Shown: positions 1 through 64,000 of the stretch, piece by piece
Position numbering within the stretch: the stretch's first letter is position 1
Layout: each line of letters starts with the position of its first letter
Origin: Deinococcales bacterium
GTDB lineage: Bacteria; Deinococcota; Deinococci; Deinococcales; JAAFIG01
Reading direction: 5' to 3'
Assembly: GCA_031414595.1 (NCBI GenBank)
Contig: JANNVX010000032.1
Location: 1 to 64,000 of the forward strand
Length of the DNA: 64,000 nucleotides
Made by a program: the position numbers and the translations under genes
Notes under the pieces: generated by a model
What the model was told of the DNA's origin: nothing
The model's input: the letters and a program-made list of their open reading frames with translations, nothing else
Databases searched by the model: none

Positions 1-138
1 ATCTTTGCTGATTTGGATGCTTTGGAAGATATTTTGTGTGACCGTTGTGCTTTTCTGATGCAGAATCCTGAACTGGTTCGTGGTCGGGCTGGTTTTAGCT
101 GGCTCGATGATTAAATACTATCTAAGTAAATTTGGTAT
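1..138 (+). mobile_element. Right end of an IS630-family insertion sequence (transposase C-terminus 1-114 plus putative terminal sequence)
   Basis: Frame +1 reads IFADLDALEDILCDRCAFLMQNPELVRGRAGFSWLDD*, resembling the IS630 transposase C-terminus. It is followed by ...AAATTTGGTAT (to 138), where the neighbouring gene appears cut off. Confidence 0.7.
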
Positions 139-528
139 GACCCGAATTTTCTTGTAGTCGGTCATGGTTTGCATAGCGGTGATTCCTGAGATTCGAGGAT
201 TGCCAAATAAATTAAAATCTGTCCAGAGTGTACAACCCAGAAATGTCACATCATCAATGGTTACAGCATCATTCTCGAGGACGTGAATGGTTGAATCTTG
301 AGTTTGGTTTTTAAGTTCAGTAATCAGTTTTGGGTAGGCTTTGGTGTAATACTCATGATTGCCAAGGATGTACAGCACAGGCTTGGTTGGAAAATGCAAT
401 CTTGCCCATTCGACACCTCTCAAACCAATGTCAGTATCGCCCGCCAGAATAATCACATCAGCATCGGTTTTTGGTGCTTCAAAAGGTGCAAACTCGAGAT
501 GTAAGTCTGACAAAATCAGTAATTTCAT
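118..528 (-). pseudogene. Calcineurin-like metallophosphoesterase, C-terminally truncated by the IS
   Basis: DLH, GD and GNHE motifs are present but the C-terminal His motifs are absent. The last residues IPNLLR* come from the IS end. Confidence 0.7.
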
Positions 529-1559
529 CCTCGAGCCGAATGCCCGTCTAGTGTAGCGGCACGGTGTCCTTCAAAAGCTGCGCCCATAGCAACATTTTCT
601 AAACTGACTTCTGGGAAAATCTCGGCGAATAGTACCCGAACACTTGCTAAACTTGAGACTTGGGTAATTTGTTGACGCACACGGTTTGCCCCAGCAAATC
701 CCTTGAAGTAATGCGGTAGCACGCCGCGCATTTGTCGCATTCCAGTTTGTTCGCCGTACCATTCGGCATTCAGTAAGCAGTGTCGGTAGGCAAGTTGCAC
801 AATTTCGGGTAACTCGAGACTATCTCCACCTAATACTTCTTGGAAAATCCACGGGCGACCAACTGCACCACGTCCAATCATGATGCCACTGGCTTTGTGT
901 TTGCGCTCATCAAACATGGTTTTAGAAACCACGTCGCCACTGCCAATCAGTGGAATGCTTAAGTGGCTCGAGACTTCCTCGATTTTGTCCCAGTCGGCTT
1001 GTCCAGAATAGGCTTGAGCGCGGGTGCGCCCATGTAAGGCAACACTGGCTGCGCCACCACTCTCGAGGGCTTTAGCGACTTCAATGGCGTTGTATTTATC
1101 CCAGCCCAAGCGAATTTTGGCACTGACAGGTACGGGGACAGCTTTATCTAAGGCAGCAATCACATCATGGGCAAGGTCTGGGGTTTGCAGTAAGCACGCG
1201 CCGCCACCGTTCTTGACAATTTTTGGTACGGGACAACCCATGTTGATGTCGAGCGCCACAGGCTTAAATTCTTCATATAACTTTGCGCCAGCTTCTGCCA
1301 TGATTTGTGGGTCTGAACCGAAGAGTTGAATAATCAAGTTTGGTTCACCCTCGTAAGGCTCACCAATTTCAAAACTTTTCTTGCCGTTCATGACCACGCC
1401 CATGCTCGAGACCATTTCCGTAACCGCCCAAGCTGCGCCGTACTCGCGGCAGAGTAAACGAAATGGTGCATCGGAAAAACCAGCCATTGGTGCGAGTACA
1501 GCCCCGCCAGACTTGAGTTGCGAGCGATGAAAATTTGGTTTTTGATTTAGGGCAATCAT
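525..1559 (-). CDS. dusB: tRNA-dihydrouridine synthase B
   Basis: LAPMAG, DINMGCP, HGRTRAQ.YSG.ADW and MIGRGA.GRPW motifs. Confidence 0.92.
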   Translation of the reverse strand: MIALNQKPNFHRSQLKSGGAVLAPMAGFSDAPFRLLCREYGAAWAVTEMVSSMGVVMNGKKSFEIGEPYEGEPNLIIQLFGSDPQIMAEAGAKLYEEFKPVALDINMGCPVPKIVKNGGGACLLQTPDLAHDVIAALDKAVPVPVSAKIRLGWDKYNAIEVAKALESGGAASVALHGRTRAQAYSGQADWDKIEEVSSHLSIPLIGSGDVVSKTMFDERKHKASGIMIGRGAVGRPWIFQEVLGGDSLELPEIVQLAYRHCLLNAEWYGEQTGMRQMRGVLPHYFKGFAGANRVRQQITQVSSLASVRVLFAEIFPEVSLENVAMGAAFEGHRAATLDGHSARG

Positions 1560-1793
1560 AACTTTAGAATTCTAGCAGAACAGTTGCAAAAGTTGAAAGC
1601 CAAAAGGCTTAGCAGCACTGAGTTTAAGAAAAATTATTAGCTCGAGAAGAGTGTAGTTTTGCCGTGCGAGATTATGTTTTTGGTGCATGTTTGACAAAAT
1701 TTTTTTTTTTTAAGTAGAATACTCATTATGATTTCATTGACCTCTAACAAAATACAAGCCATACTTGCCTTCCAAAACAAGAAAGGAGGTCTT

Positions 1794-4700
1794 ATGCACA
1801 TCCCCGCGCTTCTCGCTATCGCCCTGACCGCTTGCCCACAAGCACCCGTCCAAGAACAACAAATACAAGCTCGAGGCATGACAACACCAAAAGATATTAT
1901 GCTGCACGGAATAATCGCAGGGAGTTCATTCCAGAGTAACCAAGGCTTTACCCTGCAAAATGGCTCGAGTATCCATGCCAATACTGGTTTAGTTTTGAAC
2001 TCGAGAAACATTGTTTTGAATGGTGGTCAAGTCTCGAGTACCAGTGCTGCAAGTTGCTCAGATAATAGCGGACAAGGTTTTTGTTTGAATGGCAAACCAA
2101 AATTTGTAAATCCAATCGTCGTTGTTCCAAAACCAGATGTAAGTGCCTTAAAAGCCAAGTACACTGCCGTACCAGTGGTTACAGTCCAAGGTACGCTAAA
2201 CCTAAACTCGAGCAGTGAAATTACCAGTTTATTCGATAATAAAATTGTGCTGGTCAAAGGAAGCGTCAACCTAAACGCCATTGCAACGATTAAGAATGCT
2301 GTCTTGATGGTTGAACAAGACTTCAAAAGCAATAAAGGCATCACACTCGAGAATAGCCGAATTATTTCTAAAGGCGCTCAGTTTAACCAGACTACAGTGC
2401 TTAATAACTCAAGAATTGTTACGGATGAAGACCTGAGCTTTAATGGGAAAATTGAGAATACGGGGATTAGCAGTGTGGTCTCGAGTAAGAACTTAACCAC
2501 GAATCAAGGGGTGACAAGTACAAGTGGTGAATTAGCTGTTATTGCCAATCAGAACATCGTTACGAACCAAAGCTCGAGTGGCAAAATTGCACTTTGGGCT
2601 GGTGGGAATGTGACTTTGAATCAAGGCGGCAGTCTCGAGGGCAGTGTTGTGGCTGGTGGGAAGGTGGTGCTGAACCAGAGTGTAACACTTACTAAAGTCT
2701 TACAGCACTTAAATGGGGATATTTTGGGTGGCGGTAATGAATTTGCATCTGTTACAGCTACTTTGATTGATGGAGGAACAGTAGTTGGTCCTGATGGTGT
2801 AAGCATAACAGCTTTTGCTGGCTCATTAAAAGCACCTATTGAAATTACAATAGAAAAAATTTCAATAGATAGTCTGAGTCCTTTGCCTACCGATTTACCA
2901 AGGCAAGTTTCGCCTGTTTATCGAATCCGTCCTAGTCGTAGAACAGAATTTGTACCGCGTTCAAAGGGATTTAACATCAAAATCCCATACCGTGCAGATA
3001 TACCAGCAGGTCATATGGTCAGTTATGCTGCCTATATTCCAACAAAATATGATCTAAATTATCGCCAAGATATACCTTATTTGTGGGATTATTCAGAAAA
3101 AGAATATAAGCCTACTATTCCAGGAATTGAATTTGAAGTTAGTGAAATGTTTTATGAAGGTACTGCCTATGTTATTCTCGATCAAGTAAACCCACCTTTG
3201 CGACTAACCACTGCACAAGCAAGAATTCAACAAACTAACCCTGCACTTAAAGTTGAATGTGTAGATAGAAGTTTTTGTCCATCTGCAATACTTCAAACTG
3301 TTCTTGGACATACTAATTTTGCGTTCGAGAATTACGAATCGAGTATACAGCGTGCGCCAAGATTGCAAATCGTTCGTATACTTAGCTCGGCTGCCTGCAC
3401 AACCAACTATGGAGTAAAATTCTCTGGTGCATACAACTACACCGAGTTTCGTCTAACTCTTTGTATGTCAGAACGTACCACACCGTCTGGAACACGAGAA
3501 ATTATTTTTAAGGGCGGGATACTTGTACCACCACAAACACTTCGCGGTACGATTCGACACGAAGTATTTCATGCGATGCAAGGAGCGTTTTATAATACTG
3601 GTGTTGCAAATACTTCTGAATTTCGATGGTTTCAGGAAGCGACAGCAGAGGTTGCTATTGAATCGCTAGAAATGATGAAAGTTAGCCTTGATGGATTTGG
3701 AGCAAGGTCAATACTTCCTACACTTACGGCAACTGATATACCAGAACGAATACAATATCAAACACAAGACTTTTGGGCATTCATTGGTCGCAATAAGGCT
3801 CTTGGGTTAGAATTCTTGCGAAGCTATTTAGAAGAGTTTGAAGCATCATCAAATTTTAGCTTGGGGACAATTAGTAATTTAACGAAAACGACGCTTGGAT
3901 ATGTTAATGGTATCCGTGATGCTTACTGGGAATTTATTAAAAATCAGGCATATGAAAACGAAATTAGTTTACGTGGATACCCCAATTGTGCGCTTGACCC
4001 GTTCAAGACAATTCAATTTACAACAGGTTTTCGTCAAAAGCGTGAAATTACGGGAACAGACACTATTGGTGACGCTCCTATTGATGTTGAAAAACTAAGA
4101 TATACCGTTTCTAATGTAGTAAATGAAAGTACAACAGTAGGAATGACTCCTTTGTCTTCTAAGATTTTTGAAATCATAATTGATGGGCGAAAAAATGGAA
4201 CTCAGATCAAAATTGGAATCCCACAAGAGCAGTTAAATGCTGGTTTTCGAGCCAAGGTTTATAGAACTGTAAGCACAAGTGAAAATCGTGCAAGTACAGG
4301 TTGTATTACAAAACCAGACTTAAATGCAAAAGGCGAACTTTTTAAGGACGTTGTTTCAGAAGCATCATCTCGATTAGATAAGACTCGATTTATTGTGTTG
4401 TTATCAAATATTAATCCAAGTGCTAGTGGTGATGGGAAAATTTGGATTCAAGAAGTGGCTGCCAAAATAGAAGTTCCCTCGAGCATGGATTTGGTTGGTA
4501 ACGTCGGGGATACCCTTACCCAAAACCTAACCATTTCTAACCTTGGCAATCTTGATTCTACCCTCGAGTACAAGCAGTATTTTCTAAGCGCTAACGAAAT
4601 CACCCTACCCCCTAGAACCCCAGTCCCTACCCCACTTGCGGGTGCGACTGCTCGAGTGCAAAATGCTCCGACCATCTTGCCTTACCCCGACGAAGGCGAA

Positions 4701-7148
4701 CTAACGCCAGTAGGCGGGGATTTTCTTAGTCCACTGTCCTCGAGTCCAGATGATAGGAAATTAGTGGTGACTGATACTGTTCCTACGCCATCAGCGATGA
4801 TACCAGTTGAGTATAAATGCAATACAACTGGTACTTTTAATGCTCTAATCAATGTTGTCTATAAAACTGGTGCAACCGATGATAATGGTGTAGAAATTCA
4901 AGAAAAAGCAGTGGTCAATGTCAAAGTCGAATGTCTAAATCCAATCACTGGCGGCGGAGGTGGTGATGGTCTTGGTGGTAGTGGTGGCGAACCGTGGCTA
5001 CGGAGCTTTGATAACAACTTCTTTGGTTTTCATGGCGTTGGCGAATTTATTCTCTCACAAAACCCAAATAGTGGCATGAATGTCCAAGTTCGTTATGTTA
5101 AAGGTTCAGAATTCGATTTTTCTAATAATCAGGGTTTTGATCGTCAAGTCTCATTCAATGGCGCAGTTGCCTTAAAAGTAGGTTCTGACCGAATTGGTGT
5201 CTACGCTCAAAAAGGTAATTTCCCTTGTTGTGGCTTGGGTTATAAAGCTCAGGCTCAAGTGCGGCTGAATGGTCAGATTATCGCCCCACCCACAGGTAAT
5301 TCTAATAATTATGCACAGGTTCTTCCCGATGGCGGTGTGCTGAGTTGGTTTGACCACTGGGTTACTTTGATTTCACTAGACCGAGAAGAAATCGTGCAAG
5401 TCAATTTATTTGAAGGGCATGTTGGTTCTGTTTCAGTTCGAGTACCATCTAGTCGTCAAGGTGAATACCGTGGTTTGCTGGGTAATTTTGACGATAATCC
5501 AAGTAACGACTATCAAACCCGTAACGGTACTCCTTTTGCAATTCCACTTAGTAGTGATCAACTTTATCTCGAGTGGGGTGAAAGTTGGCGCTTAGAGCAA
5601 GACGAATCTTTATTTGATTATGAAGCTGGTCAGTACACCAGTTCATTTACAGACCGTAGTTTTCCAACCAACACTGTGACCTTGGATAATTTAACTCCTC
5701 AAGCCCGTACCTTTGGAGAAACAGCTTGTAGAGCAGCAAATATAGTAGACCCTCGAGCTTTCAAAGCCTGTACATTGGATGTTGGTTTAACTGGTAATGC
5801 TGGTTGGGCAAACATTGCCAAAGGATTGGACCCTGGTTCTAGGCGTTTAATTGTGGCACCCATGAACACCAGTGTTGTGGTGGGTGAACGGGTGACACTC
5901 AGTGCCGACTTGTTTGGTGATTTAACTTCTAAAGATTTAATTTGGAATACCAGTGGTGGTCGTATTGAATTGACTGCTGGTAACTCTAAACGGGTTGAGT
6001 TTGTTGCCCCAATGCAAACAGGTTTGTACACCGTTGAGGTTCGTAGTATTGCTGACCCTAGTTTAACGGGTTCTATTATCATGCAAGTCAATCAGATTGT
6101 ACCGCCAATTGTTCAACGTTTAGCTGTAGGTGAGAATTTTAATGTGCTGGTCAATTCCGATGGGACAGTCAGTACATGGGGTTTAGAAATTACGAATTCT
6201 TCTTATTTCAGAAATTGTTCTGCTCGAGCTAGTCCTCTGGTGGTCGGGGCAGATCAGATTCAAAGTGTTTCCGCAGGTTCAAATTATGTGGTTGCTTTGC
6301 GCCAAGGGCAAATTATGGCTTGGGGTAGCTTAACAGCAGCTATTGCAGAATATGGCAATGTGCCTAAAGAACCAACCATCATTGCCAGTTTTAATGACTG
6401 GGTAGGTGTATCGGCTGCTTCGATTTCTGGATTTTCAGAGTCGCTGGTTTCGGTAAAACGAGATGGCACAGCTTGGGTTTGGTTACGGGTCTACCAAGGC
6501 TTTTATAACTATATTTTGAAACCATTTTTGATTCAGGGTATTTCTGATGTGACTGCTTTGAGTGGGGGGCTGTTACTTAAACGAGATGGTACGGTATGGG
6601 CAACCGTGGTGACTGGAAATGAAGGTGCTTATTCGGTACAGGCAAGACAAATCAGTGGTTTGGACAATGTTGTACAAGTTGTTTCTAGTGGGGATGCTTC
6701 CCGACTATCAAACGGGTATGGTCATCACTTAGCGCTGAAGTCCGATGGTTCTGTTTGGGCTTGGGGAAGTAATTTTTATGGTGAATTGGGATTAGGTTTC
6801 TCCTCGTTTTTTGAAGCACAACCCCAACGGATTACTGGGCTTGTGGGGGTAAAACAAATTCGGGTGAGCAAAAATAATTCATTTGCCATTACCAATGATG
6901 GTTCATTGTGGATTTGGGGTCAAAACACATCGAACTTCCCCTCGGATTCCTTCGATTCTTTAAGCCTTCCGACCCGCTTGGATGGAATGGATCAAATTGT
7001 GGATATTCAGGGGTTTCGATCTCATTTGATGCTGTTGAAGTCCAATCGTTCTTTGCATGGCTGGGGCTTTAATAGTTATCAACAAGTTGCTTGTAGTTCT
7101 GATACAACTATTCCTTTTCCTAGCCTCATTCTTGGGATAACTTGGTGA
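1794..7148 (+). CDS. Large multidomain surface lipoprotein (beta-solenoid-like N-terminus, HExxH metallopeptidase-like region, VWD domain, Ig-like module, RCC1 repeats)
   Basis: AGGAGG before ATG 1794; lipobox LTAC; HEVFH...WFQEATA; GEPWLRSFD...GLLGNFD (VWD); HLALKSDGSVWAWGSN.YGELG (RCC1). Confidence 0.8.
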   Translation: MHIPALLAIALTACPQAPVQEQQIQARGMTTPKDIMLHGIIAGSSFQSNQGFTLQNGSSIHANTGLVLNSRNIVLNGGQVSSTSAASCSDNSGQGFCLNGKPKFVNPIVVVPKPDVSALKAKYTAVPVVTVQGTLNLNSSSEITSLFDNKIVLVKGSVNLNAIATIKNAVLMVEQDFKSNKGITLENSRIISKGAQFNQTTVLNNSRIVTDEDLSFNGKIENTGISSVVSSKNLTTNQGVTSTSGELAVIANQNIVTNQSSSGKIALWAGGNVTLNQGGSLEGSVVAGGKVVLNQSVTLTKVLQHLNGDILGGGNEFASVTATLIDGGTVVGPDGVSITAFAGSLKAPIEITIEKISIDSLSPLPTDLPRQVSPVYRIRPSRRTEFVPRSKGFNIKIPYRADIPAGHMVSYAAYIPTKYDLNYRQDIPYLWDYSEKEYKPTIPGIEFEVSEMFYEGTAYVILDQVNPPLRLTTAQARIQQTNPALKVECVDRSFCPSAILQTVLGHTNFAFENYESSIQRAPRLQIVRILSSAACTTNYGVKFSGAYNYTEFRLTLCMSERTTPSGTREIIFKGGILVPPQTLRGTIRHEVFHAMQGAFYNTGVANTSEFRWFQEATAEVAIESLEMMKVSLDGFGARSILPTLTATDIPERIQYQTQDFWAFIGRNKALGLEFLRSYLEEFEASSNFSLGTISNLTKTTLGYVNGIRDAYWEFIKNQAYENEISLRGYPNCALDPFKTIQFTTGFRQKREITGTDTIGDAPIDVEKLRYTVSNVVNESTTVGMTPLSSKIFEIIIDGRKNGTQIKIGIPQEQLNAGFRAKVYRTVSTSENRASTGCITKPDLNAKGELFKDVVSEASSRLDKTRFIVLLSNINPSASGDGKIWIQEVAAKIEVPSSMDLVGNVGDTLTQNLTISNLGNLDSTLEYKQYFLSANEITLPPRTPVPTPLAGATARVQNAPTILPYPDEGELTPVGGDFLSPLSSSPDDRKLVVTDTVPTPSAMIPVEYKCNTTGTFNALINVVYKTGATDDNGVEIQEKAVVNVKVECLNPITGGGGGDGLGGSGGEPWLRSFDNNFFGFHGVGEFILSQNPNSGMNVQVRYVKGSEFDFSNNQGFDRQVSFNGAVALKVGSDRIGVYAQKGNFPCCGLGYKAQAQVRLNGQIIAPPTGNSNNYAQVLPDGGVLSWFDHWVTLISLDREEIVQVNLFEGHVGSVSVRVPSSRQGEYRGLLGNFDDNPSNDYQTRNGTPFAIPLSSDQLYLEWGESWRLEQDESLFDYEAGQYTSSFTDRSFPTNTVTLDNLTPQARTFGETACRAANIVDPRAFKACTLDVGLTGNAGWANIAKGLDPGSRRLIVAPMNTSVVVGERVTLSADLFGDLTSKDLIWNTSGGRIELTAGNSKRVEFVAPMQTGLYTVEVRSIADPSLTGSIIMQVNQIVPPIVQRLAVGENFNVLVNSDGTVSTWGLEITNSSYFRNCSARASPLVVGADQIQSVSAGSNYVVALRQGQIMAWGSLTAAIAEYGNVPKEPTIIASFNDWVGVSAASISGFSESLVSVKRDGTAWVWLRVYQGFYNYILKPFLIQGISDVTALSGGLLLKRDGTVWATVVTGNEGAYSVQARQISGLDNVVQVVSSGDASRLSNGYGHHLALKSDGSVWAWGSNFYGELGLGFSSFFEAQPQRITGLVGVKQIRVSKNNSFAITNDGSLWIWGQNTSNFPSDSFDSLSLPTRLDGMDQIVDIQGFRSHLMLLKSNRSLHGWGFNSYQQVACSSDTTIPFPSLILGITW

Positions 7149-7152
7149 GATC

Positions 7153-7236
7153 ATGATTTCAGTTCTGATTCCAGCCGCAGGAAGCGGCGAACGCCTCGGC
7201 TTAGGCGCTAAAGCATTAGGCAGTATTTATGATTAA
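7153..7236 (+). pseudogene. ispD: 5' remnant (27 codons) of an ispD-like cytidylyltransferase
   Basis: Translates MISVLIPAAGSGERLGLGAKALGSIYD*, the IspD N-terminal nucleotide-binding motif, then stops. Confidence 0.6.
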
Positions 7237-7579
7237 GTCTGAGCATCCAGCAGGTGAACCAATCGCCTTTAAGCTCTTGCAAGGCTTTTTGTGGCATCCT
7301 AAAACCCTCGAGACAGTCACACTACCCACCGAATTACCTTCAGGGGCGCTGATTGTCATGGACACGATAGAAGCACCGTTTGCGTTCTTTGAAGATGGCA
7401 CTTGGACAGGGACTCAGGTCTTTTATCAACTGACGATTCTCGAGATTTTTGATGATTGGCTCGAGAATTCGGTGATTGCGGCTAGGGCAGTGCTTGCTTC
7501 AAACGAACTTACACCAATTCTTAATGCCACGCCAGTTGGTGTGGGTTGGAGTTTATCCGAAGATTTACGTCCAGCTTAG
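7229..7579 (+). CDS. DUF3208-like Deinococcota protein
   Basis: KLLQGFLWHP...APFAFFEDGT...QVFYQLT motif pattern. Confidence 0.7.
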   Translation: MIKSEHPAGEPIAFKLLQGFLWHPKTLETVTLPTELPSGALIVMDTIEAPFAFFEDGTWTGTQVFYQLTILEIFDDWLENSVIAARAVLASNELTPILNATPVGVGWSLSEDLRPA

Positions 7580-7616
7580 GTTGAAGCTCTACCCTCAGCT
7601 TAGGTTGAAGCTCTAC
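7572..7616. repeat. Tandem duplication (24-bp period) of a convergent stop-codon junction
   Basis: CAGCTTAGGTTGAAGCTCTAC at 7572 and 7596. Confidence 0.9.
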
Positions 7617-8013
7617 TTTCTTTTTGTCGGGCTTCAACAATTTCTCTGGTCGGGACTCGAGTCCAAACGTACCAAATGCCAATGCAGCCAAGCACAACCG
7701 TACCGATTTTTGCGACCAGTGGTGGGGCGATGATTGCGCTGATGGTACAAGAAGTGGCAATCATACAAAGCACCAAAATTTTGGTGCGGCGTTTCATGCC
7801 CAGTCCAGTGCGGTAATCTTTGACCATTTGCCCGATGACAGGTAGGTTCAAAACCCATGTTTCAAAGCGTGGACTCGAGCGGGCAAAACAAGCCGCCGCC
7901 GCCACAAAAAACACTGTTCCAGGCATAACGGGTAAGTAATAGCCAATAAAACCCAAAACCACGCAAACCCATCCAGCCGCGAACCATAACCAACGAGTGG
8001 GTGAGTTAGTCAT
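7600..8013 (-). CDS. YbaN/DUF454 inner membrane protein
   Basis: LG.IG..LPVMPGT.F...AA.CFARSSPRF..W motif. Confidence 0.85.
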   Translation of the reverse strand: MTNSPTRWLWFAAGWVCVVLGFIGYYLPVMPGTVFFVAAAACFARSSPRFETWVLNLPVIGQMVKDYRTGLGMKRRTKILVLCMIATSCTISAIIAPPLVAKIGTVVLGCIGIWYVWTRVPTREIVEARQKESRAST

Positions 8014-8052
8014 TGGCTTAGCTTTTCCCTTTCCGGTTGGATAAACGTCCCA

Positions 8053-8676
8053 TTATGGGTTTTGTGGGTCTGGTCGTTGTGGCATAAAAAACCACCGCTG
8101 CATACCTTCGGTGTAACCATTGCGAATTTCTGCGTAACGATTGCCGTTGCGTTTGGTAAAATAGGCAGTCAAGACATTCCAACCCTTTTGAAATTTCACA
8201 TCTGAAACTTGTCGTCCTTCGCCAAAAATACAATCTTCTTTGATAAAACCTGTTCGATTGGCATAAAACCAAGCGGTTAATTTCAGGTCGCCTTGGTCAA
8301 TTGCAGCTTCAAAATCGTTATTTGGAATTCGCCGACTGGTGTGCATCATTTGTCCAATTACTCCAGAGTCATCCTTTACAATCACCGAGGCAATCGTTCC
8401 TAGTCGTAAACCAGCCGTTGCATCGCCACACGAATCATCAACTATTGGAGGCGATAGGGCATCTTCGGATAGCGTTTGAGGCAATTCAAAACTAAATTTT
8501 TTGTTTGCACCTATAGAACCTGCTTTTAGGGCAGTCTCGAGGTCATTAAAACCATCTAAGCCAACGTATAAATCTGCCGCGCCTCCTCGGTAATCTAGGG
8601 CTTTACCTTTCCAAACCAAATTATCTGCCAGTACCGAGATTGCAAAAATCAAGATTAAGAATATCGCTCGAATCAT
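8053..8676 (-). CDS. Secreted hypothetical protein
   Basis: N-terminal signal peptide; KGWN motif near C-terminus. Confidence 0.65.
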   Translation of the reverse strand: MIRAIFLILIFAISVLADNLVWKGKALDYRGGAADLYVGLDGFNDLETALKAGSIGANKKFSFELPQTLSEDALSPPIVDDSCGDATAGLRLGTIASVIVKDDSGVIGQMMHTSRRIPNNDFEAAIDQGDLKLTAWFYANRTGFIKEDCIFGEGRQVSDVKFQKGWNVLTAYFTKRNGNRYAEIRNGYTEGMQRWFFMPQRPDPQNP

Positions 8677-8699
8677 ACAAACAGATTACAATAGTTTTT

Positions 8700-9998
8700 A
8701 TGTTTGATTTGATTATTCGGGCTAAAAACATCCAGATTGGAATTGAGTCTGGTAAAATCGTCGGTCTCGAGGCTGAAATAACCAGCCCTAGCAAGTCTGA
8801 ACTTAATTTTCTCGAGCTTGATGCAGTTCCAGCCGTAATTGATACCCATGTCCATTTTAACGAACCCGGAAACGAAGATTGGGAGGGCATTCAAACTGGC
8901 TCGAGTGCCTTAGCGGTCGGTGGCGGAACGGTTTTTATTGACATGCCACTCAATTCGATTCCAGTCACCACAACCAAAGCAGCCCTAACTACCAAACTCG
9001 AGTGCTTAGCCCAAAAATCCATCACTGATTATGCAGTCTGGGGTGGTTTAACCCCCGATAGTTTGCCACATCTCGAGGCAATGGCAATGGCTGGTGTGAT
9101 TGGCTTTAAGGCATTTATGAGCGGCAGTGGATTGCCAGAATTTGAACGTTCTGACGAAGAAACGTTACTCGAGGGTATGCAAATTGCGGCAGCCTTGGGC
9201 TTACCTGTAGCGGTTCATGCCGAATCTGAGCGCATCACCAGTGCCTTGAGTAAAGCTGCCAAAGTGATGGGTAAAACAGGCATCCGAGATTACTTGGATT
9301 CACGTCCGATAGAAGCCGAACTCGAGGCGATCAAAAGTGCAATTGCAATTGCTGAACAGACCAATTGTGCGCTTCACATCGTCCATATCTCAAGTGCGGC
9401 GGGTGTAGAGCTTATAACCGAAGCCAAAGCCAGAGGTGTGAATGTCACCGCCGAAACATGCCCGCATTATTTGTGGTTTTCTGAATCCGACCTAGAACGC
9501 CTTGGGGCGGTGCTAAAATGTGCGCCTCCTGTTCGCAGGGCTGAAGAACTCGAGCAGCTTTGGGGCGTGTTTGAACAAATTGATATTCTTGGTTCTGACC
9601 ACTCGCCTGCCCCGCCGAGCATGAAAACTGATTTGGATTTTTTTAAGATTTGGGGCGGTATTTCCGGGGTGCAAAGTACCTTAGAGGTGATGATGACTGC
9701 TTCTCAGGCTCGAGGCATCCCACTGGCAGCCTTGCATCAAAAACTCAGTGCTAACCCTGCCAAGCGCTTTGGTTTACAAAACAAAGGGCAACTTGCAATC
9801 GGATTTGATGCCGACATTGCCTTGGTTCAGACAATACCGTACACCCTCGAGAAAACCGATTTGCACTACCGCCATGCACAAAGCCCGTACCTTGGAGCAA
9901 GTCTTTCGGCTCGAGTCAAGCGGACTTTTTTGCGTGGCAATACAATTTGGGACGGTCAGCAACTTCATAGAGTCCAAGTAAGTTTTTTGCGACCCTGA
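8700..9998 (+). CDS. allB: Allantoinase (amidohydrolase)
   Basis: DTHVHFNEPG, DMPLNSIP, GFKAF, ETCPHYL, SDHSP and WGGISG motifs; start moved to ATG 8700. Confidence 0.85.
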   Translation: MFDLIIRAKNIQIGIESGKIVGLEAEITSPSKSELNFLELDAVPAVIDTHVHFNEPGNEDWEGIQTGSSALAVGGGTVFIDMPLNSIPVTTTKAALTTKLECLAQKSITDYAVWGGLTPDSLPHLEAMAMAGVIGFKAFMSGSGLPEFERSDEETLLEGMQIAAALGLPVAVHAESERITSALSKAAKVMGKTGIRDYLDSRPIEAELEAIKSAIAIAEQTNCALHIVHISSAAGVELITEAKARGVNVTAETCPHYLWFSESDLERLGAVLKCAPPVRRAEELEQLWGVFEQIDILGSDHSPAPPSMKTDLDFFKIWGGISGVQSTLEVMMTASQARGIPLAALHQKLSANPAKRFGLQNKGQLAIGFDADIALVQTIPYTLEKTDLHYRHAQSPYLGASLSARVKRTFLRGNTIWDGQQLHRVQVSFLRP

Positions 9999-10036
9999 AC
10001 AATGTTTTTGTGGTCAAAACCGATTACAATTGACTT

Positions 10037-10579
10037 ATGCGATTTCTTTTTTTAATCCTAATGCTTTTCGGCTTCTCGAGTTTCACGCTGGCGCAGGATT
10101 TCTCGAGCAGCGCGGCATTGAACAGTCTAGCGGCTGTTTCGCAAACAATCTCAAGGCTTGACCCACCTGTTTTAATGGCTCGAGATTGGGTCTTTGGCGG
10201 TTTAGAAGCTGGTTTTGCTGGTCGCACCGTCTCAACGCGCTTACTGCTTTGGTCGTTGCCGTGGATGGGCGCAAGTATCCTTGGTTTAACCCTAACCACC
10301 GATGACAAAGCCAAGGGGTTTTGGAGCATGAGCGGCGCTTGGGGATTTATCAATAGTGCGATTGCAATGATTGGTTTTCTGACCCCAGAATCAGACCTCG
10401 AGAGCTTACGGAATTTACTGCTGATTAACGCTGGTGTAGATGTGCTGTACATCGCGGCGGGTGCGTACATGTTGTCTCGAGCCGAAGCCTATTGGCAGGG
10501 AGCAGGTTGGGGCGTGATTTTACAAGGTACTTTTTTATTGGTTTTTGATTTATGGCAGGGTTTGGCAATTCGGTTTTGA
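10037..10579 (+). CDS. Hypothetical membrane protein (DUF6992-like)
   Basis: Signal peptide plus hydrophobic helices; NAGVDVLYIAAG and QGTFLLVFD motifs. Confidence 0.6.
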   Translation: MRFLFLILMLFGFSSFTLAQDFSSSAALNSLAAVSQTISRLDPPVLMARDWVFGGLEAGFAGRTVSTRLLLWSLPWMGASILGLTLTTDDKAKGFWSMSGAWGFINSAIAMIGFLTPESDLESLRNLLLINAGVDVLYIAAGAYMLSRAEAYWQGAGWGVILQGTFLLVFDLWQGLAIRF

Positions 10580-10581
10580 CT

Positions 10582-10610
10582 CAAAGCCCATAGCCCAAAG
10601 CTCATAGCCC
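10582..10610. repeat. Short heptamer-type tandem repeat (AAAGCCCATAGCCC), inverse copy at 20565-20592
   Basis: aaagcccatagcccaaagctcatagccc versus gagctatgggctttgagctatgggcttt. Confidence 0.7.
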
Positions 10611-10612
10611 AA

Positions 10613-11044
10613 CTATGGAATCACATATATCCCATCGCTGCGAGCCTCGAGCTTAAAGGCTGGTAATGGCTTGGCGGCTGGACCTTGAATCACTGCACCT
10701 GTTTCTAAGTTAAACAAACTGCCGTGGCAAGGGCAACCAAGTTGATTATTGACGGGTGCGCTGACTCCACAGCCAACATGGGTGCAAACCGTAGAACGAG
10801 CAATTAAATGGATTTCGCCTTGGCTGATGCCAGCCGCTTGTGGTTTGGCAACCCTTGCAATAATGGCTGGATTGGTCTCGAGATTGAGGTTCTTAAAACT
10901 ACCAACACTGGGAAATTCGCTTAAAGTCGCTACTTTTATGCCCGCTTGGGCTAGACTCGCTCCGGGGTTTTCTCGGATTGGCATACAGCCAGTCGCACCA
11001 ATTGCTCCAATTGTAACTAGGGCTTCTCGTCTGGTGATTTTCAT
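10613..11044 (-). CDS. Tat-exported Rieske [2Fe-2S] lipoprotein
   Basis: TRREAL Tat motif, ATGC lipobox, CTHVGC and CPCHGS boxes, GPA..PL. Confidence 0.88.
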   Translation of the reverse strand: MKITRREALVTIGAIGATGCMPIRENPGASLAQAGIKVATLSEFPSVGSFKNLNLETNPAIIARVAKPQAAGISQGEIHLIARSTVCTHVGCGVSAPVNNQLGCPCHGSLFNLETGAVIQGPAAKPLPAFKLEARSDGIYVIP

Positions 11045-11261
11045 AATTCATTGTCGCACAGGCTTTCGTGAGTATTTTTTGCAACCAAGAGTCAATTGTC
11101 TCCTACCATTCAATTTTCTGTTGTCATCAAAGGCGTATGGGACAATTCTCTGGTTGTTGCACAGTGTTGTAATTCGTATGCTGTTGCGTAATCTGCTGAA
11201 CATAAGGCTGAGGTCGTCTACCTGACATAAGGTTGTTGGGGTTTCTCGAGGAGGAAGGCTG

Positions 11262-12713
11262 GTGGGTATGAGTATGCTCGAATCTGTGCGTGATCGTTTG
11301 TTTCCTGATACTCCAGACGGGTCGGCAAAGCTGTGGCTTACGTCGTCTGTGGTCTGGGGGGTTATTGGCATGACCTTTGGTGTGTTCATGGCAATTTTGT
11401 TTGTCTTTCCAGAATTCACCAAAGGTGTGCCGTGGTTGTCGTTTAGTCGGATTCGTCCGTCACACGTCAACACCGTGGTGATGTCTTGGGTTTCGATGGC
11501 AAGCATTGGCTCGATGTTTTATATGTTGCCGCGCTTATTAAAGACTCCACTGGTTTCTGAGCGTCTGGGTACGGCGGTCGGTTGGTCTTGGAACGCCTTT
11601 GCCATCTGTATTCCGCTAACACTCTTAAATGGACTATCGGAAGGGCGCGAGTGGGCGGAGCTTGTTTGGTGGATGGATTGGTGGATGTTGATTAACCTTG
11701 GCTTGGTCGGTTATTTAACCTTTGCGACTGTGGCAAGACGCACCGAACCACAATTGTACGTCTCGGTTTGGTATTGGATGGGTTCGATGGTTGGCATGAC
11801 CTTGGTCTGGATTGTTGGCAACCGAACTTTTGTACCACTAGACGGACTTAACGATGCGATTGCCAATTGGTTCTATGCCCACGATGTATTAGGATTATGG
11901 ATTACCACCATGGGCATTGGAATTATTTACTACCTGTTGCCAAAACTAACGGCTGGCAAGAATGGCGAACCGGGCAACCCTGTCTTTAGCCATAAAATGT
12001 CCTTGATTGGGTTCTGGGGAAATTTTGCCTTCTACACGGGTATTGGGGCGCATCACATTATTCAGTCGCCAGTTCCAGAATGGCTTAAAGCCTTTGCGAT
12101 TGCCTCGAGTGTTTTAATGAGCATTCCAGTCTACTCGGCAAGTGCCAATTTTTTCTTAAGCACCCAAGGGCGTTGGGAGAACTTGGCTTGGAATTTACCG
12201 CTTCGATTTGTAACCTTTGGCTGGATTATGTACGCGCTCTCGAGTTTTCAGGGCAGTTTACAAGCAGTGCGTTCAATCAACTGGTATCAGCACTTCACGG
12301 GAATTGTCAGCGCTCACGCCCATTTAGCCATGCTTGGTGGCTTTAGCGTGGTGTTGTTTGCTAGTATTTATTACTGTATTCCGCGTCTTTACAAAGTCGA
12401 GTGGTACTCTAAAAAACTCGTGGTGGTGCATTTTTGGACGTTTACGGTTTCGTTTGTAATGTTCTTTTTGGTCTGGACAACCATGGGCTTTGTACAAGCC
12501 ACCAGTTGGGTCATGGGGATTAACGTCCAACAAACCGTGCCATTTTTACAACCGTTTACCTTCACCCGCATGATTGCCGCGTTAGCGATGATTTTTTCGG
12601 TTTATATTTTTGCCTATAACGTGCTGCAAACTGTGCGGAGCGCTAAACGTCAAGAGGCTTTTTCCGGAGCCAGAATTCCTTCAGCAGTTGCGCCTGCTGC
12701 GGCGGATGATTAG
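11262..12713 (+). CDS. ccoN: cbb3-type (C-family) heme-copper oxidase subunit I
   Basis: RIRPSH, EGREWAEL, WFYAHD, FYTGIGAHH and HAH: all six His and the helix-VII Tyr; exact start uncertain (11262/11268/11274). Confidence 0.88.
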   Translation: MGMSMLESVRDRLFPDTPDGSAKLWLTSSVVWGVIGMTFGVFMAILFVFPEFTKGVPWLSFSRIRPSHVNTVVMSWVSMASIGSMFYMLPRLLKTPLVSERLGTAVGWSWNAFAICIPLTLLNGLSEGREWAELVWWMDWWMLINLGLVGYLTFATVARRTEPQLYVSVWYWMGSMVGMTLVWIVGNRTFVPLDGLNDAIANWFYAHDVLGLWITTMGIGIIYYLLPKLTAGKNGEPGNPVFSHKMSLIGFWGNFAFYTGIGAHHIIQSPVPEWLKAFAIASSVLMSIPVYSASANFFLSTQGRWENLAWNLPLRFVTFGWIMYALSSFQGSLQAVRSINWYQHFTGIVSAHAHLAMLGGFSVVLFASIYYCIPRLYKVEWYSKKLVVVHFWTFTVSFVMFFLVWTTMGFVQATSWVMGINVQQTVPFLQPFTFTRMIAALAMIFSVYIFAYNVLQTVRSAKRQEAFSGARIPSAVAPAAADD

Positions 12714-12721
12714 GAGTTTTT

Positions 12722-13645
12722 ATGCTGAATCCTAAGAATGCAATTATCGGGCTGATGTTTATGCTCCTTGTGACTGGTGTGACCAGTTTGGTGGTCGTCG
12801 TACCCGCCGCAACTTTTAATCCTGAGCCATCAGTTGGTTTACGCAATTACACCGAAGCCGAGTTGCGTGGGCGCGAAGTTTTTAAGCGCGAGAACTGCTA
12901 TGTTTGCCATAGTCAATTTGTGCGTTTTCAAGACGAAGGTGTTGGTCCAACTTCGCAAGCTGGCGACTTTGCCTACGACAATTCAAACTTGCTCGGCACG
13001 CTGCGAAATGGTCCGGATTTGACCTATGAAGGCGGCTTATACCCGGACGAATGGCACATTGGGCATCTAAAAGCGCCGCGTTCGTACTTACCGGGCAGCT
13101 ATATGCCAAGTTACAGTTACTTAGACTCTAAAGACATCAAAGACCTTGTGGCATTTATCCAAAGCCTTGGGACACGCAATACACGAGCTTGGGACACCAA
13201 AGATGTCAATGTCCCAGAAAAGTACCGCAATCTCGAGTCTCCACTTGGTCAGACGGCAGCAAATATCGGGGCTGGGCGTGGTATTTACAACCAGAATTGC
13301 TCGGCTTGTCACGGCTTTGAGGGTCGGGCAGATGTGCCTTTGGCAAAAATGTTCTATCCAAAACCAGCCGCCAATTTCCATTTGCCTCGTTATAAAGATT
13401 TTACCGACGGACACTGGTTTAATAAAGTCGCAAGGGGCGTACCGGGAACTCGGATGCCGCGCTGGGACCAAATTCTCAATTCTGAGCAAATGTGGTATGT
13501 CGTCACCTACCTAAAGTCTTTAGCAGCAGACCAAGACCTTGTGCCGAAAGCGGGACGGGAAAAGTATTACGACAAGTCAGTTTTGCAACCCGGAACAATC
13601 AAGAAAAAGTACGAAGGCGCACCTAAAGCGGGCGGTGGTCACTAA
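12722..13645 (+). CDS. ccoO: CcoO-like subunit II fused to a second cytochrome c domain
   Basis: CYVCHSQFVR, GTLRNGPDL and PGSYMPSY; second heme motif CSACH and GTRMPRW. Confidence 0.85.
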   Translation: MLNPKNAIIGLMFMLLVTGVTSLVVVVPAATFNPEPSVGLRNYTEAELRGREVFKRENCYVCHSQFVRFQDEGVGPTSQAGDFAYDNSNLLGTLRNGPDLTYEGGLYPDEWHIGHLKAPRSYLPGSYMPSYSYLDSKDIKDLVAFIQSLGTRNTRAWDTKDVNVPEKYRNLESPLGQTAANIGAGRGIYNQNCSACHGFEGRADVPLAKMFYPKPAANFHLPRYKDFTDGHWFNKVARGVPGTRMPRWDQILNSEQMWYVVTYLKSLAADQDLVPKAGREKYYDKSVLQPGTIKKKYEGAPKAGGGH

Positions 13646-13938
13646 TGAAACATTTGGCTCGAGCCTTGGTTCTTGCTTGTTTCTCGAGTTTGGCATTTGC
13701 CGACCATGTGCCGGGCGTTGGCTTAAATTACAGTGGAACTTGGGTGGTGTTGATTGCTGTTGGTGTGATTTTTTCGCTTTTGATTTTGTCTTTGTTGTGG
13801 GCAGTTTTAGATGGGCAATTTCAGAATTCTGAACGGGTTAAATTTGCAGTGGCAGAGGTTAATGAAACCGATTTTATTCCGAGTATTGAGCGTCCGCAAG
13901 GCAATCTGGGTATTCAACGTCCGCAAGGCAAGAGGTGA
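13645..13938 (+). CDS. CcoS/FixS-like cbb3 maturation membrane protein
   Basis: TM helix followed by LWAVLDGQFQN (CcoS-type WA..GQF.D); N-terminal signal-like extension. Confidence 0.6.
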   Translation: MKHLARALVLACFSSLAFADHVPGVGLNYSGTWVVLIAVGVIFSLLILSLLWAVLDGQFQNSERVKFAVAEVNETDFIPSIERPQGNLGIQRPQGKR

Positions 13939-13941
13939 GTT

Positions 13942-14100
13942 ATGGCAGAGCAGAATAAAGACAACCACGACGACAACCATACCCACGAAATTGCTGGTAT
14001 TCAAGTTGGCGAGAAAAACGTGCCAACCTCAGTGATTGCTGTGATTATTTTCATTGTCTTTTTCGCCTTAATTTCTTGGATTGCACCACAGGGGTTTTGA
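13942..14100 (+). CDS. Unannotated 52-aa membrane peptide resembling the CcoP N-terminal anchor
   Basis: MAEQNKDNHDDNHTHEIAGIQVGEKNVPTSVIAVIIFIVFFALISWIAPQGF*; GAGG RBS; TGATG overlap with the next gene. Confidence 0.7.
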   Translation: MAEQNKDNHDDNHTHEIAGIQVGEKNVPTSVIAVIIFIVFFALISWIAPQGF

Positions 14101-15104
14101 TGAAAAAAATCATAACACTCTTTCTAATCTCGAGTTTAGCCGCTTGTAGCGTACCGAGTAACGCCAATAATCCAGCCAAAGAAGCCGCCAAAAAAGGGGT
14201 TTTGTACATTCGTGAAGGCGAAAAACCACTTGAATTAAAAGTCGAAGAAGGCGCATATGACTGGAAGTACCCGAAGTACCCCGAAGATTACAAAGTTGAT
14301 TTGAGTAACCGCGACCAAAACAACCAAACTTATATGTCTGGGCGGGAAATCACTTACCGAGCCAAACCCGATGGTCAACATAAAATGGACACTGCCTTGG
14401 CAGAATTTGGTTCATATGCAGGTCCTTGGCTCGAGGGCGAAGAAGCCTTGCTCTTACCAGTAGCCAACCCCAATGTGGTACTGGGTGACGCTTTAATCAA
14501 GAGTTTGGGGGCAGAAATCAAGCCCGAAATGCTGCCGACACTCGAAGAAACCCCTTTTCAGGCATACTTAAAATTGCGTGAACTTGGTAAGGACACGGAA
14601 GGTCGTCACCGCACTGTAACCATCGAATTAACTGGTGTGACTAACCCTTCGAGTGGCAAGCCCGAAAATGCCGAGTACGATGTTCAACTTGATAAAGAGG
14701 CTTTATGGAGCATTGCTTACGCTTTGTACCGCAAAATTCAACCTGACTTTAAGACCAGAATTCCAACTCGAGAAGACCCGAAAAAACTACTCGATGGCGC
14801 ATTGATTTACGGCAATTGCAACATGTGTCACGGCTCGGATGGTTGGGGCTTGGGCAAGAGTGGTCATAAGTTGCAACCACACCCAGCCAATTTTCATGAG
14901 CCAAGGCGTTTGTTTAATCGTTCTGATGCCAAACTGCGTGAAGTCTTGAAGCACGGAATTTACGGAAGTGCCATGCCACCGTGGGGTGACATACTCTCTG
15001 AAAATGAAATTAACCATGTGGTGGCATATATTCGTTCTTTTTCGTACAGTCTCGAGCCACCAGTCTTGAATGTCAAACCACGTTTTAAGGGAGGTCAGCC
15101 ATGA
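14100..15104 (+). CDS. Monoheme cytochrome c lipoprotein
   Basis: MKKII...LAAC lipobox; CNMCH; GSAMPPW axial Met. Confidence 0.85.
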   Translation: MKKIITLFLISSLAACSVPSNANNPAKEAAKKGVLYIREGEKPLELKVEEGAYDWKYPKYPEDYKVDLSNRDQNNQTYMSGREITYRAKPDGQHKMDTALAEFGSYAGPWLEGEEALLLPVANPNVVLGDALIKSLGAEIKPEMLPTLEETPFQAYLKLRELGKDTEGRHRTVTIELTGVTNPSSGKPENAEYDVQLDKEALWSIAYALYRKIQPDFKTRIPTREDPKKLLDGALIYGNCNMCHGSDGWGLGKSGHKLQPHPANFHEPRRLFNRSDAKLREVLKHGIYGSAMPPWGDILSENEINHVVAYIRSFSYSLEPPVLNVKPRFKGGQP

Positions 15105-15129
15105 ACCTGACACTCAAGGGAGGTCAACC

Positions 15130-15783
15130 ATGATTGACCGCAGAAGTATCGTGAAAGGCATCACTATTTTGCCGCTTTTAGCTGTGGCTGGTGGGATTGG
15201 AACTGCCCTTTTATCGTTTCTTAAACCGACTTGGAAACCACTGGCTTTGCCTGTCACCGAAAAACCCTTAAATGAGGACAAAGTTGTTGGCACACTCGAG
15301 GAATTTGCTAAGGATTACGACTTTAAGGCGTTTGTATTCACGCAAATTACCGTCGAATACACGGCTCGAGGGCGGGCGGCTACCGATGTGCTTGGTTATG
15401 CGGTTCGCATCCCCAATAACAGTTTAGCCGCCGCCGATGTGGGTGTTGGACCCAGTGGCTTACGCCGAGGCTACGGCGAAACTGATTACAATGGTCAAAA
15501 GTACAGCATTGTGGTGGTCTCAAGAATTTGCGCTCATTTGGGTTGTATTTTTGAGTACCATCAACCTGCCGAAGTTTGTTCTGGCTTTAATTACTGTGGC
15601 GGCTCTACTCCAATGTTTTCTTGTCCGTGCCATTTATCGGTCTATGACCCAGCCCAACAGCAAGATGTGGCTGGGGTTGGTAAATTACCCGGCAAGGTTG
15701 TCTCTGGTCCTGCGCCCCGCACTCCATTTCCTTTTGATTTTGAAATTAAAGGCAATGAAATCATCGTCAAAAGCTACGGTTAA
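15130..15783 (+). CDS. Rieske iron-sulfur subunit of a cytochrome bc complex
   Basis: GGAGG RBS, DRRSIVK Tat motif, TM anchor, CAHLGC and CPCHLSVYD, SGPAPR. Confidence 0.9.
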   Translation: MIDRRSIVKGITILPLLAVAGGIGTALLSFLKPTWKPLALPVTEKPLNEDKVVGTLEEFAKDYDFKAFVFTQITVEYTARGRAATDVLGYAVRIPNNSLAAADVGVGPSGLRRGYGETDYNGQKYSIVVVSRICAHLGCIFEYHQPAEVCSGFNYCGGSTPMFSCPCHLSVYDPAQQQDVAGVGKLPGKVVSGPAPRTPFPFDFEIKGNEIIVKSYG

Positions 15784-15795
15784 GGAGGAATACTT

Positions 15796-17103
15796 ATGGC
15801 AGCCCCCGCAGTTCCCGCAAAAAAAGCTGTTCCAAATGTTGGGCAAAAAATCGCCCAATGGTGGACTAAAAGTGCGCGTAATTTAGATTTATTTGACGAA
15901 AACCAAACCGATAAAGTTTTAACCGACCCGTGGTACATGCTTGGTGGGATGGCGTTGTTGTTTTGGTACATCACCATTGTGACAGGCACAGTTCTGATGT
16001 TTTTTTATGTGCCGGACACCTATCAGGCATGGCGCAGTGTGCGTGGAATGTTTGAAGGTGAACAGGGTTTTATTGTTGCCCTGATTCGCAATATGCACAA
16101 ATACGGCGCAGATGCACTGATTATTGCCCTAACAATGCGAATTTACCGCATGTACTTTAGGGGTGAATTTAAGAATTACAATCAGCTTTCCTATATGCTG
16201 ACAATCATTGGCTTACTTTTAGCCATGTTTAGTGGTTTAACGGGTTACTTGCTGATTTGGAATCAACGCGCACTGTGGGCAACCAAGGTTTTTGCGACCT
16301 TCCCAACTTTTGTGGATGATTTTCACAATATCCCGACGATCAAAGTCTTCCTAGCTCCGCTTGCTTATGTTCTCGAGCATACCCTCTCGAGTCTTAAAAT
16401 TGGGGCTTTGACGGCTAATTTTATGCTGGCTGGTCAAAGTATCGGTCCAGCTACTTTGACCCGTTTTTACAGCGCCCATTTTATGCTTTCGATGCTGGCA
16501 ATTTTGGCAATTGAAGCCTACTTTGCCCGTAAGGGACGCGGTGGTAAAATTGGTGAAGCGGCAGCCGGTGGTGGGGCTGGGCGCTTTAAGCGGATTAATT
16601 TACCGTGGTTTGCAGTGGTTTTTTGTTTTGTAATTCTGGTGGTAGTTTCGATTTGGGTTCCAGTGGATACGGGCAGCCCCGCGAACTACAGCGTTACGCC
16701 AAATCCGATTTTGTCCGACTGGTACTTTTTGGGGTTGTACCAAATGATGAAGTGGTGGCAACCCGCCGTGGCAACCTTACAGACCGTTTTGCTTCCCTTG
16801 GTGGCTTTTATTGTCGTCTTTTTAGATTATAGCCCCGAACGCAATCCTTGGAAACGCCCGTTCTGGACAATGGTTGGAATTTACGGATTGGTCTCATGGT
16901 TGGCGTTTAGCATCCTGATTATTCTAAACATTGCCGACATTAAACGCGACCCACCTTATGTTTACTTGGTCAGCATGATTATGCTTGGGGCTGGCGCAAT
17001 TTGGCACTGGGTCTTTATGGCAGGCGAACGCAAAAAACGCTTAAAACTCGAGGCAGAAAAAGCCGCTAAAGCTGCTCTAGCCGCCCCACAAGCGGCTGAT
17101 TAA
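15796..17103 (+). CDS. Cytochrome b (long form) retaining only the heme bL ligands
   Basis: WYMLGG, IRNMH, TGYLL.WNQ, LTRFYSAH and ILSDWYFL (PEWY-like); the +14 His positions are Arg and Tyr. Confidence 0.9.
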   Translation: MAAPAVPAKKAVPNVGQKIAQWWTKSARNLDLFDENQTDKVLTDPWYMLGGMALLFWYITIVTGTVLMFFYVPDTYQAWRSVRGMFEGEQGFIVALIRNMHKYGADALIIALTMRIYRMYFRGEFKNYNQLSYMLTIIGLLLAMFSGLTGYLLIWNQRALWATKVFATFPTFVDDFHNIPTIKVFLAPLAYVLEHTLSSLKIGALTANFMLAGQSIGPATLTRFYSAHFMLSMLAILAIEAYFARKGRGGKIGEAAAGGGAGRFKRINLPWFAVVFCFVILVVVSIWVPVDTGSPANYSVTPNPILSDWYFLGLYQMMKWWQPAVATLQTVLLPLVAFIVVFLDYSPERNPWKRPFWTMVGIYGLVSWLAFSILIILNIADIKRDPPYVYLVSMIMLGAGAIWHWVFMAGERKKRLKLEAEKAAKAALAAPQAAD

Positions 17104-17120
17104 GCGAAAGGAAAGCAATC

Positions 17121-17423
17121 ATGAAAGGAAGCACTTGGCTATTTACCCTCGCCTCATTTGTTGGTGGCATCCTTGTCTTTTCAAGTGGCTACAACCAAGT
17201 GTTGCGCTACCTCGAGCAGCCGACTTGGACGGGCTTAGCGATGATTGCTTTTTGGTTGACTTTGCTGCTGTTTTTTGTGGTTACACTGGGGTTTATTATG
17301 TATGCCGTAGACCGCAAAGCTGGCAATGTACGGGTCAAAATCGCGTTATTTGAACGTTTACTGGGTTATTCTAAAGAGGCTGTTTTGCCAGAATCTCGAG
17401 AAAAAAATAAGGAGAATTCATGA
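17121..17423 (+). CDS. Small 2-TM membrane protein in the respiratory operon
   Basis: RBS, hydrophobic helices, ATGA overlap with the next gene. Confidence 0.75.
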   Translation: MKGSTWLFTLASFVGGILVFSSGYNQVLRYLEQPTWTGLAMIAFWLTLLLFFVVTLGFIMYAVDRKAGNVRVKIALFERLLGYSKEAVLPESREKNKENS

Positions 17424-17791
17424 AGACAATCATCGCCATACTGCTGGTTTTAGGGGCGCTCGGACTTGCGCCTTTGACCATTGGGGCGTTCGCTCACGCC
17501 AATCCAGATTTTGGAACAGTTGATAAAACCTTATCTTCCGAAAATCCATACATTGTTCGTGAGGATGGAGCGCCAAAAATTCCAGAGCTTGCGGTGAGCT
17601 TGGTTAAAATTATTCGAGATACCGAAGGGGCGATTTCTGGGGCGTTGCTGCCAAACCTAAAATCCTTCCCATTTGAACGTGGCTTTGCGTATATGGGCTT
17701 AACTGTACTGCTGACTGCGATTGCTTCGGCACTGCTTGCCGATACGCGCAGTCAAACCCTCGTTAAACCTGGCAAGAGGAGGCTGGCATAA
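17420..17791 (+). CDS. Small membrane-anchored protein in the respiratory operon
   Basis: AGGAG RBS, signal peptide plus C-terminal TM, coupled to both neighbours. Confidence 0.75.
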   Translation: MKTIIAILLVLGALGLAPLTIGAFAHANPDFGTVDKTLSSENPYIVREDGAPKIPELAVSLVKIIRDTEGAISGALLPNLKSFPFERGFAYMGLTVLLTAIASALLADTRSQTLVKPGKRRLA

Positions 17792-18978
17792 TGGCAGGTT
17801 ACAGCGCCGACCAAGCCCCAACTTCTCGGGACAAAGGTTTTGATGCAGGTTTAGATGGTATCCATAAAGGTGTTGTTGCCGTAGACAAAGCCATCAATAA
17901 AGTCATCCCCGAAGAGTTCAATCCGTTTTATTACTTGGGCGGCATCACCAATGTACTTTGGGTGCTGCTTGTGCCAACCGGCATTTTCTTGTGGTTTTAC
18001 TATAAACCCACCACCTCAGAAGCCTTCTCGAGTGTTGATTATTTAACCGTACAGGTCTTTTTTGGTGGTGTGATTCGCGGTATTCATCGTTATGCTGGCA
18101 ATGGCATGATTTTATTGGCGGTGCTGCACATGTTGCGTAATTTCTTCACCGACCGTTACCGAGGCTTTAGAGATATCCCTTGGGTTTCTGGAGTTATCCT
18201 CTTGTTTCTAACTGGTTTCATTGGCTTGACTGGTTATTTGTTGGTTTGGGATCAACGCGCCTTGGTCATTACCGAAGCCTTGGTACAGATTTTACGCAGT
18301 TTTGACTTGGTGGTTGCTGGATTTGGCACTTGGTTAGCCAGAGGACTCATCGGTGGTGACGAACCGAATAATTTAACCTTGGCTCGGATGCTGTTTTTGC
18401 ATGTTGGACCTGCAGTGATGGTGTTCTTTTTCTTGTGGGTGCATTATTTGCGTTTGCACCGCCCCAAAATCTGGCCTCCGGCTTTTGTAACGCTACTGAC
18501 GATTGGCGCAGTTTTATTGGTGGCTGGTTTAGCACCACTCGAGAAAACCTTGCCCGCCACACAACCGATTGTTGAAGGACAAGCTGCCATTGTCTATGAC
18601 ATTTTCTATTTGCTGCCTGTATTAGCGCTCTCGAGCATCAGCGCCCCTTGGATTTTGGCGATTCTACTGCTGCTTTTTGCGGTGATGTTTATTCTGCCTT
18701 GGATTCCAGCCAAAAAACACCGTTATGTCAATGTCGCAACCGTCACCCCAGAAAACTGTACCGGTTGTCAACTCTGTGCTATTGACTGCCCGTTTGACGC
18801 AATCGTGATGGTTCCTGGAGCAAATCCAAATCCGCGTTATACCGAGTTAGCCGTGGTCAATGATGACAAATGTGCTGAATGTGGTATTTGCGTTGGTGCT
18901 TGCCCATTCCATGCAATCAATCTCCCGCTCATGGATGAATACACTGTGCGCGATAAGGTGGTGGCGTTACTTAAATGA
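17791..18978 (+). CDS. Cytochrome b with four His ligands fused to a C-terminal 2[4Fe-4S] ferredoxin
   Basis: HRYAGNGMILLAVLH and HVGPAVMVFFFLWVH; CTGCQLCAIDCP and CAECGICVGACP. Confidence 0.9.
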   Translation: MAGYSADQAPTSRDKGFDAGLDGIHKGVVAVDKAINKVIPEEFNPFYYLGGITNVLWVLLVPTGIFLWFYYKPTTSEAFSSVDYLTVQVFFGGVIRGIHRYAGNGMILLAVLHMLRNFFTDRYRGFRDIPWVSGVILLFLTGFIGLTGYLLVWDQRALVITEALVQILRSFDLVVAGFGTWLARGLIGGDEPNNLTLARMLFLHVGPAVMVFFFLWVHYLRLHRPKIWPPAFVTLLTIGAVLLVAGLAPLEKTLPATQPIVEGQAAIVYDIFYLLPVLALSSISAPWILAILLLLFAVMFILPWIPAKKHRYVNVATVTPENCTGCQLCAIDCPFDAIVMVPGANPNPRYTELAVVNDDKCAECGICVGACPFHAINLPLMDEYTVRDKVVALLK

Positions 18979-19463
18979 CACAAGCAACTGAACATATCCA
19001 ACCCCAAGTTTTAGCCTTGAGTGGCAAACCCAAAATTTTTGGCTTTGTCTGCGAATGGAGCTTAGGACGCACCGATTACATCCATGAAGATGGCACGGTC
19101 AAAGGCATGGAGCATATCAAAACCCTTAAAATTCCTTGCTCGGGCTTTGTGAAAACCGAATGGGTCACGGTGGCATTTGAAAATGGCGCTCAAGGTGTGT
19201 TTGTGCTGGGTTGCCCACTCGGAGATTGCCATTTTAACGAAGGTAACTTCATTATTAACGGCAGACTCGAGCAGCACACAGGCAGAATGGTCAACCGTAA
19301 AATCATTGACGAAGCTGGGCGCGTTGCCGAGCTTTACCTTGGTGTGACTGGCAACAACGATTTCTTTACTCAACTCGAAGACTTCACCAAGTACATCAGC
19401 GACATGCCAGCCTTGGTAGTCGCTGCCAAAAAACCTCGGGCTGCGGCAGCCAAAAAGGAGTAA
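18975..19463 (+). CDS. MvhD/FlpD-like [2Fe-2S] protein
   Basis: GFVCEWS, IPCSG and GVFVLGCPLGDCHFNEGN, the MvhD four-Cys signature. Confidence 0.85.
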   Translation: MTQATEHIQPQVLALSGKPKIFGFVCEWSLGRTDYIHEDGTVKGMEHIKTLKIPCSGFVKTEWVTVAFENGAQGVFVLGCPLGDCHFNEGNFIINGRLEQHTGRMVNRKIIDEAGRVAELYLGVTGNNDFFTQLEDFTKYISDMPALVVAAKKPRAAAAKKE

Positions 19464-19467
19464 TCAG

Positions 19468-19671
19468 ATGGAAGAAACTGCTGTAAATTCTAAAATTCTC
19501 GAGATAAGCGGCGAATCTACCTTGGCTGTGCGACCTGAACTCGAGCAAGTTGGAACTACCGAAAAGGACTCTCGGGGGGTGGGCTATCTGATGAATTGGG
19601 TCAGTTTAATTTTACTTTTTGTGCTTTCAATGATTGCCATTGCTTGGTTTGGACCTTTTAGCGAAGTATAG
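19468..19671 (+). CDS. Small C-terminally anchored membrane protein, last gene of the operon
   Basis: AAGGAG RBS, single C-terminal TM helix. Confidence 0.65.
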   Translation: MEETAVNSKILEISGESTLAVRPELEQVGTTEKDSRGVGYLMNWVSLILLFVLSMIAIAWFGPFSEV

Positions 19672-19716
19672 CCGAGCCTCATCTTAAGTCTGGTTCTTAA
19701 TCATCCAAAAAGCGTT

Positions 19717-19752
19717 AAACTAGAGGCAACCATCAGTGGTTGCCTCTAGTTT
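19717..19752. terminator. Perfect hairpin, probable operon terminator
   Basis: AAACTAGAGGCAACCA-tcag-TGGTTGCCTCTAGTTT. Confidence 0.75.
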
Positions 19753-20562
19753 ATGGCAAGAATCCCTTTAACAACACCTGAGCCAGCCGAACCTTCCAAT
19801 GCGATGGATAAGTTGCGTATGAGCCAAATAGAAATTATCTCGATCACCCCATTTATTCGGCTCGAGAAGGGCAATTGGCAAGGCAAGCGTGTGCTGGTCA
19901 AACGCTTAAAAACATCCATGATGAACAACCCTGATGTGCTTGAACGCTTCGAGCGCGAAGCCGATATTCTCGAGCGGCTTGACCACCCGAATATCCCAGC
20001 CTTGATTCACCGCGAATCTGGGGTACTGATGCGCCAATACGTTGAAGGCAACACGCTTTATCATTACCTCAACACCGCCACCATAGACACCGCCTCAACT
20101 TTGCATATTGCAAGGGGTTTATTGTCGGCATTGGTGCATTCGCACGTCCGAGAAATCCTACATTTGGATGTCAAACCCGCCAATGTGCTACTCAGCGCTG
20201 ACCGCCGCGTCCATCTGATTGATTTTGGATGTGCCAAAGACCTGACTTTGGGCAGTATTACCCACCATGAAGCCCGTCTTGGCACACCGCATTACATGGC
20301 ACCCGAGCAATTCAAAGGCATCCGCGATGAACAACGCTCCGACATTTACAGCGTCGGGGCAGTGATGTACGAATGCCTGATGGGACAACCACCACAACGT
20401 GACCCATTTGCATGGTTATCTGGACGTGGTGCATTACCCAAGCAAATGCCTAAGAATAATCAGTTGGCTGATATCATCTGGAAAGCCATTCAACGCAACC
20501 CAGACCACCGATACGACGAAGCCCTTGATATGCTCGAGGCGTTAGAAGCGATTGAAGTTTAG
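19753..20562 (+). CDS. Hanks-type Ser/Thr protein kinase
   Basis: VLVK, HLDVKPAN, DFG, GTPHYMAPE and SDIYS; start may be downstream. Confidence 0.88.
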   Translation: MARIPLTTPEPAEPSNAMDKLRMSQIEIISITPFIRLEKGNWQGKRVLVKRLKTSMMNNPDVLERFEREADILERLDHPNIPALIHRESGVLMRQYVEGNTLYHYLNTATIDTASTLHIARGLLSALVHSHVREILHLDVKPANVLLSADRRVHLIDFGCAKDLTLGSITHHEARLGTPHYMAPEQFKGIRDEQRSDIYSVGAVMYECLMGQPPQRDPFAWLSGRGALPKQMPKNNQLADIIWKAIQRNPDHRYDEALDMLEALEAIEV

Positions 20563-20641
20563 GAGAGCTATGGGCTTTGAGCTATGGGCTTTGAGGGTTT
20601 ACTAGCCGATTGTCTCGAGAAACCGATTCTTAGAGGAAAAA

Positions 20642-21556
20642 ATGAAACGATTATTGACTTTCTTGGGTGTGTTTCTATTTGGCTTGGCAATTTCTCAAAG
20701 TGGCTCTCCTCTGCCCGCCAGTGCAACCCTCATCTCGAGCAAAATCATCAACGGAATTACCGAACAAGACCTGTGGTATAAAAGCGACAATTTACGAATT
20801 CGCGGGCGGTTGTTTTTGCCAAGTGGCACGGCTCGAGTGGCTGGGGTTGTCTACAATCACGGCGGGGTTACTGGTTTATCTAACCTTGCGGCAACACGCT
20901 GCCGCGAACTGGCACAGGCTGGCTTGGCGGTCTTTGCCTCGAGCTACCGAGGTGAGGATGGCTCGGATGGCAAAGTAGAAGTCGCCAAAGGCGAAATAGA
21001 CGATGTTCTGGCTGGCTATAACTGGTTTAAGACCCACCCTCGAGTGGATGCAAAGCGCATTGCCCAATTTGGCACAAGCCACGGGGCATTGATCGGGCTT
21101 TTTAGCAGCGCAAGGGACTCGAGTTTTCGCAGTTTGGTCTTTGCTTACGGCGTAGCCGATATTGTCGCATGGTACGAGCATTTGGTACGCACCAAGCAAC
21201 TGACAAACGACCAATTGACCAAGGACACTTACGGTAACGGTCCCGCAGACCGCCCCGAAAGTTTTGCGGTTCGGATGGGTTTGAGCGCCGTCCCAAAAAT
21301 CCCTGATGCCATGCCTGTGCTGATTATTCAGGGTGGAAAAGATGTGATTGTGCCGCTTGAACAAGCCAAAGTCTTACACAGCAGCCTCAAGAAAAACGGC
21401 AAACAAAGCCAATTGAACGTTTATCCAAATAGCGAACATGGTTTTGTGATTACCCAAGAAGCGGCTGCCAAAAAAAGTAAGGTGTCTGGTCTCGAGGCTA
21501 GTCTTGCATGGTCAGACATAAAAAAATTCTTACTCGAGACAACCAAAATCAGGTAA
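20642..21556 (+). CDS. Secreted alpha/beta hydrolase (S9 peptidase-like)
   Basis: Signal peptide, HGG, GTSHG nucleophile elbow, GGKD, HGF. Confidence 0.85.
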   Translation: MKRLLTFLGVFLFGLAISQSGSPLPASATLISSKIINGITEQDLWYKSDNLRIRGRLFLPSGTARVAGVVYNHGGVTGLSNLAATRCRELAQAGLAVFASSYRGEDGSDGKVEVAKGEIDDVLAGYNWFKTHPRVDAKRIAQFGTSHGALIGLFSSARDSSFRSLVFAYGVADIVAWYEHLVRTKQLTNDQLTKDTYGNGPADRPESFAVRMGLSAVPKIPDAMPVLIIQGGKDVIVPLEQAKVLHSSLKKNGKQSQLNVYPNSEHGFVITQEAAAKKSKVSGLEASLAWSDIKKFLLETTKIR

Positions 21557-21565
21557 ACTCGAGCC

Positions 21566-22072
21566 ATGTTATTTGCTTTGGTTGCCCTCATTATTGTGCA
21601 GCGCTTACTTGAACTGGGTCATGCTAAGCGCAACTTGGCTTGGGTAATGGCAAATGGTGGCAAAGAATACGCAGCCGAACATTACCCTTTTATGGTTGCC
21701 TTGCACTCGAGTTGGATTGTGGCACTGCTGCTTGAGGGATGGCTACGCGGCGCGGCTCTTTCGAGTTTATGGTGGTTGTGGCTTGGGCTTTTTTTAGTCG
21801 CTCAGGTCTTACGCTACATCGTCATCTCGAGCCTAGGTAAACTCTGGAATACCCGAATTATTATTGTGCCAAATGCAAAATTGGTACGCTCTGGGTTATA
21901 CAGCTTTGTTAAACACCCCAATTATATGATTGTTGCCCTCGAGTTATTGGTCACACCACTGATTTTTGATGCTTGGATTACAGCGATTGTTTTTAGTGTC
22001 CTGAATGCTGTTTTATTGCTAGGTTTTCGGATTCCTGCCGAAGAACGCGCCCTCGAGACATTAAAGGGTTAA
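21566..22072 (+). CDS. Isoprenylcysteine carboxyl methyltransferase family (BpsB/SrsB-like)
   Basis: QRL.EL..A.RN, LG..WNTRII, HPNY, RIPAEE. Confidence 0.85.
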   Translation: MLFALVALIIVQRLLELGHAKRNLAWVMANGGKEYAAEHYPFMVALHSSWIVALLLEGWLRGAALSSLWWLWLGLFLVAQVLRYIVISSLGKLWNTRIIIVPNAKLVRSGLYSFVKHPNYMIVALELLVTPLIFDAWITAIVFSVLNAVLLLGFRIPAEERALETLKG

Positions 22073-22091
22073 TGTAGCTTATAATGCCAGT

Positions 22092-23636
22092 ATGACGATT
22101 CAATTGACCAACCCTGTACCCGAAGTAGCAATGCCACTTTTTTCGCAAGCTGCCTTAGAATTTGTGACTCAACTCGAGCAGAAATTTGCAGCGCGGCGCT
22201 TGGAGTTACTGACCGCTCGAGCCGAACGCGCCAAGCGCCTAAAAAACGGCGAATTACCGCATTTTTTGCCTGAAACAAGCAATATCAGGGAATCTGAATG
22301 GACGGTTGCACCATTGCCACAAGACCTACAAGACCGCCGTACCGAAATAACCGGACCCGTAGACCGAAAAATGGTGATTAACGCCCTCAATTCTGGGGCA
22401 AAGGTTTTTATGGCAGATTTTGAAGATGCCAATAGTCCAACATGGTCAAACACCACGCTAGGACAAGTGAATTTGCTTGATGCCAATAAACGCATTATTT
22501 CACTCGAGCAGGGCGAAAAAACCTATGTGTTAAACCAAACCGTTGCGACTCTCAAAGTTCGTCCGCGTGGTTGGCATCTCGAGGAACGCCATGCGGTCTT
22601 GGATGGCAAGGCTGTGTCGGCTTCGCTGTTTGATTTTGGGATTTACTTTTTTAACAATGTTGATGTGCTGCTTGGACGTGGTTCAGCCCCTTATTTTTAC
22701 CTGCCTAAACTTGAATCACATCTCGAGGCAAGATTATGGAACGATGTTTTTGTCTTTGCCCAAGAATACCTTGGTGTCCCACAAGGCACGATTCGCGCCA
22801 CAGTTTTAATCGAAACAATCCTCGCCTCGTTTGAAATGCACGAGATTTTGTATGAACTGCGCCACCACTCGAGTGGCTTAAATTGCGGACGTTGGGATTA
22901 TATTTTTAGTTTTATTAAAAAACTCGGTCACGACCCTAGATTTGTTCTGCCAGACCGTGCCAAAGTGACGATGGCAACCCAGATGATGCGCTCCTACTCA
23001 AAACTGGCGATACAAACCTGCCACAAGCGCAACGCCCCAGCCATCGGCGGGATGAGTGCTTTTATTCCCGTTAAAAACGATGAGGCTGCCAATGCAAAGG
23101 CATTTGAACAAGTTCGGCTTGATAAAGAACGTGAAGCTGGCGATGGTCATGACGGCACTTGGGTGGCGCACCCCGGGCTTGTCCCTGTGGCACTCGAGGT
23201 CTTTAACCGACTGATGCCGACCCCCAATCAAATCGGCAAAATTCCAGAAGGGGCTGTTTTTGAATCAGACCTTTTAATTGTTCCGACCGATGGTGTGACC
23301 CGAACTGGACTCGAGCTAAATGTTTCTGTGGCACTCCAATACTTAGAAGCATGGTTACGCGGCAGTGGGGCAGTGCCAATCAATAATTTAATGGAAGATG
23401 CGGCTACCGCCGAAATCTCGAGGGCGCAACTCTGGCAATGGGTGCATCACAAAGTTGAACTCGAGGACAGCACAATTGTCACCCGCGACTTGGTACTACA
23501 AACCATTCAAAAGTACCTTGGACAGCTAAAAGCAGAAGGCAAACGCTTTGAAGAAGCCGCTAAACTCTTAATCAACACCACCAAAGAACCATTTGCCGAA
23601 TTCTTAACCACCTCGGCGTACCAAATTCTTGAGTAA
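22092..23636 (+). CDS. aceB: Malate synthase A
   Basis: EITGP.DRKM.INALNSGA, RPRGWH, LNCGRWDYIFS, LMEDAATAEISR. Confidence 0.95.
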   Translation: MTIQLTNPVPEVAMPLFSQAALEFVTQLEQKFAARRLELLTARAERAKRLKNGELPHFLPETSNIRESEWTVAPLPQDLQDRRTEITGPVDRKMVINALNSGAKVFMADFEDANSPTWSNTTLGQVNLLDANKRIISLEQGEKTYVLNQTVATLKVRPRGWHLEERHAVLDGKAVSASLFDFGIYFFNNVDVLLGRGSAPYFYLPKLESHLEARLWNDVFVFAQEYLGVPQGTIRATVLIETILASFEMHEILYELRHHSSGLNCGRWDYIFSFIKKLGHDPRFVLPDRAKVTMATQMMRSYSKLAIQTCHKRNAPAIGGMSAFIPVKNDEAANAKAFEQVRLDKEREAGDGHDGTWVAHPGLVPVALEVFNRLMPTPNQIGKIPEGAVFESDLLIVPTDGVTRTGLELNVSVALQYLEAWLRGSGAVPINNLMEDAATAEISRAQLWQWVHHKVELEDSTIVTRDLVLQTIQKYLGQLKAEGKRFEEAAKLLINTTKEPFAEFLTTSAYQILE

Positions 23637-23638
23637 AT

Positions 23639-24580
23639 TTATAACCACGTTTGCATTTGCTTAGGTGTTAAGTTCCCACCACAAATAATCGTGGCAACTC
23701 GAGAACCAATAAATTGCGCCCGATGCTCGAGCAGTGCTGCAATACCCACCGCCCCAGACGGTTCTACCACCAAACCAAGGTGTTGATGCAGTAATTTCAT
23801 TGCCTCGAGAATACTGGAATCCGAGACCAGCAAGCCATCATCCACAATGCCGTTCATGTCTTGTACTGCCTCGAGAATCGGTTCGCGTACCCCAATCCCG
23901 TCAGCAATTGTGTTTACGCTGTCAAACCGCACAACCTTCCCAGCCCGCCAAGACTCGAGCATACTTGGCGCACCAGCCGCACAGATTGCCACCACTTTTG
24001 CCCTCGAGTTGGCTTTGATGTACCGTGCAACACCGTTTAAGAGCGCTCCGTTACCCAATGGAATCAACACCGCATCAAAATCTAAGCCACGCAGCATCTC
24101 GAGTCCGATTGTTCCCGCCCCTTCGGAAATCAGTGGCTCGAGACCATCTTCAACCATATAGGCATTGTTTTTGATTGCCCAGCGTTTTGCCTCGAGTTTA
24201 GCGGCATCAAAATCCTCACCATACAAAATGACAGTTGCACCCAATGCCCGCATTCGCTCGAGTTTTAGCGGATTGGCATTAACACTGGCAAAAACCGTTA
24301 AATCAATACCCTTAGCACGGCAAGCATATGCCATTGCCTGACCAAAATTCCCAGCACTGCCGCAGACCAGTTTTGCACTTTTCTCGAGACTCGAGATAAA
24401 ATGACTTGCACCACGACCCTTAAAGCTGCGAACCGGATTGAGCGTCTCGATTTTGACCGTAACTCGAGTACCCAGTGCAGCATTTAGGGCTTCGGATTCG
24501 TATTGCGGGCTGTTTAGAAATTCGGCTGGAATGGTGAGCATGGCATTTTCTATCGACTCGAGACTTAAACGATGTTTCAT
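23639..24580 (-). CDS. PLP-dependent threonine/serine dehydratase-like enzyme
   Basis: SFKGRGA, SAGNFGQ, GNGAL, EPSGAV; start moved to ATG 24580. Confidence 0.85.
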   Translation of the reverse strand: MKHRLSLESIENAMLTIPAEFLNSPQYESEALNAALGTRVTVKIETLNPVRSFKGRGASHFISSLEKSAKLVCGSAGNFGQAMAYACRAKGIDLTVFASVNANPLKLERMRALGATVILYGEDFDAAKLEAKRWAIKNNAYMVEDGLEPLISEGAGTIGLEMLRGLDFDAVLIPLGNGALLNGVARYIKANSRAKVVAICAAGAPSMLESWRAGKVVRFDSVNTIADGIGVREPILEAVQDMNGIVDDGLLVSDSSILEAMKLLHQHLGLVVEPSGAVGIAALLEHRAQFIGSRVATIICGGNLTPKQMQTWL

Positions 24581-24604
24581 TGATAACTCCTTTATACTGA
24601 ACCT

Positions 24605-24886
24605 ATGAACCTCGAGCAAATACAGCAGATTGCTGCCCGAAATCGTGTCCAACGACTCGAAATTTTTGGTTCGGCATCTCGAGGTGAAACTGCCAACGAC
24701 TTTGATTTTTTGGTGCAATTTCAACCGATGCCTGTCCTTGAGCATGGTCGGGCATATTTTGCGTTGCTTGAGGAATTACGTCTGGCTTTGAATAAACCGA
24801 TTGATTTACTTGAGGAAAACGCGATTGAAAATCTATTTTTTCTAAAAAGTATCGCCGCCGATAGAAAAGAGATTTATGTCGCTTGA
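24605..24886 (+). CDS. MNT (minimal nucleotidyltransferase) antitoxin
   Basis: FGSASRGE...DFDFLV...IDLL. Confidence 0.85.
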   Translation: MNLEQIQQIAARNRVQRLEIFGSASRGETANDFDFLVQFQPMPVLEHGRAYFALLEELRLALNKPIDLLEENAIENLFFLKSIAADRKEIYVA

Positions 24887-25211
24887 AGCCCAAATATACG
24901 CGGCTGATATTCTCAAAGCCATTGGTTTGATTGAACGATTTACCAAGAACTTTGAGTATGAGGCGTATTGCTTGGATGTCTTGCGAATTTCGGCGGTTGA
25001 GCGTCAACTGGGTATTATTGGTGAAGCTGTGACACAAATGGTTAAACTCAATTCGAGTTTTTCGGTTCGCAATGCAAAACAAATTATTGGGTTTCGTAAT
25101 ATTTTGATTCATAATTATGCTCGAGTTAGCCAAGCTGTGATTTGGACAATTGTCATAGATGAATTACCCGTCCTAAAAATTGAATGCGAAGCAATAGTTG
25201 AATTAACCTAA
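24876..25211 (+). CDS. HEPN (DUF86) RNase toxin
   Basis: IIGEA...FRNILIHNY (Rx4HxY); overlaps the MNT gene. Confidence 0.85.
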   Translation: MSLEAQIYAADILKAIGLIERFTKNFEYEAYCLDVLRISAVERQLGIIGEAVTQMVKLNSSFSVRNAKQIIGFRNILIHNYARVSQAVIWTIVIDELPVLKIECEAIVELT

Positions 25212-26326
25212 GTACAGAACTCCTTGATGGTTTCAAACAAATTGTTGGTTAATGTTTCCAAACTGGTTAAGTCCACCCATTCGGTTTTGGCATGAGCGCC
25301 GTCGCCTATCACACCGTACATGACTGTATCTATACCAGCCGCTTGCATCAGCGCGGCATCTGCCCAGTAGCTTGCACCAGAAATTTTTGCACCAGTTTTG
25401 CATTGCAGAATCTCGAGGATAACAGCGTCTGGCGGAGTCGCGAGCGGGTGGCGCTCGAGACCAATTTGATAACTGGCTTTGAAGGTCGGGTCAGCCGCAC
25501 GGCAGGTCTCGAGGATTGCCTGAATTTCGTTTTGTAGGGTTGCCGCGTTTTCATTTGGAATGGTGCGCCGTTCAAGCTCGAGGACACACTGCGCGGGGTA
25601 ACTCGAGCGCTCCTCTCCTCCACTGATATGGCTGGCATGAAGGCTTCCAGTGCCTAGAAGTGGATGCGGTGAATCTAAACGCAATTGTGTATCTAACTTC
25701 TCGAGTTCGATTAAAACCCGTCCCATTTTGGCAATCGCATCCACCCCCAAATGTGGTCTCGAGCCGTGCGCCGCTACACCGTGGGTGGTGATGGTTGCCC
25801 AAACAAAACCTTTGTGGGCGGTGACAATCTCAAGTTCGGTAGGTTCGATCACGATTCCAGCATCGGCAGTAAAGTGCCGCAACACTTCTTCTGTGCCAAT
25901 ACTCGAGTCTTCTTCATCGCTTACACAGGCAACAATAATATCGCCACGCAGTCCAAGTTTTTTGGCTCGAGAAGCCGCAATCAGCATGGCAGCAACGCCG
26001 CTTTTCATGTCGTAACTACCACGCCCGAACATTTTGCCGTTTTCAACTCGAGGCTCGAGCGCGTTGCCTTCGTAACCCGCAATCGTCACAGTATCCAAAT
26101 GCCCATTGAGCATCAGGCTACGCCCACCACCCGTGCCTTTGGCAACACCAACCACACTTGGGCGACCTGCCGTGTCCTCGAGCCAATGGGTGGTAAAGCC
26201 GTTTTGCTCGAGCCAGTGCTGCACGAATTTAGCAATGTTCGTTTCGCCAGCCCCGCCAGTCACTAAACTAGGATTGACGCTGTTAATAACAATCAGTTGC
26301 TCGAGAAGTTTTTGGGAGTCGGTCAT
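25208..26326 (-). CDS. M20 family ArgE/DapE-like deacylase
   Basis: NGHLDTV, GRGSYDMK, DEE, EPT, AH...EW. Confidence 0.88.
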   Translation of the reverse strand: MTDSQKLLEQLIVINSVNPSLVTGGAGETNIAKFVQHWLEQNGFTTHWLEDTAGRPSVVGVAKGTGGGRSLMLNGHLDTVTIAGYEGNALEPRVENGKMFGRGSYDMKSGVAAMLIAASRAKKLGLRGDIIVACVSDEEDSSIGTEEVLRHFTADAGIVIEPTELEIVTAHKGFVWATITTHGVAAHGSRPHLGVDAIAKMGRVLIELEKLDTQLRLDSPHPLLGTGSLHASHISGGEERSSYPAQCVLELERRTIPNENAATLQNEIQAILETCRAADPTFKASYQIGLERHPLATPPDAVILEILQCKTGAKISGASYWADAALMQAAGIDTVMYGVIGDGAHAKTEWVDLTSLETLTNNLFETIKEFCT

Positions 26327-26635
26327 ATTGGTATGTAATATACTACTTGAAGAAACTTGGGTTTGCAAGTCGTATCTATGCTTATTTTTAATTACTGATC
26401 GTAAAAAATTTGTGCTAGGCTCGAGTTATAGCGGGAGTCGCAATTTCTTTCAGTCGTAAAAATCTGGAGGCGGTGCTGTTATTCTCGCCAATTATTTATA
26501 GCCATGAATCATCAGTAAATTGCGATTCATACCGCTTTAGACGCATATTTAAGCCAAGGTTGTGACTCGAGTATAATTTTTAACCGCGATGTTTTCTTGA
26601 AAATACATCTGCTCACACTCAGCCAAAGGAGTCGC

Positions 26636-26776
26636 ATGAAAGACAGTCATAAAGACCAGAAAATTCCGTATCAAACTCCAAAACTCGAGGGGTTAGGCGT
26701 ATTTGTGGCGCTCATCGGTGGTTCACCGATTCGTGTGCCAATTCAACTCGAAGTGCCAGTAAAAGGAGAAAAATAA
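26636..26776 (+). CDS. Unannotated 46-aa peptide with a YxxPxL leader-like motif
   Basis: AAAGGAG RBS; MKDSHKDQKIPYQTPKLEGLGVFVALIGGSPIRVPIQLEVPVKGEK*; TAATG overlap with the next gene. Confidence 0.7.
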   Translation: MKDSHKDQKIPYQTPKLEGLGVFVALIGGSPIRVPIQLEVPVKGEK

Positions 26777-28671
26777 TGAAAAACCCCATAAATTACCTAG
26801 CAACTGCCTTTGTTGCCGCCATTGCCTTAGCCGCCTGTACGCAAACCAGTCCTCAACCACAACAAGTTCTCGGGCTGATGCGAATTGGTTTTCAAGTTGA
26901 CTCAAGCGGTGTAAGTTCAAACGCCAAATTGCAACCACAAACCCTGACAGGCACAGCCAGTGGAATCCAAATGAAGTTAATTAACACCAGTACCTTCACG
27001 ACTGGCACAAGGGGTTCTGGCGGTGAGCGCTGGGTCAGTGCAACCTATGACATTCGCAACGCCACCACTGGCGGCACAGCCTATACAAGCGCCAACAGCA
27101 ACATCAGTTTTCTGGCGGTTAGCACGGCAACCAGTCTTGGTGAAAGTGCGATTGCCGATATGAAAAGTTACGGCGGCACACTTTTGACCACGCCAGCCTT
27201 GGCGCAGTCGTTTAAGCCCACCCACGGAATGCGCTACAACGCCCTAGGCAACACAGTCGAAACCAGTTCTGGGGCAGAGGATTTTCAGGTCTTTGATGAA
27301 TCTGAAGTCTCGAGCTTTGCCACGGCGGGTGTTGTCCCCATCAATTATGGTTTTGTGGTCAGGCGCACCAGTGCTAACCCGACAAGCCGCACCTTAGCTG
27401 CCAACCCAAGCACCAATTTATTCGAGGGGCGGGTCACATTGGCGGTGCGTTTTCCATTGCAAGCCACCATCTCGGATGACCCATTTACCTTTTCAATGGA
27501 CTTTTTGGTGGTCACAGACGACCAGACCAGAGTCACCCAAAGTCTCGAGCAACAAGCCCTCAACAGCCTTCCAAGTCAGACAGCCCAATTGACGGGGGCA
27601 GTGGTCAATACCCTACCCGGCTCGACCGACACTACCGCGACCAACCGTTTTGTTCCAAGTGTGCGTTTGGCACGGGCGGTGGGTGCGCCAACTGCGATTT
27701 ATTTAGTTCAAGCACCAACAACCATTAACGTCTCGAGTAACGCCGACAGTGGCGCTGGAACACTACGCAGTGCGATTCAAAACATTGCTTCTGGAGGCAC
27801 AATCAACCTAAATAGCATTAACGGTCAGAACATCACGCTTTTAAGTACCTTGGTGATTGGTAAAAGCCTGACAATCACCAATACCAACGCCACACCAACG
27901 GCGGCTGTACTGGGTGGGGCAACTGCTTTTAACAGCAGCAATGTGCGTGTTTTTAACATTCAAAGCGGCAATACTGTAACCCTAAGCAACTTCACCATCG
28001 GTAATGGTTATGTTTCTGGCAGTTCTGCACAAGGGGCGGCAATTCTAAACGCTGCTACACTGACATTAAGCAACATCAGGGTACAAAATAATCAAGCCCA
28101 AGGTGGTGTGGGTAGCAATGGCACGCCTGGTTTTAATGGGGGTCAAGATGGTGGGGTCGGAGGCGCGGCGCAAGGCGGCGCAATCTATAATTCTGGCGCA
28201 TTAACAATTAACTCGATCAGCCTGTTTAGTGGTAATAGGGCGATTGGTGGTATCGGTGGTTCAGGCGCGGCTGGGTCTCAGGTGAATAGTTTTCCCAATG
28301 GTCTGGGCGGACTGGGCGGAACTGCCCAAGGCGGAGCGATTTTTAATGCCAGCACTGCTACACTGAGCATCAATACTGTCACCTTTAACACCAATAATGC
28401 CACGGGTGGACAAGGCGGAGCGCCGGGTAATGCACTGGGTGGTTCAGGTCAACAAACTTATGGCAAAGGTGGTTCTGGTGGAAACGCCAACGGCGGCGCA
28501 GCTTTCAATGCCAACGCTACGGCTGGTTCTGCCACAGCCGTGACTGTGACTTACGGAACAGTCGCCAATGCCAATACGGTTATTGGTGGGCTTGCTGTGC
28601 AAGGTGGAACACCACTTGGGACAAATAATGGAACAAATGGAACAACCAGCAGTCCGAATGCAAATTTCTAA
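26776..28671 (+). CDS. Surface lipoprotein with a Gly-rich beta-helix/adhesin-like C-terminus
   Basis: LAAC lipobox; DSGAGTLRSAI; repeated GGAI(Y/F)N and Gly-rich loops. Confidence 0.75.
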   Translation: MKNPINYLATAFVAAIALAACTQTSPQPQQVLGLMRIGFQVDSSGVSSNAKLQPQTLTGTASGIQMKLINTSTFTTGTRGSGGERWVSATYDIRNATTGGTAYTSANSNISFLAVSTATSLGESAIADMKSYGGTLLTTPALAQSFKPTHGMRYNALGNTVETSSGAEDFQVFDESEVSSFATAGVVPINYGFVVRRTSANPTSRTLAANPSTNLFEGRVTLAVRFPLQATISDDPFTFSMDFLVVTDDQTRVTQSLEQQALNSLPSQTAQLTGAVVNTLPGSTDTTATNRFVPSVRLARAVGAPTAIYLVQAPTTINVSSNADSGAGTLRSAIQNIASGGTINLNSINGQNITLLSTLVIGKSLTITNTNATPTAAVLGGATAFNSSNVRVFNIQSGNTVTLSNFTIGNGYVSGSSAQGAAILNAATLTLSNIRVQNNQAQGGVGSNGTPGFNGGQDGGVGGAAQGGAIYNSGALTINSISLFSGNRAIGGIGGSGAAGSQVNSFPNGLGGLGGTAQGGAIFNASTATLSINTVTFNTNNATGGQGGAPGNALGGSGQQTYGKGGSGGNANGGAAFNANATAGSATAVTVTYGTVANANTVIGGLAVQGGTPLGTNNGTNGTTSSPNANF

Positions 28672-28677
28672 GTAACC

Positions 28678-28715
28678 AAAAAAAGCACCGCCTCATACTC
28701 GAGGGTGGTGCTTTT
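28678..28715 (+). terminator. Intrinsic terminator
   Basis: AAAAGCACCGCCTC...GAGGGTGGTGCTTTT. Confidence 0.7.
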
Positions 28716-28762
28716 GGCTGCTCGAGCGCACCATTTAGAAAAACTTTGGCTATACTCTATTT

Positions 28763-31495
28763 ATGACCCCAGAAGAACGCGCCAGATTCCGCATAGACCA
28801 ACAACTGCTGGCATCTGGTTGGGTTCTACAAAACAAAGATGAGTTTAATCGCACGGCTGCTTTTGGGGTGGCGGTGCGTGAATTTGCCTTGTTAAACGGC
28901 GAAGCTGATTATTTGCTGTTTGTGGATGGTAAAGCCATTGGGGTTCTCGAGGCAAAACCAGTTGGCACGACCCTTTCTGGGGTGGCAGAACAAACCAAGA
29001 AATACCTCGAAGGAGTACCGCCGCACCTCGCCAAACACAGTGCCAATTTGCCTTTTGGCTTTGAAAGTACAGGACAAGAAACGTTTTTAATAGATACCCG
29101 AGACCCGAATGCCCGTTCAAGGCGAATTTTTCAAATCCACCGCCCAGAAACCCTGCTCGAGTGGGTGCGGCAGCCAACGACCTTACGAACCCGTTTAAGC
29201 CAGTTACCAAGCGTAGACAAAAACGGTTTGCGCTTATGCCAAATAGAGGCAGTTGGCGGACTCGAGCAGAGTTTAAGCCAGAATAAACCCCGCGCTTTAA
29301 TTCAGATGGCAACCGGCAGCGGCAAAACCTTTACTGCCGTGACCAGCAGTTACCGCTTGATAAAACAGGCTGGCGCAAAACGAATTTTGTTCTTGGTAGA
29401 CCGCAACAATTTAGCCAAACAAACCCTCGCCGAATTCCAGCAATACACCACCCCAGACGATGGGCGCAAATTTAGTGAACTCTACAATGTCCAGATGCTA
29501 CAAGGTAAACGCCTAGACCCTGTAGCCAAAGTAGTGATTGGCACAATCCAGCGCCTTTTTAGTATGCTTAAAGGCGAAGAGATAGACGATGAACTCGATA
29601 ACAAAAGCCTGCATGAACTGGGGATTAAAGACCAAAAACCCAAAGAAGTGATGTATAACCCCGAGATTCCGATAGATTCTTTTGATTTTATTATTATTGA
29701 CGAATGCCACCGCAGCATTTATAACCTCTGGCGTGGGGTTCTCGAGTATTTTGATGGGTTTTTGATTGGTTTAACCGCCACCCCAAGTAAACAAACGATT
29801 GGCTTTTTTAACCAGAACCTTGTGACCGAATACGCCTACAGCCAAGCCGTCAAAGATAATGTCAATGTGGATTACGATGTCTACCGCATTAAAACCCAAA
29901 TTGGCGAATTTGGGGCAACCATCGAACAAGGCGAATACATTGATAAACGCGACCGCCAAACCCGCCGTAAACGCTGGGAGGCACTGGACAATGACCTTGA
30001 ATACACAGGCAAAGAACTTGACCGCAGCGTTGTAGCGGTCAGCCAAATCCGCACCGTGATTCGCACCTACAAAGAAAAACTGCTCGAGATTTTCCCAGAG
30101 CGCAGCCATACCCCAAAAACCCTGATATTTGCTAAAACCGATAGCCATGCCGAAGATATTGTTGAAATTGTGCGTGAAGAATTTGGCAAAGGCAATGATT
30201 TTTGTAAAAAAATAACCTACCGCACAACCGAAGACCCCGAAACGTTGATCAAAGAATTTCGCAACAATTATTATCCACGAATTGCCGTGACCGTAGACAT
30301 GATTAGCACTGGCACAGACATTAAACCACTCGAGGTGCTGCTGTTTATGCGCGATGTTGCCAGCGCTGTCTACTTTGAACAAATGAAGGGACGCGCCACC
30401 CGCACCATCCATCCAGACGAACTCAAAGCCGTCACCCCAGATGCCAAACACAAAACCCATTTTGTGCTGGTGGACGCAGTGGGCGTAACCGAAACAATCA
30501 AAACCGATTCTAAACCACTCGAGCGCTTACCGAGTATTCCCTTTGCCAAAATCCTGCAAAAAATTGCCATGGGCGACACCAGCTTAGAAACCATCTCGAG
30601 TTTAGCCAGCCGTTTAACCCGACTTGATAAAAAACTAAGCGAAACCAGCCGCGATGCACTGGAAGTCCACGCCAAAAAAGACCTCAAAACCGTTGTTGCA
30701 AACCTCATTCGCGCCACCGACCCAGACAGCATCGAAGCCCACGCCATAACCCAAACGGGCAACCCCAACCCAAGCGATTTGCAATACGACCAAGCCCAAT
30801 CTGACTTAGCCGAAAATGCCGCCCAGCCATTTAATAACCCAGAATTCAGGCGTTTACTCGAGGACATCCAACGCGATAGCGAACAAACCATAGACACCGT
30901 CACCCAAGACCAAGTGCTGTATGTCGGCTACGATTTTGACAAAGCCAGACGGATGGTACAAACATGGCAAGACTTTATCGAACAACACAAAAACGAACTG
31001 ACGGCACTGCAAATTATTTACAACCAACCCAAGCAACAACAAAAACTGACCTTTGCCGCAATCCAACAACTTGCCAGCGCCATCGAGCAGCCACCGTACT
31101 ATTTAACCCCAGAAAATGTTTGGAAAGCCTACGAAAACCTCGAGCAAACCCGAGTGAAAAGCAGCCACAACCCGCAGCGCCTCCTAACCGACCTTGTAGC
31201 CTTGGTGCGCTTTACAACTGGGCAAGACACGATGCTAACACCATTTATGGACACCGTACAACACCGTTTTCAGACATGGCTAAGTCTGCAACAATCGAGC
31301 GGCACAGCTTTTAGTACAGAACAACTCGAGTGGCTAGGCATGATCCGAGACCACATTGCCAGCAGTGCTGCGATTGAGATTCAAGACCTCGAACTCAGCC
31401 CGTTTCACCAACGCGGTGGGGCATACAAAGCCGTACAATTATTTAAGAACATCAGACCACTGCTCGAGGAACTCAACACGACCCTGAGTGCATAA
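28763..31495 (+). CDS. hsdR: Type I restriction enzyme R subunit (EcoEI-like)
   Basis: ADY...LEAK nuclease motif; MATGSGKT, DECHRS, GLTATP, QMKGRATR. Confidence 0.92.
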   Translation: MTPEERARFRIDQQLLASGWVLQNKDEFNRTAAFGVAVREFALLNGEADYLLFVDGKAIGVLEAKPVGTTLSGVAEQTKKYLEGVPPHLAKHSANLPFGFESTGQETFLIDTRDPNARSRRIFQIHRPETLLEWVRQPTTLRTRLSQLPSVDKNGLRLCQIEAVGGLEQSLSQNKPRALIQMATGSGKTFTAVTSSYRLIKQAGAKRILFLVDRNNLAKQTLAEFQQYTTPDDGRKFSELYNVQMLQGKRLDPVAKVVIGTIQRLFSMLKGEEIDDELDNKSLHELGIKDQKPKEVMYNPEIPIDSFDFIIIDECHRSIYNLWRGVLEYFDGFLIGLTATPSKQTIGFFNQNLVTEYAYSQAVKDNVNVDYDVYRIKTQIGEFGATIEQGEYIDKRDRQTRRKRWEALDNDLEYTGKELDRSVVAVSQIRTVIRTYKEKLLEIFPERSHTPKTLIFAKTDSHAEDIVEIVREEFGKGNDFCKKITYRTTEDPETLIKEFRNNYYPRIAVTVDMISTGTDIKPLEVLLFMRDVASAVYFEQMKGRATRTIHPDELKAVTPDAKHKTHFVLVDAVGVTETIKTDSKPLERLPSIPFAKILQKIAMGDTSLETISSLASRLTRLDKKLSETSRDALEVHAKKDLKTVVANLIRATDPDSIEAHAITQTGNPNPSDLQYDQAQSDLAENAAQPFNNPEFRRLLEDIQRDSEQTIDTVTQDQVLYVGYDFDKARRMVQTWQDFIEQHKNELTALQIIYNQPKQQQKLTFAAIQQLASAIEQPPYYLTPENVWKAYENLEQTRVKSSHNPQRLLTDLVALVRFTTGQDTMLTPFMDTVQHRFQTWLSLQQSSGTAFSTEQLEWLGMIRDHIASSAAIEIQDLELSPFHQRGGAYKAVQLFKNIRPLLEELNTTLSA

Positions 31496-31510
31496 GGGTA
31501 GAATACCGTC

Positions 31511-31798
31511 ATGGATACCCAAGCCATACAGCAGATTCTAGGGCAACACCAAGCCGAACTTCGGGCGTTTGGTGTGCGCGAACTGCTTTTGTTTGGCAGC
31601 ACTGCCCGAGGCGAAGCCACGCCGCAAAGCGACCTAGATTTTTTGGTCGAACTCGAGCGATACACACTAACCGATTTTATGGGCTTAAAATTTGCACTCG
31701 AAGAATGGTTTGGTCAAAAAATAGATTTAGGGACTCGAGCCAGCCTAAAACCGATACTGAGCGCCGAAGTCGAAAAGGACTTACGCCGTGTCGCGTAA
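31511..31798 (+). CDS. MNT antitoxin
   Basis: LFGSTARGEATPQSDLDFLVE. Confidence 0.88.
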   Translation: MDTQAIQQILGQHQAELRAFGVRELLLFGSTARGEATPQSDLDFLVELERYTLTDFMGLKFALEEWFGQKIDLGTRASLKPILSAEVEKDLRRVA

Positions 31799-32138
31799 AC
31801 TAGAATTGTATTTAATCGATATTCTCGAGGCAATAGCGCGATTAAAGTTATTTACCAAAGGCTTTGACCAAGAAGCCTACCTGAATTCGTTGCTGGTACG
31901 AGATGCGAGCTTTCGCAATTTTATGGTTATTGGCGAGGCAGTTAAGCAAATTTCCGATGAATCTCGAGCTAAACACCCAACAGTACCTTGGAAATCTATT
32001 GCGGGTTTACGAGATTTATTAGCCCATGAGTATTTTAGAACCGATGATCGAATTTTATGGAATGTAATTGAAAAAGAACTAGACCCACTCAAAGAAGCAG
32101 TCTTGGCACTTCTAGCAGCAAGCAAGGCTGACCGATGA
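31788..32138 (+). CDS. HEPN (DUF86) toxin
   Basis: IGEAVK...PW..IAGLRDLLAHEY. Confidence 0.88.
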   Translation: MSRKLELYLIDILEAIARLKLFTKGFDQEAYLNSLLVRDASFRNFMVIGEAVKQISDESRAKHPTVPWKSIAGLRDLLAHEYFRTDDRILWNVIEKELDPLKEAVLALLAASKADR

Positions 32139-33673
32139 CCCTAACCAAAACGCAACCCGATTTTTTTGCAGTTCTGACAGGCGCACAAGCCACAGCTGCC
32201 CCCGCGTTGCAGGAGTTACCAATGAACTGGGAATGGGCAAAACTCGAGGATGTTTATAAAATTGTTGGTGGTGGAACTCCTGCAACTGCAAATCAAGAGT
32301 TTTGGAATGGAGATATTCCGTGGATCACCAGTGCTGATATTACTGATTCTGGCGAAATAAATCCCAGAAAGTTCATTACAGAGATTGGTGTAAAAAATTC
32401 ACCAATTAACATTATTCCCGAGGGCGCAATTGTCATTGCTACTCGAGTGAGTTTGGGTAAGATTGCAATTGCACCAACAAAACTTACTTTCAGTCAAGAT
32501 TGCCAAGGATTGTTGGCAGAAATTCAAGTTCTCGAGCCAGCTTTTGCATTGCATTTTTTAGCAACAGAAGCAAAAAAGTTTCAGTACATTAGTCGTGGTA
32601 CTACGATTTCGGGAATTACAAAAAAACAGCTTTCAGAACTGAATGTGCGTGTCCCGCCGCTTCTCGAGCAGAAACGAATTGTGGCTAAACTCGAGGAATT
32701 ACTATCCGAACTCGAGTTTGGGGTCAAAACCCTAAAAATTGCTTTGGCAAAAGTCAAAAAATACCGTCAGAGTGTGCTTAAAGCTGCCGTTCAAGGCGAT
32801 TTATCCAAGGCGTGGCGTGAAGCCCAAGGCGGTTCGCTCGAGCCAGCCAGTGTGTTGTTAAAAAAAGTCTTACTCGAGCGCCAACAAAAATGGATTCTCG
32901 AGCAGCAAGCCAAGGGCAGGAAAAATGCGAAGTACACCGAGCCACAAGCCCCAGACTCGAGCGGTTTGGCGGAATTACCAGAAGGTTGGGTCTGGACAAC
33001 AGCAGGATATATTTGTGACTGTATTGTTCCAAATCGTGATAAGCCTCAATCTTTTACAGGCGACATACCTTGGATTACGATTCCAGATTTTGATTCAAGT
33101 AACCTACATATTTCCAAGGCTAAATCTGGTTTAGGTTTAACTCGAGAAGAAGTTGAGAAATATCGAGCAAGATTGATTCCAGTAAACAGCGTCATTATGA
33201 CTTGTGTGGGTCGTTTTGGAATAGCAGCAACCACTAAACAAGAATGCGTAATCAATCAGCAACTTCACGCTTTTCTATTTGTTCCTGAGTTGATTCCTGA
33301 GTATTTGACAATTGTTTTAATAACTCAAAAATCCTACATGGATAAGAAGGCAAACGCGACAACAATTGCTTACTTAAATAAGGAAAGTTGTAACAGCGTT
33401 CCTCTCCCTCTTCCCCCGCTCGAGGAACAAGCCTTTATTGTCTCCCAAGTCGAAGCGAAACTATCTGCCACCGACCATCTCGAGAACAGCATCAAAGCCA
33501 ATTTGCTACGGGCGGAACGCTTGCGGGCAAGTACGCTCAATATGGCGTTTCGTGGTGAGCTTGTCGCCCAAGACGCAACGGATGAACCGGCGGCGGTACT
33601 GCTCGAGCGGATACGCGGTTTGCGGGCAGAGGCGGGACGTAAGAAGTTGCCTAAAAAATCATCTAGCCCTTAA
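32135..33673 (+). CDS. hsdS: Type I R-M specificity subunit
   Basis: Two TRDs flanked by ELP..W.W and PPL.EQ..IV conserved repeats. Confidence 0.92.
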   Translation: MTLTKTQPDFFAVLTGAQATAAPALQELPMNWEWAKLEDVYKIVGGGTPATANQEFWNGDIPWITSADITDSGEINPRKFITEIGVKNSPINIIPEGAIVIATRVSLGKIAIAPTKLTFSQDCQGLLAEIQVLEPAFALHFLATEAKKFQYISRGTTISGITKKQLSELNVRVPPLLEQKRIVAKLEELLSELEFGVKTLKIALAKVKKYRQSVLKAAVQGDLSKAWREAQGGSLEPASVLLKKVLLERQQKWILEQQAKGRKNAKYTEPQAPDSSGLAELPEGWVWTTAGYICDCIVPNRDKPQSFTGDIPWITIPDFDSSNLHISKAKSGLGLTREEVEKYRARLIPVNSVIMTCVGRFGIAATTKQECVINQQLHAFLFVPELIPEYLTIVLITQKSYMDKKANATTIAYLNKESCNSVPLPLPPLEEQAFIVSQVEAKLSATDHLENSIKANLLRAERLRASTLNMAFRGELVAQDATDEPAAVLLERIRGLRAEAGRKKLPKKSSSP

Positions 33674-33689
33674 TCAGCTATAATTTCGT

Positions 33690-33929
33690 ATGCTTCAGAC
33701 TTTGTTTACAGTGGGTGACGGCACGGCGGTAATTATTCTAGCCGATTTACTCAAGCGGTACGGCTTAAAAGCTGGGGATTTGGTCAATTTGCTCAGTACC
33801 GAAGCAGGAATTGCAATTGTACCAGAAACGGGTTTAGACCCAAGTTTTGAAAATGCCTTACGCACCATTTCGAGAGAACGCCATGAATTGTTTCAACGCC
33901 TTACTGACTTTGATACACAAAAACCATGA
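33690..33929 (+). CDS. AbrB/MazE-like antitoxin-type DNA-binding protein
   Basis: TVGDGTAVII..DLL...GL..GD.V swapped-hairpin pattern. Confidence 0.65.
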   Translation: MLQTLFTVGDGTAVIILADLLKRYGLKAGDLVNLLSTEAGIAIVPETGLDPSFENALRTISRERHELFQRLTDFDTQKP

Positions 33930-33972
33930 GGTTCGTTGCATTTTGGCTCGAGTCTCGGGTTAGCATGGGCGC

Positions 33973-35442
33973 ATGAGTTCAGCTTCGGCATTGGTTTCTA
34001 AAGTTTGGAGTCTCGCCCATGTATTGCGGGACGATGGTGTCAGTTACGGCGATTACCTCGAGCAGATTACGCTTTTGGTGTTTCTAAAAATGGCGCAAGA
34101 AGATTTTGAATTGACTTCTGGTTTTGTGGATTTGCCAGTGCGAACCACCAATCCCGAAGTGCTTTCTTGGTCGGAGTTGCGCTCAAAAAGTGGTGTGGCA
34201 CTCGAGAACTATTACCGTTATGTGCTGACCACTTTAAGTACCCATACGGGTTTACTCGGGGTTATTTTTCGTAAAGCCCAAAACAAAATTCAAGACCCCG
34301 CCAAACTCGAGCGGGTGATTAAACTTATCGATGGTGAGGTTTGGCGGGCATTGGATGTTGATGTCAAAGGCGAAATCTATGAGGGTTTACTCGAGCGCAA
34401 CGCCAAGGATATTAAAAGCGGAGCGGGGCAGTATTTTACGCCGCGCCCTTTAATAGATGCGATGGTACTGGTCTGCCGTCCGCAATTGGGGTACAAAATC
34501 GCTGACCCCGCCTGTGGTACGGCTGGTTTTTTGATTGCGGCGCATCAGTTTATTTTGAACAGCAAACAAAACCTCAATGCCGAACAGCGCCGAGTTTTGC
34601 GCGAAGAAATGTTTTTTGGGGTGGACATTGTGGATAGCGTGGTGCGTTTGGCGGCGATGAATATGTATTTGCATGGCATCGGTGGCGAAGCCGAATCGTT
34701 GGTGCGTGCCGATGATTCATTGCGTTCTAAACCGAGTACCTTGGTGGATTTGGTGTTGACCAATCCGCCTTTTGGTAAAAAAAGCAGCATCCGAATTATC
34801 AACGAAGAAGGCGACGAGGAACGCGAAGCCCTGACCTACTCGAGGGATGATTTTTGGGCAACCACCAGCAATAAACAACTTAATTTTGTACAACACATTG
34901 TCAATATGCTTAAAATTGGTGGCTTGGCGGCGGTGGTGCTGCCAGACAATGTGTTATTCGAGGGCGGCACGGGCGAAACAATTCGTAAGAATCTCTTAAA
35001 AACCTGCGATGTCCATACATTGCTGCGGCTTCCAACTGGGATTTTTTATGCCCAAGGGGTCAAAGCCAATGTTTTGTTCTTTGAGCGCAAGGCTGGCTCA
35101 GACACCGCCCAAACACAGCAACTTTGGGTCTACGATTTACGCACCAATCAGCATTTCACCTTAAAAGAAAATCCGCTTTTACCCAAGCACCTGACCGACT
35201 TTATCGCTTGTTACAACCCAGAAAACCGCTTTGAACGTTTTGAAACCGAGCGCTTTAAGGCATTTAGCTACACCGATTTAATGGCAAGGGACAAAGCCAA
35301 CTTGGATATTTTTTGGCTGCGAGATGAATCGCTCGAGGAATCCGATAACTTACCCGCCCCAAGTATTCTAGCCCAAGAAATCATGGATGATTTAGAAAGT
35401 GCCATGACCGCTTTTAGCAATGTGGCTGAATCGCTAAATTAA
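33973..35442 (+). CDS. hsdM: Type I R-M N6-adenine methyltransferase
   Basis: GQYFTPR, DPACGTAGFL, TNPPF. Confidence 0.93.
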   Translation: MSSASALVSKVWSLAHVLRDDGVSYGDYLEQITLLVFLKMAQEDFELTSGFVDLPVRTTNPEVLSWSELRSKSGVALENYYRYVLTTLSTHTGLLGVIFRKAQNKIQDPAKLERVIKLIDGEVWRALDVDVKGEIYEGLLERNAKDIKSGAGQYFTPRPLIDAMVLVCRPQLGYKIADPACGTAGFLIAAHQFILNSKQNLNAEQRRVLREEMFFGVDIVDSVVRLAAMNMYLHGIGGEAESLVRADDSLRSKPSTLVDLVLTNPPFGKKSSIRIINEEGDEEREALTYSRDDFWATTSNKQLNFVQHIVNMLKIGGLAAVVLPDNVLFEGGTGETIRKNLLKTCDVHTLLRLPTGIFYAQGVKANVLFFERKAGSDTAQTQQLWVYDLRTNQHFTLKENPLLPKHLTDFIACYNPENRFERFETERFKAFSYTDLMARDKANLDIFWLRDESLEESDNLPAPSILAQEIMDDLESAMTAFSNVAESLN

Positions 35443-35496
35443 CCACTTCTCGAGCCACCACAAAACCGCGTATAATCGCAGAATGCAAACAGTTTT

Positions 35497-35880
35497 GTGG
35501 AGGAAGACGTGAAAGGCACAATCAACGTCACAGAAAATGCCCTCGCCAGTTTACTTGGTCTAGCGGCGCATGAAGTTCCGGGTGTGGTTGGTATGGCACC
35601 GGCAAACCTCAAAGAAGGGATTCAAAAAATTCTTGGACAACCACAGTCTCGAGATGGCGTGGTCGTGGCTGGCGAAGGCACAACCCGTACTTGCGAAATC
35701 TTTGTGGTGGTGGCGTTTGGTACAGCCATTCATGCTGTGGCAGAAAATGTCAAAGACCGTATTGTGCATACCGCCAAAGCCCTTGCTGGGATTGAACTCT
35801 CGAGTGTGCGGGTGCATGTGGTCGGGGTGGCTAAACCGGGTGCAAATAACGTGAAGAAAAAAGGGGCGCGAGGTGGATAA
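35497..35880 (+). CDS. Asp23/Gls24 family protein
   Basis: AAHEVPGVVGM; upstream of DAK2 as is typical; start may be GTG 35509. Confidence 0.85.
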   Translation: MEEDVKGTINVTENALASLLGLAAHEVPGVVGMAPANLKEGIQKILGQPQSRDGVVVAGEGTTRTCEIFVVVAFGTAIHAVAENVKDRIVHTAKALAGIELSSVRVHVVGVAKPGANNVKKKGARGG

Positions 35881-37468
35881 CATAACCAGTCAGCAATTAG
35901 CCGAGTGCTTTATTTACGCCACCGACTGGCTTGGCGTGTACAAAGAAGAAACCAATGCCCTAAATGTCTATCCTGTGCCAGACGGCGATACAGGCACAAA
36001 CATGCACCTCACCATGCAGAGTGTGCGCCGTGAACTCGATGTCGCCAACCATGCCAATATGCCCGATGTGACAAGGGCTATTTCTTATGGTTCGTTGCTG
36101 GGCGCTCGGGGCAACAGTGGTGTAATTTTAAGTCAACTCTTAAAAGGCTTTGCCGAAGTGGTACGCGAACAAAGCAGCATTAGCGCCCAAACCCTGACCG
36201 AAGCCTTAGAACGCGCCACCAAAATTGGGTATGCCGCCGTGATGAAGCCCGTCGAAGGGACAATTCTGACCGTGGCTAGGGAGACCGCCGAAGCTGCTCG
36301 GGCAGCGCTCACTGCCAATCCGAATCTGAATGTCCTCGAGTTGCTGCAAATGGCATTAAAAGGCGGGTATATTAGTCTCGAGAACACCACCAATTTACTG
36401 CCAGTGCTAAAACAAGCCGGCGTGGTGGATTCTGGCGGGGCTGGTTTTTTACATGTACTCAAAGGCATTGAAGCCAAACTCACTAACTTGCCACTGCCCG
36501 AAGCACCGTTAATTGAATCTTACGCCCAAGACCAATTTGAAAACGAGGAATTTGGCTACTGCACAGAATTCCTGCTCGAGAATGCGGTTAAATCGGCAAC
36601 CGAAATCCGTGAAATTGTTCAAGAATTTGGTGATAGTTTACTGGTTGTCGGCGCAGAAGGTTTTGTCAAAGGGCATATTCACACCGATAACCCCGATGCG
36701 CTGCTGGCAACCGTGGCACGCTACGGCAAAATGATTCGCTCAAAAATTGAGGATATGTCTGAGCAGCACACCGAAATTCTTGCGATGGCAGGCGCAGCCA
36801 GCAAAGCCGAAACGCCAACAACAGGTGCGGTTGCGGTGGTTTCGGGGTACGGACTGGTCAAGGTTTTTCGCAGTCTCGGGGTGCGGATTATTTCGGGTGG
36901 GCAAACCCAAAACCCCAGTGTCCAAGATATTCTCGATGCTGCCAGAAGTGTTGAGTCTGATGATGTGATTGTCTTGCCAAACAACAAAAATGTGATTATG
37001 GCAGCCCAAAAAGCCGCCGAACTCGAGACCGAAAAACGGCTTCATGTGATACCAACCCGCACACTTGGGCAGGGCTTGGGGGCAGCCTACCGCTACCTCA
37101 AAGACAACACCAGTGCCGAACTCATCCCAGAAATGACCGAAGGTAGTTCTCGAGTCCTAACTTTTGAAGTCACAAAGGCAAGCCGCACCGCCACCATAGA
37201 CGGACTAGAAATTAAAGAAGGCGAAGTGATTGGACTGCGTGACGATGTACTGGTTTACAACGGCGGCACAGCCGAACAAGCGGTCCTCGAGATGCTCAAA
37301 GGTTCATACACGATGCAAGAAATTGTCACAGTCTTTACTGGACCAAATGTAAGTGCCGAAACCGCCGAAGGGCTGGTCTCGAGTATTCACGAAACCCTAC
37401 CGCAACTTGGGGTTGAAGTCATGACGGGCGGACCCGATTTATACGATTACCTTGTGACCATGGAGTAA
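35873..37468 (+). CDS. DAK2-domain protein (fatty acid kinase FakA-like)
   Basis: NALNVYPVPDGDTGTNM, GARGNSG, GYCTEF, GGQTQNPS. Confidence 0.92.
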   Translation: MDNITSQQLAECFIYATDWLGVYKEETNALNVYPVPDGDTGTNMHLTMQSVRRELDVANHANMPDVTRAISYGSLLGARGNSGVILSQLLKGFAEVVREQSSISAQTLTEALERATKIGYAAVMKPVEGTILTVARETAEAARAALTANPNLNVLELLQMALKGGYISLENTTNLLPVLKQAGVVDSGGAGFLHVLKGIEAKLTNLPLPEAPLIESYAQDQFENEEFGYCTEFLLENAVKSATEIREIVQEFGDSLLVVGAEGFVKGHIHTDNPDALLATVARYGKMIRSKIEDMSEQHTEILAMAGAASKAETPTTGAVAVVSGYGLVKVFRSLGVRIISGGQTQNPSVQDILDAARSVESDDVIVLPNNKNVIMAAQKAAELETEKRLHVIPTRTLGQGLGAAYRYLKDNTSAELIPEMTEGSSRVLTFEVTKASRTATIDGLEIKEGEVIGLRDDVLVYNGGTAEQAVLEMLKGSYTMQEIVTVFTGPNVSAETAEGLVSSIHETLPQLGVEVMTGGPDLYDYLVTME

Positions 37469-37470
37469 AT

Positions 37471-38289
37471 GTGAATTTTGCCCAGACCCTACACACCCGA
37501 ATGCTCGAGAAAAACACCCGCCTTTGCTTGGGCTTAGACCCGCGGCTCGAGTTACATCAAAATAGTGTCGAAAAGGTTGAGCAGCACTGCTTAGACATTC
37601 TCGAGACTTGTGCCGACTTAGTGGCTTGCGTCAAACCAAACCTTGCTTATTACGAAGCCATGGGCATAGCGGGAATGGTGCTGCTCGAGAAAATCTGTGC
37701 TTTAGCACGGGTTATGGGCATCCCCGTTATTTTGGACGGCAAACGCGGTGATTTTCCAAGTACCGCCGAAGCCTACGCCAAGGCATGGCTAACTGGGCAA
37801 CACGCAGGCAGTGCTTTAACTATGAATCCATTTTTAGGGTTTGAAACCATCGAAACTTTTTTAAGTGCAGCAACAGAAAATTCTGGGGCAATTTTTGTGC
37901 TGGTCAAAACCAGTAACCCCGGTTCTCGAGACCTTCAAGACCTCGAGACCAAAAACGGCACGGTTGCAGAGGTGATTGCAACCTATCTCGAGACTCAGAC
38001 CCAAGGTGTTTACGGCACAGTTGGGGCAGTGGTTGGGGCAACCCATGCAAGGCAACTTGAGGCTTGGCGTAAGCTGATGCCGAATGTTTTGTTGTTATTG
38101 CCCGGGCTTGGCGCTCAGGGGGCAAAGGCTACGGATTTGGCGGCGGCATTTGACAAAAGTGGTTTGGGAGCGGTTGCCAGTGCCTCGAGAGCGATTGAGT
38201 ATGCAAGTATGGGTTCGGATTTTGCTGTGGCTGCTCGAGATGCGGCGTTGGACTTACGGGATGAACTGAATCAAGCCCTTGGAAAATAA
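37471..38289 (+). CDS. pyrF: Orotidine-5'-phosphate decarboxylase
   Basis: LGLDP, ILDGKRGD, KTSNPGS, GAVVGAT, PGLGAQG. Confidence 0.93.
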   Translation: MNFAQTLHTRMLEKNTRLCLGLDPRLELHQNSVEKVEQHCLDILETCADLVACVKPNLAYYEAMGIAGMVLLEKICALARVMGIPVILDGKRGDFPSTAEAYAKAWLTGQHAGSALTMNPFLGFETIETFLSAATENSGAIFVLVKTSNPGSRDLQDLETKNGTVAEVIATYLETQTQGVYGTVGAVVGATHARQLEAWRKLMPNVLLLLPGLGAQGAKATDLAAAFDKSGLGAVASASRAIEYASMGSDFAVAARDAALDLRDELNQALGK

Positions 38290-38350
38290 GTTTCGAGAAA
38301 ACCAAAACAGGCAAATAAAAAGTCTCGAGACACGAGGTAAACTTATCCAT

Positions 38351-38863
38351 ATGTACACGATTAACGACCCAGTATTTGGAAAACTTGAACGACACGGACA
38401 AACTTGGCGCGGAAGCTACTGGTTTGAAGCATTACAGCGTGATATTGAGGTCAATTTATCCTATCAGGACAAGGATTCTCCAAATGAAAAAGAACAAGCT
38501 AATTTCCTAAATTTCAAAACTCAAATCGGGCTGATTTTTCCTGCTTTTGAAAAGGCTTTATTTCATTTTCTCACAGAAAATACTGAATTTTATCGTCAAC
38601 AGAACAACGGGTGGGAACAAGAAAGTGATATACCTACTCTGAAAAACGCCGCAGAAGTTTGGGAAAATCTCGAAATCATGCACATCGAAATTGACTCCGA
38701 AAACTATCAAGACATCTGTATCACCCTGATTTGTGATTTCAAATGGGAAGTAGAACACGGAATTGATATTGACTTCTACAACAATCAAATTGGTATTGCT
38801 GAAGGCGGCGCTCACTGGGACGACAAAACACACTATGATTTTGAAGGTAATCCAATCGAGTGA
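38351..38863 (+). CDS. Acidic hypothetical protein (DUF2004/DUF6985-like)
   Basis: INDPVFGKL...CDFKWEVEHGI; AT-rich relative to neighbours. Confidence 0.55.
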   Translation: MYTINDPVFGKLERHGQTWRGSYWFEALQRDIEVNLSYQDKDSPNEKEQANFLNFKTQIGLIFPAFEKALFHFLTENTEFYRQQNNGWEQESDIPTLKNAAEVWENLEIMHIEIDSENYQDICITLICDFKWEVEHGIDIDFYNNQIGIAEGGAHWDDKTHYDFEGNPIE

Positions 38864-38909
38864 TGAAGCTACGGCTTCTCGGGAAGTCAAAGCTCGAACA
38901 ATCGGGAAG

Positions 38910-39185
38910 CCCCTCTCCCGACTCGCTTAGGCTCGCTACCCTCCCCCAAACTGCGCTTCGCTGGGGGAGGGTCTGGATTTCGGGCTTTTAATTTTATTTC
39001 CGTAAGAAGTGTTTTTAGAACTATGTTTTTGGTTCTTTACCAAAAACCAAAGCAAAAAATAACCCGAACAACCCTCTCCCGCGCTTTTTGGTGACTACAA
39101 CAGACCGAGCGAAGCTCGTGGAAACGCAGGAGAAAAGTAACAAGCAGTCTAATAGGGTAACGAGCCTAGGCGAGTTGGGTGAGGG
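38910..39185. repeat. REP-like composite element with inverted CCCTCTCCC...GCTTAGGCTCG units
   Basis: Unit at 38911-38947, inverted copy at 39154-39185, same unit at 46355-46391. Confidence 0.7.
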
Positions 39186-39300
39186 TTGGGGCGCGGTACA
39201 GACAATTCATTGTGTACAACAGGTTTTTGTTATTCTACACTATAAATCCCCTTAAGTTGATGCCTATGGGTTGGTGAAAATTCTTTGAAATAACAGCGTA

Positions 39301-40815
39301 CTATTTACGGATTCTTACAAGGTCGTTCAGTACACCATCTAAGCCGTTGGTCACGGTTAGAGTTTGGACTTTTTCAATGATTCTTTCCAGTGCCTCGAGT
39401 TCTTTAAGACGCAATGCCACAGGGTTGTCTTCCATGACTTTAGCGGTGTTCAGCAAATTGCGGGTAGCGGCAGTTTCTTCGCGGCGACGAATCAAGTTGG
39501 CTTGGGCTTGTTTTTCGGCTTCAACCACTTTGGCAAGGATGGTTTTCATTTCGCCGGGCAAAATAATGTCTTTGACACCAACGCTCTCGAGTTGCATTCC
39601 TAGCCCCTCGAGTTTGGCGCGAACGATGCTGGCAATATCGCTGTCCAAGGCTGTTTTTTCCTCGAGTAGCGTATCTAAGCTCTTTGTGCCAATCACACTG
39701 CGGAGTGCAAATTGCAGTTCTTTGTACAAAAATGCCACAAAATCTGAGAGTTGGGCAAATGCCAGTAGTGGCTCGAGAACACGGTAGCCAGCCGTGAGAT
39801 TCACACGTAGCGCAACTTTATCTTTGGTCAAGATTTCCTGTCCGCCAACCTCCAAGTTTTGCAAGCGCAAATCGGTGGCGGCGACTCGCACGCTGCGTCC
39901 GACTTTCCAGAAGGCATGAACCCCAACATTCAGTGGGCGCTCGAGTTTTCCATCTAGGAACAATGCGCCTTGGTGGTACTCTGGAACAAGGGCGTATTCG
40001 ATAAAATTCTCGAGTGGTGTGCCTTTGGCATTCTTGGCGAGGGTTTGGGGGACATTCAAATCGCTGGTCTCGAGAATTTCAACTTTGGTGGCTTGGTCAA
40101 GCATTACCAAAGTATTGCTGCTTGGGGCAAAGGCACTGACAATGGCTGCACTGCGGCGGATAATCGCAACTTGCGTATCGGTCAGTTCTAGGCGGGTGAA
40201 TTGCTCGAGCCACTCTGGGTTTTTAGCCAAAATAGCTTCGGCAACGTTTTTGGCAAGTGGAGCAGCCACAGTTTGCAAGGCAGTCGCAATATCTTCAAGT
40301 CCACGCCAGTAAACTCGGCGCTCACCGCTCGGCACAAGGTCTCGCACTACGCCGCCTCGAGTCACAATTGCAAATTGCAAGGCAGCAGGGGCAACTTCGG
40401 TGAAGTATTTGGTGAGGACTGCTTTGTTACGAACTTGAGCCAGCACCGCTCCAGTCTCGAGCAGAACGCCATCCGTAATGTTCAAAGTCAGAACTTTTAG
40501 GGCAGTAAATCCTTTCCAGAACAAGGCTTGAGTATTCGGAGCGACCACATCGAGGATTTCATCACCTCGAGCAATCAAGGCGACTTCTAAAGCATTGGTT
40601 TGTACTGCTTCAAAGTGCTTGCCCACCACATCAGAACGGCGCTCGAGTAAAAAACTGGTCAGTCCATGCTCAAACCGAGTCCCTTGTGGAAAACGTTCAA
40701 CGCTGTAACCAGAGCCATAAACCGTGTTTGCGCCAGCCTCGAGAATACGAATAAAACGACCGTGACGGGTGAGAATGCCTTTTTCAATGTCTTTCATTGG
40801 AAAATTTTGAATCAT
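39301..40815 (-). CDS. Slipin family (SPFH/Band-7) protein with an expanded N-terminus
   Basis: DLR...EVGGQEILTKDKVALRVN, LY.ELQFALR, VKDIILPGEMK, RREETAATR.LLNTAKVM; GAGG RBS before ATG 40815. Confidence 0.9.
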   Translation of the reverse strand: MIQNFPMKDIEKGILTRHGRFIRILEAGANTVYGSGYSVERFPQGTRFEHGLTSFLLERRSDVVGKHFEAVQTNALEVALIARGDEILDVVAPNTQALFWKGFTALKVLTLNITDGVLLETGAVLAQVRNKAVLTKYFTEVAPAALQFAIVTRGGVVRDLVPSGERRVYWRGLEDIATALQTVAAPLAKNVAEAILAKNPEWLEQFTRLELTDTQVAIIRRSAAIVSAFAPSSNTLVMLDQATKVEILETSDLNVPQTLAKNAKGTPLENFIEYALVPEYHQGALFLDGKLERPLNVGVHAFWKVGRSVRVAATDLRLQNLEVGGQEILTKDKVALRVNLTAGYRVLEPLLAFAQLSDFVAFLYKELQFALRSVIGTKSLDTLLEEKTALDSDIASIVRAKLEGLGMQLESVGVKDIILPGEMKTILAKVVEAEKQAQANLIRRREETAATRNLLNTAKVMEDNPVALRLKELEALERIIEKVQTLTVTNGLDGVLNDLVRIRK

Positions 40816-41112
40816 AATAAACCTCTTTAAGTACAAGGCTAGAAACCTTGCCTTTCGCCTTTATCTTTGCCTGCTTTGTCTCGAGTATTTCGGGTCTCAA
40901 ATGGGCTACTTGGCGCGTGTTCGCTGGGTGGAAAGCGTCTCGAGCAAATGTTCTGCTCGAGGTGGCATTTCTGGTGGGCGAATCGGTGCTTTGTGCCGAT
41001 GCGAGACTCGAGGCTTTGGGCTTTACTTTGGGTTTCCCCTTAGTTTGGCTTCTTGCAACTCGAGACAAAACAGGTGCTGCTTGTGTTGCGTAATTTTTCC
41101 GTTTCAAGGAAA

Positions 41113-41184
41113 GTGATTTATGGGAGTCGAACCCATTACCGTCAGTTTACAAGACTGATGCTCTAACCAGTTGAGCTAAAACCT
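41113..41184 (-). ncRNA. tRNA-like RNA, Thr(UGU)-like, degenerate acceptor stem
   Basis: TAGCTCAACTGGTTAGAGC D-arm; TCAGT-CTTGTAA-ACTGA; ATGGG-TTCGACT-CCCAT; acceptor only ~5 bp; no CCA. Confidence 0.75.
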
Positions 41185-41273
41185 TGGTAAAAGATGCAGG
41201 ATTTGAACCTGCTTGCCCTTGCGGGCGCTCGTTTTTCAGACGAGTGCGTTTATCCAGTATCCGCCAATCTTTT
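41185..41273 (-). tRNA. Class II (Leu-type) tRNA body with a GAA anticodon
   Basis: AAAAGAT/ATCTTTT acceptor, A73-CCA, CTCGT-CTGAAAA-ACGAG, variable arm GCCC-GCAA-GGGC, GCAGG-TTCAAAT-CCTGC. Confidence 0.8.
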
Positions 41274-41353
41274 TTTGGTGAAAGGAATCGAACCTCTGAC
41301 CTCTCGAGTGGTTTACCCATCCCAAGCGCTCTGCCCATCTAAGCTACACCGTT
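41274..41353 (-). ncRNA. tRNA-like RNA with an elongated anticodon arm
   Basis: TAGCTTAGATGGGCAGAGC D-arm, AGAGG-TTCGATT-CCTTT T-arm, CTTGGG-A-TGG-GTAAA-CCA-CTCGAG arm, 4-bp acceptor. Confidence 0.7.
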
Positions 41354-41547
41354 TATCTTTGTGCGATATGCAGATTAAGCATGGCTTAAAAGCATCGGCG
41401 GGGCATACAGAACCCCAAACCACAGCACGAGATGTAGGAAGTGTACTCGAGCAGATGAAGTTGCACATGACTGTTTTAGCTTAGGTTTGGGGTACGCCAT
41501 TTACTTAGAATTTATCCTGAAATTAAGTGCTGCGAGCAATAGTATTG

Positions 41548-42483
41548 TTACTTTAATACTTGAATTAACAAAGCAGGGTCGTAATTTCCTCCCGAGACGA
41601 TACAAACTGTTTTACCGACTGGCTTAAAGGCTTGGCTGCGAATTGCGGCGGTGGTTAGTGCGCCCGTTGGTTCGACGGCTAATTTGGTCTCGAGAAAGAG
41701 GTGTTTCATGGCTTCATAAACAGCCTCTTCGGAAACAGTGATGATGTCGTCCACCAGCCTACTGATAATTCCAAAATTCAGCACCCCAATCCCTTGAGTT
41801 CGCACCCCGTCGCAAATGGTTCGGGTCACTAAACTGGCATCCCATGAACGGCGTTCTTTAGCGTAAAACGATTCTCTGGCATCGGCGGCGAGTTCGGGTT
41901 CTACCCCAATCACACGGGTTTTGGGCGATAAGGCTTTGATGCTGGTCGCAATTCCAGCCAATAAGCCGCCACCACCAACACAGACCAGCACGGTATCCAC
42001 ATCTTCTAAATCCGAAAGTATCTCGAGTCCGATTGTACCTTGCCCAGCAATCATTCGGGCATCATCGAATGGGGCAATATACTCGAGACCTTTTTGATCC
42101 CGAATGTCCATAGCAACTTTCATTCGTTTGTCCGAGGCATTGGGACAGCGCACAATCTCTGCGCCCCAAGCCGCCGTTCGATCTACTTTAATTTGTGGGG
42201 CGTTGTGTGGAATCACAATTGTGGCTGGAATGTCGTGCATAAAGGCAGCCGCCGCCACCCCTTGGGCATGATTTCCGCTCGAGTCTGCCACCACACCACG
42301 CGCTCGAGTTTCGGGGTCTAGGCTCGAGATGGCATTGTATGCCCCACGAAACTTAAAACTTCCAGTCACTTGCAGATTTTCGGGTTTTAACCAAATCCCG
42401 TTCTCGAGTGGTAAAAGCGGTGTGTGCCTTGCAAAACCTTTGATTCTCGAGGCTGCCATTTGCACATCTTCTAAGGTAATCAC
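41548..42483 (-). CDS. Threonine/serine ammonia-lyase family enzyme
   Basis: ENLQVTGSFKFRGA, SSGNHAQG, VGGGGL, SGGN; GTG start overlapping the upstream stop. Confidence 0.88.
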   Translation of the reverse strand: MITLEDVQMAASRIKGFARHTPLLPLENGIWLKPENLQVTGSFKFRGAYNAISSLDPETRARGVVADSSGNHAQGVAAAAFMHDIPATIVIPHNAPQIKVDRTAAWGAEIVRCPNASDKRMKVAMDIRDQKGLEYIAPFDDARMIAGQGTIGLEILSDLEDVDTVLVCVGGGGLLAGIATSIKALSPKTRVIGVEPELAADARESFYAKERRSWDASLVTRTICDGVRTQGIGVLNFGIISRLVDDIITVSEEAVYEAMKHLFLETKLAVEPTGALTTAAIRSQAFKPVGKTVCIVSGGNYDPALLIQVLK

Positions 42484-43604
42484 AGTTTGTACTCCGTGAA
42501 TGGAGCAACGTCTGGTTGACCATTGGACACCCACATCGTTCGCGTCTCGAGATTCATAATCACACCACAAATTGTGGCAACGCGGTCTTCTACGGGTTCT
42601 TCGGTGTTTGGGTAACGACAAATTCCATCTGGGTCATCGTCGCGGTCAGCTAGGAATTCCTTAAAATCCTCGAGTTTTAATGGGCGGCGCTCTTGGAGCA
42701 GTTCGGTCATGCGTTTTTGGCGGTGATAACTGTGCGGGCGGCGTTCAGAGGGCGGCTCGATGATGTTTAGGCTTTGCGGGTCTAAGAAATGATTGGTGTG
42801 CGCCATGCTGCCCTGATGACACGAAACGGCGCGAATCCCATGTGGGGCAGTTTCAAAATCAATGGCTTGGTCTGGGGCAAGTGCGACCATAAAATTGGTG
42901 CTACAGGCTTTTGTACCATCGTCTATGACGCTTTTTGCTTGCTCGAGCGAGGTCGAGCGCAGAATTTCCCAGCAGCGTGCATGGGTCGGACGGGCTTCCC
43001 GAGACCAATCGTCGTCCATACTGGTTAGCCCCGAGATGCACAAACCTAATCCAGCACTGTTCAAACCCAGTTTTGGGGCAAAAATTCCTGCTTCGGTAAA
43101 CCCAAGCGTCTCGAGTCCATCGTGGTGCTTGGTACGCAGTAATGCCCCTTTGACATTTTCAATCCAATCCCAATTCTGACCCATCGTTAATTGCCCGCTT
43201 GCGGTGGCTTCTGGCAATGCCGCAAATAATGTACAACCATCTGGACGGCGATGCTCGGGCGAAGCAGTCACCCTTGTCAAACCGTTCTTCTCGAGTCCAA
43301 CCGTACCGTACTGATAATACAGAATTTCGTAGCGAGCGTTTAAGGCGGCAATCTCAAAGAAATTACGCCCAGAACTCTGCGAAATCCCGCGCATCCCTTC
43401 AGAAAAGGCTGGCGAAAACTTCTCAAAATGCCGAGCGATCTTCGCCGCCATTGATAGGGTCTGTTCACGGGTCAGTTTGGCTTCTTTTTCAAAACGGTAA
43501 AAGTACAATTCAATATTATGCTCGATTAAATCTTTTAGTGCCTCACCGTGGGCTAAGCCCTGCTCGAATGGCGTGCCGGATAATTCCACAAGTCTAAAAG
43601 TCAT
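42480..43604 (-). CDS. C45 family Ntn-hydrolase/acyltransferase
   Basis: LNARYE, DG|CT autoprocessing site, GQNWDW, GLNSAG, HTNH. Confidence 0.88.
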   Translation of the reverse strand: MTFRLVELSGTPFEQGLAHGEALKDLIEHNIELYFYRFEKEAKLTREQTLSMAAKIARHFEKFSPAFSEGMRGISQSSGRNFFEIAALNARYEILYYQYGTVGLEKNGLTRVTASPEHRRPDGCTLFAALPEATASGQLTMGQNWDWIENVKGALLRTKHHDGLETLGFTEAGIFAPKLGLNSAGLGLCISGLTSMDDDWSREARPTHARCWEILRSTSLEQAKSVIDDGTKACSTNFMVALAPDQAIDFETAPHGIRAVSCHQGSMAHTNHFLDPQSLNIIEPPSERRPHSYHRQKRMTELLQERRPLKLEDFKEFLADRDDDPDGICRYPNTEEPVEDRVATICGVIMNLETRTMWVSNGQPDVAPFTEYKL

Positions 43605-43670
43605 GCGGTAAGCATACCTTGACTCGAGGGCAGACACATACGAGAAATGGCGCAGTAAAACCGCTAAACC

Positions 43671-43695
43671 GTAGGGGCAAGGCATGCCTTGCCCC
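43671..43695 (+). repeat. GTAG-family REP
   Basis: GTAGGGGCAAGGCATGCCTTGCCCC; related copy at 51752-51777. Confidence 0.7.
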
Positions 43696-43717
43696 GCAAG
43701 AGAAGCGTTTTATGTCC

Positions 43718-43794
43718 TCTAGCGCCCATGCAAAGCTGGTTCTAGCGCCCATGCAAAACTGGTTCTAGCGCCCATGCAAAACTGGCTCTAGCGC
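43718..43794. repeat. 23-bp tandem repeat (3+ copies) at the csaB 3' end
   Basis: TCTAGCGCCCATGCAAAACTGGT at 43718, 43741 and 43764, partial at 43787. Confidence 0.92.
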
Positions 43795-44737
43795 GGGCTT
43801 TCATGGCTTCTACAGCTTCCCAATTCGGTTGGTCATTTCTTAGTATCGCTGCCTCGAGAACGCCAATATCAAAGCTGGTAGGTAACTCGAGGGCGCTGAC
43901 ATCACGGCAAAAGCCTTGAACTTTGGGGTCATAAGAGATTCCATAAAAAGGAACTCGAGCCGCCGCCGCCAGAATCACTGCATGAAGGCGCACACCAATG
44001 ACTGCACCACTGCTTGCAATCAGTTCTAATGCCCGAGCAGGATTAGCGGTGTTTTCGATGCGGGTATTGGGGATTCCTTCAAAGGCTTTCAGTTCATCGT
44101 CATCCCAACCGGGTTGGAAACCAAGCGCCACAATATTTTTACCTTGTTGTACCAATTTTTTAGCGAGTTCGACGAGGCAATCAGTGGCAGCCGCTTGTCC
44201 TTCACGTGGGGCAATCAGGATTTGATTTGGGTTTTGGGTCACACCAACTGGTTTTTCCAAGAGTAGCGCAGGGTCGCCGCCAAGTTGCACCGCCACGCCC
44301 AATTTCTCGAGCAGTGCAAAACTGCCAGTGTCACGGACAATACTGGTTACGCCACGCAAGGACGCGGCTACTCGAGCCTGCCCCTGAGTGGACAATGGTC
44401 CGATGCTTTGGTTAAACACCGCCACCCGCTTGCCGAGCATTTTTGCCGAACCAATAATGCCAAGGTAATAAGTCAGGGTGCGGCTCGAGGTTTTGTCTTG
44501 CAGTAAGCCACCGCCACCAGACAAGACCACATCGGCGCTGAAGATAGCCAGTGGTGTTTGTATTGGACTCATGCGTTTGACTGACTTAACACCGTATAAA
44601 GCAGTTGTTTCGGCTGGGTTGGCACTCAGCACCGTGACTGTATGCCCAAGCCGAGTTAATTCTCTGGTGATGGCAAGGCAAATGGCTTCATCGCCAGTGT
44701 TCTTAAAACCGTAATAACCACAAAGTAAAATCTTCAT
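43742..44737 (-). CDS. csaB: Polysaccharide pyruvyl transferase
   Basis: GYYGFKNTGDEA, SGGGGLLQDKTS, QSIGP, RLHA, ISYDPKV. Confidence 0.9.
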   Translation of the reverse strand: MKILLCGYYGFKNTGDEAICLAITRELTRLGHTVTVLSANPAETTALYGVKSVKRMSPIQTPLAIFSADVVLSGGGGLLQDKTSSRTLTYYLGIIGSAKMLGKRVAVFNQSIGPLSTQGQARVAASLRGVTSIVRDTGSFALLEKLGVAVQLGGDPALLLEKPVGVTQNPNQILIAPREGQAAATDCLVELAKKLVQQGKNIVALGFQPGWDDDELKAFEGIPNTRIENTANPARALELIASSGAVIGVRLHAVILAAAARVPFYGISYDPKVQGFCRDVSALELPTSFDIGVLEAAILRNDQPNWEAVEAMKARARASFAWALEPVLHGR

Positions 44738-46215
44738 TTTGTTTTTTTCTTACGACGGCGTTTATGCTTTTTGTCAAAGTTGGCTGGAACTGGGACAGCA
44801 TTGGGTTTTTCTCGAGGTGGCGTGTTGTGATCAAAAACAGGCAAAAGCGCTAACCAAGGCTGGGCGGGTTTAGCCAGTACCTCAAGAATTTGTGTGCCGT
44901 AGCGCTCGAGTTTTTTGACCCCGATGCCTTTTATCTGGCTGCATTCTTCTAAGTTGCGCGGGGTTTCTTGGGCTAATTCAGCAAGAATAGCGTTACTTAA
45001 AACCAAAAAGCGGCTGATGCCCTCAGTGTTGGCGGTTGTGTCGCGCCATGTCCGAAGCTGAAGAAAGCGGTCTAAAGTGGGGTTGTCCATGCCAATGCTC
45101 ACATCGTCTAGGGCTGGTAATGGTGGATGGGCTGCGCCTTCGGGTTCGTCTAACTCGAGTGGTTCGGGTTCGGGGGTGACTTCAAAAGCGGCATCTAATG
45201 CCGGCTCGAGAACCCGCCAAGTGTCAAGGACATCTTCTAAGCCAAGGCTTAAACGCACCAAGCAATCGGATAAACCTAAACCAAGTGGCTCGAGGGCGCG
45301 GTGACTGGTGCGGTTGGGAATACAAACGGTGTTTTCGGCGCTGGCAATCCAGTCGAGCGTTTCAAAGTGCCGTAATTTATCTACAAAGGCTTTGGCGGCT
45401 TCGGGAACAGCAAATTCAAGAGCAATCAGCGAACCATTCATCTCGCGTCCGTCACGGGTTAAGTTGGTTTCAGAACTCGGATAGGTTATACCGATAATCG
45501 CGGCATGGCTTTCGATTTTGGGTAAAACCGTGAGTGCCGAAGCCGTTTGGCGCTCGAGACGTACCGAGAGGGTTTTTAAGCCGCGTAAGGCACTGCCACA
45601 AACTTGGGCGTTGGGTCTTGCGCCCACAGTGTCTCGGTGTCCGCGAAGGCGCTCTAGGAGGTCTTCGGAGCGCCCCATGATTGCCCCAAATGCCAAGGTG
45701 CTGTCACCTGTCAGTGACGAGGCACTGGTGTAAATCACGGCATCTATGGCGAACTCGAGCGGGCGACAGGCAAACATCGTCAGAACCGAATTGTCCACCA
45801 CCAATAACGCACCTGCCTGATGGACTTTTGAAGCCAGTTTACTCAAATCGAACGCCGTTAAAGTTGCCGAAGTTGGATTTTCAACAAAGACCAGACTTGT
45901 GCCGTCAAATGAAACTTCGGGGCTGGTCAGGTCGTTGAATTCAATTTCAATATCAAATTCGGACAAAGCACTAAACGCCCGTACCGCAAATCCAGAGGAC
46001 TCCGAGTGCAACATCACTTTGTCATTTGGGCGCAACAAGCGCCCCAAGGCATCCAAAGCGGCTCTTCCTGAAGAAAATGCCACACTCCACGCGCCGCGAC
46101 CAGACAAACCACTGCCCTCGAGTACCCCAAGGCGAGCTTCTAACTGCGCCAATGGGTTCGGAAGGTGATTTTCGGCGCGGACAGCCAGACTATCAAAACG
46201 CAAACCGTCGTCCAT
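44734..46215 (-). CDS. Degenerate Cys/Met metabolism PLP-enzyme homolog fused to an HRDC domain
   Basis: FSSG.AA, VENPT, VVDNS, LRGLKTL, VRLSLGLED; C-terminal LRTWR...A...G...F.VLSN..L.ELA...P.......IKGIG.KKLERYG. Confidence 0.8.
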   Translation of the reverse strand: MDDGLRFDSLAVRAENHLPNPLAQLEARLGVLEGSGLSGRGAWSVAFSSGRAALDALGRLLRPNDKVMLHSESSGFAVRAFSALSEFDIEIEFNDLTSPEVSFDGTSLVFVENPTSATLTAFDLSKLASKVHQAGALLVVDNSVLTMFACRPLEFAIDAVIYTSASSLTGDSTLAFGAIMGRSEDLLERLRGHRDTVGARPNAQVCGSALRGLKTLSVRLERQTASALTVLPKIESHAAIIGITYPSSETNLTRDGREMNGSLIALEFAVPEAAKAFVDKLRHFETLDWIASAENTVCIPNRTSHRALEPLGLGLSDCLVRLSLGLEDVLDTWRVLEPALDAAFEVTPEPEPLELDEPEGAAHPPLPALDDVSIGMDNPTLDRFLQLRTWRDTTANTEGISRFLVLSNAILAELAQETPRNLEECSQIKGIGVKKLERYGTQILEVLAKPAQPWLALLPVFDHNTPPREKPNAVPVPANFDKKHKRRRKKKTK

Positions 46216-46268
46216 GCTTTTTCATCATAACCCGTTTTGGGGGGGCGTAAGTCAAGGGGGCAAAAACA

Positions 46269-46487
46269 GGGTGCATCTCAAGATTGGGGTTGCCTATAAA
46301 TTAGCTCTCTGACAGCCTCCTAAAAGTAAATCGAATCATTATCCGCTCCTAAAGCCCTCTCCCAACTCGCTTAGGCTCGTTACCCTCTCCCGCGTGCGGG
46401 AGAGGGTCGTTGCGAGTTCACGAGCAACGGGGAGAGGGTTTTAGGTCTTCATTCTGTGACAAAAACCCCCAATTCTGAGATGCACCC
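46269..46487. mobile_element. MITE-like element with GGGTGCATCTCA terminal inverted repeats and internal REP hairpins
   Basis: GGGTGCATCTCAAGATTGGGG ... CCCCAATTCTGAGATGCACCC; AAAAACA on both flanks. Confidence 0.7.
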
Positions 46488-46511
46488 CGAAAAACACGGC
46501 ATAATAGGCGC

Positions 46512-48740
46512 ATGAAGTTAAGCGAATTTAATCCCCTCAACTGGAATCCTAAACGTTGGGCAAGTTATGTACCTTTTGGGATTGGTCAACAGCGCCCCAA
46601 TAATTATCTCGAGGTTTTTAGGGCAGCTTGGGAATCCAAGGATAATTTGGGCTATGCTTGGAAAGTCCTGAATGAAGGTGTCTGTGACGGCTGCGCCCTT
46701 GGCACAAGCGGCTTAAAAGATTGGACACTGGACGGGATTCACCTCTGTAACATCCGTTTGCGTTTGTTGCGCCTAAATACCATGCCCGCTCTCGAGACCG
46801 CTTGGCTTGGTGATGTCTCGGCACTACGGGCGCTCTCGAGTAAAGAACTGCGCGACCTTGGGCGTTTACCATTTCCAATGCGCCGTAAGAAAAACCAAAC
46901 AGGATTCTCGAGAATTACATGGGATGAGGCACTGGATGCGATTGCAACTCGAGTCAAAGATACATCAGCACGGCGGATGGGCTTTTTTTTAACCTCGAGA
47001 GGCATGACCAACGAAGGCTACTACACCGTACAGAAAGCAGTTCGAGCAATCGGGTCTAACTGCATAGACAACGCGGCACGGCTCTGTCACAGCCCTAGTA
47101 CCGTCGCCCTCAAACAAACCCTTGGGATTGTTGCCACAACTTGTTCTTATACTGACTGGATTGGTTCGGATGTGGTGGTTTTTATTGGTAGCAACGTGGC
47201 GACCAATCAGCCAGTGGCGACCAAATACCTGCACCATGCCAAGGTTGCTGGCACAAAAGTGGTTTGTGTCAATGCTTACCGCGAACCCGGAATGGAGCGT
47301 TACTGGGTCCCCAGTGCGCCAGAGAGTGCCGTTTTTGGAACTAAAATCACTGATTCGTTTTATTTGGTCAATACGGGCGGTGATGCGGCTTTTTTAAGTG
47401 GAGTCTTAAAGCACATCTTGCACCTTGGACTCGAGAACAAAGAATTTGTAGAAGCACGCACATCAGGTTTTGATGCCTTAAGAATTCATCTCGAGGCGTT
47501 GGACTGGGCGGAACTTGAAACCAGTAGCGGCTCGAGTGTTACCGAAATGCAAGAATTAGCGCTACAACTCGGCTCTGCCAAGACTGGCGTTTTGGTTTGG
47601 AGTATGGGCGTGACCCAGCATTTTTGTGGTGAGGACACGGTACGAGCGATTGTCAATCTTGGTTTAGCGCTTGGTTGGGTCGGACGAGACAAATGCGGTT
47701 TAATGCCAATTCGCGGACATTCTGGGGTGCAAGCTGGCGCAGAAATGGGTGCATACAGCACGATGCTGCCCGGTGGTCTCAATCCATCCGAAGAAAATTA
47801 TGTGGCACTCGAGCAGCAATACGGTTTTAGCCTGTCTCGAGAGTCTGGACTGACCGTTCCAGAAATGATAGATGCAGCTTTTAACCAAGAACTCGATTTA
47901 CTATTTGCAGTTGGCGGTAATTTTCTCGAGGTGCTGCCCGACCCGAATTACGTGGCTGTGGCATTAGAGCAAGTGCCTTTGCGGGTGCATATGGACTTGG
48001 TGCTGTCGAGTCAAATGCTGCTTGATGGCGAAGACGTGATTGTCTTACCCGCAATGACACGCTATGAAATTGCTGGCGGTGTGACCGAAACCAGTACCGA
48101 ACGCCGCGTGATTTACAGCCCCGAAATTATTGGACACCGAATCCCAGAAGCTCGAGCCGAACTCGATGTCTTTATGGATTTAGCCCGTCGGGTTCGCCCA
48201 GAAATGGCAGCCCAACTGACTTTTAAGAATACCCAAGCCATCCGTGAAGAAATTGCTCGAGTCATCCCTAGTTACAACGGCATTGAACATTTAGCCAAAC
48301 AAGGCGACCAATTTCAAATGTCTGGGCGACACTTATGCGAAGGTGGTATTTTTAAGACCCCAGACACAAAAGGGCGATTTAGCGTGGTTCATCCCTCGAG
48401 CAGTGCCGTTCCAGAAGGATTTTTTAGGTTATCCACACGACGCGGAAAACAATTTAATTCGATGATTCATGAACATAAAGACAGCATCAATGGGGCAATG
48501 CGTGACTCGGTGCTGATGAGTGTTGTGGATGCAGCTAACCTAGGACTCAAAAATGGGGACGCGGTAGAACTGAAGTCAACCCACGGTAGCATGTTAGCTC
48601 GAGTCTGGATTGCCAATGTTAAACCCAGCAATCTTCAAGTTCACTTTCCGGAAGGCAATGTGCTGCTCGATAAATCCAAGCGCTCGGCACAAAGTCATAT
48701 CCCAGATTACAATGCACTGGTGCAAATCACTCGAGTCTAG
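46512..48740 (+). CDS. FdhF/YdeP family molybdopterin oxidoreductase
   Basis: GVCDGCALG, DNAARLCHSPS, WSMGVTQH, PIRGHSGVQ, TRRGKQFNS. Confidence 0.9.
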   Translation: MKLSEFNPLNWNPKRWASYVPFGIGQQRPNNYLEVFRAAWESKDNLGYAWKVLNEGVCDGCALGTSGLKDWTLDGIHLCNIRLRLLRLNTMPALETAWLGDVSALRALSSKELRDLGRLPFPMRRKKNQTGFSRITWDEALDAIATRVKDTSARRMGFFLTSRGMTNEGYYTVQKAVRAIGSNCIDNAARLCHSPSTVALKQTLGIVATTCSYTDWIGSDVVVFIGSNVATNQPVATKYLHHAKVAGTKVVCVNAYREPGMERYWVPSAPESAVFGTKITDSFYLVNTGGDAAFLSGVLKHILHLGLENKEFVEARTSGFDALRIHLEALDWAELETSSGSSVTEMQELALQLGSAKTGVLVWSMGVTQHFCGEDTVRAIVNLGLALGWVGRDKCGLMPIRGHSGVQAGAEMGAYSTMLPGGLNPSEENYVALEQQYGFSLSRESGLTVPEMIDAAFNQELDLLFAVGGNFLEVLPDPNYVAVALEQVPLRVHMDLVLSSQMLLDGEDVIVLPAMTRYEIAGGVTETSTERRVIYSPEIIGHRIPEARAELDVFMDLARRVRPEMAAQLTFKNTQAIREEIARVIPSYNGIEHLAKQGDQFQMSGRHLCEGGIFKTPDTKGRFSVVHPSSSAVPEGFFRLSTRRGKQFNSMIHEHKDSINGAMRDSVLMSVVDAANLGLKNGDAVELKSTHGSMLARVWIANVKPSNLQVHFPEGNVLLDKSKRSAQSHIPDYNALVQITRV

Positions 48741-48758
48741 GCATGTTAGGCTATCGCC

Positions 48759-49925
48759 ATGAAAATCCATGTGATTGTGCTGGATAGTGTTGGGGTCGGC
48801 GCACTGCCTGACGCGCATTTGTTCTCGAGTAGCCCGAGCCACCCACGCGGCGACGAGGGTTCGCACACAATCAATCATATCTTAGAGCAAACCCAAATTA
48901 AATTACCGAATCTCGAGGGGCTAGGTTTGGGCTGGATTCCAACCGTCAAGGCGGCTCGAGTACCAAATCCCACAGGCAGTTATGGGCGAATGCTTGAGGT
49001 CAGTAAAGGCAAAGACACCAGCACGGGGCATTGGGAATTTATGGGAATCCAACTCGAGCATCCGTTTCAAGTTTTCCCAGACGGTTATCCAAAACCAGTC
49101 ATGGATGCCTTCGGTAACGCCATCGGACGCGGTTGGTTGTGCAATAAGCCGTACAGTGGCACAGATGTGATTCGAGATTACGGGGCGCAACACCTCGAGA
49201 CGGGTTTTCCAATCGTTTATACCAGTGCTGATAGTGTTTTTCAGATTGCCACCCACGAAGACCGTGTGCCACTGGACACCTTGTATCGTTGGTGCAAAGA
49301 AGCCCGAGCGATTTTACAAAATGAGTTTGCCGTGGCTCGAGTGATTGCCCGTCCGTTTCGTGGGACTCATCCGTTTGAGCGGGCGAGTGAGCATCGCAAG
49401 GATTATTCGCTTGTGCCGCCACCAAATGCTCTGGATGCTTTATTTGAGGCAAAGTTTGATGTGATTGGGCTTGGTAAAATCCCAGATATTTATGCTGGGC
49501 GTGGCTTTACCCAGAGTATTCACACCGACAATAACGATGATGGTATCCAGAAAATGCTAGGTGTGATGCGCTCTGATTTTCATGGTTTGGCGTTTCTAAA
49601 CTTGGTGGACTTTGATGCCAAGTATGGTCATCGGCGTGATGTCCTTGGCTATGCCCATGCCTTAGAAACCTTTGATGCCCAACTCCCCGAAATTCTGGCG
49701 GCTGTCTCGAGTGGTGACAGGCTCTACATTGTTTCTGACCACGGCAACGACCCAACATGGTTTGGTTCAGACCACACCCGAGAACACGCCATGCTGTTAG
49801 CCTACAGCCCCAATATGCCTTCTCGAGACCTAGGGGAACGCACTACCTTTGCCGACCTAGCTGCTACGATTTGTGCTGGCTTAAATGTGCCGTGGTCTGG
49901 ACATGGAACAAGTTTTGAAGGTTAA
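48759..49925 (+). CDS. deoB: Phosphopentomutase
   Basis: [38 protein letters not shown]...DHTRE. Confidence 0.95.
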
Positions 49926-49963
49926 AAGGCGAAGGTCTTTTGCTTTTCGCCTTTTGCCCTTCT

Positions 49964-50731
49964 TCACATCACTGTTGCATTACTGGCATTTCGGATGGTG
50001 TCCCGTTCCCAAATTAAATCGCGCAGTAACCAACCTGAACCATTGATTTCAATTTCACCAGTCCGTACCGCTTCAATTAAATAAGTTCTGAGTGTGTCAA
50101 TCCGAAAACCAAGCTCGAGTAAATCGAGAATTCGGCGTTTGCCATCCAAGTAAGTTGGAATGGTTTGCAGGGTGTACCCTTCGCTGTTGCCTTTTCGGGC
50201 GGCTGGATGCTGGATTTTCATCCCCATCCAAGCAAATTTATCGAGCAGCATCAATACTTTACTAGGAATTAACGGCATCACTCGAGTGGTCACCTCAAAA
50301 GCACTGGCTTCTAAAGTACGGGCAACCGTTCGGATACTTTTACCACCCTGAAAAGGATGTGGCGTGTCTTGGACTGTGCCGTTGTAATCGAGCATACGGC
50401 TGGGGCTGCCGATTATTGGTAGCATCCGCGCCCATTCATCGTTGACCCTTGCCCAATCGGTCATCAGGGTCGGAAAAGCAAGGTTAAATTGGGCTACGAC
50501 TGATTGACTCGATGGAGTAAAACGAAAATTGCCATCGCTGGCATGAAGTACAAAACTCTGCACCGCTTCTAAACCGCCCCAATCGAGGATGTTACCAGCA
50601 ATCACTTCACCTTGGACAATGCTCAGTGCCAAAGGCAATTCGGCGGCGACTTGCAAACGCCCAGATTGCTTGGTCAGGTTTATCAGTTCTAGTACACTCG
50701 AGAGTGGTGTGTCACGCAGGTTGCCTTCCAT
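49964..50731 (-). CDS. DUF4388 (PATAN-like) domain protein
   Basis: MEGNLRDTPLSSVLELI.LTKQSGRL N-terminal motif. Confidence 0.75.
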   Translation of the reverse strand: MEGNLRDTPLSSVLELINLTKQSGRLQVAAELPLALSIVQGEVIAGNILDWGGLEAVQSFVLHASDGNFRFTPSSQSVVAQFNLAFPTLMTDWARVNDEWARMLPIIGSPSRMLDYNGTVQDTPHPFQGGKSIRTVARTLEASAFEVTTRVMPLIPSKVLMLLDKFAWMGMKIQHPAARKGNSEGYTLQTIPTYLDGKRRILDLLELGFRIDTLRTYLIEAVRTGEIEINGSGWLLRDLIWERDTIRNASNATVM

Positions 50732-51617
50732 GATCCACCTTTCCCCCCAGTTCGTAACCACTTGCAATGGGCAACTCTAGTATACGTGAAGCAAATTTTA
50801 GAAGTGGGACTTTCACACTGTCAACTTGGTTTACTTCACAAATTGCAGCCACACTTGGACCTGCCCCAGATAAAAAAGCGGCTAACGCGCCAGCTTCTAG
50901 GGCGGCGGCTATCGTCTCGAGCAGATTTGGTACAAATTGGGCGCGGTACGGTTGGTGGATGGTGTCTTGACAGGCTTCACGCAGCAATTCATAGCGCCCA
51001 GCACTTAAGGCAGCTACCCATAGCGCAGTCCGGGAAGCATTAAAAATTGTATCGGCTTGGCTATATTGATTTGGCAAGGCGGCTCTGGCTTCGGAGGTTT
51101 TCAACAAAAAGTCTGGAATCGCAAACACGGCTCGCCAAGACTCTGGGACAGCTAAACTGACCGACAAAGGTAAATCGCCTTTCATCGCACTGGCAGTAAA
51201 ACCCCCTAATACGGCTGGCGCAACATTATCGGGGTGTCCCTCGAGGGCGGCGCAAACCCTGAGTACCCCTTCGCGTCCAAGACGACCACCCAGCACATCA
51301 TCGGCTAAGGCTGCTCCCCCGACCAAGGCGGCACTTGAACTGCCCAGCCCTCGAGCCAAGGGAATCGGATTTTGGCAAGTTATTCTGGCGGCTGGTGGCT
51401 CGAGACCAAGGCTTCTAAAGGCGGCGTTCCAGCCAGCGTGCATCAGGTTATTTTCGGGGTCTACTGTGCCGTCGCCAGCGTAAATAAATTCTGGTTTCTG
51501 GCTAGGTTCTACCCTAGCACTTAAATAAAGTCCTACCGCTAAGCCAAGGCAATCAAACCCTGGTCCTAAGTTGGCAATGGTGGCGGGAACGCGAATCGAA
51601 ACTGGAGCAAAATCCAT
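50712..51617 (-). CDS. thrB: Homoserine kinase
   Basis: PATIANLGPGFD, IPLARGLGSS, EGHPDN, LSGAGPS. Confidence 0.95.
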   Translation of the reverse strand: MDFAPVSIRVPATIANLGPGFDCLGLAVGLYLSARVEPSQKPEFIYAGDGTVDPENNLMHAGWNAAFRSLGLEPPAARITCQNPIPLARGLGSSSAALVGGAALADDVLGGRLGREGVLRVCAALEGHPDNVAPAVLGGFTASAMKGDLPLSVSLAVPESWRAVFAIPDFLLKTSEARAALPNQYSQADTIFNASRTALWVAALSAGRYELLREACQDTIHQPYRAQFVPNLLETIAAALEAGALAAFLSGAGPSVAAICEVNQVDSVKVPLLKFASRILELPIASGYELGGKVDHGRQPA

Positions 51618-51751
51618 GACACTCGTATTTGTACCATCTCAAGGACACGACGTACAGCCTTGCAGCGAGAGTAGACTTATAACCATCACCTAAGATGAGG
51701 CTAAGTAAGGAAGCAAATTTAAGTTGAGGTATCAATACGAAGAAAACATGT

Positions 51752-51777
51752 GTAGGGGCAGACCCCTGTGTCTGCCC
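51752..51777 (+). repeat. GTAG-family REP
   Basis: GTAGGGGCAGACCCCTGTGTCTGCCC. Confidence 0.7.
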
Positions 51778-51841
51778 TGCTGAGAATTGGTTAAGAGTAA
51801 TTTGGCTTTCCTACTTACCAAGCAGTCAGTGGATTTTTGGT

Positions 51842-52840
51842 TTAGTCTATAAAGACACCAGCCCGTTGTAACTCGAGCTTGGCTTCTTCGAGTACCTTGG
51901 CGTAGCTTTGGGCAAACGGTAGGTTAATTGTCGCCCCAGCCGCCGGAACATGCCCACCGCCACCGCAGGCAATGGCAATGTTCTGGGCGCTGACCCCGCT
52001 TTTAGAACGCAAACTGACTTTGACCGAATCGCCGTAATCCTTAAATAAACAAGCCACGACCGTTCCTTCGGCGTTGCGAATGTAATTAACTAAACTTTCG
52101 ACATCCTCCCAAGAAGCCCCTAAGCGCGTCAGCATTGCCGAATTCACAAAAGCCGTGACCATCTTGCCGGACAGCGGAAATTCTATTGTTGAGTAGACCT
52201 CGGCTTGGAGTTTATAAAACGAATGCGGTTGAGAAGCCAGGGCTTCGTTAATTTTAACTAAACTGACCCCGGAAGAAAGTAAATCAGCCGCCGCATGAAG
52301 CACCGAAGTATCGGTGTTGCTATTACGAAAAAAACCAGTATCGGTCAGAATACCTGTCAGCAATGGCTCGCTGATTGTGGGGTTAAGTTCCACGCCAAGC
52401 GCCACTACCAAATCTTTAACCATTAAGGCACAAGCGGCTTTATCTGGACTGACCAAAGCAATTTCGCCAAAACGTGGATTAGAACCATGATGGTCAATGT
52501 TAATGATTGGAATACCAGCTTGGTTCATTGGCACACCATCTACCCTCGAGACCTCGGCGCTGTCCACCACCAAAAGCAGTGCGCCGTCTGGCAGTACCTC
52601 GAGTTTGGGGGTCAGTTCATCTGTCCCAGCCATCCATTCTAAGTAACGCGGCGGCACACCAACCGGCAGTACCGTCTTGCCGATAGCGGCTAAGGCTCGA
52701 GAAGCCCCTAAAACACTGCCAATCGCATCTCCGTCAGGGTCTACATGGGCGGCAATCACAATTGTGCCAGTGTGGGATTTAAGTCGCTCGGCAATTGCAA
52801 CTAATTTTGTCTGATAATTGGGGTCAATCGAATTATTCAT
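51842..52840 (-). CDS. DHH/DHHA1 phosphoesterase (NrnA-like)
   Basis: H.DPDGDAIGS, IDHH, DTG.F, SLRS, GGGH..AAG. Confidence 0.9.
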   Translation of the reverse strand: MNNSIDPNYQTKLVAIAERLKSHTGTIVIAAHVDPDGDAIGSVLGASRALAAIGKTVLPVGVPPRYLEWMAGTDELTPKLEVLPDGALLLVVDSAEVSRVDGVPMNQAGIPIINIDHHGSNPRFGEIALVSPDKAACALMVKDLVVALGVELNPTISEPLLTGILTDTGFFRNSNTDTSVLHAAADLLSSGVSLVKINEALASQPHSFYKLQAEVYSTIEFPLSGKMVTAFVNSAMLTRLGASWEDVESLVNYIRNAEGTVVACLFKDYGDSVKVSLRSKSGVSAQNIAIACGGGGHVPAAGATINLPFAQSYAKVLEEAKLELQRAGVFID

Positions 52841-52948
52841 GAATTCCTTTCGTGCAGTAAAACCGCAAACACCACCAGTTTACCCTACAAGCCATCAAAG
52901 CGTGAAATTTTTACTAGGCGCAGCTTTCAAAAATGGTAGGCTTAGACG

Positions 52949-54391
52949 ATGAAAAAAGTCTTTTTAAGCCTTGCCTTTTGCGTTTGTATTGCCACCCAAG
53001 GCTTTGCCAGTCCAGCCGTAGAACTCTTTAACCAAGCCGCCAATTTTATCGAAACCCAGTATTTTGGACCCAGCACCGTGGCTATTCCAGCCTTATTAGA
53101 AAAATACCGCAACGAAGTCGCCCTGGTTTGTTTACGCAGCGCCAACCCAGAAGAATGCAGTTATGAAAAAATTGAACCGGTTATTGCCAAGTTATTTGCC
53201 GACCTCCAAGACGGACATGCCTATTACTTAAATGCCGAAGCGGTGCGCCAAGAAAACGCCAATCGCCAAGGACAAGCCATTACGCCACGCCCAGCCCTAG
53301 GACTTCGCTTCTCGAGTTTTTGCGATACCCCCAACGGCACATGTGAGTATGACAGCGAAAATAACTTAAGCAGCCAAATTCTACGCGACCAACTGGTCAC
53401 TCGAGTCACGATTGGTAGCCCATCCGAAGCAGCCGGGGTTCGCTACGGAGACCGTCTGGTGGGCTACAACAACACCCTTTTCTCGAGTTTTGCGACCCTC
53501 GCAGAATACCAAAAGTTTCGGGCTGACCTGACTCCAAAAGTCCAAGCCGGCGAAGACATCACCCTGAACTTGCTACGCGGCGAAAATCGTCAAGCCATTA
53601 ACATCAAGTACAAAGGCGCACTTTTTAACACCAGCCAAATGCCCGTCCTCGAGATGCGCCCCGACGGAATTGCGGTTCTGACTGTCCGAGATTATCAGAT
53701 TCGCGGTGTCGGACAACAGATTCATAATTTAATCCGCCAAGCCGAAGCTCAAAATGCCAAAGGGATTATTTTTGAACAACGTCAAAATGGCGGCGGCAGT
53801 GTCTTTGAAATGATGTTGGCAGTTGGTGCATTTATAGCAAACCCAGACCCATTTCGGTTTGTACCACGTTACAACCCCGACAGCAACAGCATTGAATTTG
53901 GCTACCAAGCTGGAAATGCCACCGTCCGTTACGGCACTGGTATTTTACAAATTGGCTCGAGCGTTAGTGACCCAATTACGACTCGCTTACCAATGGTGAC
54001 TTTGGTAGATGGTAACTGTGCTTCTGGTTGTGAGTATTTTGCTAACTATATCCAGCGCCACCAGCGCGGCGTGGTGATTGGTGCAAAAACAGCTGGGGTC
54101 GGCAACAGCAATACGGCTCGTTTTGCCTTAATTAACGGTGGCTCGGCGGGTATACCAACCCTGCGTGCTTTCTGGCTTGATGGCACTGGATTACCCGCTT
54201 TTGCCACTGCCGACCAAAAACTCCCAGAACTCGAGTGGAATTTATTTAACACCGGACGAGACCAAGCCATGTTACTGGCACTGAACAGCTTAAAACAAAA
54301 TCCGAGTCTGCAAACTCGAGAAGCACCGATTCCAACAGCCCTACAACAAGAAATTTGGCAACGCCAATACCCAAATCAAAGACTCGAATAA
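52949..54391 (+). CDS. S41 family peptidase with PDZ domain
   Basis: Signal peptide, RQNGGG, CASGCE, G.KTAG.G. Confidence 0.82.
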   Translation: MKKVFLSLAFCVCIATQGFASPAVELFNQAANFIETQYFGPSTVAIPALLEKYRNEVALVCLRSANPEECSYEKIEPVIAKLFADLQDGHAYYLNAEAVRQENANRQGQAITPRPALGLRFSSFCDTPNGTCEYDSENNLSSQILRDQLVTRVTIGSPSEAAGVRYGDRLVGYNNTLFSSFATLAEYQKFRADLTPKVQAGEDITLNLLRGENRQAINIKYKGALFNTSQMPVLEMRPDGIAVLTVRDYQIRGVGQQIHNLIRQAEAQNAKGIIFEQRQNGGGSVFEMMLAVGAFIANPDPFRFVPRYNPDSNSIEFGYQAGNATVRYGTGILQIGSSVSDPITTRLPMVTLVDGNCASGCEYFANYIQRHQRGVVIGAKTAGVGNSNTARFALINGGSAGIPTLRAFWLDGTGLPAFATADQKLPELEWNLFNTGRDQAMLLALNSLKQNPSLQTREAPIPTALQQEIWQRQYPNQRLE

Positions 54392-54398
54392 ATAAAAA

Positions 54399-54423
54399 AA
54401 GGGCGACTAAGAAGCTCGCCCTT
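54399..54423. terminator. Hairpin between convergent genes
   Basis: AAGGGCGA-ctaagaagc-TCGCCCTT with an A-tract on the left. Confidence 0.6.
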
Positions 54424-54435
54424 AAATCACAACAA

Positions 54436-55347
54436 TTACTTCTTGGCAGCCGCAGCTTGGGCTTCACGAACAATGTCGTAATCGCTGTCTTTAGCGGTCA
54501 CAAGGTATTCTATACGGTAGAGGTCACGCAGTAATTTGCGGCTTTCTGGTTTGGAGCGCATGGCAAGCAAGGCATTGGTCACCAGTGTGACGGTATCTTT
54601 ACAACTGCTTTGGAAGTTACGACGCACCGAAACAGTATCACCGGGGATTGGCTTAGAGTATGCCAAAACACGAATTTTAGCTTGTTGGGCTGGGTCGCTT
54701 AGGTACTGTGTCCAAGAACCACTTGTGCCTTTGGTGTTGTTAGAAAAAGTTGCCCCAACATCAACTGTACCGTTCAAGACACTAAAGACCACGGCATCAT
54801 GTCCACCGGCAAAAACTTGTTTGGCAAATAATTTATCGGCATCGAGTTTATTAGCAATTAAAGTGGCTTTAGGAAAAGTGTAACCAGCCGCGCTGTTTGG
54901 ATCTACCCAAGCGATACTCGAGCCTTGAAGGTCTTGGAGGGTACGAAAACGGCTGTCTGAACGCACAATAAAGGCTGACCAGTAATAAGGACCGCCTTCT
55001 CGAGACGATTTTAGTAAGACATTGGCAATGCCTTCTTTGGCTGCGTCCACATAACCAACTGGGTTTAACCAAGCAAAGTCCAGTTGACCAGAACGCATGG
55101 CTTCGATTAAGCCACGGTAATCTTGGGCAACTGTGGCTTTGACTTCAACACCACGAATTGTTTCCTCGAGATAATTGGCAATCGGTTTAGCACTGGCAAG
55201 AACTTTAGTGGCATCTTGGGCGGGGTTAAAGCCCATGCGGATGACTTTGCAGTTTTCTGCACCTTGTGCCACAGTTGGCAAATTCGAGATAGCTAAGGTG
55301 CTAAGGGCGGCGATTGCGCTGGCGACACCAAAAACGATTTTTTTCAT
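54436..55347 (-). CDS. Phosphate/phosphite/phosphonate ABC substrate-binding protein (PhnD-like)
   Basis: DYRGLIEAM, DPNSAAGY.FP, FAGGHDAV. Confidence 0.85.
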   Translation of the reverse strand: MKKIVFGVASAIAALSTLAISNLPTVAQGAENCKVIRMGFNPAQDATKVLASAKPIANYLEETIRGVEVKATVAQDYRGLIEAMRSGQLDFAWLNPVGYVDAAKEGIANVLLKSSREGGPYYWSAFIVRSDSRFRTLQDLQGSSIAWVDPNSAAGYTFPKATLIANKLDADKLFAKQVFAGGHDAVVFSVLNGTVDVGATFSNNTKGTSGSWTQYLSDPAQQAKIRVLAYSKPIPGDTVSVRRNFQSSCKDTVTLVTNALLAMRSKPESRKLLRDLYRIEYLVTAKDSDYDIVREAQAAAAKK

Positions 55348-55446
55348 ATTTTCCTCCAAAAAAGCTCGGCAACCAACAGACTTGGTTGCTACTAGGAGCA
55401 GACTATACAATTTTTACTCGAGCCATGCCGATAATTAGACTCGAGT

Positions 55447-55617
55447 CTATTTCATAATCCCTAACATCACCATTACTAAAACGGCAATTCCACCAAGCGT
55501 ATTGACAACCGCCACGATTCGCATAAAGTTGCGCTGTATGGGCGGCACCTTAGGTAGCACCGAAAAATAAAACATTCCAAAGCCTAAGAGTGCCACACCA
55601 AGAATCAGCGAAGTCAT
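55447..55617 (-). CDS. Unannotated 56-aa 2-TM membrane protein
   Basis: MTSLILGVALLGFGMFYFSVLPKVPPIQRNFMRIVAVVNTLGGIAVLVMVMLGIMK*; ATGA overlap with the upstream redoxin. Confidence 0.65.
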   Translation of the reverse strand: MTSLILGVALLGFGMFYFSVLPKVPPIQRNFMRIVAVVNTLGGIAVLVMVMLGIMK

Positions 55618-56129
55618 GTGCAGGGTCCACGCTCGGCGAGTTCATAGAAACCCTTGTTGTCGCCGTCGGTTATCAGTTCCTTGGCTTTACCGCCGGTCAA
55701 ACCAGCCGCTTCATTGGCAGCCCAATTCATAAATTCACGGTTAAAGCCACTGTAACCACGGATAATTTTGCCATCCATACCAATTAAATAAATAGTTGGC
55801 AAAAACTTTGCGCCATACAACCCAGCCACAGCACAATTGTCGTGAGCCACTGGCATTTTTAAGTACAAGTTCTCGCCTTCGCCGACATACGTTTTGGTTT
55901 CCTCGAGCCGCCCTTCGGACAGCACCCAAACGGGGACACTTGGCGCAATTTCTGCCCAACGACGTAAGTACCCCACAACCAAGCGACTGGCGTTGATGAC
56001 TGGATGGGCAAAAACCAACAAGACGGGAGCTTTGGATAGAGCTGCACTTAAATCTAGGGTAACGCCGTTCAAATCGGTGGTGGTAAAATGCGGGGCAACT
56101 GTTCCCGCTTCAAGTATTTGCATAATCAT
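55614..56129 (-). CDS. AhpC/TSA/TlpA-like thioredoxin-fold protein lacking CxxC
   Basis: G..APHFT..DLNG, PVLLVF, YG...LPT.YLI..DGKI; AGGAGA RBS. Confidence 0.75.
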   Translation of the reverse strand: MIMQILEAGTVAPHFTTTDLNGVTLDLSAALSKAPVLLVFAHPVINASRLVVGYLRRWAEIAPSVPVWVLSEGRLEETKTYVGEGENLYLKMPVAHDNCAVAGLYGAKFLPTIYLIGMDGKIIRGYSGFNREFMNWAANEAAGLTGGKAKELITDGDNKGFYELAERGPCT

Positions 56130-56175
56130 TCTCCTTTTAGCAAGCGGTATTGTAACAGGCAAACGCAGGGCAATT

Positions 56176-57345
56176 TTACTTGGTTGGTGGGGCGCTCTGA
56201 ATGGCTTTAACCACCGTTCCGGGGTACTGAGCGGTTTTGTACTGCAAGACATAATAATCGGCGGTTTGCCTGTCGCCATTGGCATTTAAGCGAATCCTTC
56301 CCGTCACTCCATCCCACTCGAGGGCGCGAACGGTACTGGCAACCTCGGCTCGAGATGGCAGTTTTTTGTTTTTCTCAAAAAGCTGGGCAACCGCTTCTAA
56401 AATCATATTGCTGGCATCAAAAGCATAGGGCGAATAGGTTTCTGGTGGACTTTGAAAAGCAGTTGTATAACGCTGCACAAAACCCTTGACATCACGTCCG
56501 CGTAAACCCAAAACAGGTCCCGCCGTAGAGGTAAAATAGACACCTTTAGCGGCTGCGCCCGCTAAACCAACAAAATTAGAATTGTCCAAACCATCTGGTC
56601 CAACAAATGCGGCTCGAGCTTGACTTAAAACTAGATTCTTGACCAAATCTGCCCCTTGAACCTCTGTGCCGCCATAATAAATTACTTCGGGGTTATAGAG
56701 TTTAATCTGTTGGGTCACAGCCGCCAGTGCAGCTGTGCTGAGTTTACCTTTGGGATTAGTGATAAACCCCACCACCGCTAAACCAATTGCCTTTGCTCGT
56801 TTTTGAAATGCCTGAGCGATTCCTAAACCGTAAGCATCGCCATCGTTAATCACCAAAACCCGACGGGCTTTTAAGGAACTGCGAATAAACTCGGCAGCCA
56901 CAGGACCTTGCACATCATCACGCCCACAAACTCGGTTGACAAAACTTAAACCTTGGTCGGTGACTAAGGGATTGGTATTTGAAGGCGAAACCAGTACCAA
57001 ATTAGCACTTTTATAAATCGGTAATGCCTCGAGGGTCACACCACTGTTCATATGACCGACCAGACCTAAAACACGGCTATCAATCACAATTTTACGCGCC
57101 ACCAACACCCCTGTGGCTGGCAGGGCTTGGTCATCCAAAGCCAGTAACTCGAGTTTAAGCCCGAGTTTTGTAAACCGAGACTGCGCCTCCAAGACCGCTA
57201 ACTGCGCCCCATTGCGAACCGTAGTACCAGTGTTGGCTTGTTCACCAGAAAGCGGCGCAGCCACCGCCAAGCGCACCACTGGCACGGACTGCCCCAAAGC
57301 TGAGGTGATCAGCGCCAGCCCCACCAATCCAAAAAACCATTTCAT
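56176..57345 (-). CDS. Branched-chain amino acid ABC substrate-binding protein (LivJ/K-like)
   Basis: APLSG, DDQA.P, VGHMNSG, RVCGRDDVQG, GVTG.I...NGD. Confidence 0.9.
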   Translation of the reverse strand: MKWFFGLVGLALITSALGQSVPVVRLAVAAPLSGEQANTGTTVRNGAQLAVLEAQSRFTKLGLKLELLALDDQALPATGVLVARKIVIDSRVLGLVGHMNSGVTLEALPIYKSANLVLVSPSNTNPLVTDQGLSFVNRVCGRDDVQGPVAAEFIRSSLKARRVLVINDGDAYGLGIAQAFQKRAKAIGLAVVGFITNPKGKLSTAALAAVTQQIKLYNPEVIYYGGTEVQGADLVKNLVLSQARAAFVGPDGLDNSNFVGLAGAAAKGVYFTSTAGPVLGLRGRDVKGFVQRYTTAFQSPPETYSPYAFDASNMILEAVAQLFEKNKKLPSRAEVASTVRALEWDGVTGRIRLNANGDRQTADYYVLQYKTAQYPGTVVKAIQSAPPTK

Positions 57346-57377
57346 TCTAGGCAGTATAGCAAAGCGTAAGATAAAGC

Positions 57378-58268
57378 GTGGCTGTCTTTATTGTTAATAA
57401 ACCCCTAGGCTGGACTTCATTTGATGTGGTCGCTAAAGCCAGAAAATTACTCAGTACAAAACGCATCGGGCATACAGGAACACTCGACCCACTGGCGACG
57501 GGTGTGCTGGTGCTATTAACCGATGAAAGCACCAAACTTGTGCCGTACTTAGAGATTGCCGACAAGGACTATTTGGCGTTTATCAGTTTAGGCGCAAGTA
57601 CCCCAACGCTCGATGCCGAAGGACCAATTCTCGAGACTATGCCTGTCGAAAACATATCCCCTTGGAGAGTAGAAGAAGTTCTTGAAAAATTTACAGGTAA
57701 ACAAATGCAGCTTCCTCCAAATTACAGTGCTATTCATATTAACGGACAACGGGCTTATGACCTTGCAAGGGCTGGAAAAGAAGTCAAACTCGAGCTTAGA
57801 GAAGTGAATATTAAGCGCTTGATACTGCTTGGTTCAATGGATTCAATGCAGGAAGCTCACCGTTATTCTGATTCACAATTTCCGACTCAACTAGGTGAAC
57901 TTCTAACCCTTACGCTCGAGATTAGCGTTTCGAGCGGTACATACATCCGCAGTTTAGCCCGTGACCTCGGTGTTGCCCTTGGTACAGCGGCGCATTTGGG
58001 CGGTTTGGTACGCACCCGAGTTGGCAAGTTTAACTTAAGCCAAGCCATTGCCCTCGAGCAACTAGAACCCAGCCTAGGACTACCCGACTTAAGCGCCCTT
58101 GAGTACCCTGTCATCGAACTTAGCGCCAAAGAAGCCCGAGACCTCAAAGACGGCAAACGCATCCCAAACCCAAACCTAGGGCGCTATACCGTCACTTTTG
58201 ACGATAAGCTGATTGCCATCGCCGAAGCCGACGGCTCGAGCCTAAAAGCCCTGCGCGTTTGGCAGTGA
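57378..58268 (+). CDS. truB: tRNA pseudouridine(55) synthase
   Basis: KPLGWTSFDVV, GHTGTLDPLATGVL, SSGTYIRSLA. Confidence 0.95.
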   Translation: MAVFIVNKPLGWTSFDVVAKARKLLSTKRIGHTGTLDPLATGVLVLLTDESTKLVPYLEIADKDYLAFISLGASTPTLDAEGPILETMPVENISPWRVEEVLEKFTGKQMQLPPNYSAIHINGQRAYDLARAGKEVKLELREVNIKRLILLGSMDSMQEAHRYSDSQFPTQLGELLTLTLEISVSSGTYIRSLARDLGVALGTAAHLGGLVRTRVGKFNLSQAIALEQLEPSLGLPDLSALEYPVIELSAKEARDLKDGKRIPNPNLGRYTVTFDDKLIAIAEADGSSLKALRVWQ

Positions 58269-58313
58269 GAAGGCGAAGGGCAAAGGGCAAAGGGCGAAAG
58301 TAAAAACCTTTGC

Positions 58314-59558
58314 CTATTTCGTATCATTGCGAGCAATTAACTCAGCGATGATATTGCGGTCAATCTCACCACTGAGATTGATTTGCAGCACCGCTTCAGA
58401 AACCTTTTGATCGGACATGGCTTCAATAAAAAGCGGCACAAGTTCGGGGTCAAAATGTGTGCCAATGTCTTTTTTGAGAATTTCAAAAGTGGCTTCCCAA
58501 GACTTGGGGGTGCTGTAGGGGCGGGCGGTGGTCATGGCATCAAAAGCATCGGAAATACCAACCATTCGGGCTAATAACGGAATATCCGTGCCAGATAAGC
58601 CATCAGGGTAGCCGCGTCCATCCCAGCGTTCATGGTGCGAACGGATTGAAGAGAGAATCCCTTCAAAACCCTTGGTGTTATTGCGAAGTAGCTTTTCGCC
58701 AATGACGGTGTGCTGCTCGAGAATGGTGCGTTCTTCTTGGGTCAGTTGTCCAGTTTTATGGAGATACACATCTCGAATACCAATTTTACCGATGTCATGG
58801 ACAAAACCAGCAAATAACGCCCGCTCGAGGTCAGCAGTATCCCAATTTAATTTCTCGGCGAGTTTACGGGTGTACAAGCCCACCCTGTCCGAATGACCAG
58901 CCGTGTACTCATCCCGAGCTTCAAGGGTATTGAGCATCATTTTGACCAAATTGACATAATTTTCGTGTTCTTGTTGGATACTTCGGGCTAAAGTAACAGC
59001 CACACCTGCTTGCGCCGCAAAGCCATTTAAGATGCTCGAGTCGGATTCAGTAAAGGCGCGTTGGGTGAATTGCGTATCGACATACAAGACCCCAATCACA
59101 TCATCCCGCGCTCGAAGCGGCACTGCCAAGACACTGCGAATATCCAGTGCCAGAATGCTTTCTGAGGCACTATGCCCCATGTCTTCTTGGACATTGGTGG
59201 TGATGATGCTCTGTTTGGTGGTCACAACCCGTTCCAAGAGCGTCCTCGAGACTTGCACCTCATCGTGTGAATCTTTAGAACAACTGTCCACCACTTGCAC
59301 CGAACCATGCTCGACTAAGGCAAGCGCTCCTCGGTCTGCCTGCATTAAACGCACTGCTTCGGTCAGCATGTCCTGAAAAAGCGTAATCACATCGAAACTA
59401 TCACGCACCCCAGATAATTTCATGCCTAAGCTCTGAAAAGCAGTCAGCGCACTGCGCTCCGCCTCGAGTTCACGCACAATGGTACGCACCCGCCCGCCAA
59501 CTTGTGGCGGAAGCAAAGACGAAATTTGAGAAAGTTGCTCGAGAGGACTGGCAGGCAC
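58314..59558 (-). CDS. GAF + HD-GYP cyclic dinucleotide phosphodiesterase
   Basis: SVLAVPL...GVLYVD GAF; HDIGK, HHERWDGRGYPDGL. Confidence 0.9.
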   Translation of the reverse strand: MPASPLEQLSQISSLLPPQVGGRVRTIVRELEAERSALTAFQSLGMKLSGVRDSFDVITLFQDMLTEAVRLMQADRGALALVEHGSVQVVDSCSKDSHDEVQVSRTLLERVVTTKQSIITTNVQEDMGHSASESILALDIRSVLAVPLRARDDVIGVLYVDTQFTQRAFTESDSSILNGFAAQAGVAVTLARSIQQEHENYVNLVKMMLNTLEARDEYTAGHSDRVGLYTRKLAEKLNWDTADLERALFAGFVHDIGKIGIRDVYLHKTGQLTQEERTILEQHTVIGEKLLRNNTKGFEGILSSIRSHHERWDGRGYPDGLSGTDIPLLARMVGISDAFDAMTTARPYSTPKSWEATFEILKKDIGTHFDPELVPLFIEAMSDQKVSEAVLQINLSGEIDRNIIAELIARNDTK

Positions 59559-59624
59559 AATCCTAGTTTACTCGAGAATTGGAATTAAATGGGCGAATTT
59601 GCACACAGTTGCTTGAACCACAAT

Positions 59625-59657
59625 AAAAAAGCCCGAGCGCTTAGGCTCGAGCTTTTT
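59625..59657 (-). terminator. Intrinsic terminator
   Basis: AAAAAAGCCCGAGC-gcttag-GCTCGAGCTTTTT. Confidence 0.65.
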
Positions 59658-59721
59658 AGATATTCACAAAATTTTTAATCAACTCGAGAAAAAATGGCTA
59701 CCTCGAGACTCCTAGCCCTTA

Positions 59722-61701
59722 CTATCCGCCAACATGAATCATCGGGCGGCGTTTGGCATCTGGTTCGCTACGGCGCAGGATTTCTCGGGTAATCGGGGCA
59801 GTGTCGCCTTCACCAAATAGCACATAACGCATCAGGTGACGCAACGGATTACCGTCCGACCAAGTGAAATAACAATGCGGTTGCAAATGCGTTTCGTCGC
59901 GGATGTACAGCAAAAACGCAGCTATCGCGTTTGGTACGGCTGGGGCTTTGACCCGCATGATGCGGTACTTGCCGCAATCGCCGCTCAGTTCTACGCCCCG
60001 AATCCGCAGCACATCTTCAAAGTCGGAAGCATCGGAAATTTCGACCTCGAGAAAGACCACAGGTTCGCGTTCTTCGATGTGGTGGTCTTCGCGTTGGCGC
60101 AGTTCTTTGTCGTAGTATTCGGCTTCTGCCCCTGTTTGTTTACGGTTAGCAATAATCCGCAATTCGCCGTGGGCAAGGTCATCAATAAATTTTTGGGCGG
60201 TGGCATCAAGTTCAATTTTGGTGGCACGTAACTCGAGACTGCGAAATGTCCTCGAGAGCAAGCTAACCAGCACAATCCCCGCGATAAAAATACCCGCGAT
60301 TCGTAAGCCGTCGGGTCGGTCAATGATGTTGGTAATCGTCGCAAAGAGCATGATTGCGGTAATAATTGCAAACATGATGGTTGAACCAACCTGCCCTTTT
60401 TTACGCGCCGATAAGGTCACCGCAATGGCAGCACTCGAGAACAACGCCAGCACACCTGTGGCATACGCGCCAGCTTGAGCGGTCACATCGGCATTAAAGG
60501 CGATGGTCACAATCGCACTGATGACCGTAAATAAAATAACCAGTGGTCGGTTGGCTCGCGCCCAGTCTGGTGCCATACCGTAGCGTGGTAAGTAACGCGG
60601 CACAAGGTTTAAGAGGGCTGCCACAGCACTAGCGCCAGCGAACCAAAGAATCAGAATTGTACTGATGTCATAAAGTGTGCCAAAGCCGTCGCCTAGAAAT
60701 TTATGGGCTAAGTAGGCAAGGGCGCGTCCGTATGCCTCTCCGCCTTTTTGAAATTCTTCGGCTGGAATAATTAAAGTCGTAATAATACTTGAAGCCATCA
60801 GATAAACACTCATGATTAACGCAGCAACAGTCAAGAGTTTTTTGGCATTGCGGATTCGCCCAAGTGGTTTTTTGGGGTTATCATTGGCGTTTCCTTTGAC
60901 CAATGGAATCACTGCTACACCTGTTTCAAATCCGGATAACCCAAGGGCTAATTGTGGAAACAGTAAAAATGATGCTGCAAACAATGCCACGGGATTATCC
61001 ACCCGTAAACTAATCAGGTTTTGCCAATCTGGAAGGTAATTGGGATGGGTAAAAATTTCATAAACTGATCGAAAAATAACCACCGCGTTTAAGCCCAAAA
61101 AGACAATCACCAAGACCACAGCAATGCCAATCGCTTCCGAAAAACCCTTTAAGAAGACTGCGCCGAGCAGAAAAATTAGCACCAGTGTGATAATCACGGC
61201 TTTACCTTCAACATACTGATGAACAAACGGGTTCTCGATGATGTGCGCCGCCGCATCCGAAGCCGACAAGGTAATCGTGATGATAAACCCAGTCATGGCA
61301 AATCCAAGCAACACCAAAACCGTTAATTTTCCTGCCCACCAAGCCAGCAACGACTCGAGCATAGACAAACTGCCCTGCCCATGCGGACTTTCAGCAGCCA
61401 CTCGGCGGTACATTGGCAATGCCCCAAAGAGTGTCACCAAGACCAAAATCAGGGTTGCAAACGGTGACAATGCACCAGCCGCCAACGCCGCCAACGCTGG
61501 TTGATAACCGAGTGAGGAGAAGTAATCCACACCCGTCAAACACATGACTTTCCACCAAGGCTGGGTATGGTGCTGTGCCGCCACCTCGGATTCGGATTCA
61601 AATGCCCCTTCGGGTTCTTTTGCACCCTCGAGCAACCACTCTTTTAAGCCGTGTGGATGTTCGCTGTGTGCCGCCGTAGAATCAATTTTTTGTTCGCTCA
61701 T
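59722..61701 (-). CDS. APC-superfamily transporter (amino acid permease/KimA-like)
   Basis: [32 protein letters not shown], many TM helices, soluble C-terminal domain. Confidence 0.82.
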
Positions 61702-61787
61702 TTTGCTCCCGTCGCCAAAAGGCAACAGGCTATTGTACGCCATAAAGCCTAGGAAAGTTCCAGATTGTTAGACTAAGCTGTTGTCCC

Positions 61788-62351
61788 TCATACAGTATCG
61801 GGATTGGTACGAACTCCAGTATCGGAATTGGTACGAACTCCAGTATCGGGATTGGGACGAACTCCAGTATCGGGATTAAACACCGATTCGGTTAAGCACT
61901 CAGCCATAAAAGTCTCGAGCAGAGTCAGCATGGCACGGGCGGGTTGTTCACCACCCAATTTTTCTAAGACTCGAGCCAAGGCAAGTCGGCGGTTCAAAAC
62001 CAGACGTTCGACCAATTCTCTGCCTTTGCTGGTTAATCGCACCCGAATGGTACGGGCATCTCCGTTGTCTCGGTGTCGTTCTGCCAGAAAACGCTCGGTC
62101 AGTCTATCCACAGCTTTGGTGGCGGCTGGGTAAGAAATATGTAAGCCAGTGGCAATTTGTCCAACTGGAAACCCAGCATCGTCTTTGTTTAATCCCGCCA
62201 AAAAACGCAGGGTACGCAATTGGGCGGTGCTGACTTCATCGCTTTCACCTAAAATCTGCTCGAGTAAACGGCGTTCAAAAACCTCTTCGATAATTTCGGG
62301 CAATTGGGCTAAAGCGCGTTCAAGTTCGGCAAGGGTGTCAATTTCGGGCAT
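61788..62351 (-). CDS. MarR family regulator with a C-terminal NPDTGVRx repeat tail
   Basis: IA..L.IS.PAAT..VDRL...R.....DAR...V.LT.KG. Confidence 0.88.
   Translation of the reverse strand: MPEIDTLAELERALAQLPEIIEEVFERRLLEQILGESDEVSTAQLRTLRFLAGLNKDDAGFPVGQIATGLHISYPAATKAVDRLTERFLAERHRDNGDARTIRVRLTSKGRELVERLVLNRRLALARVLEKLGGEQPARAMLTLLETFMAECLTESVFNPDTGVRPNPDTGVRTNSDTGVRTNPDTV
61793..61877. repeat. 24-bp in-frame tandem repeat (3.5 copies)
   Basis: CAGTATCGGGATTGGTACGAACTC at 61793, 61817 and 61841, partial at 61865. Confidence 0.92.
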
Positions 62352-62357
62352 AAGGAT

Positions 62358-63002
62358 TCATAAAGTCTCGAGCCAACGCGGTAAAAAATGCTCTGTCACC
62401 AGCGCAGCACGTTCAGCGGCTTTGGGTAGAAAATCGCTGTAAGTCAGCGCAGCTTCATCATTGGCACTGTCCGAAATGACCCGAATTAAAACCATTGGGA
62501 CATTAAAATCATCCGCCACTTGCAATGCCGCCGCGCCTTCCATTTCCACCGCATCTGCCATAAAAGTTTGTTGTAACCACAGGCTTTTTTGGCTGTTGGC
62601 AAGAAAAGCATCTCCCGTTACAACCCGCCCAAGCCTCGAGTGATACCCAAGTTCTCGAGCCGCCTCAAGTGCCAGGGCAGTACCTTGGGTATGCGTGGCA
62701 ATTGCGCCGCGTCCATCGTTGAGTGTGCCAAGCTGACCGCCGTTAATTGGGGTTAAATCTACATCCCATTGCAGCGCATCTTTAGCCACCAAAACACTGA
62801 GTTGGGCAAGGTCTGGTGATAATCCGCCAGCCACACCGACAAAAACAATTCCAGACGGGCGATACTCGAGAATCGCCTTGGTGGTGGCACTGGCAGCCGC
62901 CACTTTGCCAACGCCTGTACCAATAATTGGTATATCTGGGAGAACTCGCGTTAGGGCAGCCGTTTCTGAACCCATTGCCGCCAGAATAATAATTTTAGAC
63001 AT
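62358..63002 (-). CDS. mtnN: MTA/SAH nucleosidase
   Basis: AM..E, GVGKVAAA, GVAGG, TGD.F, EMEGAA, RVISDSA; AAGGAG RBS. Confidence 0.88.
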   Translation of the reverse strand: MSKIIILAAMGSETAALTRVLPDIPIIGTGVGKVAAASATTKAILEYRPSGIVFVGVAGGLSPDLAQLSVLVAKDALQWDVDLTPINGGQLGTLNDGRGAIATHTQGTALALEAARELGYHSRLGRVVTGDAFLANSQKSLWLQQTFMADAVEMEGAAALQVADDFNVPMVLIRVISDSANDEAALTYSDFLPKAAERAALVTEHFLPRWLETL

Positions 63003-63065
63003 GGTACTCCTTAAACAGTATTCACAAAATTCGTAGAATTTTGGCGAGCTATGCGAGTAGAAGAA

Positions 63066-63143
63066 AAGTACAGTGTTGATGGGTGTGAAGACTCTTTGGA
63101 GCGAAGCGGAAAATAGTCGGAACATTTAATTAACACTGTACTT
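63066..63143. repeat. Small inverted-repeat-bounded element
   Basis: AAGTACAGTGTT (63066) / AACACTGTACTT (63132). Confidence 0.55.
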
Positions 63144-63148
63144 GGTAT

Positions 63149-63838
63149 TTACTGCGGGGTAAAAGCTGGTGGGGTGGCTTTACCACCCGGCGGTAAGGCT
63201 GCCAGAATATCCCATTTGTTATCCGAACGCAGCCGCACATCATAGCCATTGCTGGCAAGTTCACCCTCGAGCAGATTCCACCCTGATTGCATCGGCAAAT
63301 TATAACGGTAATAGCCTTTTGCACCCGTGGCACTGTCTTGGGTTTCCACCAAACGGGCTTCGGAACTAACCAACAGCACTTTATAACGAAAAAATGCCCT
63401 TAAGTTTGGGTCTGTGTTTGGGGCAAATAAGGTCGCCTCGAGTTGTGGTTCACCACTGTCGAGCAAACTGTTTTTATTTTGGTCATCGTACATTAAAAAT
63501 TTTGTCTCCGCCCCTAAAATACTTTCAGGCAAACGACCATCCCCATGTACCAACTGTGCATCTTTTAATGAAACTGGTGGCACAGCAATTCCACTTGGTA
63601 ACTCGAGACGGTACTGACCATTGGTGACAGCGCTTTCTGCCACACTTGTGCCAGCCACAATTAAAGCCACCCGAAGATTATCCACCGCTTGCGGCGCAAT
63701 TGCCTTACCTTCAAGAACCCGAGCCTGTACCGAAAAACCCGAAGCGACTGGGTTGCCGACAGGTTTAGGGCGACTAAACAAAAAAGCCGCAACAAGGGCT
63801 AAAACAATCACAACGGCTGGAATAAAACGATTCATCAC
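63149..63838 (-). CDS. Membrane-anchored hypothetical protein
   Basis: N-terminal TM; YDDQNKNSLLDSGE loop; SGWN. Confidence 0.65.
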   Translation of the reverse strand: MMNRFIPAVVIVLALVAAFLFSRPKPVGNPVASGFSVQARVLEGKAIAPQAVDNLRVALIVAGTSVAESAVTNGQYRLELPSGIAVPPVSLKDAQLVHGDGRLPESILGAETKFLMYDDQNKNSLLDSGEPQLEATLFAPNTDPNLRAFFRYKVLLVSSEARLVETQDSATGAKGYYRYNLPMQSGWNLLEGELASNGYDVRLRSDNKWDILAALPPGGKATPPAFTPQ

Positions 63839-63871
63839 TTGATTATTGACAGATTAGAGATGAGATAGAAA

Positions 63872-63905
63872 AGCCAAGGTGTCACAGATTTGTGACACCT
63901 TGGCT
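63872..63905. terminator. Perfect hairpin downstream of the partial gene
   Basis: AGCCAAGGTGTCACA-gatt-TGTGACACCTTGGCT. Confidence 0.7.
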
Positions 63906-63910
63906 AAAAT

Positions 63911-64000
63911 TTAATAGCCTTGTGAGGCAAAAACCTCGAGTTGCACACCCTCAATTCGTTCGACCCGTTTGGTTTCGATTACTTTACCCAGTTCGATAGC
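63911..64000 (-). CDS. 3' end of an unidentified gene (partial)
   Basis: Open frame ...AIELGKVIETKRVERIEGVQLEVFASQGY* ending just before the hairpin. Confidence 0.5.
   Translation of the reverse strand, partial: AIELGKVIETKRVERIEGVQLEVFASQGY

Follow-up and report, generated by a model that had tools for sequence, protein, structure and literature searches.

Canonical cytochrome bc1 and b6f complexes have one cytochrome b gene, and passages of a 2021 review call these complexes homodimeric (PMC7908018). Fusions of cytochrome b to 4Fe-4S and MvhD domains were noted in 2014 as the 'PDWF-FeS' clade, reported in the relevant passages as having no Rieske gene in the cluster; the same survey dropped every cytochrome b that was missing any of the four His (Kao and Hunte, PMC4122944). 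In Melainabacteria, 'petB, petB, petC' beside a type C oxidase was described, in passages of a 2019 paper, as a complex III/IV combination, the genes being handled as b6f subunits (Matheus Carnevali et al. 2019, PMC6349859). Anammox Rieske/b complexes carry a cytoplasmic redox module, namely a flavoprotein NAD(P) oxidoreductase subunit, and have multihaem cytochromes as partners; parts of the paper describing them propose that the low-potential electron from Qo goes to a cytoplasmic acceptor, not to the Qn site, and that a high-potential Rieske protein helps (PMC12954380). Lastly, Rhodobacter capsulatus and Pseudomonas aeruginosa have bc1-cbb3 supercomplexes, the subject of two papers (PMC7876108, PMC10556555), in which an ordinary homodimeric bc1 from a separate operon feeds a cbb3-type oxidase.

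The window analysed here is a 64,000-nucleotide stretch from a Deinococcales genome that is 94% complete. It contains an operon for which the earlier note had listed 12 genes; all 12 were found as ORFs on the + strand, and the tight packing was evident as well, with intergenic gaps of -35 to +18 nt and four junctions that overlap by 1 or 4 nt. Our preferred reading, to which we give about an even chance, is that this operon encodes a low-oxygen oxidase of the C family together with a variant Rieske/b complex, likely a heterodimer of two different cytochromes b (b#1 and b#2), with a cytoplasmic Fe-S outlet for electrons. As in canonical bc1/b6f, there is a Rieske protein with both cluster boxes, a cytochrome b fold with a Qo motif and a c-type cytochrome partner, and the best solved matches of the two cytochrome b proteins are cytochrome b6 and cytochrome b. 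Unlike those complexes, the operon has two different cytochrome b genes, of which b#1 is without bH ligands and b#2 ends in a ferredoxin domain, and it adds an MvhD-like subunit.

The first gene (11262..12713) encodes the CcoN-like catalytic subunit of a C-family (cbb3-type) haem-copper oxidase, of 483 aa. It matches Pfam COX1 at 4.1e-68 and aligns over almost its full length with the solved CcoN chains 9g6b_A (E 4e-61) and 3mk7_A (5e-58), the His and Tyr of the active-site motifs matching up in the alignment; it also aligns with the bc1-cbb3 supercomplex chains 6xkw_n and 8smr_E. Its NCBIfam ccoN score of 244.8 bits is under the equivalog cut-off of 583. This gene is the sole COX1 match in the genome and the sole haem-copper oxidase found. 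The second gene (12722..13645, 307 aa) encodes CcoO fused to a C-terminal mono-haem cytochrome c (CcoP-like), with matches to Pfam FixO (7.8e-35) and Cytochrome_CBB3 (1.7e-16), a cytochrome c match at 2e-20, two CxxCH motifs (CYVCH and CSACH) and an NCBIfam ccoO score of 116.6 bits, under the cut-off of 200.65. The third product, a 97-aa small membrane protein (13645..13938), had been called ccoS-like. The FixS match behind that call is weak (E 0.013, under the cut-off); ORFs at the same position in three related loci (L027, L056 and L076) do pass, matching Pfam FixS at 5e-7 to 7e-9. It is followed by a 52-aa peptide of no family (13942..14100), single-pass by virtue of one hydrophobic segment in the hydropathy profile. 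ORFs of 51-58 aa that resemble this peptide occupy the same position in the same three loci, and tblastn matches to it occur in Deinococcales loci, with weak ones in L035 and L076.

Related loci were found in Deinococcales MAGs, Melainabacteria/Vampirovibrionia, Armatimonadota/Sysuimicrobiota and one Holophagaceae MAG. Gene-neighbourhood comparison shows the same gene order in at least four phyla, Melainabacteria and Obscuribacterales loci included; the arrangement is thus more than chance, and the proposal of a conserved unit holds. The part conserved across phyla is only Rieske-b#1-b#2/ferredoxin-MvhD. MvhD lies directly after b#2 in all 75 loci with at least 600 nt available downstream, and the Rieske and b#1 genes are upstream of b#2 in 59 of the 61 loci with at least 3.6 kb available upstream. 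In the two exceptions, L023 and L029, b#2-MvhD stands apart, and a b#1-type gene is on another contig of the same genome. Long flanks on either side are available for 49 loci; seven of them have no oxidase within the flanks, and four loci have a distant oxidase downstream instead. The fixed supercomplex with a cbb3 oxidase that had been envisaged was therefore not borne out: the oxidase is linked only in some lineages, and the conserved entity is the Rieske/b#1/b#2-Fd/MvhD module.

Upstream of the Rieske gene is that of a mono-haem class I cytochrome c lipoprotein of 334 aa (14100..15104), with lipobox LAAC, haem motif CNMCH and a match to Pfam Cytochrome_CBB3 at 1.5e-10. The operon lacks a homologue of c1 or f, and the lipoprotein, found in that place, is probably a c1/f stand-in or a shuttle to the oxidase. 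By eye, with no tally, a cytochrome c gene is directly upstream of Rieske in related loci; the one in L019 is di-haem. The Rieske [2Fe-2S] protein (15070..15783, with an ATG at 15130 that may be the true start) has the twin-arginine signal DRRSIVKG and the cluster boxes CAHLGC and CPCHLSVY (CPCH). Its Pfam Rieske match (E 0.0063) is under the Pfam cut-off; all 64 homologues have both boxes, and their signature is S-Y (61) or S-F (3). The S-Y signature, taken as above 260 mV in parts of the 2014 survey (PMC4122944), predicts a high-potential cluster in this protein.

Cytochrome b#1 (15796..17103, 435 aa) is full length, with both the N and C domains of cytochrome b matched in Pfam. Where cytochrome b6 has its second helix-B His, the alignment shows an Arg in b#1. 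Across 66 homologues, H101 is kept in 65 (the remaining row is gapped) and H228 in all, while position 115 carries R in 63 homologues and K in 2, and position 242 carries Y in 54 and F in 10. Judging from this alignment, the b#1 family is without both ligands of the n-side haem (bH), and only those of the p-side haem (bL) are kept. That two of the four haem ligands are missing is an observation absent from the earlier note. Elsewhere the ligands are stable: 111 of 112 other cytochrome b representatives have all four His, so that the 130 aligned representatives comprise 18 of b#1 type with R/K at the helix-B position, 111 with four His and 1 other outlier. The Qo motif, by contrast, is intact, LSDWYFL (with SDWY) being invariant across the 66 homologues. 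The four-His filter of the 2014 survey, as its passages describe it, would have removed b#1 (PMC4122944).

Between b#1 and b#2 are two membrane-associated ORFs of no family. For a 100-aa membrane protein by hydropathy (17121..17423), tblastn gives relatives in the b#1-b#2 interval of distant loci too, e.g. L012, L016, L056, L067 and L080. A 123-aa protein with a hydrophobic segment at either end (17420..17791) gave tblastn matches only in Deinococcales loci.

Cytochrome b#2 (17791..18978, 395 aa) matches the N domain of Pfam Cytochrome_B at 1.9e-28 and has two Fer4 matches. Its layout is a di-haem four-helix core, helices E and F, and then a 2x[4Fe-4S] ferredoxin domain; H99, H113, H204 and H218 are invariant, as are, across phyla, all eight Cys of that domain. 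An AlphaFold2 model has six membrane helices (mean pLDDT 68.9), which puts the ferredoxin domain on the same side as the N terminus, in the cytoplasm; the single-chain fold models the domain itself poorly (pLDDT < 50 at residues 310-336 and 360-381). The ef-loop motif is degenerate (VYDIF). The losses thus appear from the alignments to be complementary, b#1 being without bH ligands with Qo intact, and b#2 having four His with Qo degenerate. The Asp of the ef loop is nearly invariant and the W-D pair of a p-side WDQRA stretch fully so, and because these are kept, b#2 may still bind quinone on the p side.

The next gene (18975..19463) encodes an MvhD/FlpD-like [2Fe-2S] protein of 162 aa, which matches Pfam FlpD (FlpD/MvhD) at 2.6e-20 and whose family profile matches the solved MvhD of Mvh-Hdr (5odc_D) at 1.9e-29. 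C26, C55, C80 and C85 are invariant across phyla. Four Cys positions of 5odc_D are kept, but the N-terminal CxxC is without its second Cys (VCERS/VCEWS versus CCNWC). In a genome search, no [NiFe] hydrogenase was found and this was the only FlpD gene; the MvhD-like protein had been described as lacking a hydrogenase partner in the window, and this extends to the genome as searched. Complex prediction for b#2 and MvhD gave an ipSAE of 0.78 (runs 0.79, 0.78, 0.78; best of three controls 0.00). In the calibration, 116 of 157 solved complexes attained that mark, as did 2 of 215 mismatched pairs, counts that are only approximate here, where our own alignments were used. Contacts agree between the runs to at least 82%, with partner pLDDT of at least 76. 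In line with the ferredoxin/MvhD module that had been suggested, the MvhD-like protein is predicted to sit on the b#2 ferredoxin domain at the cytoplasmic face, the second [4Fe-4S] motif of b#2 (residues 362-370) meeting the Cys loops of MvhD (53-63 and 81-90). Natural single-chain cytochrome b-Fer4-FlpD proteins of 693-732 aa exist and cluster with b#2 in the tree.

The last gene (19468..19671) encodes a 67-aa single-pass membrane protein, by hydropathy, with tblastn matches in Deinococcales loci; L016 and L076 have short ORFs after MvhD with a similar hydrophobic C-terminal half. A perfect hairpin with a 17-bp stem does follow it (19716..19753). The T-run is on the - strand only, with none on the + strand, and the stem reaches to the ATG with which the next ORF, a Ser/Thr kinase gene, begins, so that the hairpin is at most a candidate terminator. 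The kinase gene bears on the idea that the Fe-S arm lies off the catalytic path, serving redox or O2 sensing or as an assembly aid while the complex runs an ordinary or reduced Q cycle. That the operon encodes no catalytic partner, and that the kinase gene recurs in Deinococcales relatives, would fit. However, among the listed related loci the kinase is right after the operon only in those of Deinococcales and L035, the eight ferredoxin-domain Cys and four MvhD Cys are invariant across phyla, the predicted interface sets the cluster loops opposite one another, and the loss of bH in b#1 would go unexplained. We regard this idea as very improbable.

In the preferred reading, menaquinol would be oxidised at the b#1 Qo site (SDWY motif); the genome has two genes of the MqnA/MqnD family, which belong to the futalosine pathway for menaquinone. 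The first electron would pass to the Rieske protein, predicted to be of high potential, the lipoprotein cytochrome c, CcoO-c, CcoN and O2. The second would reduce haem bL of b#1 and, since b#1 is without an n-side haem, would have to cross to haem bL of b#2. From there we infer an outward path via bH of b#2, its two [4Fe-4S] clusters and the [2Fe-2S] cluster of the MvhD-like subunit to a cytoplasmic acceptor encoded outside the operon, an arm that would stand in for the Qi site of an ordinary Q cycle or compete with it. With an S-Y Rieske protein and menaquinone, the potential drop from quinol to Rieske would be large, and the second electron should be of very low potential; passages on the anammox complexes make the same argument (PMC12954380). 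Electrons reaching the cytoplasm against the membrane potential may, by our estimate, be insufficiently low for ferredoxin. Because b#1 and b#2 are the only cytochrome b genes found in the 94%-complete genome, a working quinol oxidase must use them. If this is the sole complex III, sending half of the respiratory electrons to the cytoplasm needs a high-flux sink, and none was identified.

No such sink is required if electrons run the other way. A cytoplasmic reductant (ferredoxin or a partner enzyme) would then reduce bH of b#2 through MvhD and the [4Fe-4S] clusters, and quinone would be reduced at an n-side site of b#2 with one electron from the cytoplasm and one from Qo. In Mvh-Hdr complexes MvhD is a relay that hands electrons on, homology to it being what is seen here; MvhD is also predicted against n-side loops of the b#2 core (residues 41-48, 120-122 and 222-226). 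The best likeness of b#2 is to cytochrome b6 (E 5e-33 to 1q90_B), and the module is common in Melainabacteria, sisters of the photosynthetic cyanobacteria. Against this, b#2 has a Tyr where b6 has the Cys that binds haem cn, and the position five residues past the bH ligand, which we take to be a Qi residue in bc1, is unconserved (H, T or R). If Qi worked in b#2, moreover, it would be hard to see why bH was lost from b#1 universally, and a high-potential Rieske signature with menaquinone suits a complex that makes a very low-potential electron. We therefore consider inward flow unlikely; it would build into the complex the kind of ferredoxin input that has been proposed for b6f in cyclic electron flow, and that is discussed for the n side of b6f (PMC5600118).

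It also has to be considered that the two halves are separate enzymes, as they could be given the isolated b#2-MvhD pairs of L023 and L029 and the Rieske-less fusions. Rieske/b#1 would then pass both quinol electrons to the high-potential chain, with no Q cycle, and an independent b#2-Fd/MvhD would connect the quinone pool with a cytoplasmic redox partner via a redox loop. In the tree, b#1 and b#2 are in different cytochrome b lineages and are not recent duplicates; no b#1-b#2 fusion protein was found, in a weak search; and passages of the 2014 survey give b-FeS-MvhD fusions with no nearby Rieske gene and a Pyrobaculum cytochrome b likewise without a bH ligand (PMC4122944). Yet haem bL would be a dead end in a b#1 homodimer, the genes are adjacent in those 59 of 61 loci across phyla, and the window genome offers no other cytochrome b with which b#1 or b#2 could pair. 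By eye, b#1 and b#2 branch in a similar order, although simple co-inheritance would give the same. We judge separate enzymes to be quite unlikely.

The claim of an undescribed system holds for the full architecture, as far as the cited passages go, and not for its parts. The Melainabacterial 'petB, petB, petC' with type C oxidase is probably the same gene cluster; the passages concerned and 12 of the 29 supplementary files make no mention of a ferredoxin domain, MvhD or missing haem ligands (PMC6349859). In the 'PDWF-FeS' clade, b-FeS-MvhD fusions had likewise been noted; here the pair is joined to Rieske and mono-haem b#1, and MvhD is a separate gene, a comparison made by description, without the Magnetospirillum/Turneriella sequences (PMC4122944). 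Like the anammox complexes, as partly described, the operon sets a cytoplasmic redox module on a Rieske/b complex, but with a ferredoxin domain and MvhD and no flavoprotein, a high-potential branch that ends in an O2 reductase, and a b core that is putatively heterodimeric with one haem lost (PMC12954380). The arrangement is conserved in several bacterial phyla. Built on two distinct cytochromes b, of which one is short of a haem and the other is linked to cytoplasmic Fe-S proteins, it would constitute an unusual quinol-oxidising complex.

The operon at 11262..19752 consists, as the earlier note had described it, of twelve tightly coupled plus-strand genes: 12 ORFs lie between 11262 and 19671, with gaps of -35 to +18 nt. 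Pfam assigns the oxidase gene to COX1 (4e-68) and the next gene to FixO plus a cytochrome c domain. It further identifies a mono-haem cytochrome c gene, with a lipobox at the start of the sequence; a full-length cytochrome b (b#1, 15796..17103, +, 435 aa); a cytochrome b N-domain followed by a two-cluster ferredoxin domain (b#2, 17791..18978, +, 395 aa); and an MvhD-like gene (FlpD/MvhD, 2.6e-20; 18975..19463, +). The five short membrane proteins of the operon match no Pfam family above the cut-off. A 97-aa ORF that had been called ccoS-like gives only a weak FixS match (E 0.013), although its positional counterparts in three distant loci score above the cut-off. A perfect 17-bp hairpin does follow the last gene, ending at the ATG of a Ser/Thr kinase gene, but its T-run is on the other strand, and its reading as a terminator was rejected because the plus strand has none. 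The ORF, Pfam and hairpin results bear out the first description, except for how firm the ccoS call is and for this terminator. Promoter-like sites in the region number 12, versus 12.7 in shuffled sequence, and terminator-like sites 16 versus 12.9, neither of which we judged to be an excess.

The Ser/Thr protein kinase gene (19753-20562) starts at the foot of the hairpin. Every Deinococcales relative whose sequence reaches far enough has it 3′ of the operon, as does the Obscuribacterales locus L035 (30% identity), and it may be co-transcribed with the operon or regulatory. On the other side, a 158-aa ORF with two hydrophobic segments (10749-11225) ends 36 nt before ccoN and shares 51% identity with the same-place ORF in the related locus L004; upstream of it lies a gene for a DUF6992 protein (10037-10579).

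A database scan by pattern plus tblastn, with one genome per species, yielded 428 tblastn-confirmed stretches. The window's proteins were run by tblastn against the best 80 of these, a biased sample of closer relatives; in high-GC loci greedy ORF picking gave spurious antisense ORFs, and frames were chosen by Pfam hits. Among the best 80 of 428 loci, MvhD lies directly 3′ of b#2 in all 75 with at least 600 nt downstream, and b#1 and Rieske genes lie upstream of b#2 in 59 of the 61 with at least 3.6 kb upstream. In the same best 80 of 428, ccoN is upstream in 41 of the 51 loci whose upstream sequence spans 8 kb or more, a gene distantly similar to ccoN (22-26% identity) is downstream in 4 of 68, and an oxidase is absent within long flanks on both sides in 7 of 49. 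Two of these seven, L019 and L067, have genes for cytochrome c maturation, for a cytochrome c and for a polyprenyl synthase as neighbours; L019 also has a sulfocyanin-like cupredoxin. The carriers are, by record title, Deinococcales, Vampirovibrionales/Melainabacteria/Obscuribacterales, Armatimonadota, Sysuimicrobiota, a Holophagaceae MAG and an Aquificaceae MAG. One carrier of the operon, represented by locus L027, is the culturable species Vampirovibrio chlorellavorus. Thus, from the gene-order counts, we conclude that the conserved entity is cytochrome c, Rieske, b#1, small membrane protein(s), b#2-ferredoxin and MvhD; i.e., a module without a fixed oxidase, to which an oxidase is attached in some lineages only. 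The grouping of ccoN, two cytochromes b and MvhD, proposed earlier as a unit to look for in other genomes, therefore holds for the module, which is syntenic elsewhere, but the linkage to ccoN is lineage-limited.

For the two loci without upstream b#1 and Rieske genes, L023 and L029, a gene of the b#1 type is located on a different contig. In these Vampirovibrionales loci (L023:9977-12105, L029:3787-5391) b#2-ferredoxin and MvhD are separated from Rieske and b#1. An ORF of 241-250 aa without a family precedes them in both, and in L023 they come just after rpoB/rpoC. The four loci with a downstream oxidase (L017, L021, L044 and L081; about 11.6-14.2 kb per locus; Sysuimicrobiota- or Armatimonadota-labelled) have it after MvhD and not upstream, at 22-26% identity to CcoN and with CcoO-like and cytochrome c genes alongside.

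Aligned with cytochrome b6 of solved structures, b#1 has an Arg at the second helix-B His, an n-side haem ligand. From the loci we collected 78 b#1 ORFs, of which 12 were dropped (the b#2 ORF itself, or less than 350 aa) and 66 kept. Both p-side ligands are retained: H228 in all 66, and H101 in 65, with a gap there in the remaining sequence. The n-side position in helix B, R115 in the window, is R in 63, K in 2 and a gap in 1, and that in helix D, Y242 in the window, is Y in 54, F in 10, L in 1 and R in 1. That is, of the four His that ligate the p-side haem bL and the n-side haem bH, b#1 keeps two, and R115 and Y242 replace the others. The motif LSDWYFL of the quinol-oxidation (Qo) site is invariant (66/66). 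As a control, the b#1 profile was run against 1.84 billion representatives; 130 of the best 150 aligned (at least 330 aa). R or K occupies the helix-B position in 18 of these 130, all among the top scorers and with the Qo motif SDWY or PDWY (ADWY in one); all four His are present in 111, and there is one further outlier.

These substitutions bear on the possibility that the module represents two separate enzymes, a Rieske/b#1 complex and a b#2-ferredoxin/MvhD enzyme. The split loci L023 and L029 speak for such an arrangement, as do the Rieske-less b-FeS-MvhD proteins described in the accessible part of PMC4122944; a b#1 homodimer, however, would carry a dead-end haem, and we consider two enzymes distinctly unlikely.

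Before helix A, on the cytoplasmic side, b#1 has an acidic D-x-F-D-E stretch (residues 31-35), invariant in 21 of 21 aligned sequences, where the Fe-S arm or another partner might dock. The b#1 of Melainabacteria/Vampirovibrionia loci (L027:7826-9328, L056:7312-9213 and others) is about 460-690 aa long, and the Obscuribacterales type about 590-690 aa. These long forms have a C-terminal extension with extra hydrophobic segments, plus a soluble insert in the longest, and the extension replaces one small membrane protein of the window. For both b#1 and b#2 the best NCBIfam model is ExtP, the b-type cytochrome of a selenite/tellurite reduction operon, with scores (103 and 142 bits, respectively) far under the cut-off of 290.

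In b#2, the four His and eight ferredoxin Cys are kept in 16 and in 22 aligned sequences, and the ef-loop (Qo) motif is degenerate, with only the Asp nearly invariant. The AlphaFold2 model of b#2 (mean pLDDT 68.9) has six membrane helices (A to F) ahead of the ferredoxin domain, which is itself poorly modelled; the six helices would place this domain on the N-terminal, i.e., cytoplasmic, side. A count of seven helices by hydropathy was discarded, since the cd and ef helices score as hydrophobic, and the AlphaFold2 secondary structure was used instead. Thus b#1 has the Qo motif and no n-side haem ligands, and b#2 has the ligands of both haems, a degenerate Qo motif and a cytoplasmic Fe-S arm. 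The window's genome is 94% complete, and no cytochrome b gene was found in it besides these two, which are non-equivalent. From the complementary losses, and because there is no other cytochrome b in the genome, we infer that b#1 and b#2 form a heterodimeric b core. That the Fe-S arm, with its eight conserved Cys, should have a non-catalytic role in sensing or assembly is in our estimate very improbable.

In a FastTree of the cytochrome b haem domain (N-terminal domain only; midpoint root for drawing only), b#1 forms one clade (support 99) beside ordinary cytochrome b, and b#2 groups with natural cytochrome b-Fer4-FlpD fusion proteins (support 100). This placement, with b#1 near ordinary cytochromes b and b#2 near FeS-fused forms, led us to reject recent duplication, and the two are not halves of one split cytochrome b, since each owns a four-helix bundle. 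No b#1-b#2 fusion turned up among longer proteins, of which 7,999 were scored with 2 weak matches; this is weak evidence.

The MvhD-like protein scores 73.1 bits with Pfam FlpD (cut-off 22.3), and its profile of 23 sequences matches the solved MvhD 5odc_D at E 1.9e-29. It has four invariant Cys, C26, C55, C80 and C85, which are putative ligands of a [2Fe-2S] cluster; the second Cys of the N-terminal CxxC of MvhD is lost. Consistent with the earlier note that the usual HdrA or hydrogenase partners are missing from the window, no hydrogenase or Hdr family was detected in the 19 ORFs scanned (8640-23636). MvhD is predicted to pair with the b#2 ferredoxin domain. Co-folding of b#2 and MvhD gave an ipSAE of 0.78 (three runs: 0.79, 0.78, 0.78), versus 0.00 for the best of 3 controls; of 157 solved complexes 116 attain this ipSAE mark, as do 2 of 215 mismatched pairs, counts that are approximate, as our own alignments were used. 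The runs share at least 82% of contacts, and the partner pLDDT is at least 76. At the predicted interface, the two Cys loops of MvhD (53-63, 81-90) face the second of the [4Fe-4S] motifs in b#2 (362-370), and MvhD would also touch n-side b-core loops of b#2 (41-48, 120-122, 222-226). The co-fold supports, rather than shows, binding between b#2 and MvhD. Independent support that the two parts work together comes from single-chain proteins of 693-732 aa that have cytochrome b, Fer4 and FlpD domains in that order.

On the high-potential side, CcoN scores 230.7 bits with Pfam COX1 (cut-off 34.8) and can be aligned over its whole length to solved CcoN (E 4e-61), with matches at the HH, HxH and Tyr motifs, which we take to be the active-site residues of C-family oxidases. 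Its score with the NCBIfam ccoN equivalog is 244.8, under the cut-off of 583, and we therefore regard it as a divergent member of the C-family (cbb3-type). The mono-haem CcoO scores 120.8 bits with Pfam FixO (cut-off 29.6) and 116.6 with NCBIfam ccoO (cut-off 200.65). A separate di-haem CcoP is absent from the operon; CcoO instead carries one fused cytochrome c domain. The Rieske protein has CAHLGC and CPCH boxes, with the disulfide Cys, and both boxes are present in 64 of 64 homologues, and in the window a twin-arginine signal; it scores under the cut-offs of Pfam (0.006) and NCBIfam. Its signature is S-Y in 61 of the 64 homologues and S-F in 3. According to the accessible part of PMC4122944, which summarises ten Brink et al. 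2013, S-Y corresponds to a potential above 260 mV and S-F to about 260 mV, and D-type Qo motifs otherwise accompany low-potential Rieske proteins. Two MqnA/MqnD-family genes in the window's genome represent the futalosine route to menaquinone. An S-Y Rieske protein combined with menaquinone implies a large drop on the high-potential side, and hence a second electron of very low potential.

The reading that we favour is as follows. Quinol would be oxidised at b#1, where the two electrons would part. One would pass to the Rieske protein, cytochrome c and the oxidase; the other would cross from haem bL of b#1 to that of b#2, continue to bH, and run through the two [4Fe-4S] clusters to the MvhD [2Fe-2S] cluster. 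We deduce the heterodimer as well as the transfer between haems, the direction of flow and the acceptor, and we give the statement as a whole, i.e., a heterodimeric core with outward flow to a cytoplasmic acceptor, an even chance. Two points weigh on it: membrane potential may, by our own estimate, leave the exiting electron too weak for ferredoxin, and a sink for half of the respiratory electrons would be needed. Electrons could also run the other way, the Fe-S arm feeding cytoplasmic electrons to haem bH and an n-side quinone-reduction (Qi/Qn) site, similar to the ferredoxin input that has been proposed for b6f and is discussed in the accessible part of PMC5600118. At that site b#2 has no haem cn Cys, and conservation near bH is ambiguous. 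The Rieske signature and the menaquinone reasoning favour outward flow, and we regard input as unlikely.

Taken further, outward flow would make the complex a natural quinol-based electron-bifurcating machine in aerobes. Menaquinol oxidation would be pulled by the high-potential Rieske/cbb3 branch, and the second electron pushed, via an obligatory bL-to-bL hop between two different cytochrome b subunits, to Fe-S clusters in the cytoplasm with a potential close to that of ferredoxin. It would then serve ferredoxin-dependent reactions, or else re-enter the quinone pool via the 11-subunit, NuoEFG-less complex I of the genome; the latter, if true, would extend the Q cycle and raise the proton yield per electron. 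This full scheme, including the fate of the second electron, seems to us rather improbable.

The window's genome has a complex I with NuoF (contig C98) and a second complex I-like operon, nuoABCDHIJKLMN, without NuoE, NuoF and NuoG, which could in principle take back low-potential electrons. This second operon lies on contig C109 (G000:C109, locus L091:7972-19920), and its NuoI is unusually long (351 aa). Within the phylum, the FlpD gene is confined to the window's family, where 17 of 18 genomes have it, versus 0/125, 0/23, 0/68 and 2/128 in other families, counts of related genomes that are not independent. NuoD orthologues of the C109 type are found in 15 of 18 genomes of family f1, 21 of 23 of family f3 and 12 of 128 of family f5, the last tally including the unpublished genome G326. 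A tie between this complex I and the module was therefore rejected: f3 has the NuoD in 21 of 23 genomes and FlpD in 0 of 23. This NuoD also turns up where the module is missing, and the association is therefore not specific. In nine f3 genomes of two genera (G148, G153, G154, G156, G161, G164, G165, G167 and G168) the open frame of the NuoD match contains one in-frame TGA, which may simply lie upstream of the true start.

In the genome searched, no second haem-copper oxidase (the operon's only), second FlpD gene, cytochrome bd or [NiFe] hydrogenase was found. The nearest loci are titled Deinococcales MAGs, with b#2 identities of 75-99%.

The suggestion that the system is undescribed stands for the combined architecture: searches of the literature outside subscription papers found no description of Rieske, two cytochromes b and MvhD together. 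The parts, however, have been reported, and the architecture is already visible in annotations but not analysed. In the accessible part of PMC6349859, Matheus Carnevali et al. 2019 list 'petB, petB, petC' beside a type C oxidase in Melainabacteria, call the cluster a complex III/IV combination or fusion, and also cite Obscuribacter. In that of PMC4122944, Kao and Hunte 2014 describe a PDWF-FeS cytochrome b clade with 4Fe-4S and MvhD domains and no Rieske gene, as well as a Pyrobaculum cytochrome b without a bH ligand. The clade, taken by its description, has the domain set of the window (cytochrome b, 4Fe-4S, MvhD), and b#2 groups with fused forms; here, in contrast, a Rieske gene and b#1 adjoin b#2-MvhD. 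Sequences missing any of the four His were removed from that survey, so surveys of this kind cannot see the b#1 family. A 2021 review (PMC7908018) treats bc complexes as homodimeric, with inter-monomer transfer and the purpose of the dimer among the debated issues; in 300,000 characters of its text, heterodimer, ferredoxin domain, 4Fe-4S and Melainabacteria never appear. In the Sysuimicrobiota paper PMC11604079, the terms complex III, cytochrome b, Rieske, bc1 and MvhD do not occur, and PMC5600118 names neither Melainabacteria nor 4Fe-4S. The same low-potential-electron reasoning is applied, in the accessible part of PMC12954380, to anammox complexes carrying an NAD(P) oxidoreductase.

If our favoured reading is true, a complex with one half lacking the n-side haem could work only by electron crossing between the halves, and the question of crossing in vivo would become a purification and spectroscopy experiment. 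It would also provide a second lineage, independent of anammox, in which the low-potential Qo electron leaves the membrane, here tied to O2 reduction. The operon is the sole complex III and sole haem-copper oxidase found in the window's genome, and genes of the module occur in loci of many Melainabacteria, of Armatimonadota/Sysuimicrobiota and of one Deinococcales family. Thus, the proton yields assumed for these groups may be wrong. The module also bears on the rise of aerobic respiration next to cyanobacteria.

Follow-up and report, generated by a model that had tools for sequence, protein, structure and literature searches.

In bc1 complexes, a cytochrome b monomer that lacks haem bH is unable to sustain a Q cycle by itself. 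Anammox bacteria have Rieske/cytochrome b complexes that include an NAD(P) oxidoreductase subunit (Kuenenia R/b-2 and R/b-3), and we know of no report that the cytochromes b of these complexes lack bH. Electron transfer between the two bL haems of bc1 on the catalytic time scale is established, and the physiological meaning of this bL–bL bridge is called unclear in the available part of the review (PMC7908018). A cytochrome b without the second His ligand of haem bH was described in Pyrobaculum by Kao and Hunte (2014; PMC4122944). As outlined in the accessible sections of that paper, their survey dropped all sequences without four His; therefore, a family such as the one described here would have been undetectable in it. 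The same sections define a 'PDWF-FeS clade', comprising a cytochrome b, a 4Fe-4S domain, and an MvhD subunit, in Magnetospirillum magneticum AMB-1 as well as in Turneriella parva (PMC4122944). A 'Complex III-IV operon' of aerobic Melainabacteria is credited to Soo et al. 2017 (bioRxiv 10.1101/531145; PMC6349859), and its genes are read as b6f in arguments on the evolution of respiration and photosynthesis, in the text available (PMC6349859).

We analyzed a 64,000-nucleotide stretch (the window; contig JANNVX010000032.1, positions 1 to 64,000) of a Deinococcales genome that is 94% complete. The operon in the window encodes, in this order, a probable cbb3 oxidase, a cytochrome c, a Rieske protein, a first cytochrome b (b1), small membrane proteins A and B, a second cytochrome b (b2), and an MvhD-like protein (Table 1). 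The matches of the oxidase subunits to PF00115 and PF02433 exceeded the cut-offs, whereas those to the equivalog models did not (TIGR00780 ccoN, 244.8 bits against 583; TIGR00781, 116.6 against 200.65), and NF011054 was likewise under its cut-off for CcoO. No NCBIfam model reached its cut-off for any of the ten operon proteins. The CcoN-like gene is present in 64 of 80 related loci and the Rieske gene in 79. The cytochrome c is probably a lipoprotein, as judged from a lipobox Cys in 54/69 orthologues, and its translation probably begins at the ATG near 14100 (MKKIITLF...LAAC). The Rieske cluster ligands and disulfide Cys are conserved in 77–78 of 79 sequences, S190 in 78/79 (the remaining row is a gap), and Y192 in 63/79. 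For the Rieske protein, M21 (near 15130) is the probable start codon, and the protein then carries the Tat motif DRRSIVKG.

Table 1. Operon features and b1 residues, numbered from the first letter of the window.
Feature	Position	Strand	Evidence
CcoN-like subunit I, cbb3-type (C-family) haem-copper oxidase	11262..12713	+	PF00115 4.1e-68
CcoO (FixO) fused to class I cytochrome c domain	12722..13645	+	PF02433 7.8e-35 and PF00034/PF13442
Small membrane protein, Deinococcales loci only	13645..13938	+	No Pfam/NCBIfam match; cluster of 16 Deinococcales loci
Mono-haem cytochrome c	14076..15104	+	PF13442/PF00034; CxxCH in 69/69 orthologues
Rieske [2Fe-2S] protein, bc type	15070..15783	+	CAHLGC...CPCHLSVYD
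b1, cytochrome b with bL ligands and Qo loop, without bH ligands	15796..17103	+	435 aa, full-length
H101, helix B, haem bL ligand	16096..16098	+	His in 81/81 genome copies
R115, replaces helix-B bH His	16138..16140	+	R 70/81, K 11/81; 8 different codons
H228, helix D, haem bL ligand	16477..16479	+	His in 81/81 copies
E240-A241-Y242, clade-specific Glu, then Tyr replacing helix-D bH His	16513..16521	+	
ILSDWYFL, Qo (PEWY-type) motif as SDWY	16708..16731	+	D308, W309, Y310 in 81/81
Small membrane protein A, ~100 aa, subunit candidate	17121..17423	+	Iterated HMM: between b1 and b2 in 49/72 loci, across phyla
Small membrane protein B, ~105–125 aa, subunit candidate	17420..17791	+	Iterated HMM: 47/72 loci
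b2, b6-like di-haem cytochrome b (helices A–F) fused to cytoplasmic 2x[4Fe-4S] ferredoxin domain	17791..18978	+	PF00033 1.9e-28 and Fer4 families
MvhD/FlpD-like protein, cytoplasmic	18975..19463	+	PF02662 2.6e-20; C26, C55, C80, C85 in 62/62

The operon is carried by Deinococcales, Melainabacteria, Armatimonadota, Holophagaceae, and Solibacteraceae, and also by one MAG each of Symbiobacterium, Anaerolineae, and Proteobacteria. In ORF clustering, the families that these loci share across phyla were limited to those of cytochrome b, Rieske, cytochrome c, COX1, and FlpD. The sole cytochromes b of the source genome are b1 and b2, and there is one COX1/PF00115 match; no further cytochrome b or COX1 and no cytochrome bd were found in this 94% complete assembly. 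The b1/b2 system is the genome's only complex III. Among 120 sampled genomes of other Deinococcota families, no b1 orthologue was detected (the best matches were 24–33% identical over partial length), and the operon therefore looks lineage-specific or transferred.

Both the N- and C-terminal cytochrome b domains are present in b1 above the Pfam cut-offs (PF00033, 74.3 bits; PF00032, 23.4 bits against 20.7), as is the eight-helix fold. The AF2 model (pLDDT 80.4, pTM 0.80) matched bc1 cytochrome b in Foldseek with a probability of 1.0 and TMq of 0.53–0.61, the best fold match being 7jrg_C. A preliminary description of this gene had reported an intact frame of 435 aa, one His each in helices B and D with Arg, or Tyr and Phe, at the positions of their second His, and a PEWY-like ef loop. 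Translation of 15796–17103 confirmed every one of these residues, with Y242 at 16519–16521, F243 directly behind it, and ILSDWYFL at residues 305–312. Two axial His, H101 and H228, are thus all that b1 has, R115 and Y242 stand at the bH positions, and the entire clade is alike. The closest sequence match among solved structures was cytochrome b6 (e.g., 2zt9_A), in whose alignment R115 coincides with the second helix-B His, the bn/bH ligand. No solved structure among the sequence matches showed the b1 ligand pattern. The ef loop falls within the Qo motifs of PEWY type and its variants, and a bc-type Rieske gene (CxHxGC...CxCH) and a c-type cytochrome gene adjoin b1.

We compared b1 and its 120 best database relatives (n = 121) with representatives that retain four His. 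Position 115, which is His in all 109 four-His representatives, was R in 103, K in 17, and covered by a fragment in one of the 121, with no His; at position 242, 110 sequences had Y, 8 had R, 2 had H, and one had W. The replacement of His by Arg seen in the window is therefore conserved as R/K in the alignment of relatives, and that by Tyr mostly as Y. Position 242 in the 81 genome copies showed Y 61, R 19, and H 1. SDWY was found in 121/121 sequences, and E240 in 81/81 genome copies versus 0/109 four-His representatives. Vampirovibrio chlorellavorus NCIMB 11383 has a b1 with the pattern HR..H..EY. Across the 120 database relatives and 81 genome copies, the pattern spans at least six phyla and holds to 40% identity, and a scan of 185,579 species genomes confirmed 506 relatives. 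Judged from these alignments, the ligand pattern is far beyond chance. In the phylogenetic tree, all 18 bH-less representatives together with P0233 lie on one side of a split (SH-aLRT 97), and b2 forms its own clade (SH-aLRT 100). A recent duplication giving rise to b1 and b2 was ruled out because they belong to separate clades.

The best solved match of b2 is cytochrome b6 (4.8e-33). The preliminary description had assigned four His to the ligand positions of this protein, and all four are borne out: H99 and H113 are conserved in 72/72 sequences, and H204 and H218 in the 69/69 rows covering them. The eight Cys of the ferredoxin domain are present in 67/67. Five residues beyond the second His of helix D, the sequences differ (commonest T 25, H 17, and K 8, of 72). 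The absence of a PEWY-like motif, also claimed earlier, needs qualification: the ef loop does read VYDIFYLL, but its Asp (65/72) and Tyr (57/72) are mostly conserved, so b2 may itself bind quinone. The MvhD-like protein, by analogy a [2Fe-2S] carrier, is the sole PF02662 match in the source genome. The fused 2x[4Fe-4S] domain and the downstream MvhD, neither of which appears in the preliminary description, probably fix the fate of the bL electron; they make a cytoplasmic iron-sulfur exit or entry likelier than a plain Qi site on b2. All-against-all ORF clustering of 81 loci revealed no cytoplasmic partner of MvhD (e.g., HdrA) in the window-clade operon. A flavin/NAD(P)-binding iron-sulfur subunit is absent from the window and the 80 related loci and occurs only in three loci of a divergent sister clade. 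That clade retains the Rieske protein, b2::Fer4, FlpD, and a bH-less cytochrome b in a different gene order, with ILPDWYFL (PDWY) as the Qo motif. Its extra proteins (Fer4_8, Fer4_22, and NAD_binding_1+DHODB_Fe-S) constitute an NAD(P)-type flavo-iron-sulfur module, a hint that points to a nicotinamide or ferredoxin couple as the acceptor. A search of the source genome with one Fer4_22 query protein from the sister clade returned no homologue.

The preliminary description had further proposed that b1 and b2 form an asymmetric heterodimer. The b2 gene lies in the b1 locus in 72 of 80 cases; six of the remaining eight loci end at a contig edge, and two genomes have b2 elsewhere, so that b2 accompanies b1, whether linked or unlinked, in 74/74 judgeable cases. 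The complex prediction of b1 with b2 scored 0.54 and the best of three controls 0.00. In the benchmark, the mark for this score was passed by 116/157 solved complexes and 2/215 mismatched pairs; scores at 0.60 or under came from 18/157 solved complexes and both passing mismatches, and a score in this range is weak support. The prediction runs share at least 83% of contacts, with partner pLDDT of at least 75, and the score may reflect nothing more than memory of solved cytochrome b homodimers. The identities of b1 and b2 are correlated (r = 0.97; for distant pairs, 0.69), as would be expected for any two genes of one operon. Taken with the pairing retained in the sister clade and the established bL–bL transfer in bc1, the co-occurrence and the weakly passing prediction leave the b1:b2 heterodimer a plausible hypothesis.

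The reading we favor, by a modest degree, is that b1, with its single haem, is the quinol-oxidizing half of a Rieske/cytochrome b complex that contains two cytochromes b and is encoded together with a cbb3 oxidase. Quinol would be oxidized at the Qo site of b1, one electron passing through the Rieske protein, cytochrome c, and the cbb3 oxidase to O2, and the other to haem bL of b1. With no bH in b1, the bL electron would cross the dimer interface to bL of b2, in the manner of the bL–bL bridge of bc1, and continue through bH of b2 and the cytoplasmic 2x[4Fe-4S] clusters to the MvhD cluster. The final acceptor could be a quinone on the cytoplasmic side, closing a Q cycle, or a soluble acceptor such as a nicotinamide or ferredoxin couple, and the flow through the iron-sulfur arm could run either way. 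Clusters of the ferredoxin type generally lie at more negative potentials than b haems, and electron movement from the outer to the inner side opposes the membrane potential; delivery to a low-potential acceptor would therefore be energetically demanding. A fuller version, which we put forward tentatively and consider doubtful, is an obligately asymmetric natural heterodimer that forces all low-potential electrons via the bL–bL bridge to b2 and the iron-sulfur clusters. O2-pulled quinol oxidation would then drive the reduction of ferredoxin, NAD(P)+, or the like, a bifurcation whose cytoplasmic exit replaces the Q cycle.

Other explanations concern b1 itself. The probability that it is a decaying duplicate or an assembly artefact is practically nil, and this possibility is refuted by several observations. 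The frame of 435 codons is intact, the genome has just one cytochrome b gene besides b1, and the genome scan recovered its relatives in the numbers given above. Pairwise dN/dS was 0.014–0.084 for the seven Deinococcales orthologues with unsaturated dS, out of 11 compared, which indicates strong rather than relaxed purifying selection. Because of this low ratio, the pattern held in the 120 relatives and 81 copies across phyla, and the single supported branch, b1 is not decaying; the earlier statement that the ligand loss was selected stands. A second cofactor in the former bH pocket, either a haem bound via Lys/Arg and Tyr/His or a quinone, would let b1 alone carry electrons across the membrane, and to this we assign a very low probability. 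It would be consistent with the invariance of R118 (81/81), which we take to be the equivalent of the Arg that binds the bH propionate in bc1, and of G50 in helix A, and a polar triad of R115, E240, and Y242 could conceivably hold a quinone head group. However, different residues occur at 242 (Y, R, H, W, or F) and at 115 (R or K), and these positions are therefore a poor fit to a conserved axial ligand. A comparison of 21 bH-less with 109 four-His representatives also revealed changes around the pocket. The helix-C Gly, present in 109/109 four-His representatives, is kept in only 14 of 121 b1 family members (replaced in 107/121), Pro232 (108/109) has become S or T, and Y54, W57, Y117, and M119 line the pocket of b1 with bulkier residues than usual; E240, R266, and the acidic D31/D34/E35 are new in the bH-less set. 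Since the residues that normally pack on haem bH have also been replaced, a second haem in b1 appears unlikely.

Two further explanations accept a single-haem b1 and differ in what becomes of its electrons. In one, an ordinary b1 homodimer would act as a quinol:cytochrome c reductase that uses a Qo site alone and runs no Q cycle, bL serving as a dead end or safety store and both electrons leaving via the Rieske protein, while b2::FeS and MvhD would form a separate co-transcribed enzyme, e.g., for a redox loop linking quinol to a couple in the cytoplasm. Such independence has precedents, according to the parts of the sources available, in the cytochrome b::FeS proteins that occur with MvhD and without a Rieske or b1 partner in Magnetospirillum and Turneriella (PMC4122944) and beside eNOR in Ferrigenium (preprint 10.64898/2026.01.22.701106). 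The conserved ef-loop Asp (65/72) and Tyr (57/72) of b2 and its separation from b1 in 2/80 loci fit the same explanation. On the other hand, b2 and MvhD accompany b1 in every judgeable genome, and in the sister clade despite another gene order; the b1:b2 prediction passed its controls, if weakly; and a dead-end bL would be odd in the organism's only complex III. A bL without an outlet would favor short circuits and superoxide. We therefore regard the homodimer as unlikely. The remaining explanation keeps the b1:b2 complex and runs the iron-sulfur arm from inside to outside, so that electrons from a cytoplasmic reductant would enter at MvhD and travel by way of the [4Fe-4S] clusters and the haems of b2 to bL and the Qo site of b1 as a respiratory input. 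This direction resembles ferredoxin-driven cyclic flow into b6f, would be favored by the membrane potential and the likely low cluster potentials, and could find its dehydrogenase in the NAD(P)-binding flavo-iron-sulfur module of the sister clade. Yet nothing in the sequence sets the direction, a Qo site with a Rieske protein and a cbb3 oxidase suits quinol oxidation, and a reduced bL would block the bifurcated reaction, all of which leads us to consider inward-to-outward flow quite unlikely.

The preferred reading, a quinol-oxidizing single-haem b1 working with b2, can be set against the systems described so far. Like the cytochrome b of bc1 and b6f, b1 has eight helices in the same fold, two His for bL, and a Qo loop of PEWY type, and its gene has a bc-type Rieske protein and a cytochrome c encoded next to it. 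It differs in that R/K and Y/R/H stand in place of both bH ligands, other residues have taken over from the conserved helix-C Gly and helix-D Pro, a new invariant Glu240 and an acidic N-terminal patch are present, and the Qo motif is SDWY rather than PEWY or PDWY. The Pyrobaculum protein is likewise a natural cytochrome b inferred to have lost haem bH; however, it is archaeal and confined to one genus, with a single ligand reported lost and no paired cytochrome b::FeS described in the accessible sections of PMC4122944. The domain set of b2, a di-haem cytochrome b with 2x[4Fe-4S] and MvhD, recurs in the 'PDWF-FeS clade' and in the Ferrigenium cytochrome b::FeS (10.64898/2026.01.22.701106), as far as the available text describes them. 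Those gene clusters, according to the same text, are without Rieske, and their cytochrome b keeps the PDWF motif. In contrast, here MvhD is a separate gene, the b2 ef loop is degenerate (VYDIFY, not PDWF), and the Rieske protein (79/80 loci) and the single-haem b1 are always the partners. The Melainabacteria 'Complex III-IV operon' belongs to the same operon family, with a C-family oxidase, a Rieske protein, and two cytochromes b; the papers, in the portions available, label these gene products b6f or complex III and are silent on the missing haem ligands and the iron-sulfur arm, and the window copy comes from a Deinococcales MAG. The operon is already published, and the bH loss is apparently unreported: within the literature searched, we found no paper reporting loss of bH ligands in the b1 family.

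The b1/b2 system is a widespread form of a textbook respiratory enzyme that has so far gone unstudied. The four haem His have been taken as invariable in surveys of how cytochrome b evolved, and here a large bacterial clade departs from them under strong selection. In aerobic Melainabacteria, which are non-photosynthetic and sister to Cyanobacteria, the b1 system is also the complex III that is encoded alongside the oxidase. The anammox complexes offer a parallel in the idea that the low-potential branch of a Qo site supplies electrons to an NAD(P)-linked module in the cytoplasm, as it might in the sister clade; the window operon differs in having no flavoprotein. That cytoplasmic acceptors can be reduced by a reaction driven from Qo is a long-standing proposal, and this system would make it testable in an aerobe. 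The bc1 enzymes that use the bL–bL bridge are reportedly engineered homodimers, whereas the asymmetry here would be a natural and obligatory one that two separate genes encode. In those enzymes, as presented in the available part of PMC7908018, the Qo electron of one monomer reaches bH of the other via the bridge, which is the route proposed here. If the b1:b2 heterodimer is true, it would be the first natural enzyme dependent on that bridge.

The cytochrome b encoded by the sixth operon gene (b1) matched both cytochrome b Pfam domains (PF00033, 74.3 bits; PF00032, 23.4 bits). All residues that a preliminary description had placed in the sequence (H101, R115, H228, Y242, F243, and ILSDWYFL) were located correctly on the translation. 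The HMMER alignment superimposed R115 on the second helix-B histidine of the solved cytochrome b6 (2zt9_A), which we take to be the bn/bH ligand. Furthermore, an AlphaFold2 model of b1 based on a 21-row alignment (pLDDT 80.4, pTM 0.80) matched full-length bc1 cytochrome b in Foldseek (probability 1.0, TMq 0.53-0.61). The translation, domain matches, alignment, and fold together bear out that b1 lacks both bH ligands and retains the bL ligands and a Qo motif.

Coordinates of the operon genes, the b1 ligand sites, and the sister-clade operon
Feature	Position	Strand	Remark
Gene 1	11262-12713	+	CcoN-like oxidase subunit I
Gene 2	12722-13645	+	CcoO fused to cytochrome c
Gene 3	13645-13938	+	small membrane protein
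Gene 4	14076-15104	+	mono-haem cytochrome c with lipobox
Gene 5	15070-15783	+	Rieske, Tat motif, CAHLGC...CPCHLSVYD
Gene 6	15796-17103	+	b1, 435-residue translation
H101	16096-98	+	bL ligand
R115	16138-40	+	helix-B bH site
H228	16477-79	+	bL ligand
Y242	16519-21	+	helix-D bH site; next residue F243
Qo loop ILSDWYFL	16708-16731	+	residues 305-312
Gene 7	17121-17423	+	small membrane protein A
Gene 8	17420-17791	+	small membrane protein B
Gene 9	17791-18978	+	b2, b6-like four-His cytochrome b fused to 2x[4Fe-4S] domain
Gene 10	18975-19463	+	MvhD/FlpD-like protein
Sister-clade operon	L090:1367-7333; L091:3189-9155; L092:272-6247		metagenome contigs

Among 8000 candidates scored from a 5.8-billion-protein collection, 805 were relatives of b1 at E ≤ 0.001, and the best 120 were 40-92% identical to it. 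A pattern scan across 185,579 species, each represented by a single genome, yielded 525 matches and 506 confirmed relatives, the best 80 of which were kept for locus analysis. Residues were counted in b1 plus the 120 best relatives (database set) and in the window plus the best 80 loci (81 genome copies). Position 101 was His in 120 database sequences, with one fragment, and position 228 in 121/121; both were His in 81/81 genome copies. Position 115 was R in 103 and K in 17 database sequences, with one fragment and no His, and R in 70 and K in 11 genome copies, by eight codons. Position 242 was Y in 110, R in 8, H in 2, and W in 1 of the database set, and Y in 61, R in 19, and H in 1 genome copies. 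The ortholog alignment proposed earlier for the H-to-R and H-to-Y changes thus returned only R or K at 115 and mostly Y at 242. E240 was invariant in both sets (121/121 and 81/81), as was R118 in the genome copies (81/81). The database set retained S307-D308-W309-Y310 in 121/121, and D308, W309, and Y310 were each present in 81/81 genome copies. The dN/dS of b1 against Deinococcales orthologues (Nei-Gojobori), taken from the 7 comparisons out of 11 with unsaturated dS, ranged from 0.014 to 0.084. Purifying selection on the gene is strong, in agreement with its earlier reading as selected, not decayed.

An exhaustive phmmer search of 1.84 billion cluster representatives yielded 2353 matches at E ≤ 0.001 and just 20 at E ≤ 1e-30, the scores dropping across a gap after about 220 bits. 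The alignment took in the 136 representatives that are 280 residues or longer, plus b2 of the window as a 137th row excluded from the counts. Four His were found in 109/136 and the bH-less pattern H-R/K ... H-E-x-Y/H/R/F in 21/136; a divergent bH-less subclade (P0136, P0138, P0142; the sister clade) has the motif ILPDWYFL. In a quick IQ-TREE of 58 rows from this search, 18/18 bH-less representatives and P0233 (HR..H..R) fell together to one side of a branch (SH-aLRT 97); across it, among the four-His sequences, seven b2 sequences made up a clade of their own (SH-aLRT 100). Because the rows were chosen by hand and the tree is unrooted, a single bH loss would be sufficient, not proven. By the same tree, b1 and b2 are not recent duplicates. 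The single-haem cytochromes b of the b1 family form a large clade with sharp limits and are always accompanied by a di-haem cytochrome b::FeS and MvhD. In another subclade the helix-D position is His, whether kept or restored (HR..H..EH; a Symbiobacterium thermophilum MAG locus, L030, and P0046, P0123, P0126, P0127, and P0131), and the motif is IYSDWYFL or IFSDWYFL; this subclade would serve as a natural test of haem binding by a single His.

The former bH pocket was compared column by column between the 21 bH-less and 109 four-His representatives. The strongest clade-specific residues were R266, E240, R115, D34, E35, S146, and D31. A helix-C glycine, which presumably packs against haem bH, occurs in 109/109 four-His cytochromes b; the b1 family has A, S, or T there and Gly in just 14/121. 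The helix-D proline (108/109 in the four-His set) is replaced by S or T, and Y54, W57, Y117, and M119 occupy the places of smaller residues in the cytoplasmic half of the four-helix bundle. Ordinary cytochromes b have a basic N-terminal stretch, which in the bH-less set is acidic (D31, D34, E35). These replacements and the variable position 242 argue that side chains would fill the bH pocket, leaving it without haem.

The ten operon genes are co-directional and almost gap-free. Translation of the cytochrome c gene (listed start TTG 14076) and the Rieske gene (listed start ATG 15070) probably starts further downstream than listed; M9 (about 14100) opens a lipoprotein signal and M21 (about 15130) the Tat motif, and with these starts the 35-base ORF overlap vanishes. 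The genome holding the window (4.49 Mb, 94% complete) contains b1 and b2 as its only cytochrome b genes, the operon copies as its only COX1 and FlpD matches, and no detectable cytochrome bd. By these findings, the operon makes up the organism's entire path from quinol to oxygen. Just upstream of the operon and divergently oriented, a second Rieske (143 aa, 10613-11044, minus strand; Tat motif TRREAL, lipobox ATGC, CTHVGC...CPCHGS) clusters with the operon Rieske family; a small number of minus-strand copies from related loci join the same cluster. The genes downstream of the operon (19753-23636, plus strand) seem unrelated to it: a Ser/Thr protein kinase, an S9/dienelactone-hydrolase-type esterase, an ICMT-family methyltransferase, and malate synthase.

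Going by record titles, the best 80 loci came from Melainabacteria in the wide sense (36; Vampirovibrionales, Obscuribacterales, and others, a few labelled ‘cyanobacterium’ or Oculatellaceae), Deinococcales/Deinococcota (18), Holophagaceae (14), Solibacteraceae (5), Armatimonadota (3), and one each from the Symbiobacterium thermophilum MAG, Anaerolineae, Proteobacteria, and one other. Searches with the window proteins (tblastn and phmmer) recovered the same gene order in related loci, with Rieske in 79/80, COX1 in 64/80, and FlpD in 62/80, absences falling mostly at contig ends. b2 lay within 72/80 loci; six of the other eight end before it, and the genomes of the two long ones (L071, L072) carry b2 elsewhere (41-43% identity over residues 27-386). 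The four His previously noted in b2 are indeed conserved (H99 and H113 in 72/72; H204 and H218 in 69/69 covering rows), as are its eight cluster cysteines (67/67) and four cysteines of the MvhD-like protein (62/62); the ef-loop Asp270 was kept in 65/72 and Tyr273 in 57/72. Clustering of all ORFs from the 81 loci gave only cytochrome b, Rieske, cytochrome c, COX1, and FlpD as families common to phyla. Iterated HMM searches found small membrane proteins A and B between b1 and b2 in 49/72 and 47/72 loci, across phyla; they had no match in Pfam or NCBIfam and are likely to be additional subunits. A single 204-208 aa ORF, which may be an A-B fusion, fills this gap in L027, L049, L065, and L067. The 120 genomes sampled from other families of Deinococcota lacked a b1 orthologue, their cytochromes b being only 24-33% identical; in this Deinococcales lineage, the operon therefore seems to have taken the place of the usual complex III or to have been acquired in its stead.

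Scanning metagenomes with P0138 gave five loci, three of them long (L090-L092). These read Rieske, cytochrome b::2x[4Fe-4S] (331 aa, four His), FlpD, Fer4_8, Fer4_22, an NAD_binding_1+DHODB_Fe-S_bind protein, and a bH-less cytochrome b (384 aa, H..R / H..E.F, PDWY), adjoined by dnaN, recF, and dciA; the queries used detected no oxidase or cytochrome c. Judging from this gene content, the core (Rieske, single-haem b, di-haem b::FeS, MvhD) survives changed gene order and partners. The iron-sulfur arm here leads on to a module of the NAD(P) type, which suggests that the complex is connected through its cytoplasmic clusters with a soluble redox couple.

The two bL haems of a bc1 dimer lie near enough to each other for inter-monomer electron transfer on the catalytic time scale, as demonstrated with cross-inactivated enzymes; the physiological meaning of this transfer is called unclear (PMC7908018, section 3.3). 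We lean, by a modest degree, towards a scheme in which b1 would oxidise quinol at Qo, passing one electron through Rieske, cytochrome c, and cbb3 to O2. The other, reaching the b1 bL with no bH below it, would cross to b2 and descend into the fused ferredoxin domain and MvhD. Both are placed on the cytoplasmic side because an export signal is absent and a positive-inside stretch, PAKKHRY, precedes the ferredoxin domain. Complex prediction for b1 and b2 gave ‘weak support’ (score 0.54; runs 0.62, 0.50, and 0.54; best of three controls 0.00), with at least 83% of contacts agreeing between runs and partner pLDDT of at least 75. The support mark is reached by 116/157 solved complexes and 2/215 mismatched pairs, and at 0.60 or under by just 18/157 solved complexes and both passing mismatches. 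Since cytochrome b homodimers are solved, the pass may reflect likeness only. The b1 and b2 identity matrices correlate across 67 loci (r = 0.97; 0.69 for distant pairs), as expected of any operon mates.

A b1 homodimer alongside an independent b2 enzyme is a minority reading that we consider unlikely. The sister clade offers what we regard as the strongest evidence for joint action of b1 and b2. Inward-to-outward flow through the same b1:b2 assembly seems somewhat less probable still. A cofactor surviving in the bH pocket of b1 is improbable given the variable position 242 and the replaced pocket residues. Decay of the b1 gene was ruled out by its dN/dS and conservation, which leave it a vanishingly small chance. 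The heterodimer put forward in the preliminary description stands as a reasonable proposal with circumstantial support from co-occurrence, the sister clade, and the weak prediction; it is unproven, and it left out the iron-sulfur arm included in the favoured scheme.

The operon itself is already in print: Soo et al. 2017, as cited in 10.1101/531145, published the ‘complex III-IV’ operon of Melainabacteria, which has two cytochromes b and is read as b6f in PMC6349859. Our full-text literature searches found no report of haem-ligand loss in the b1 family, and to that extent the loss of the bH ligands is not in print. Cytochrome b::FeS proteins adjoin eNOR in a 2026 preprint (10.64898/2026.01.22.701106). 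The survey of Kao and Hunte 2014 (PMC4122944) excluded all sequences without four His. The Pyrobaculum cytochrome b described there lacks one bH ligand, whereas b1 lacks both; the survey's ‘PDWF-FeS clade’ combines cytochrome b, 4Fe-4S, and MvhD without Rieske, whereas the operon of b2 includes one.
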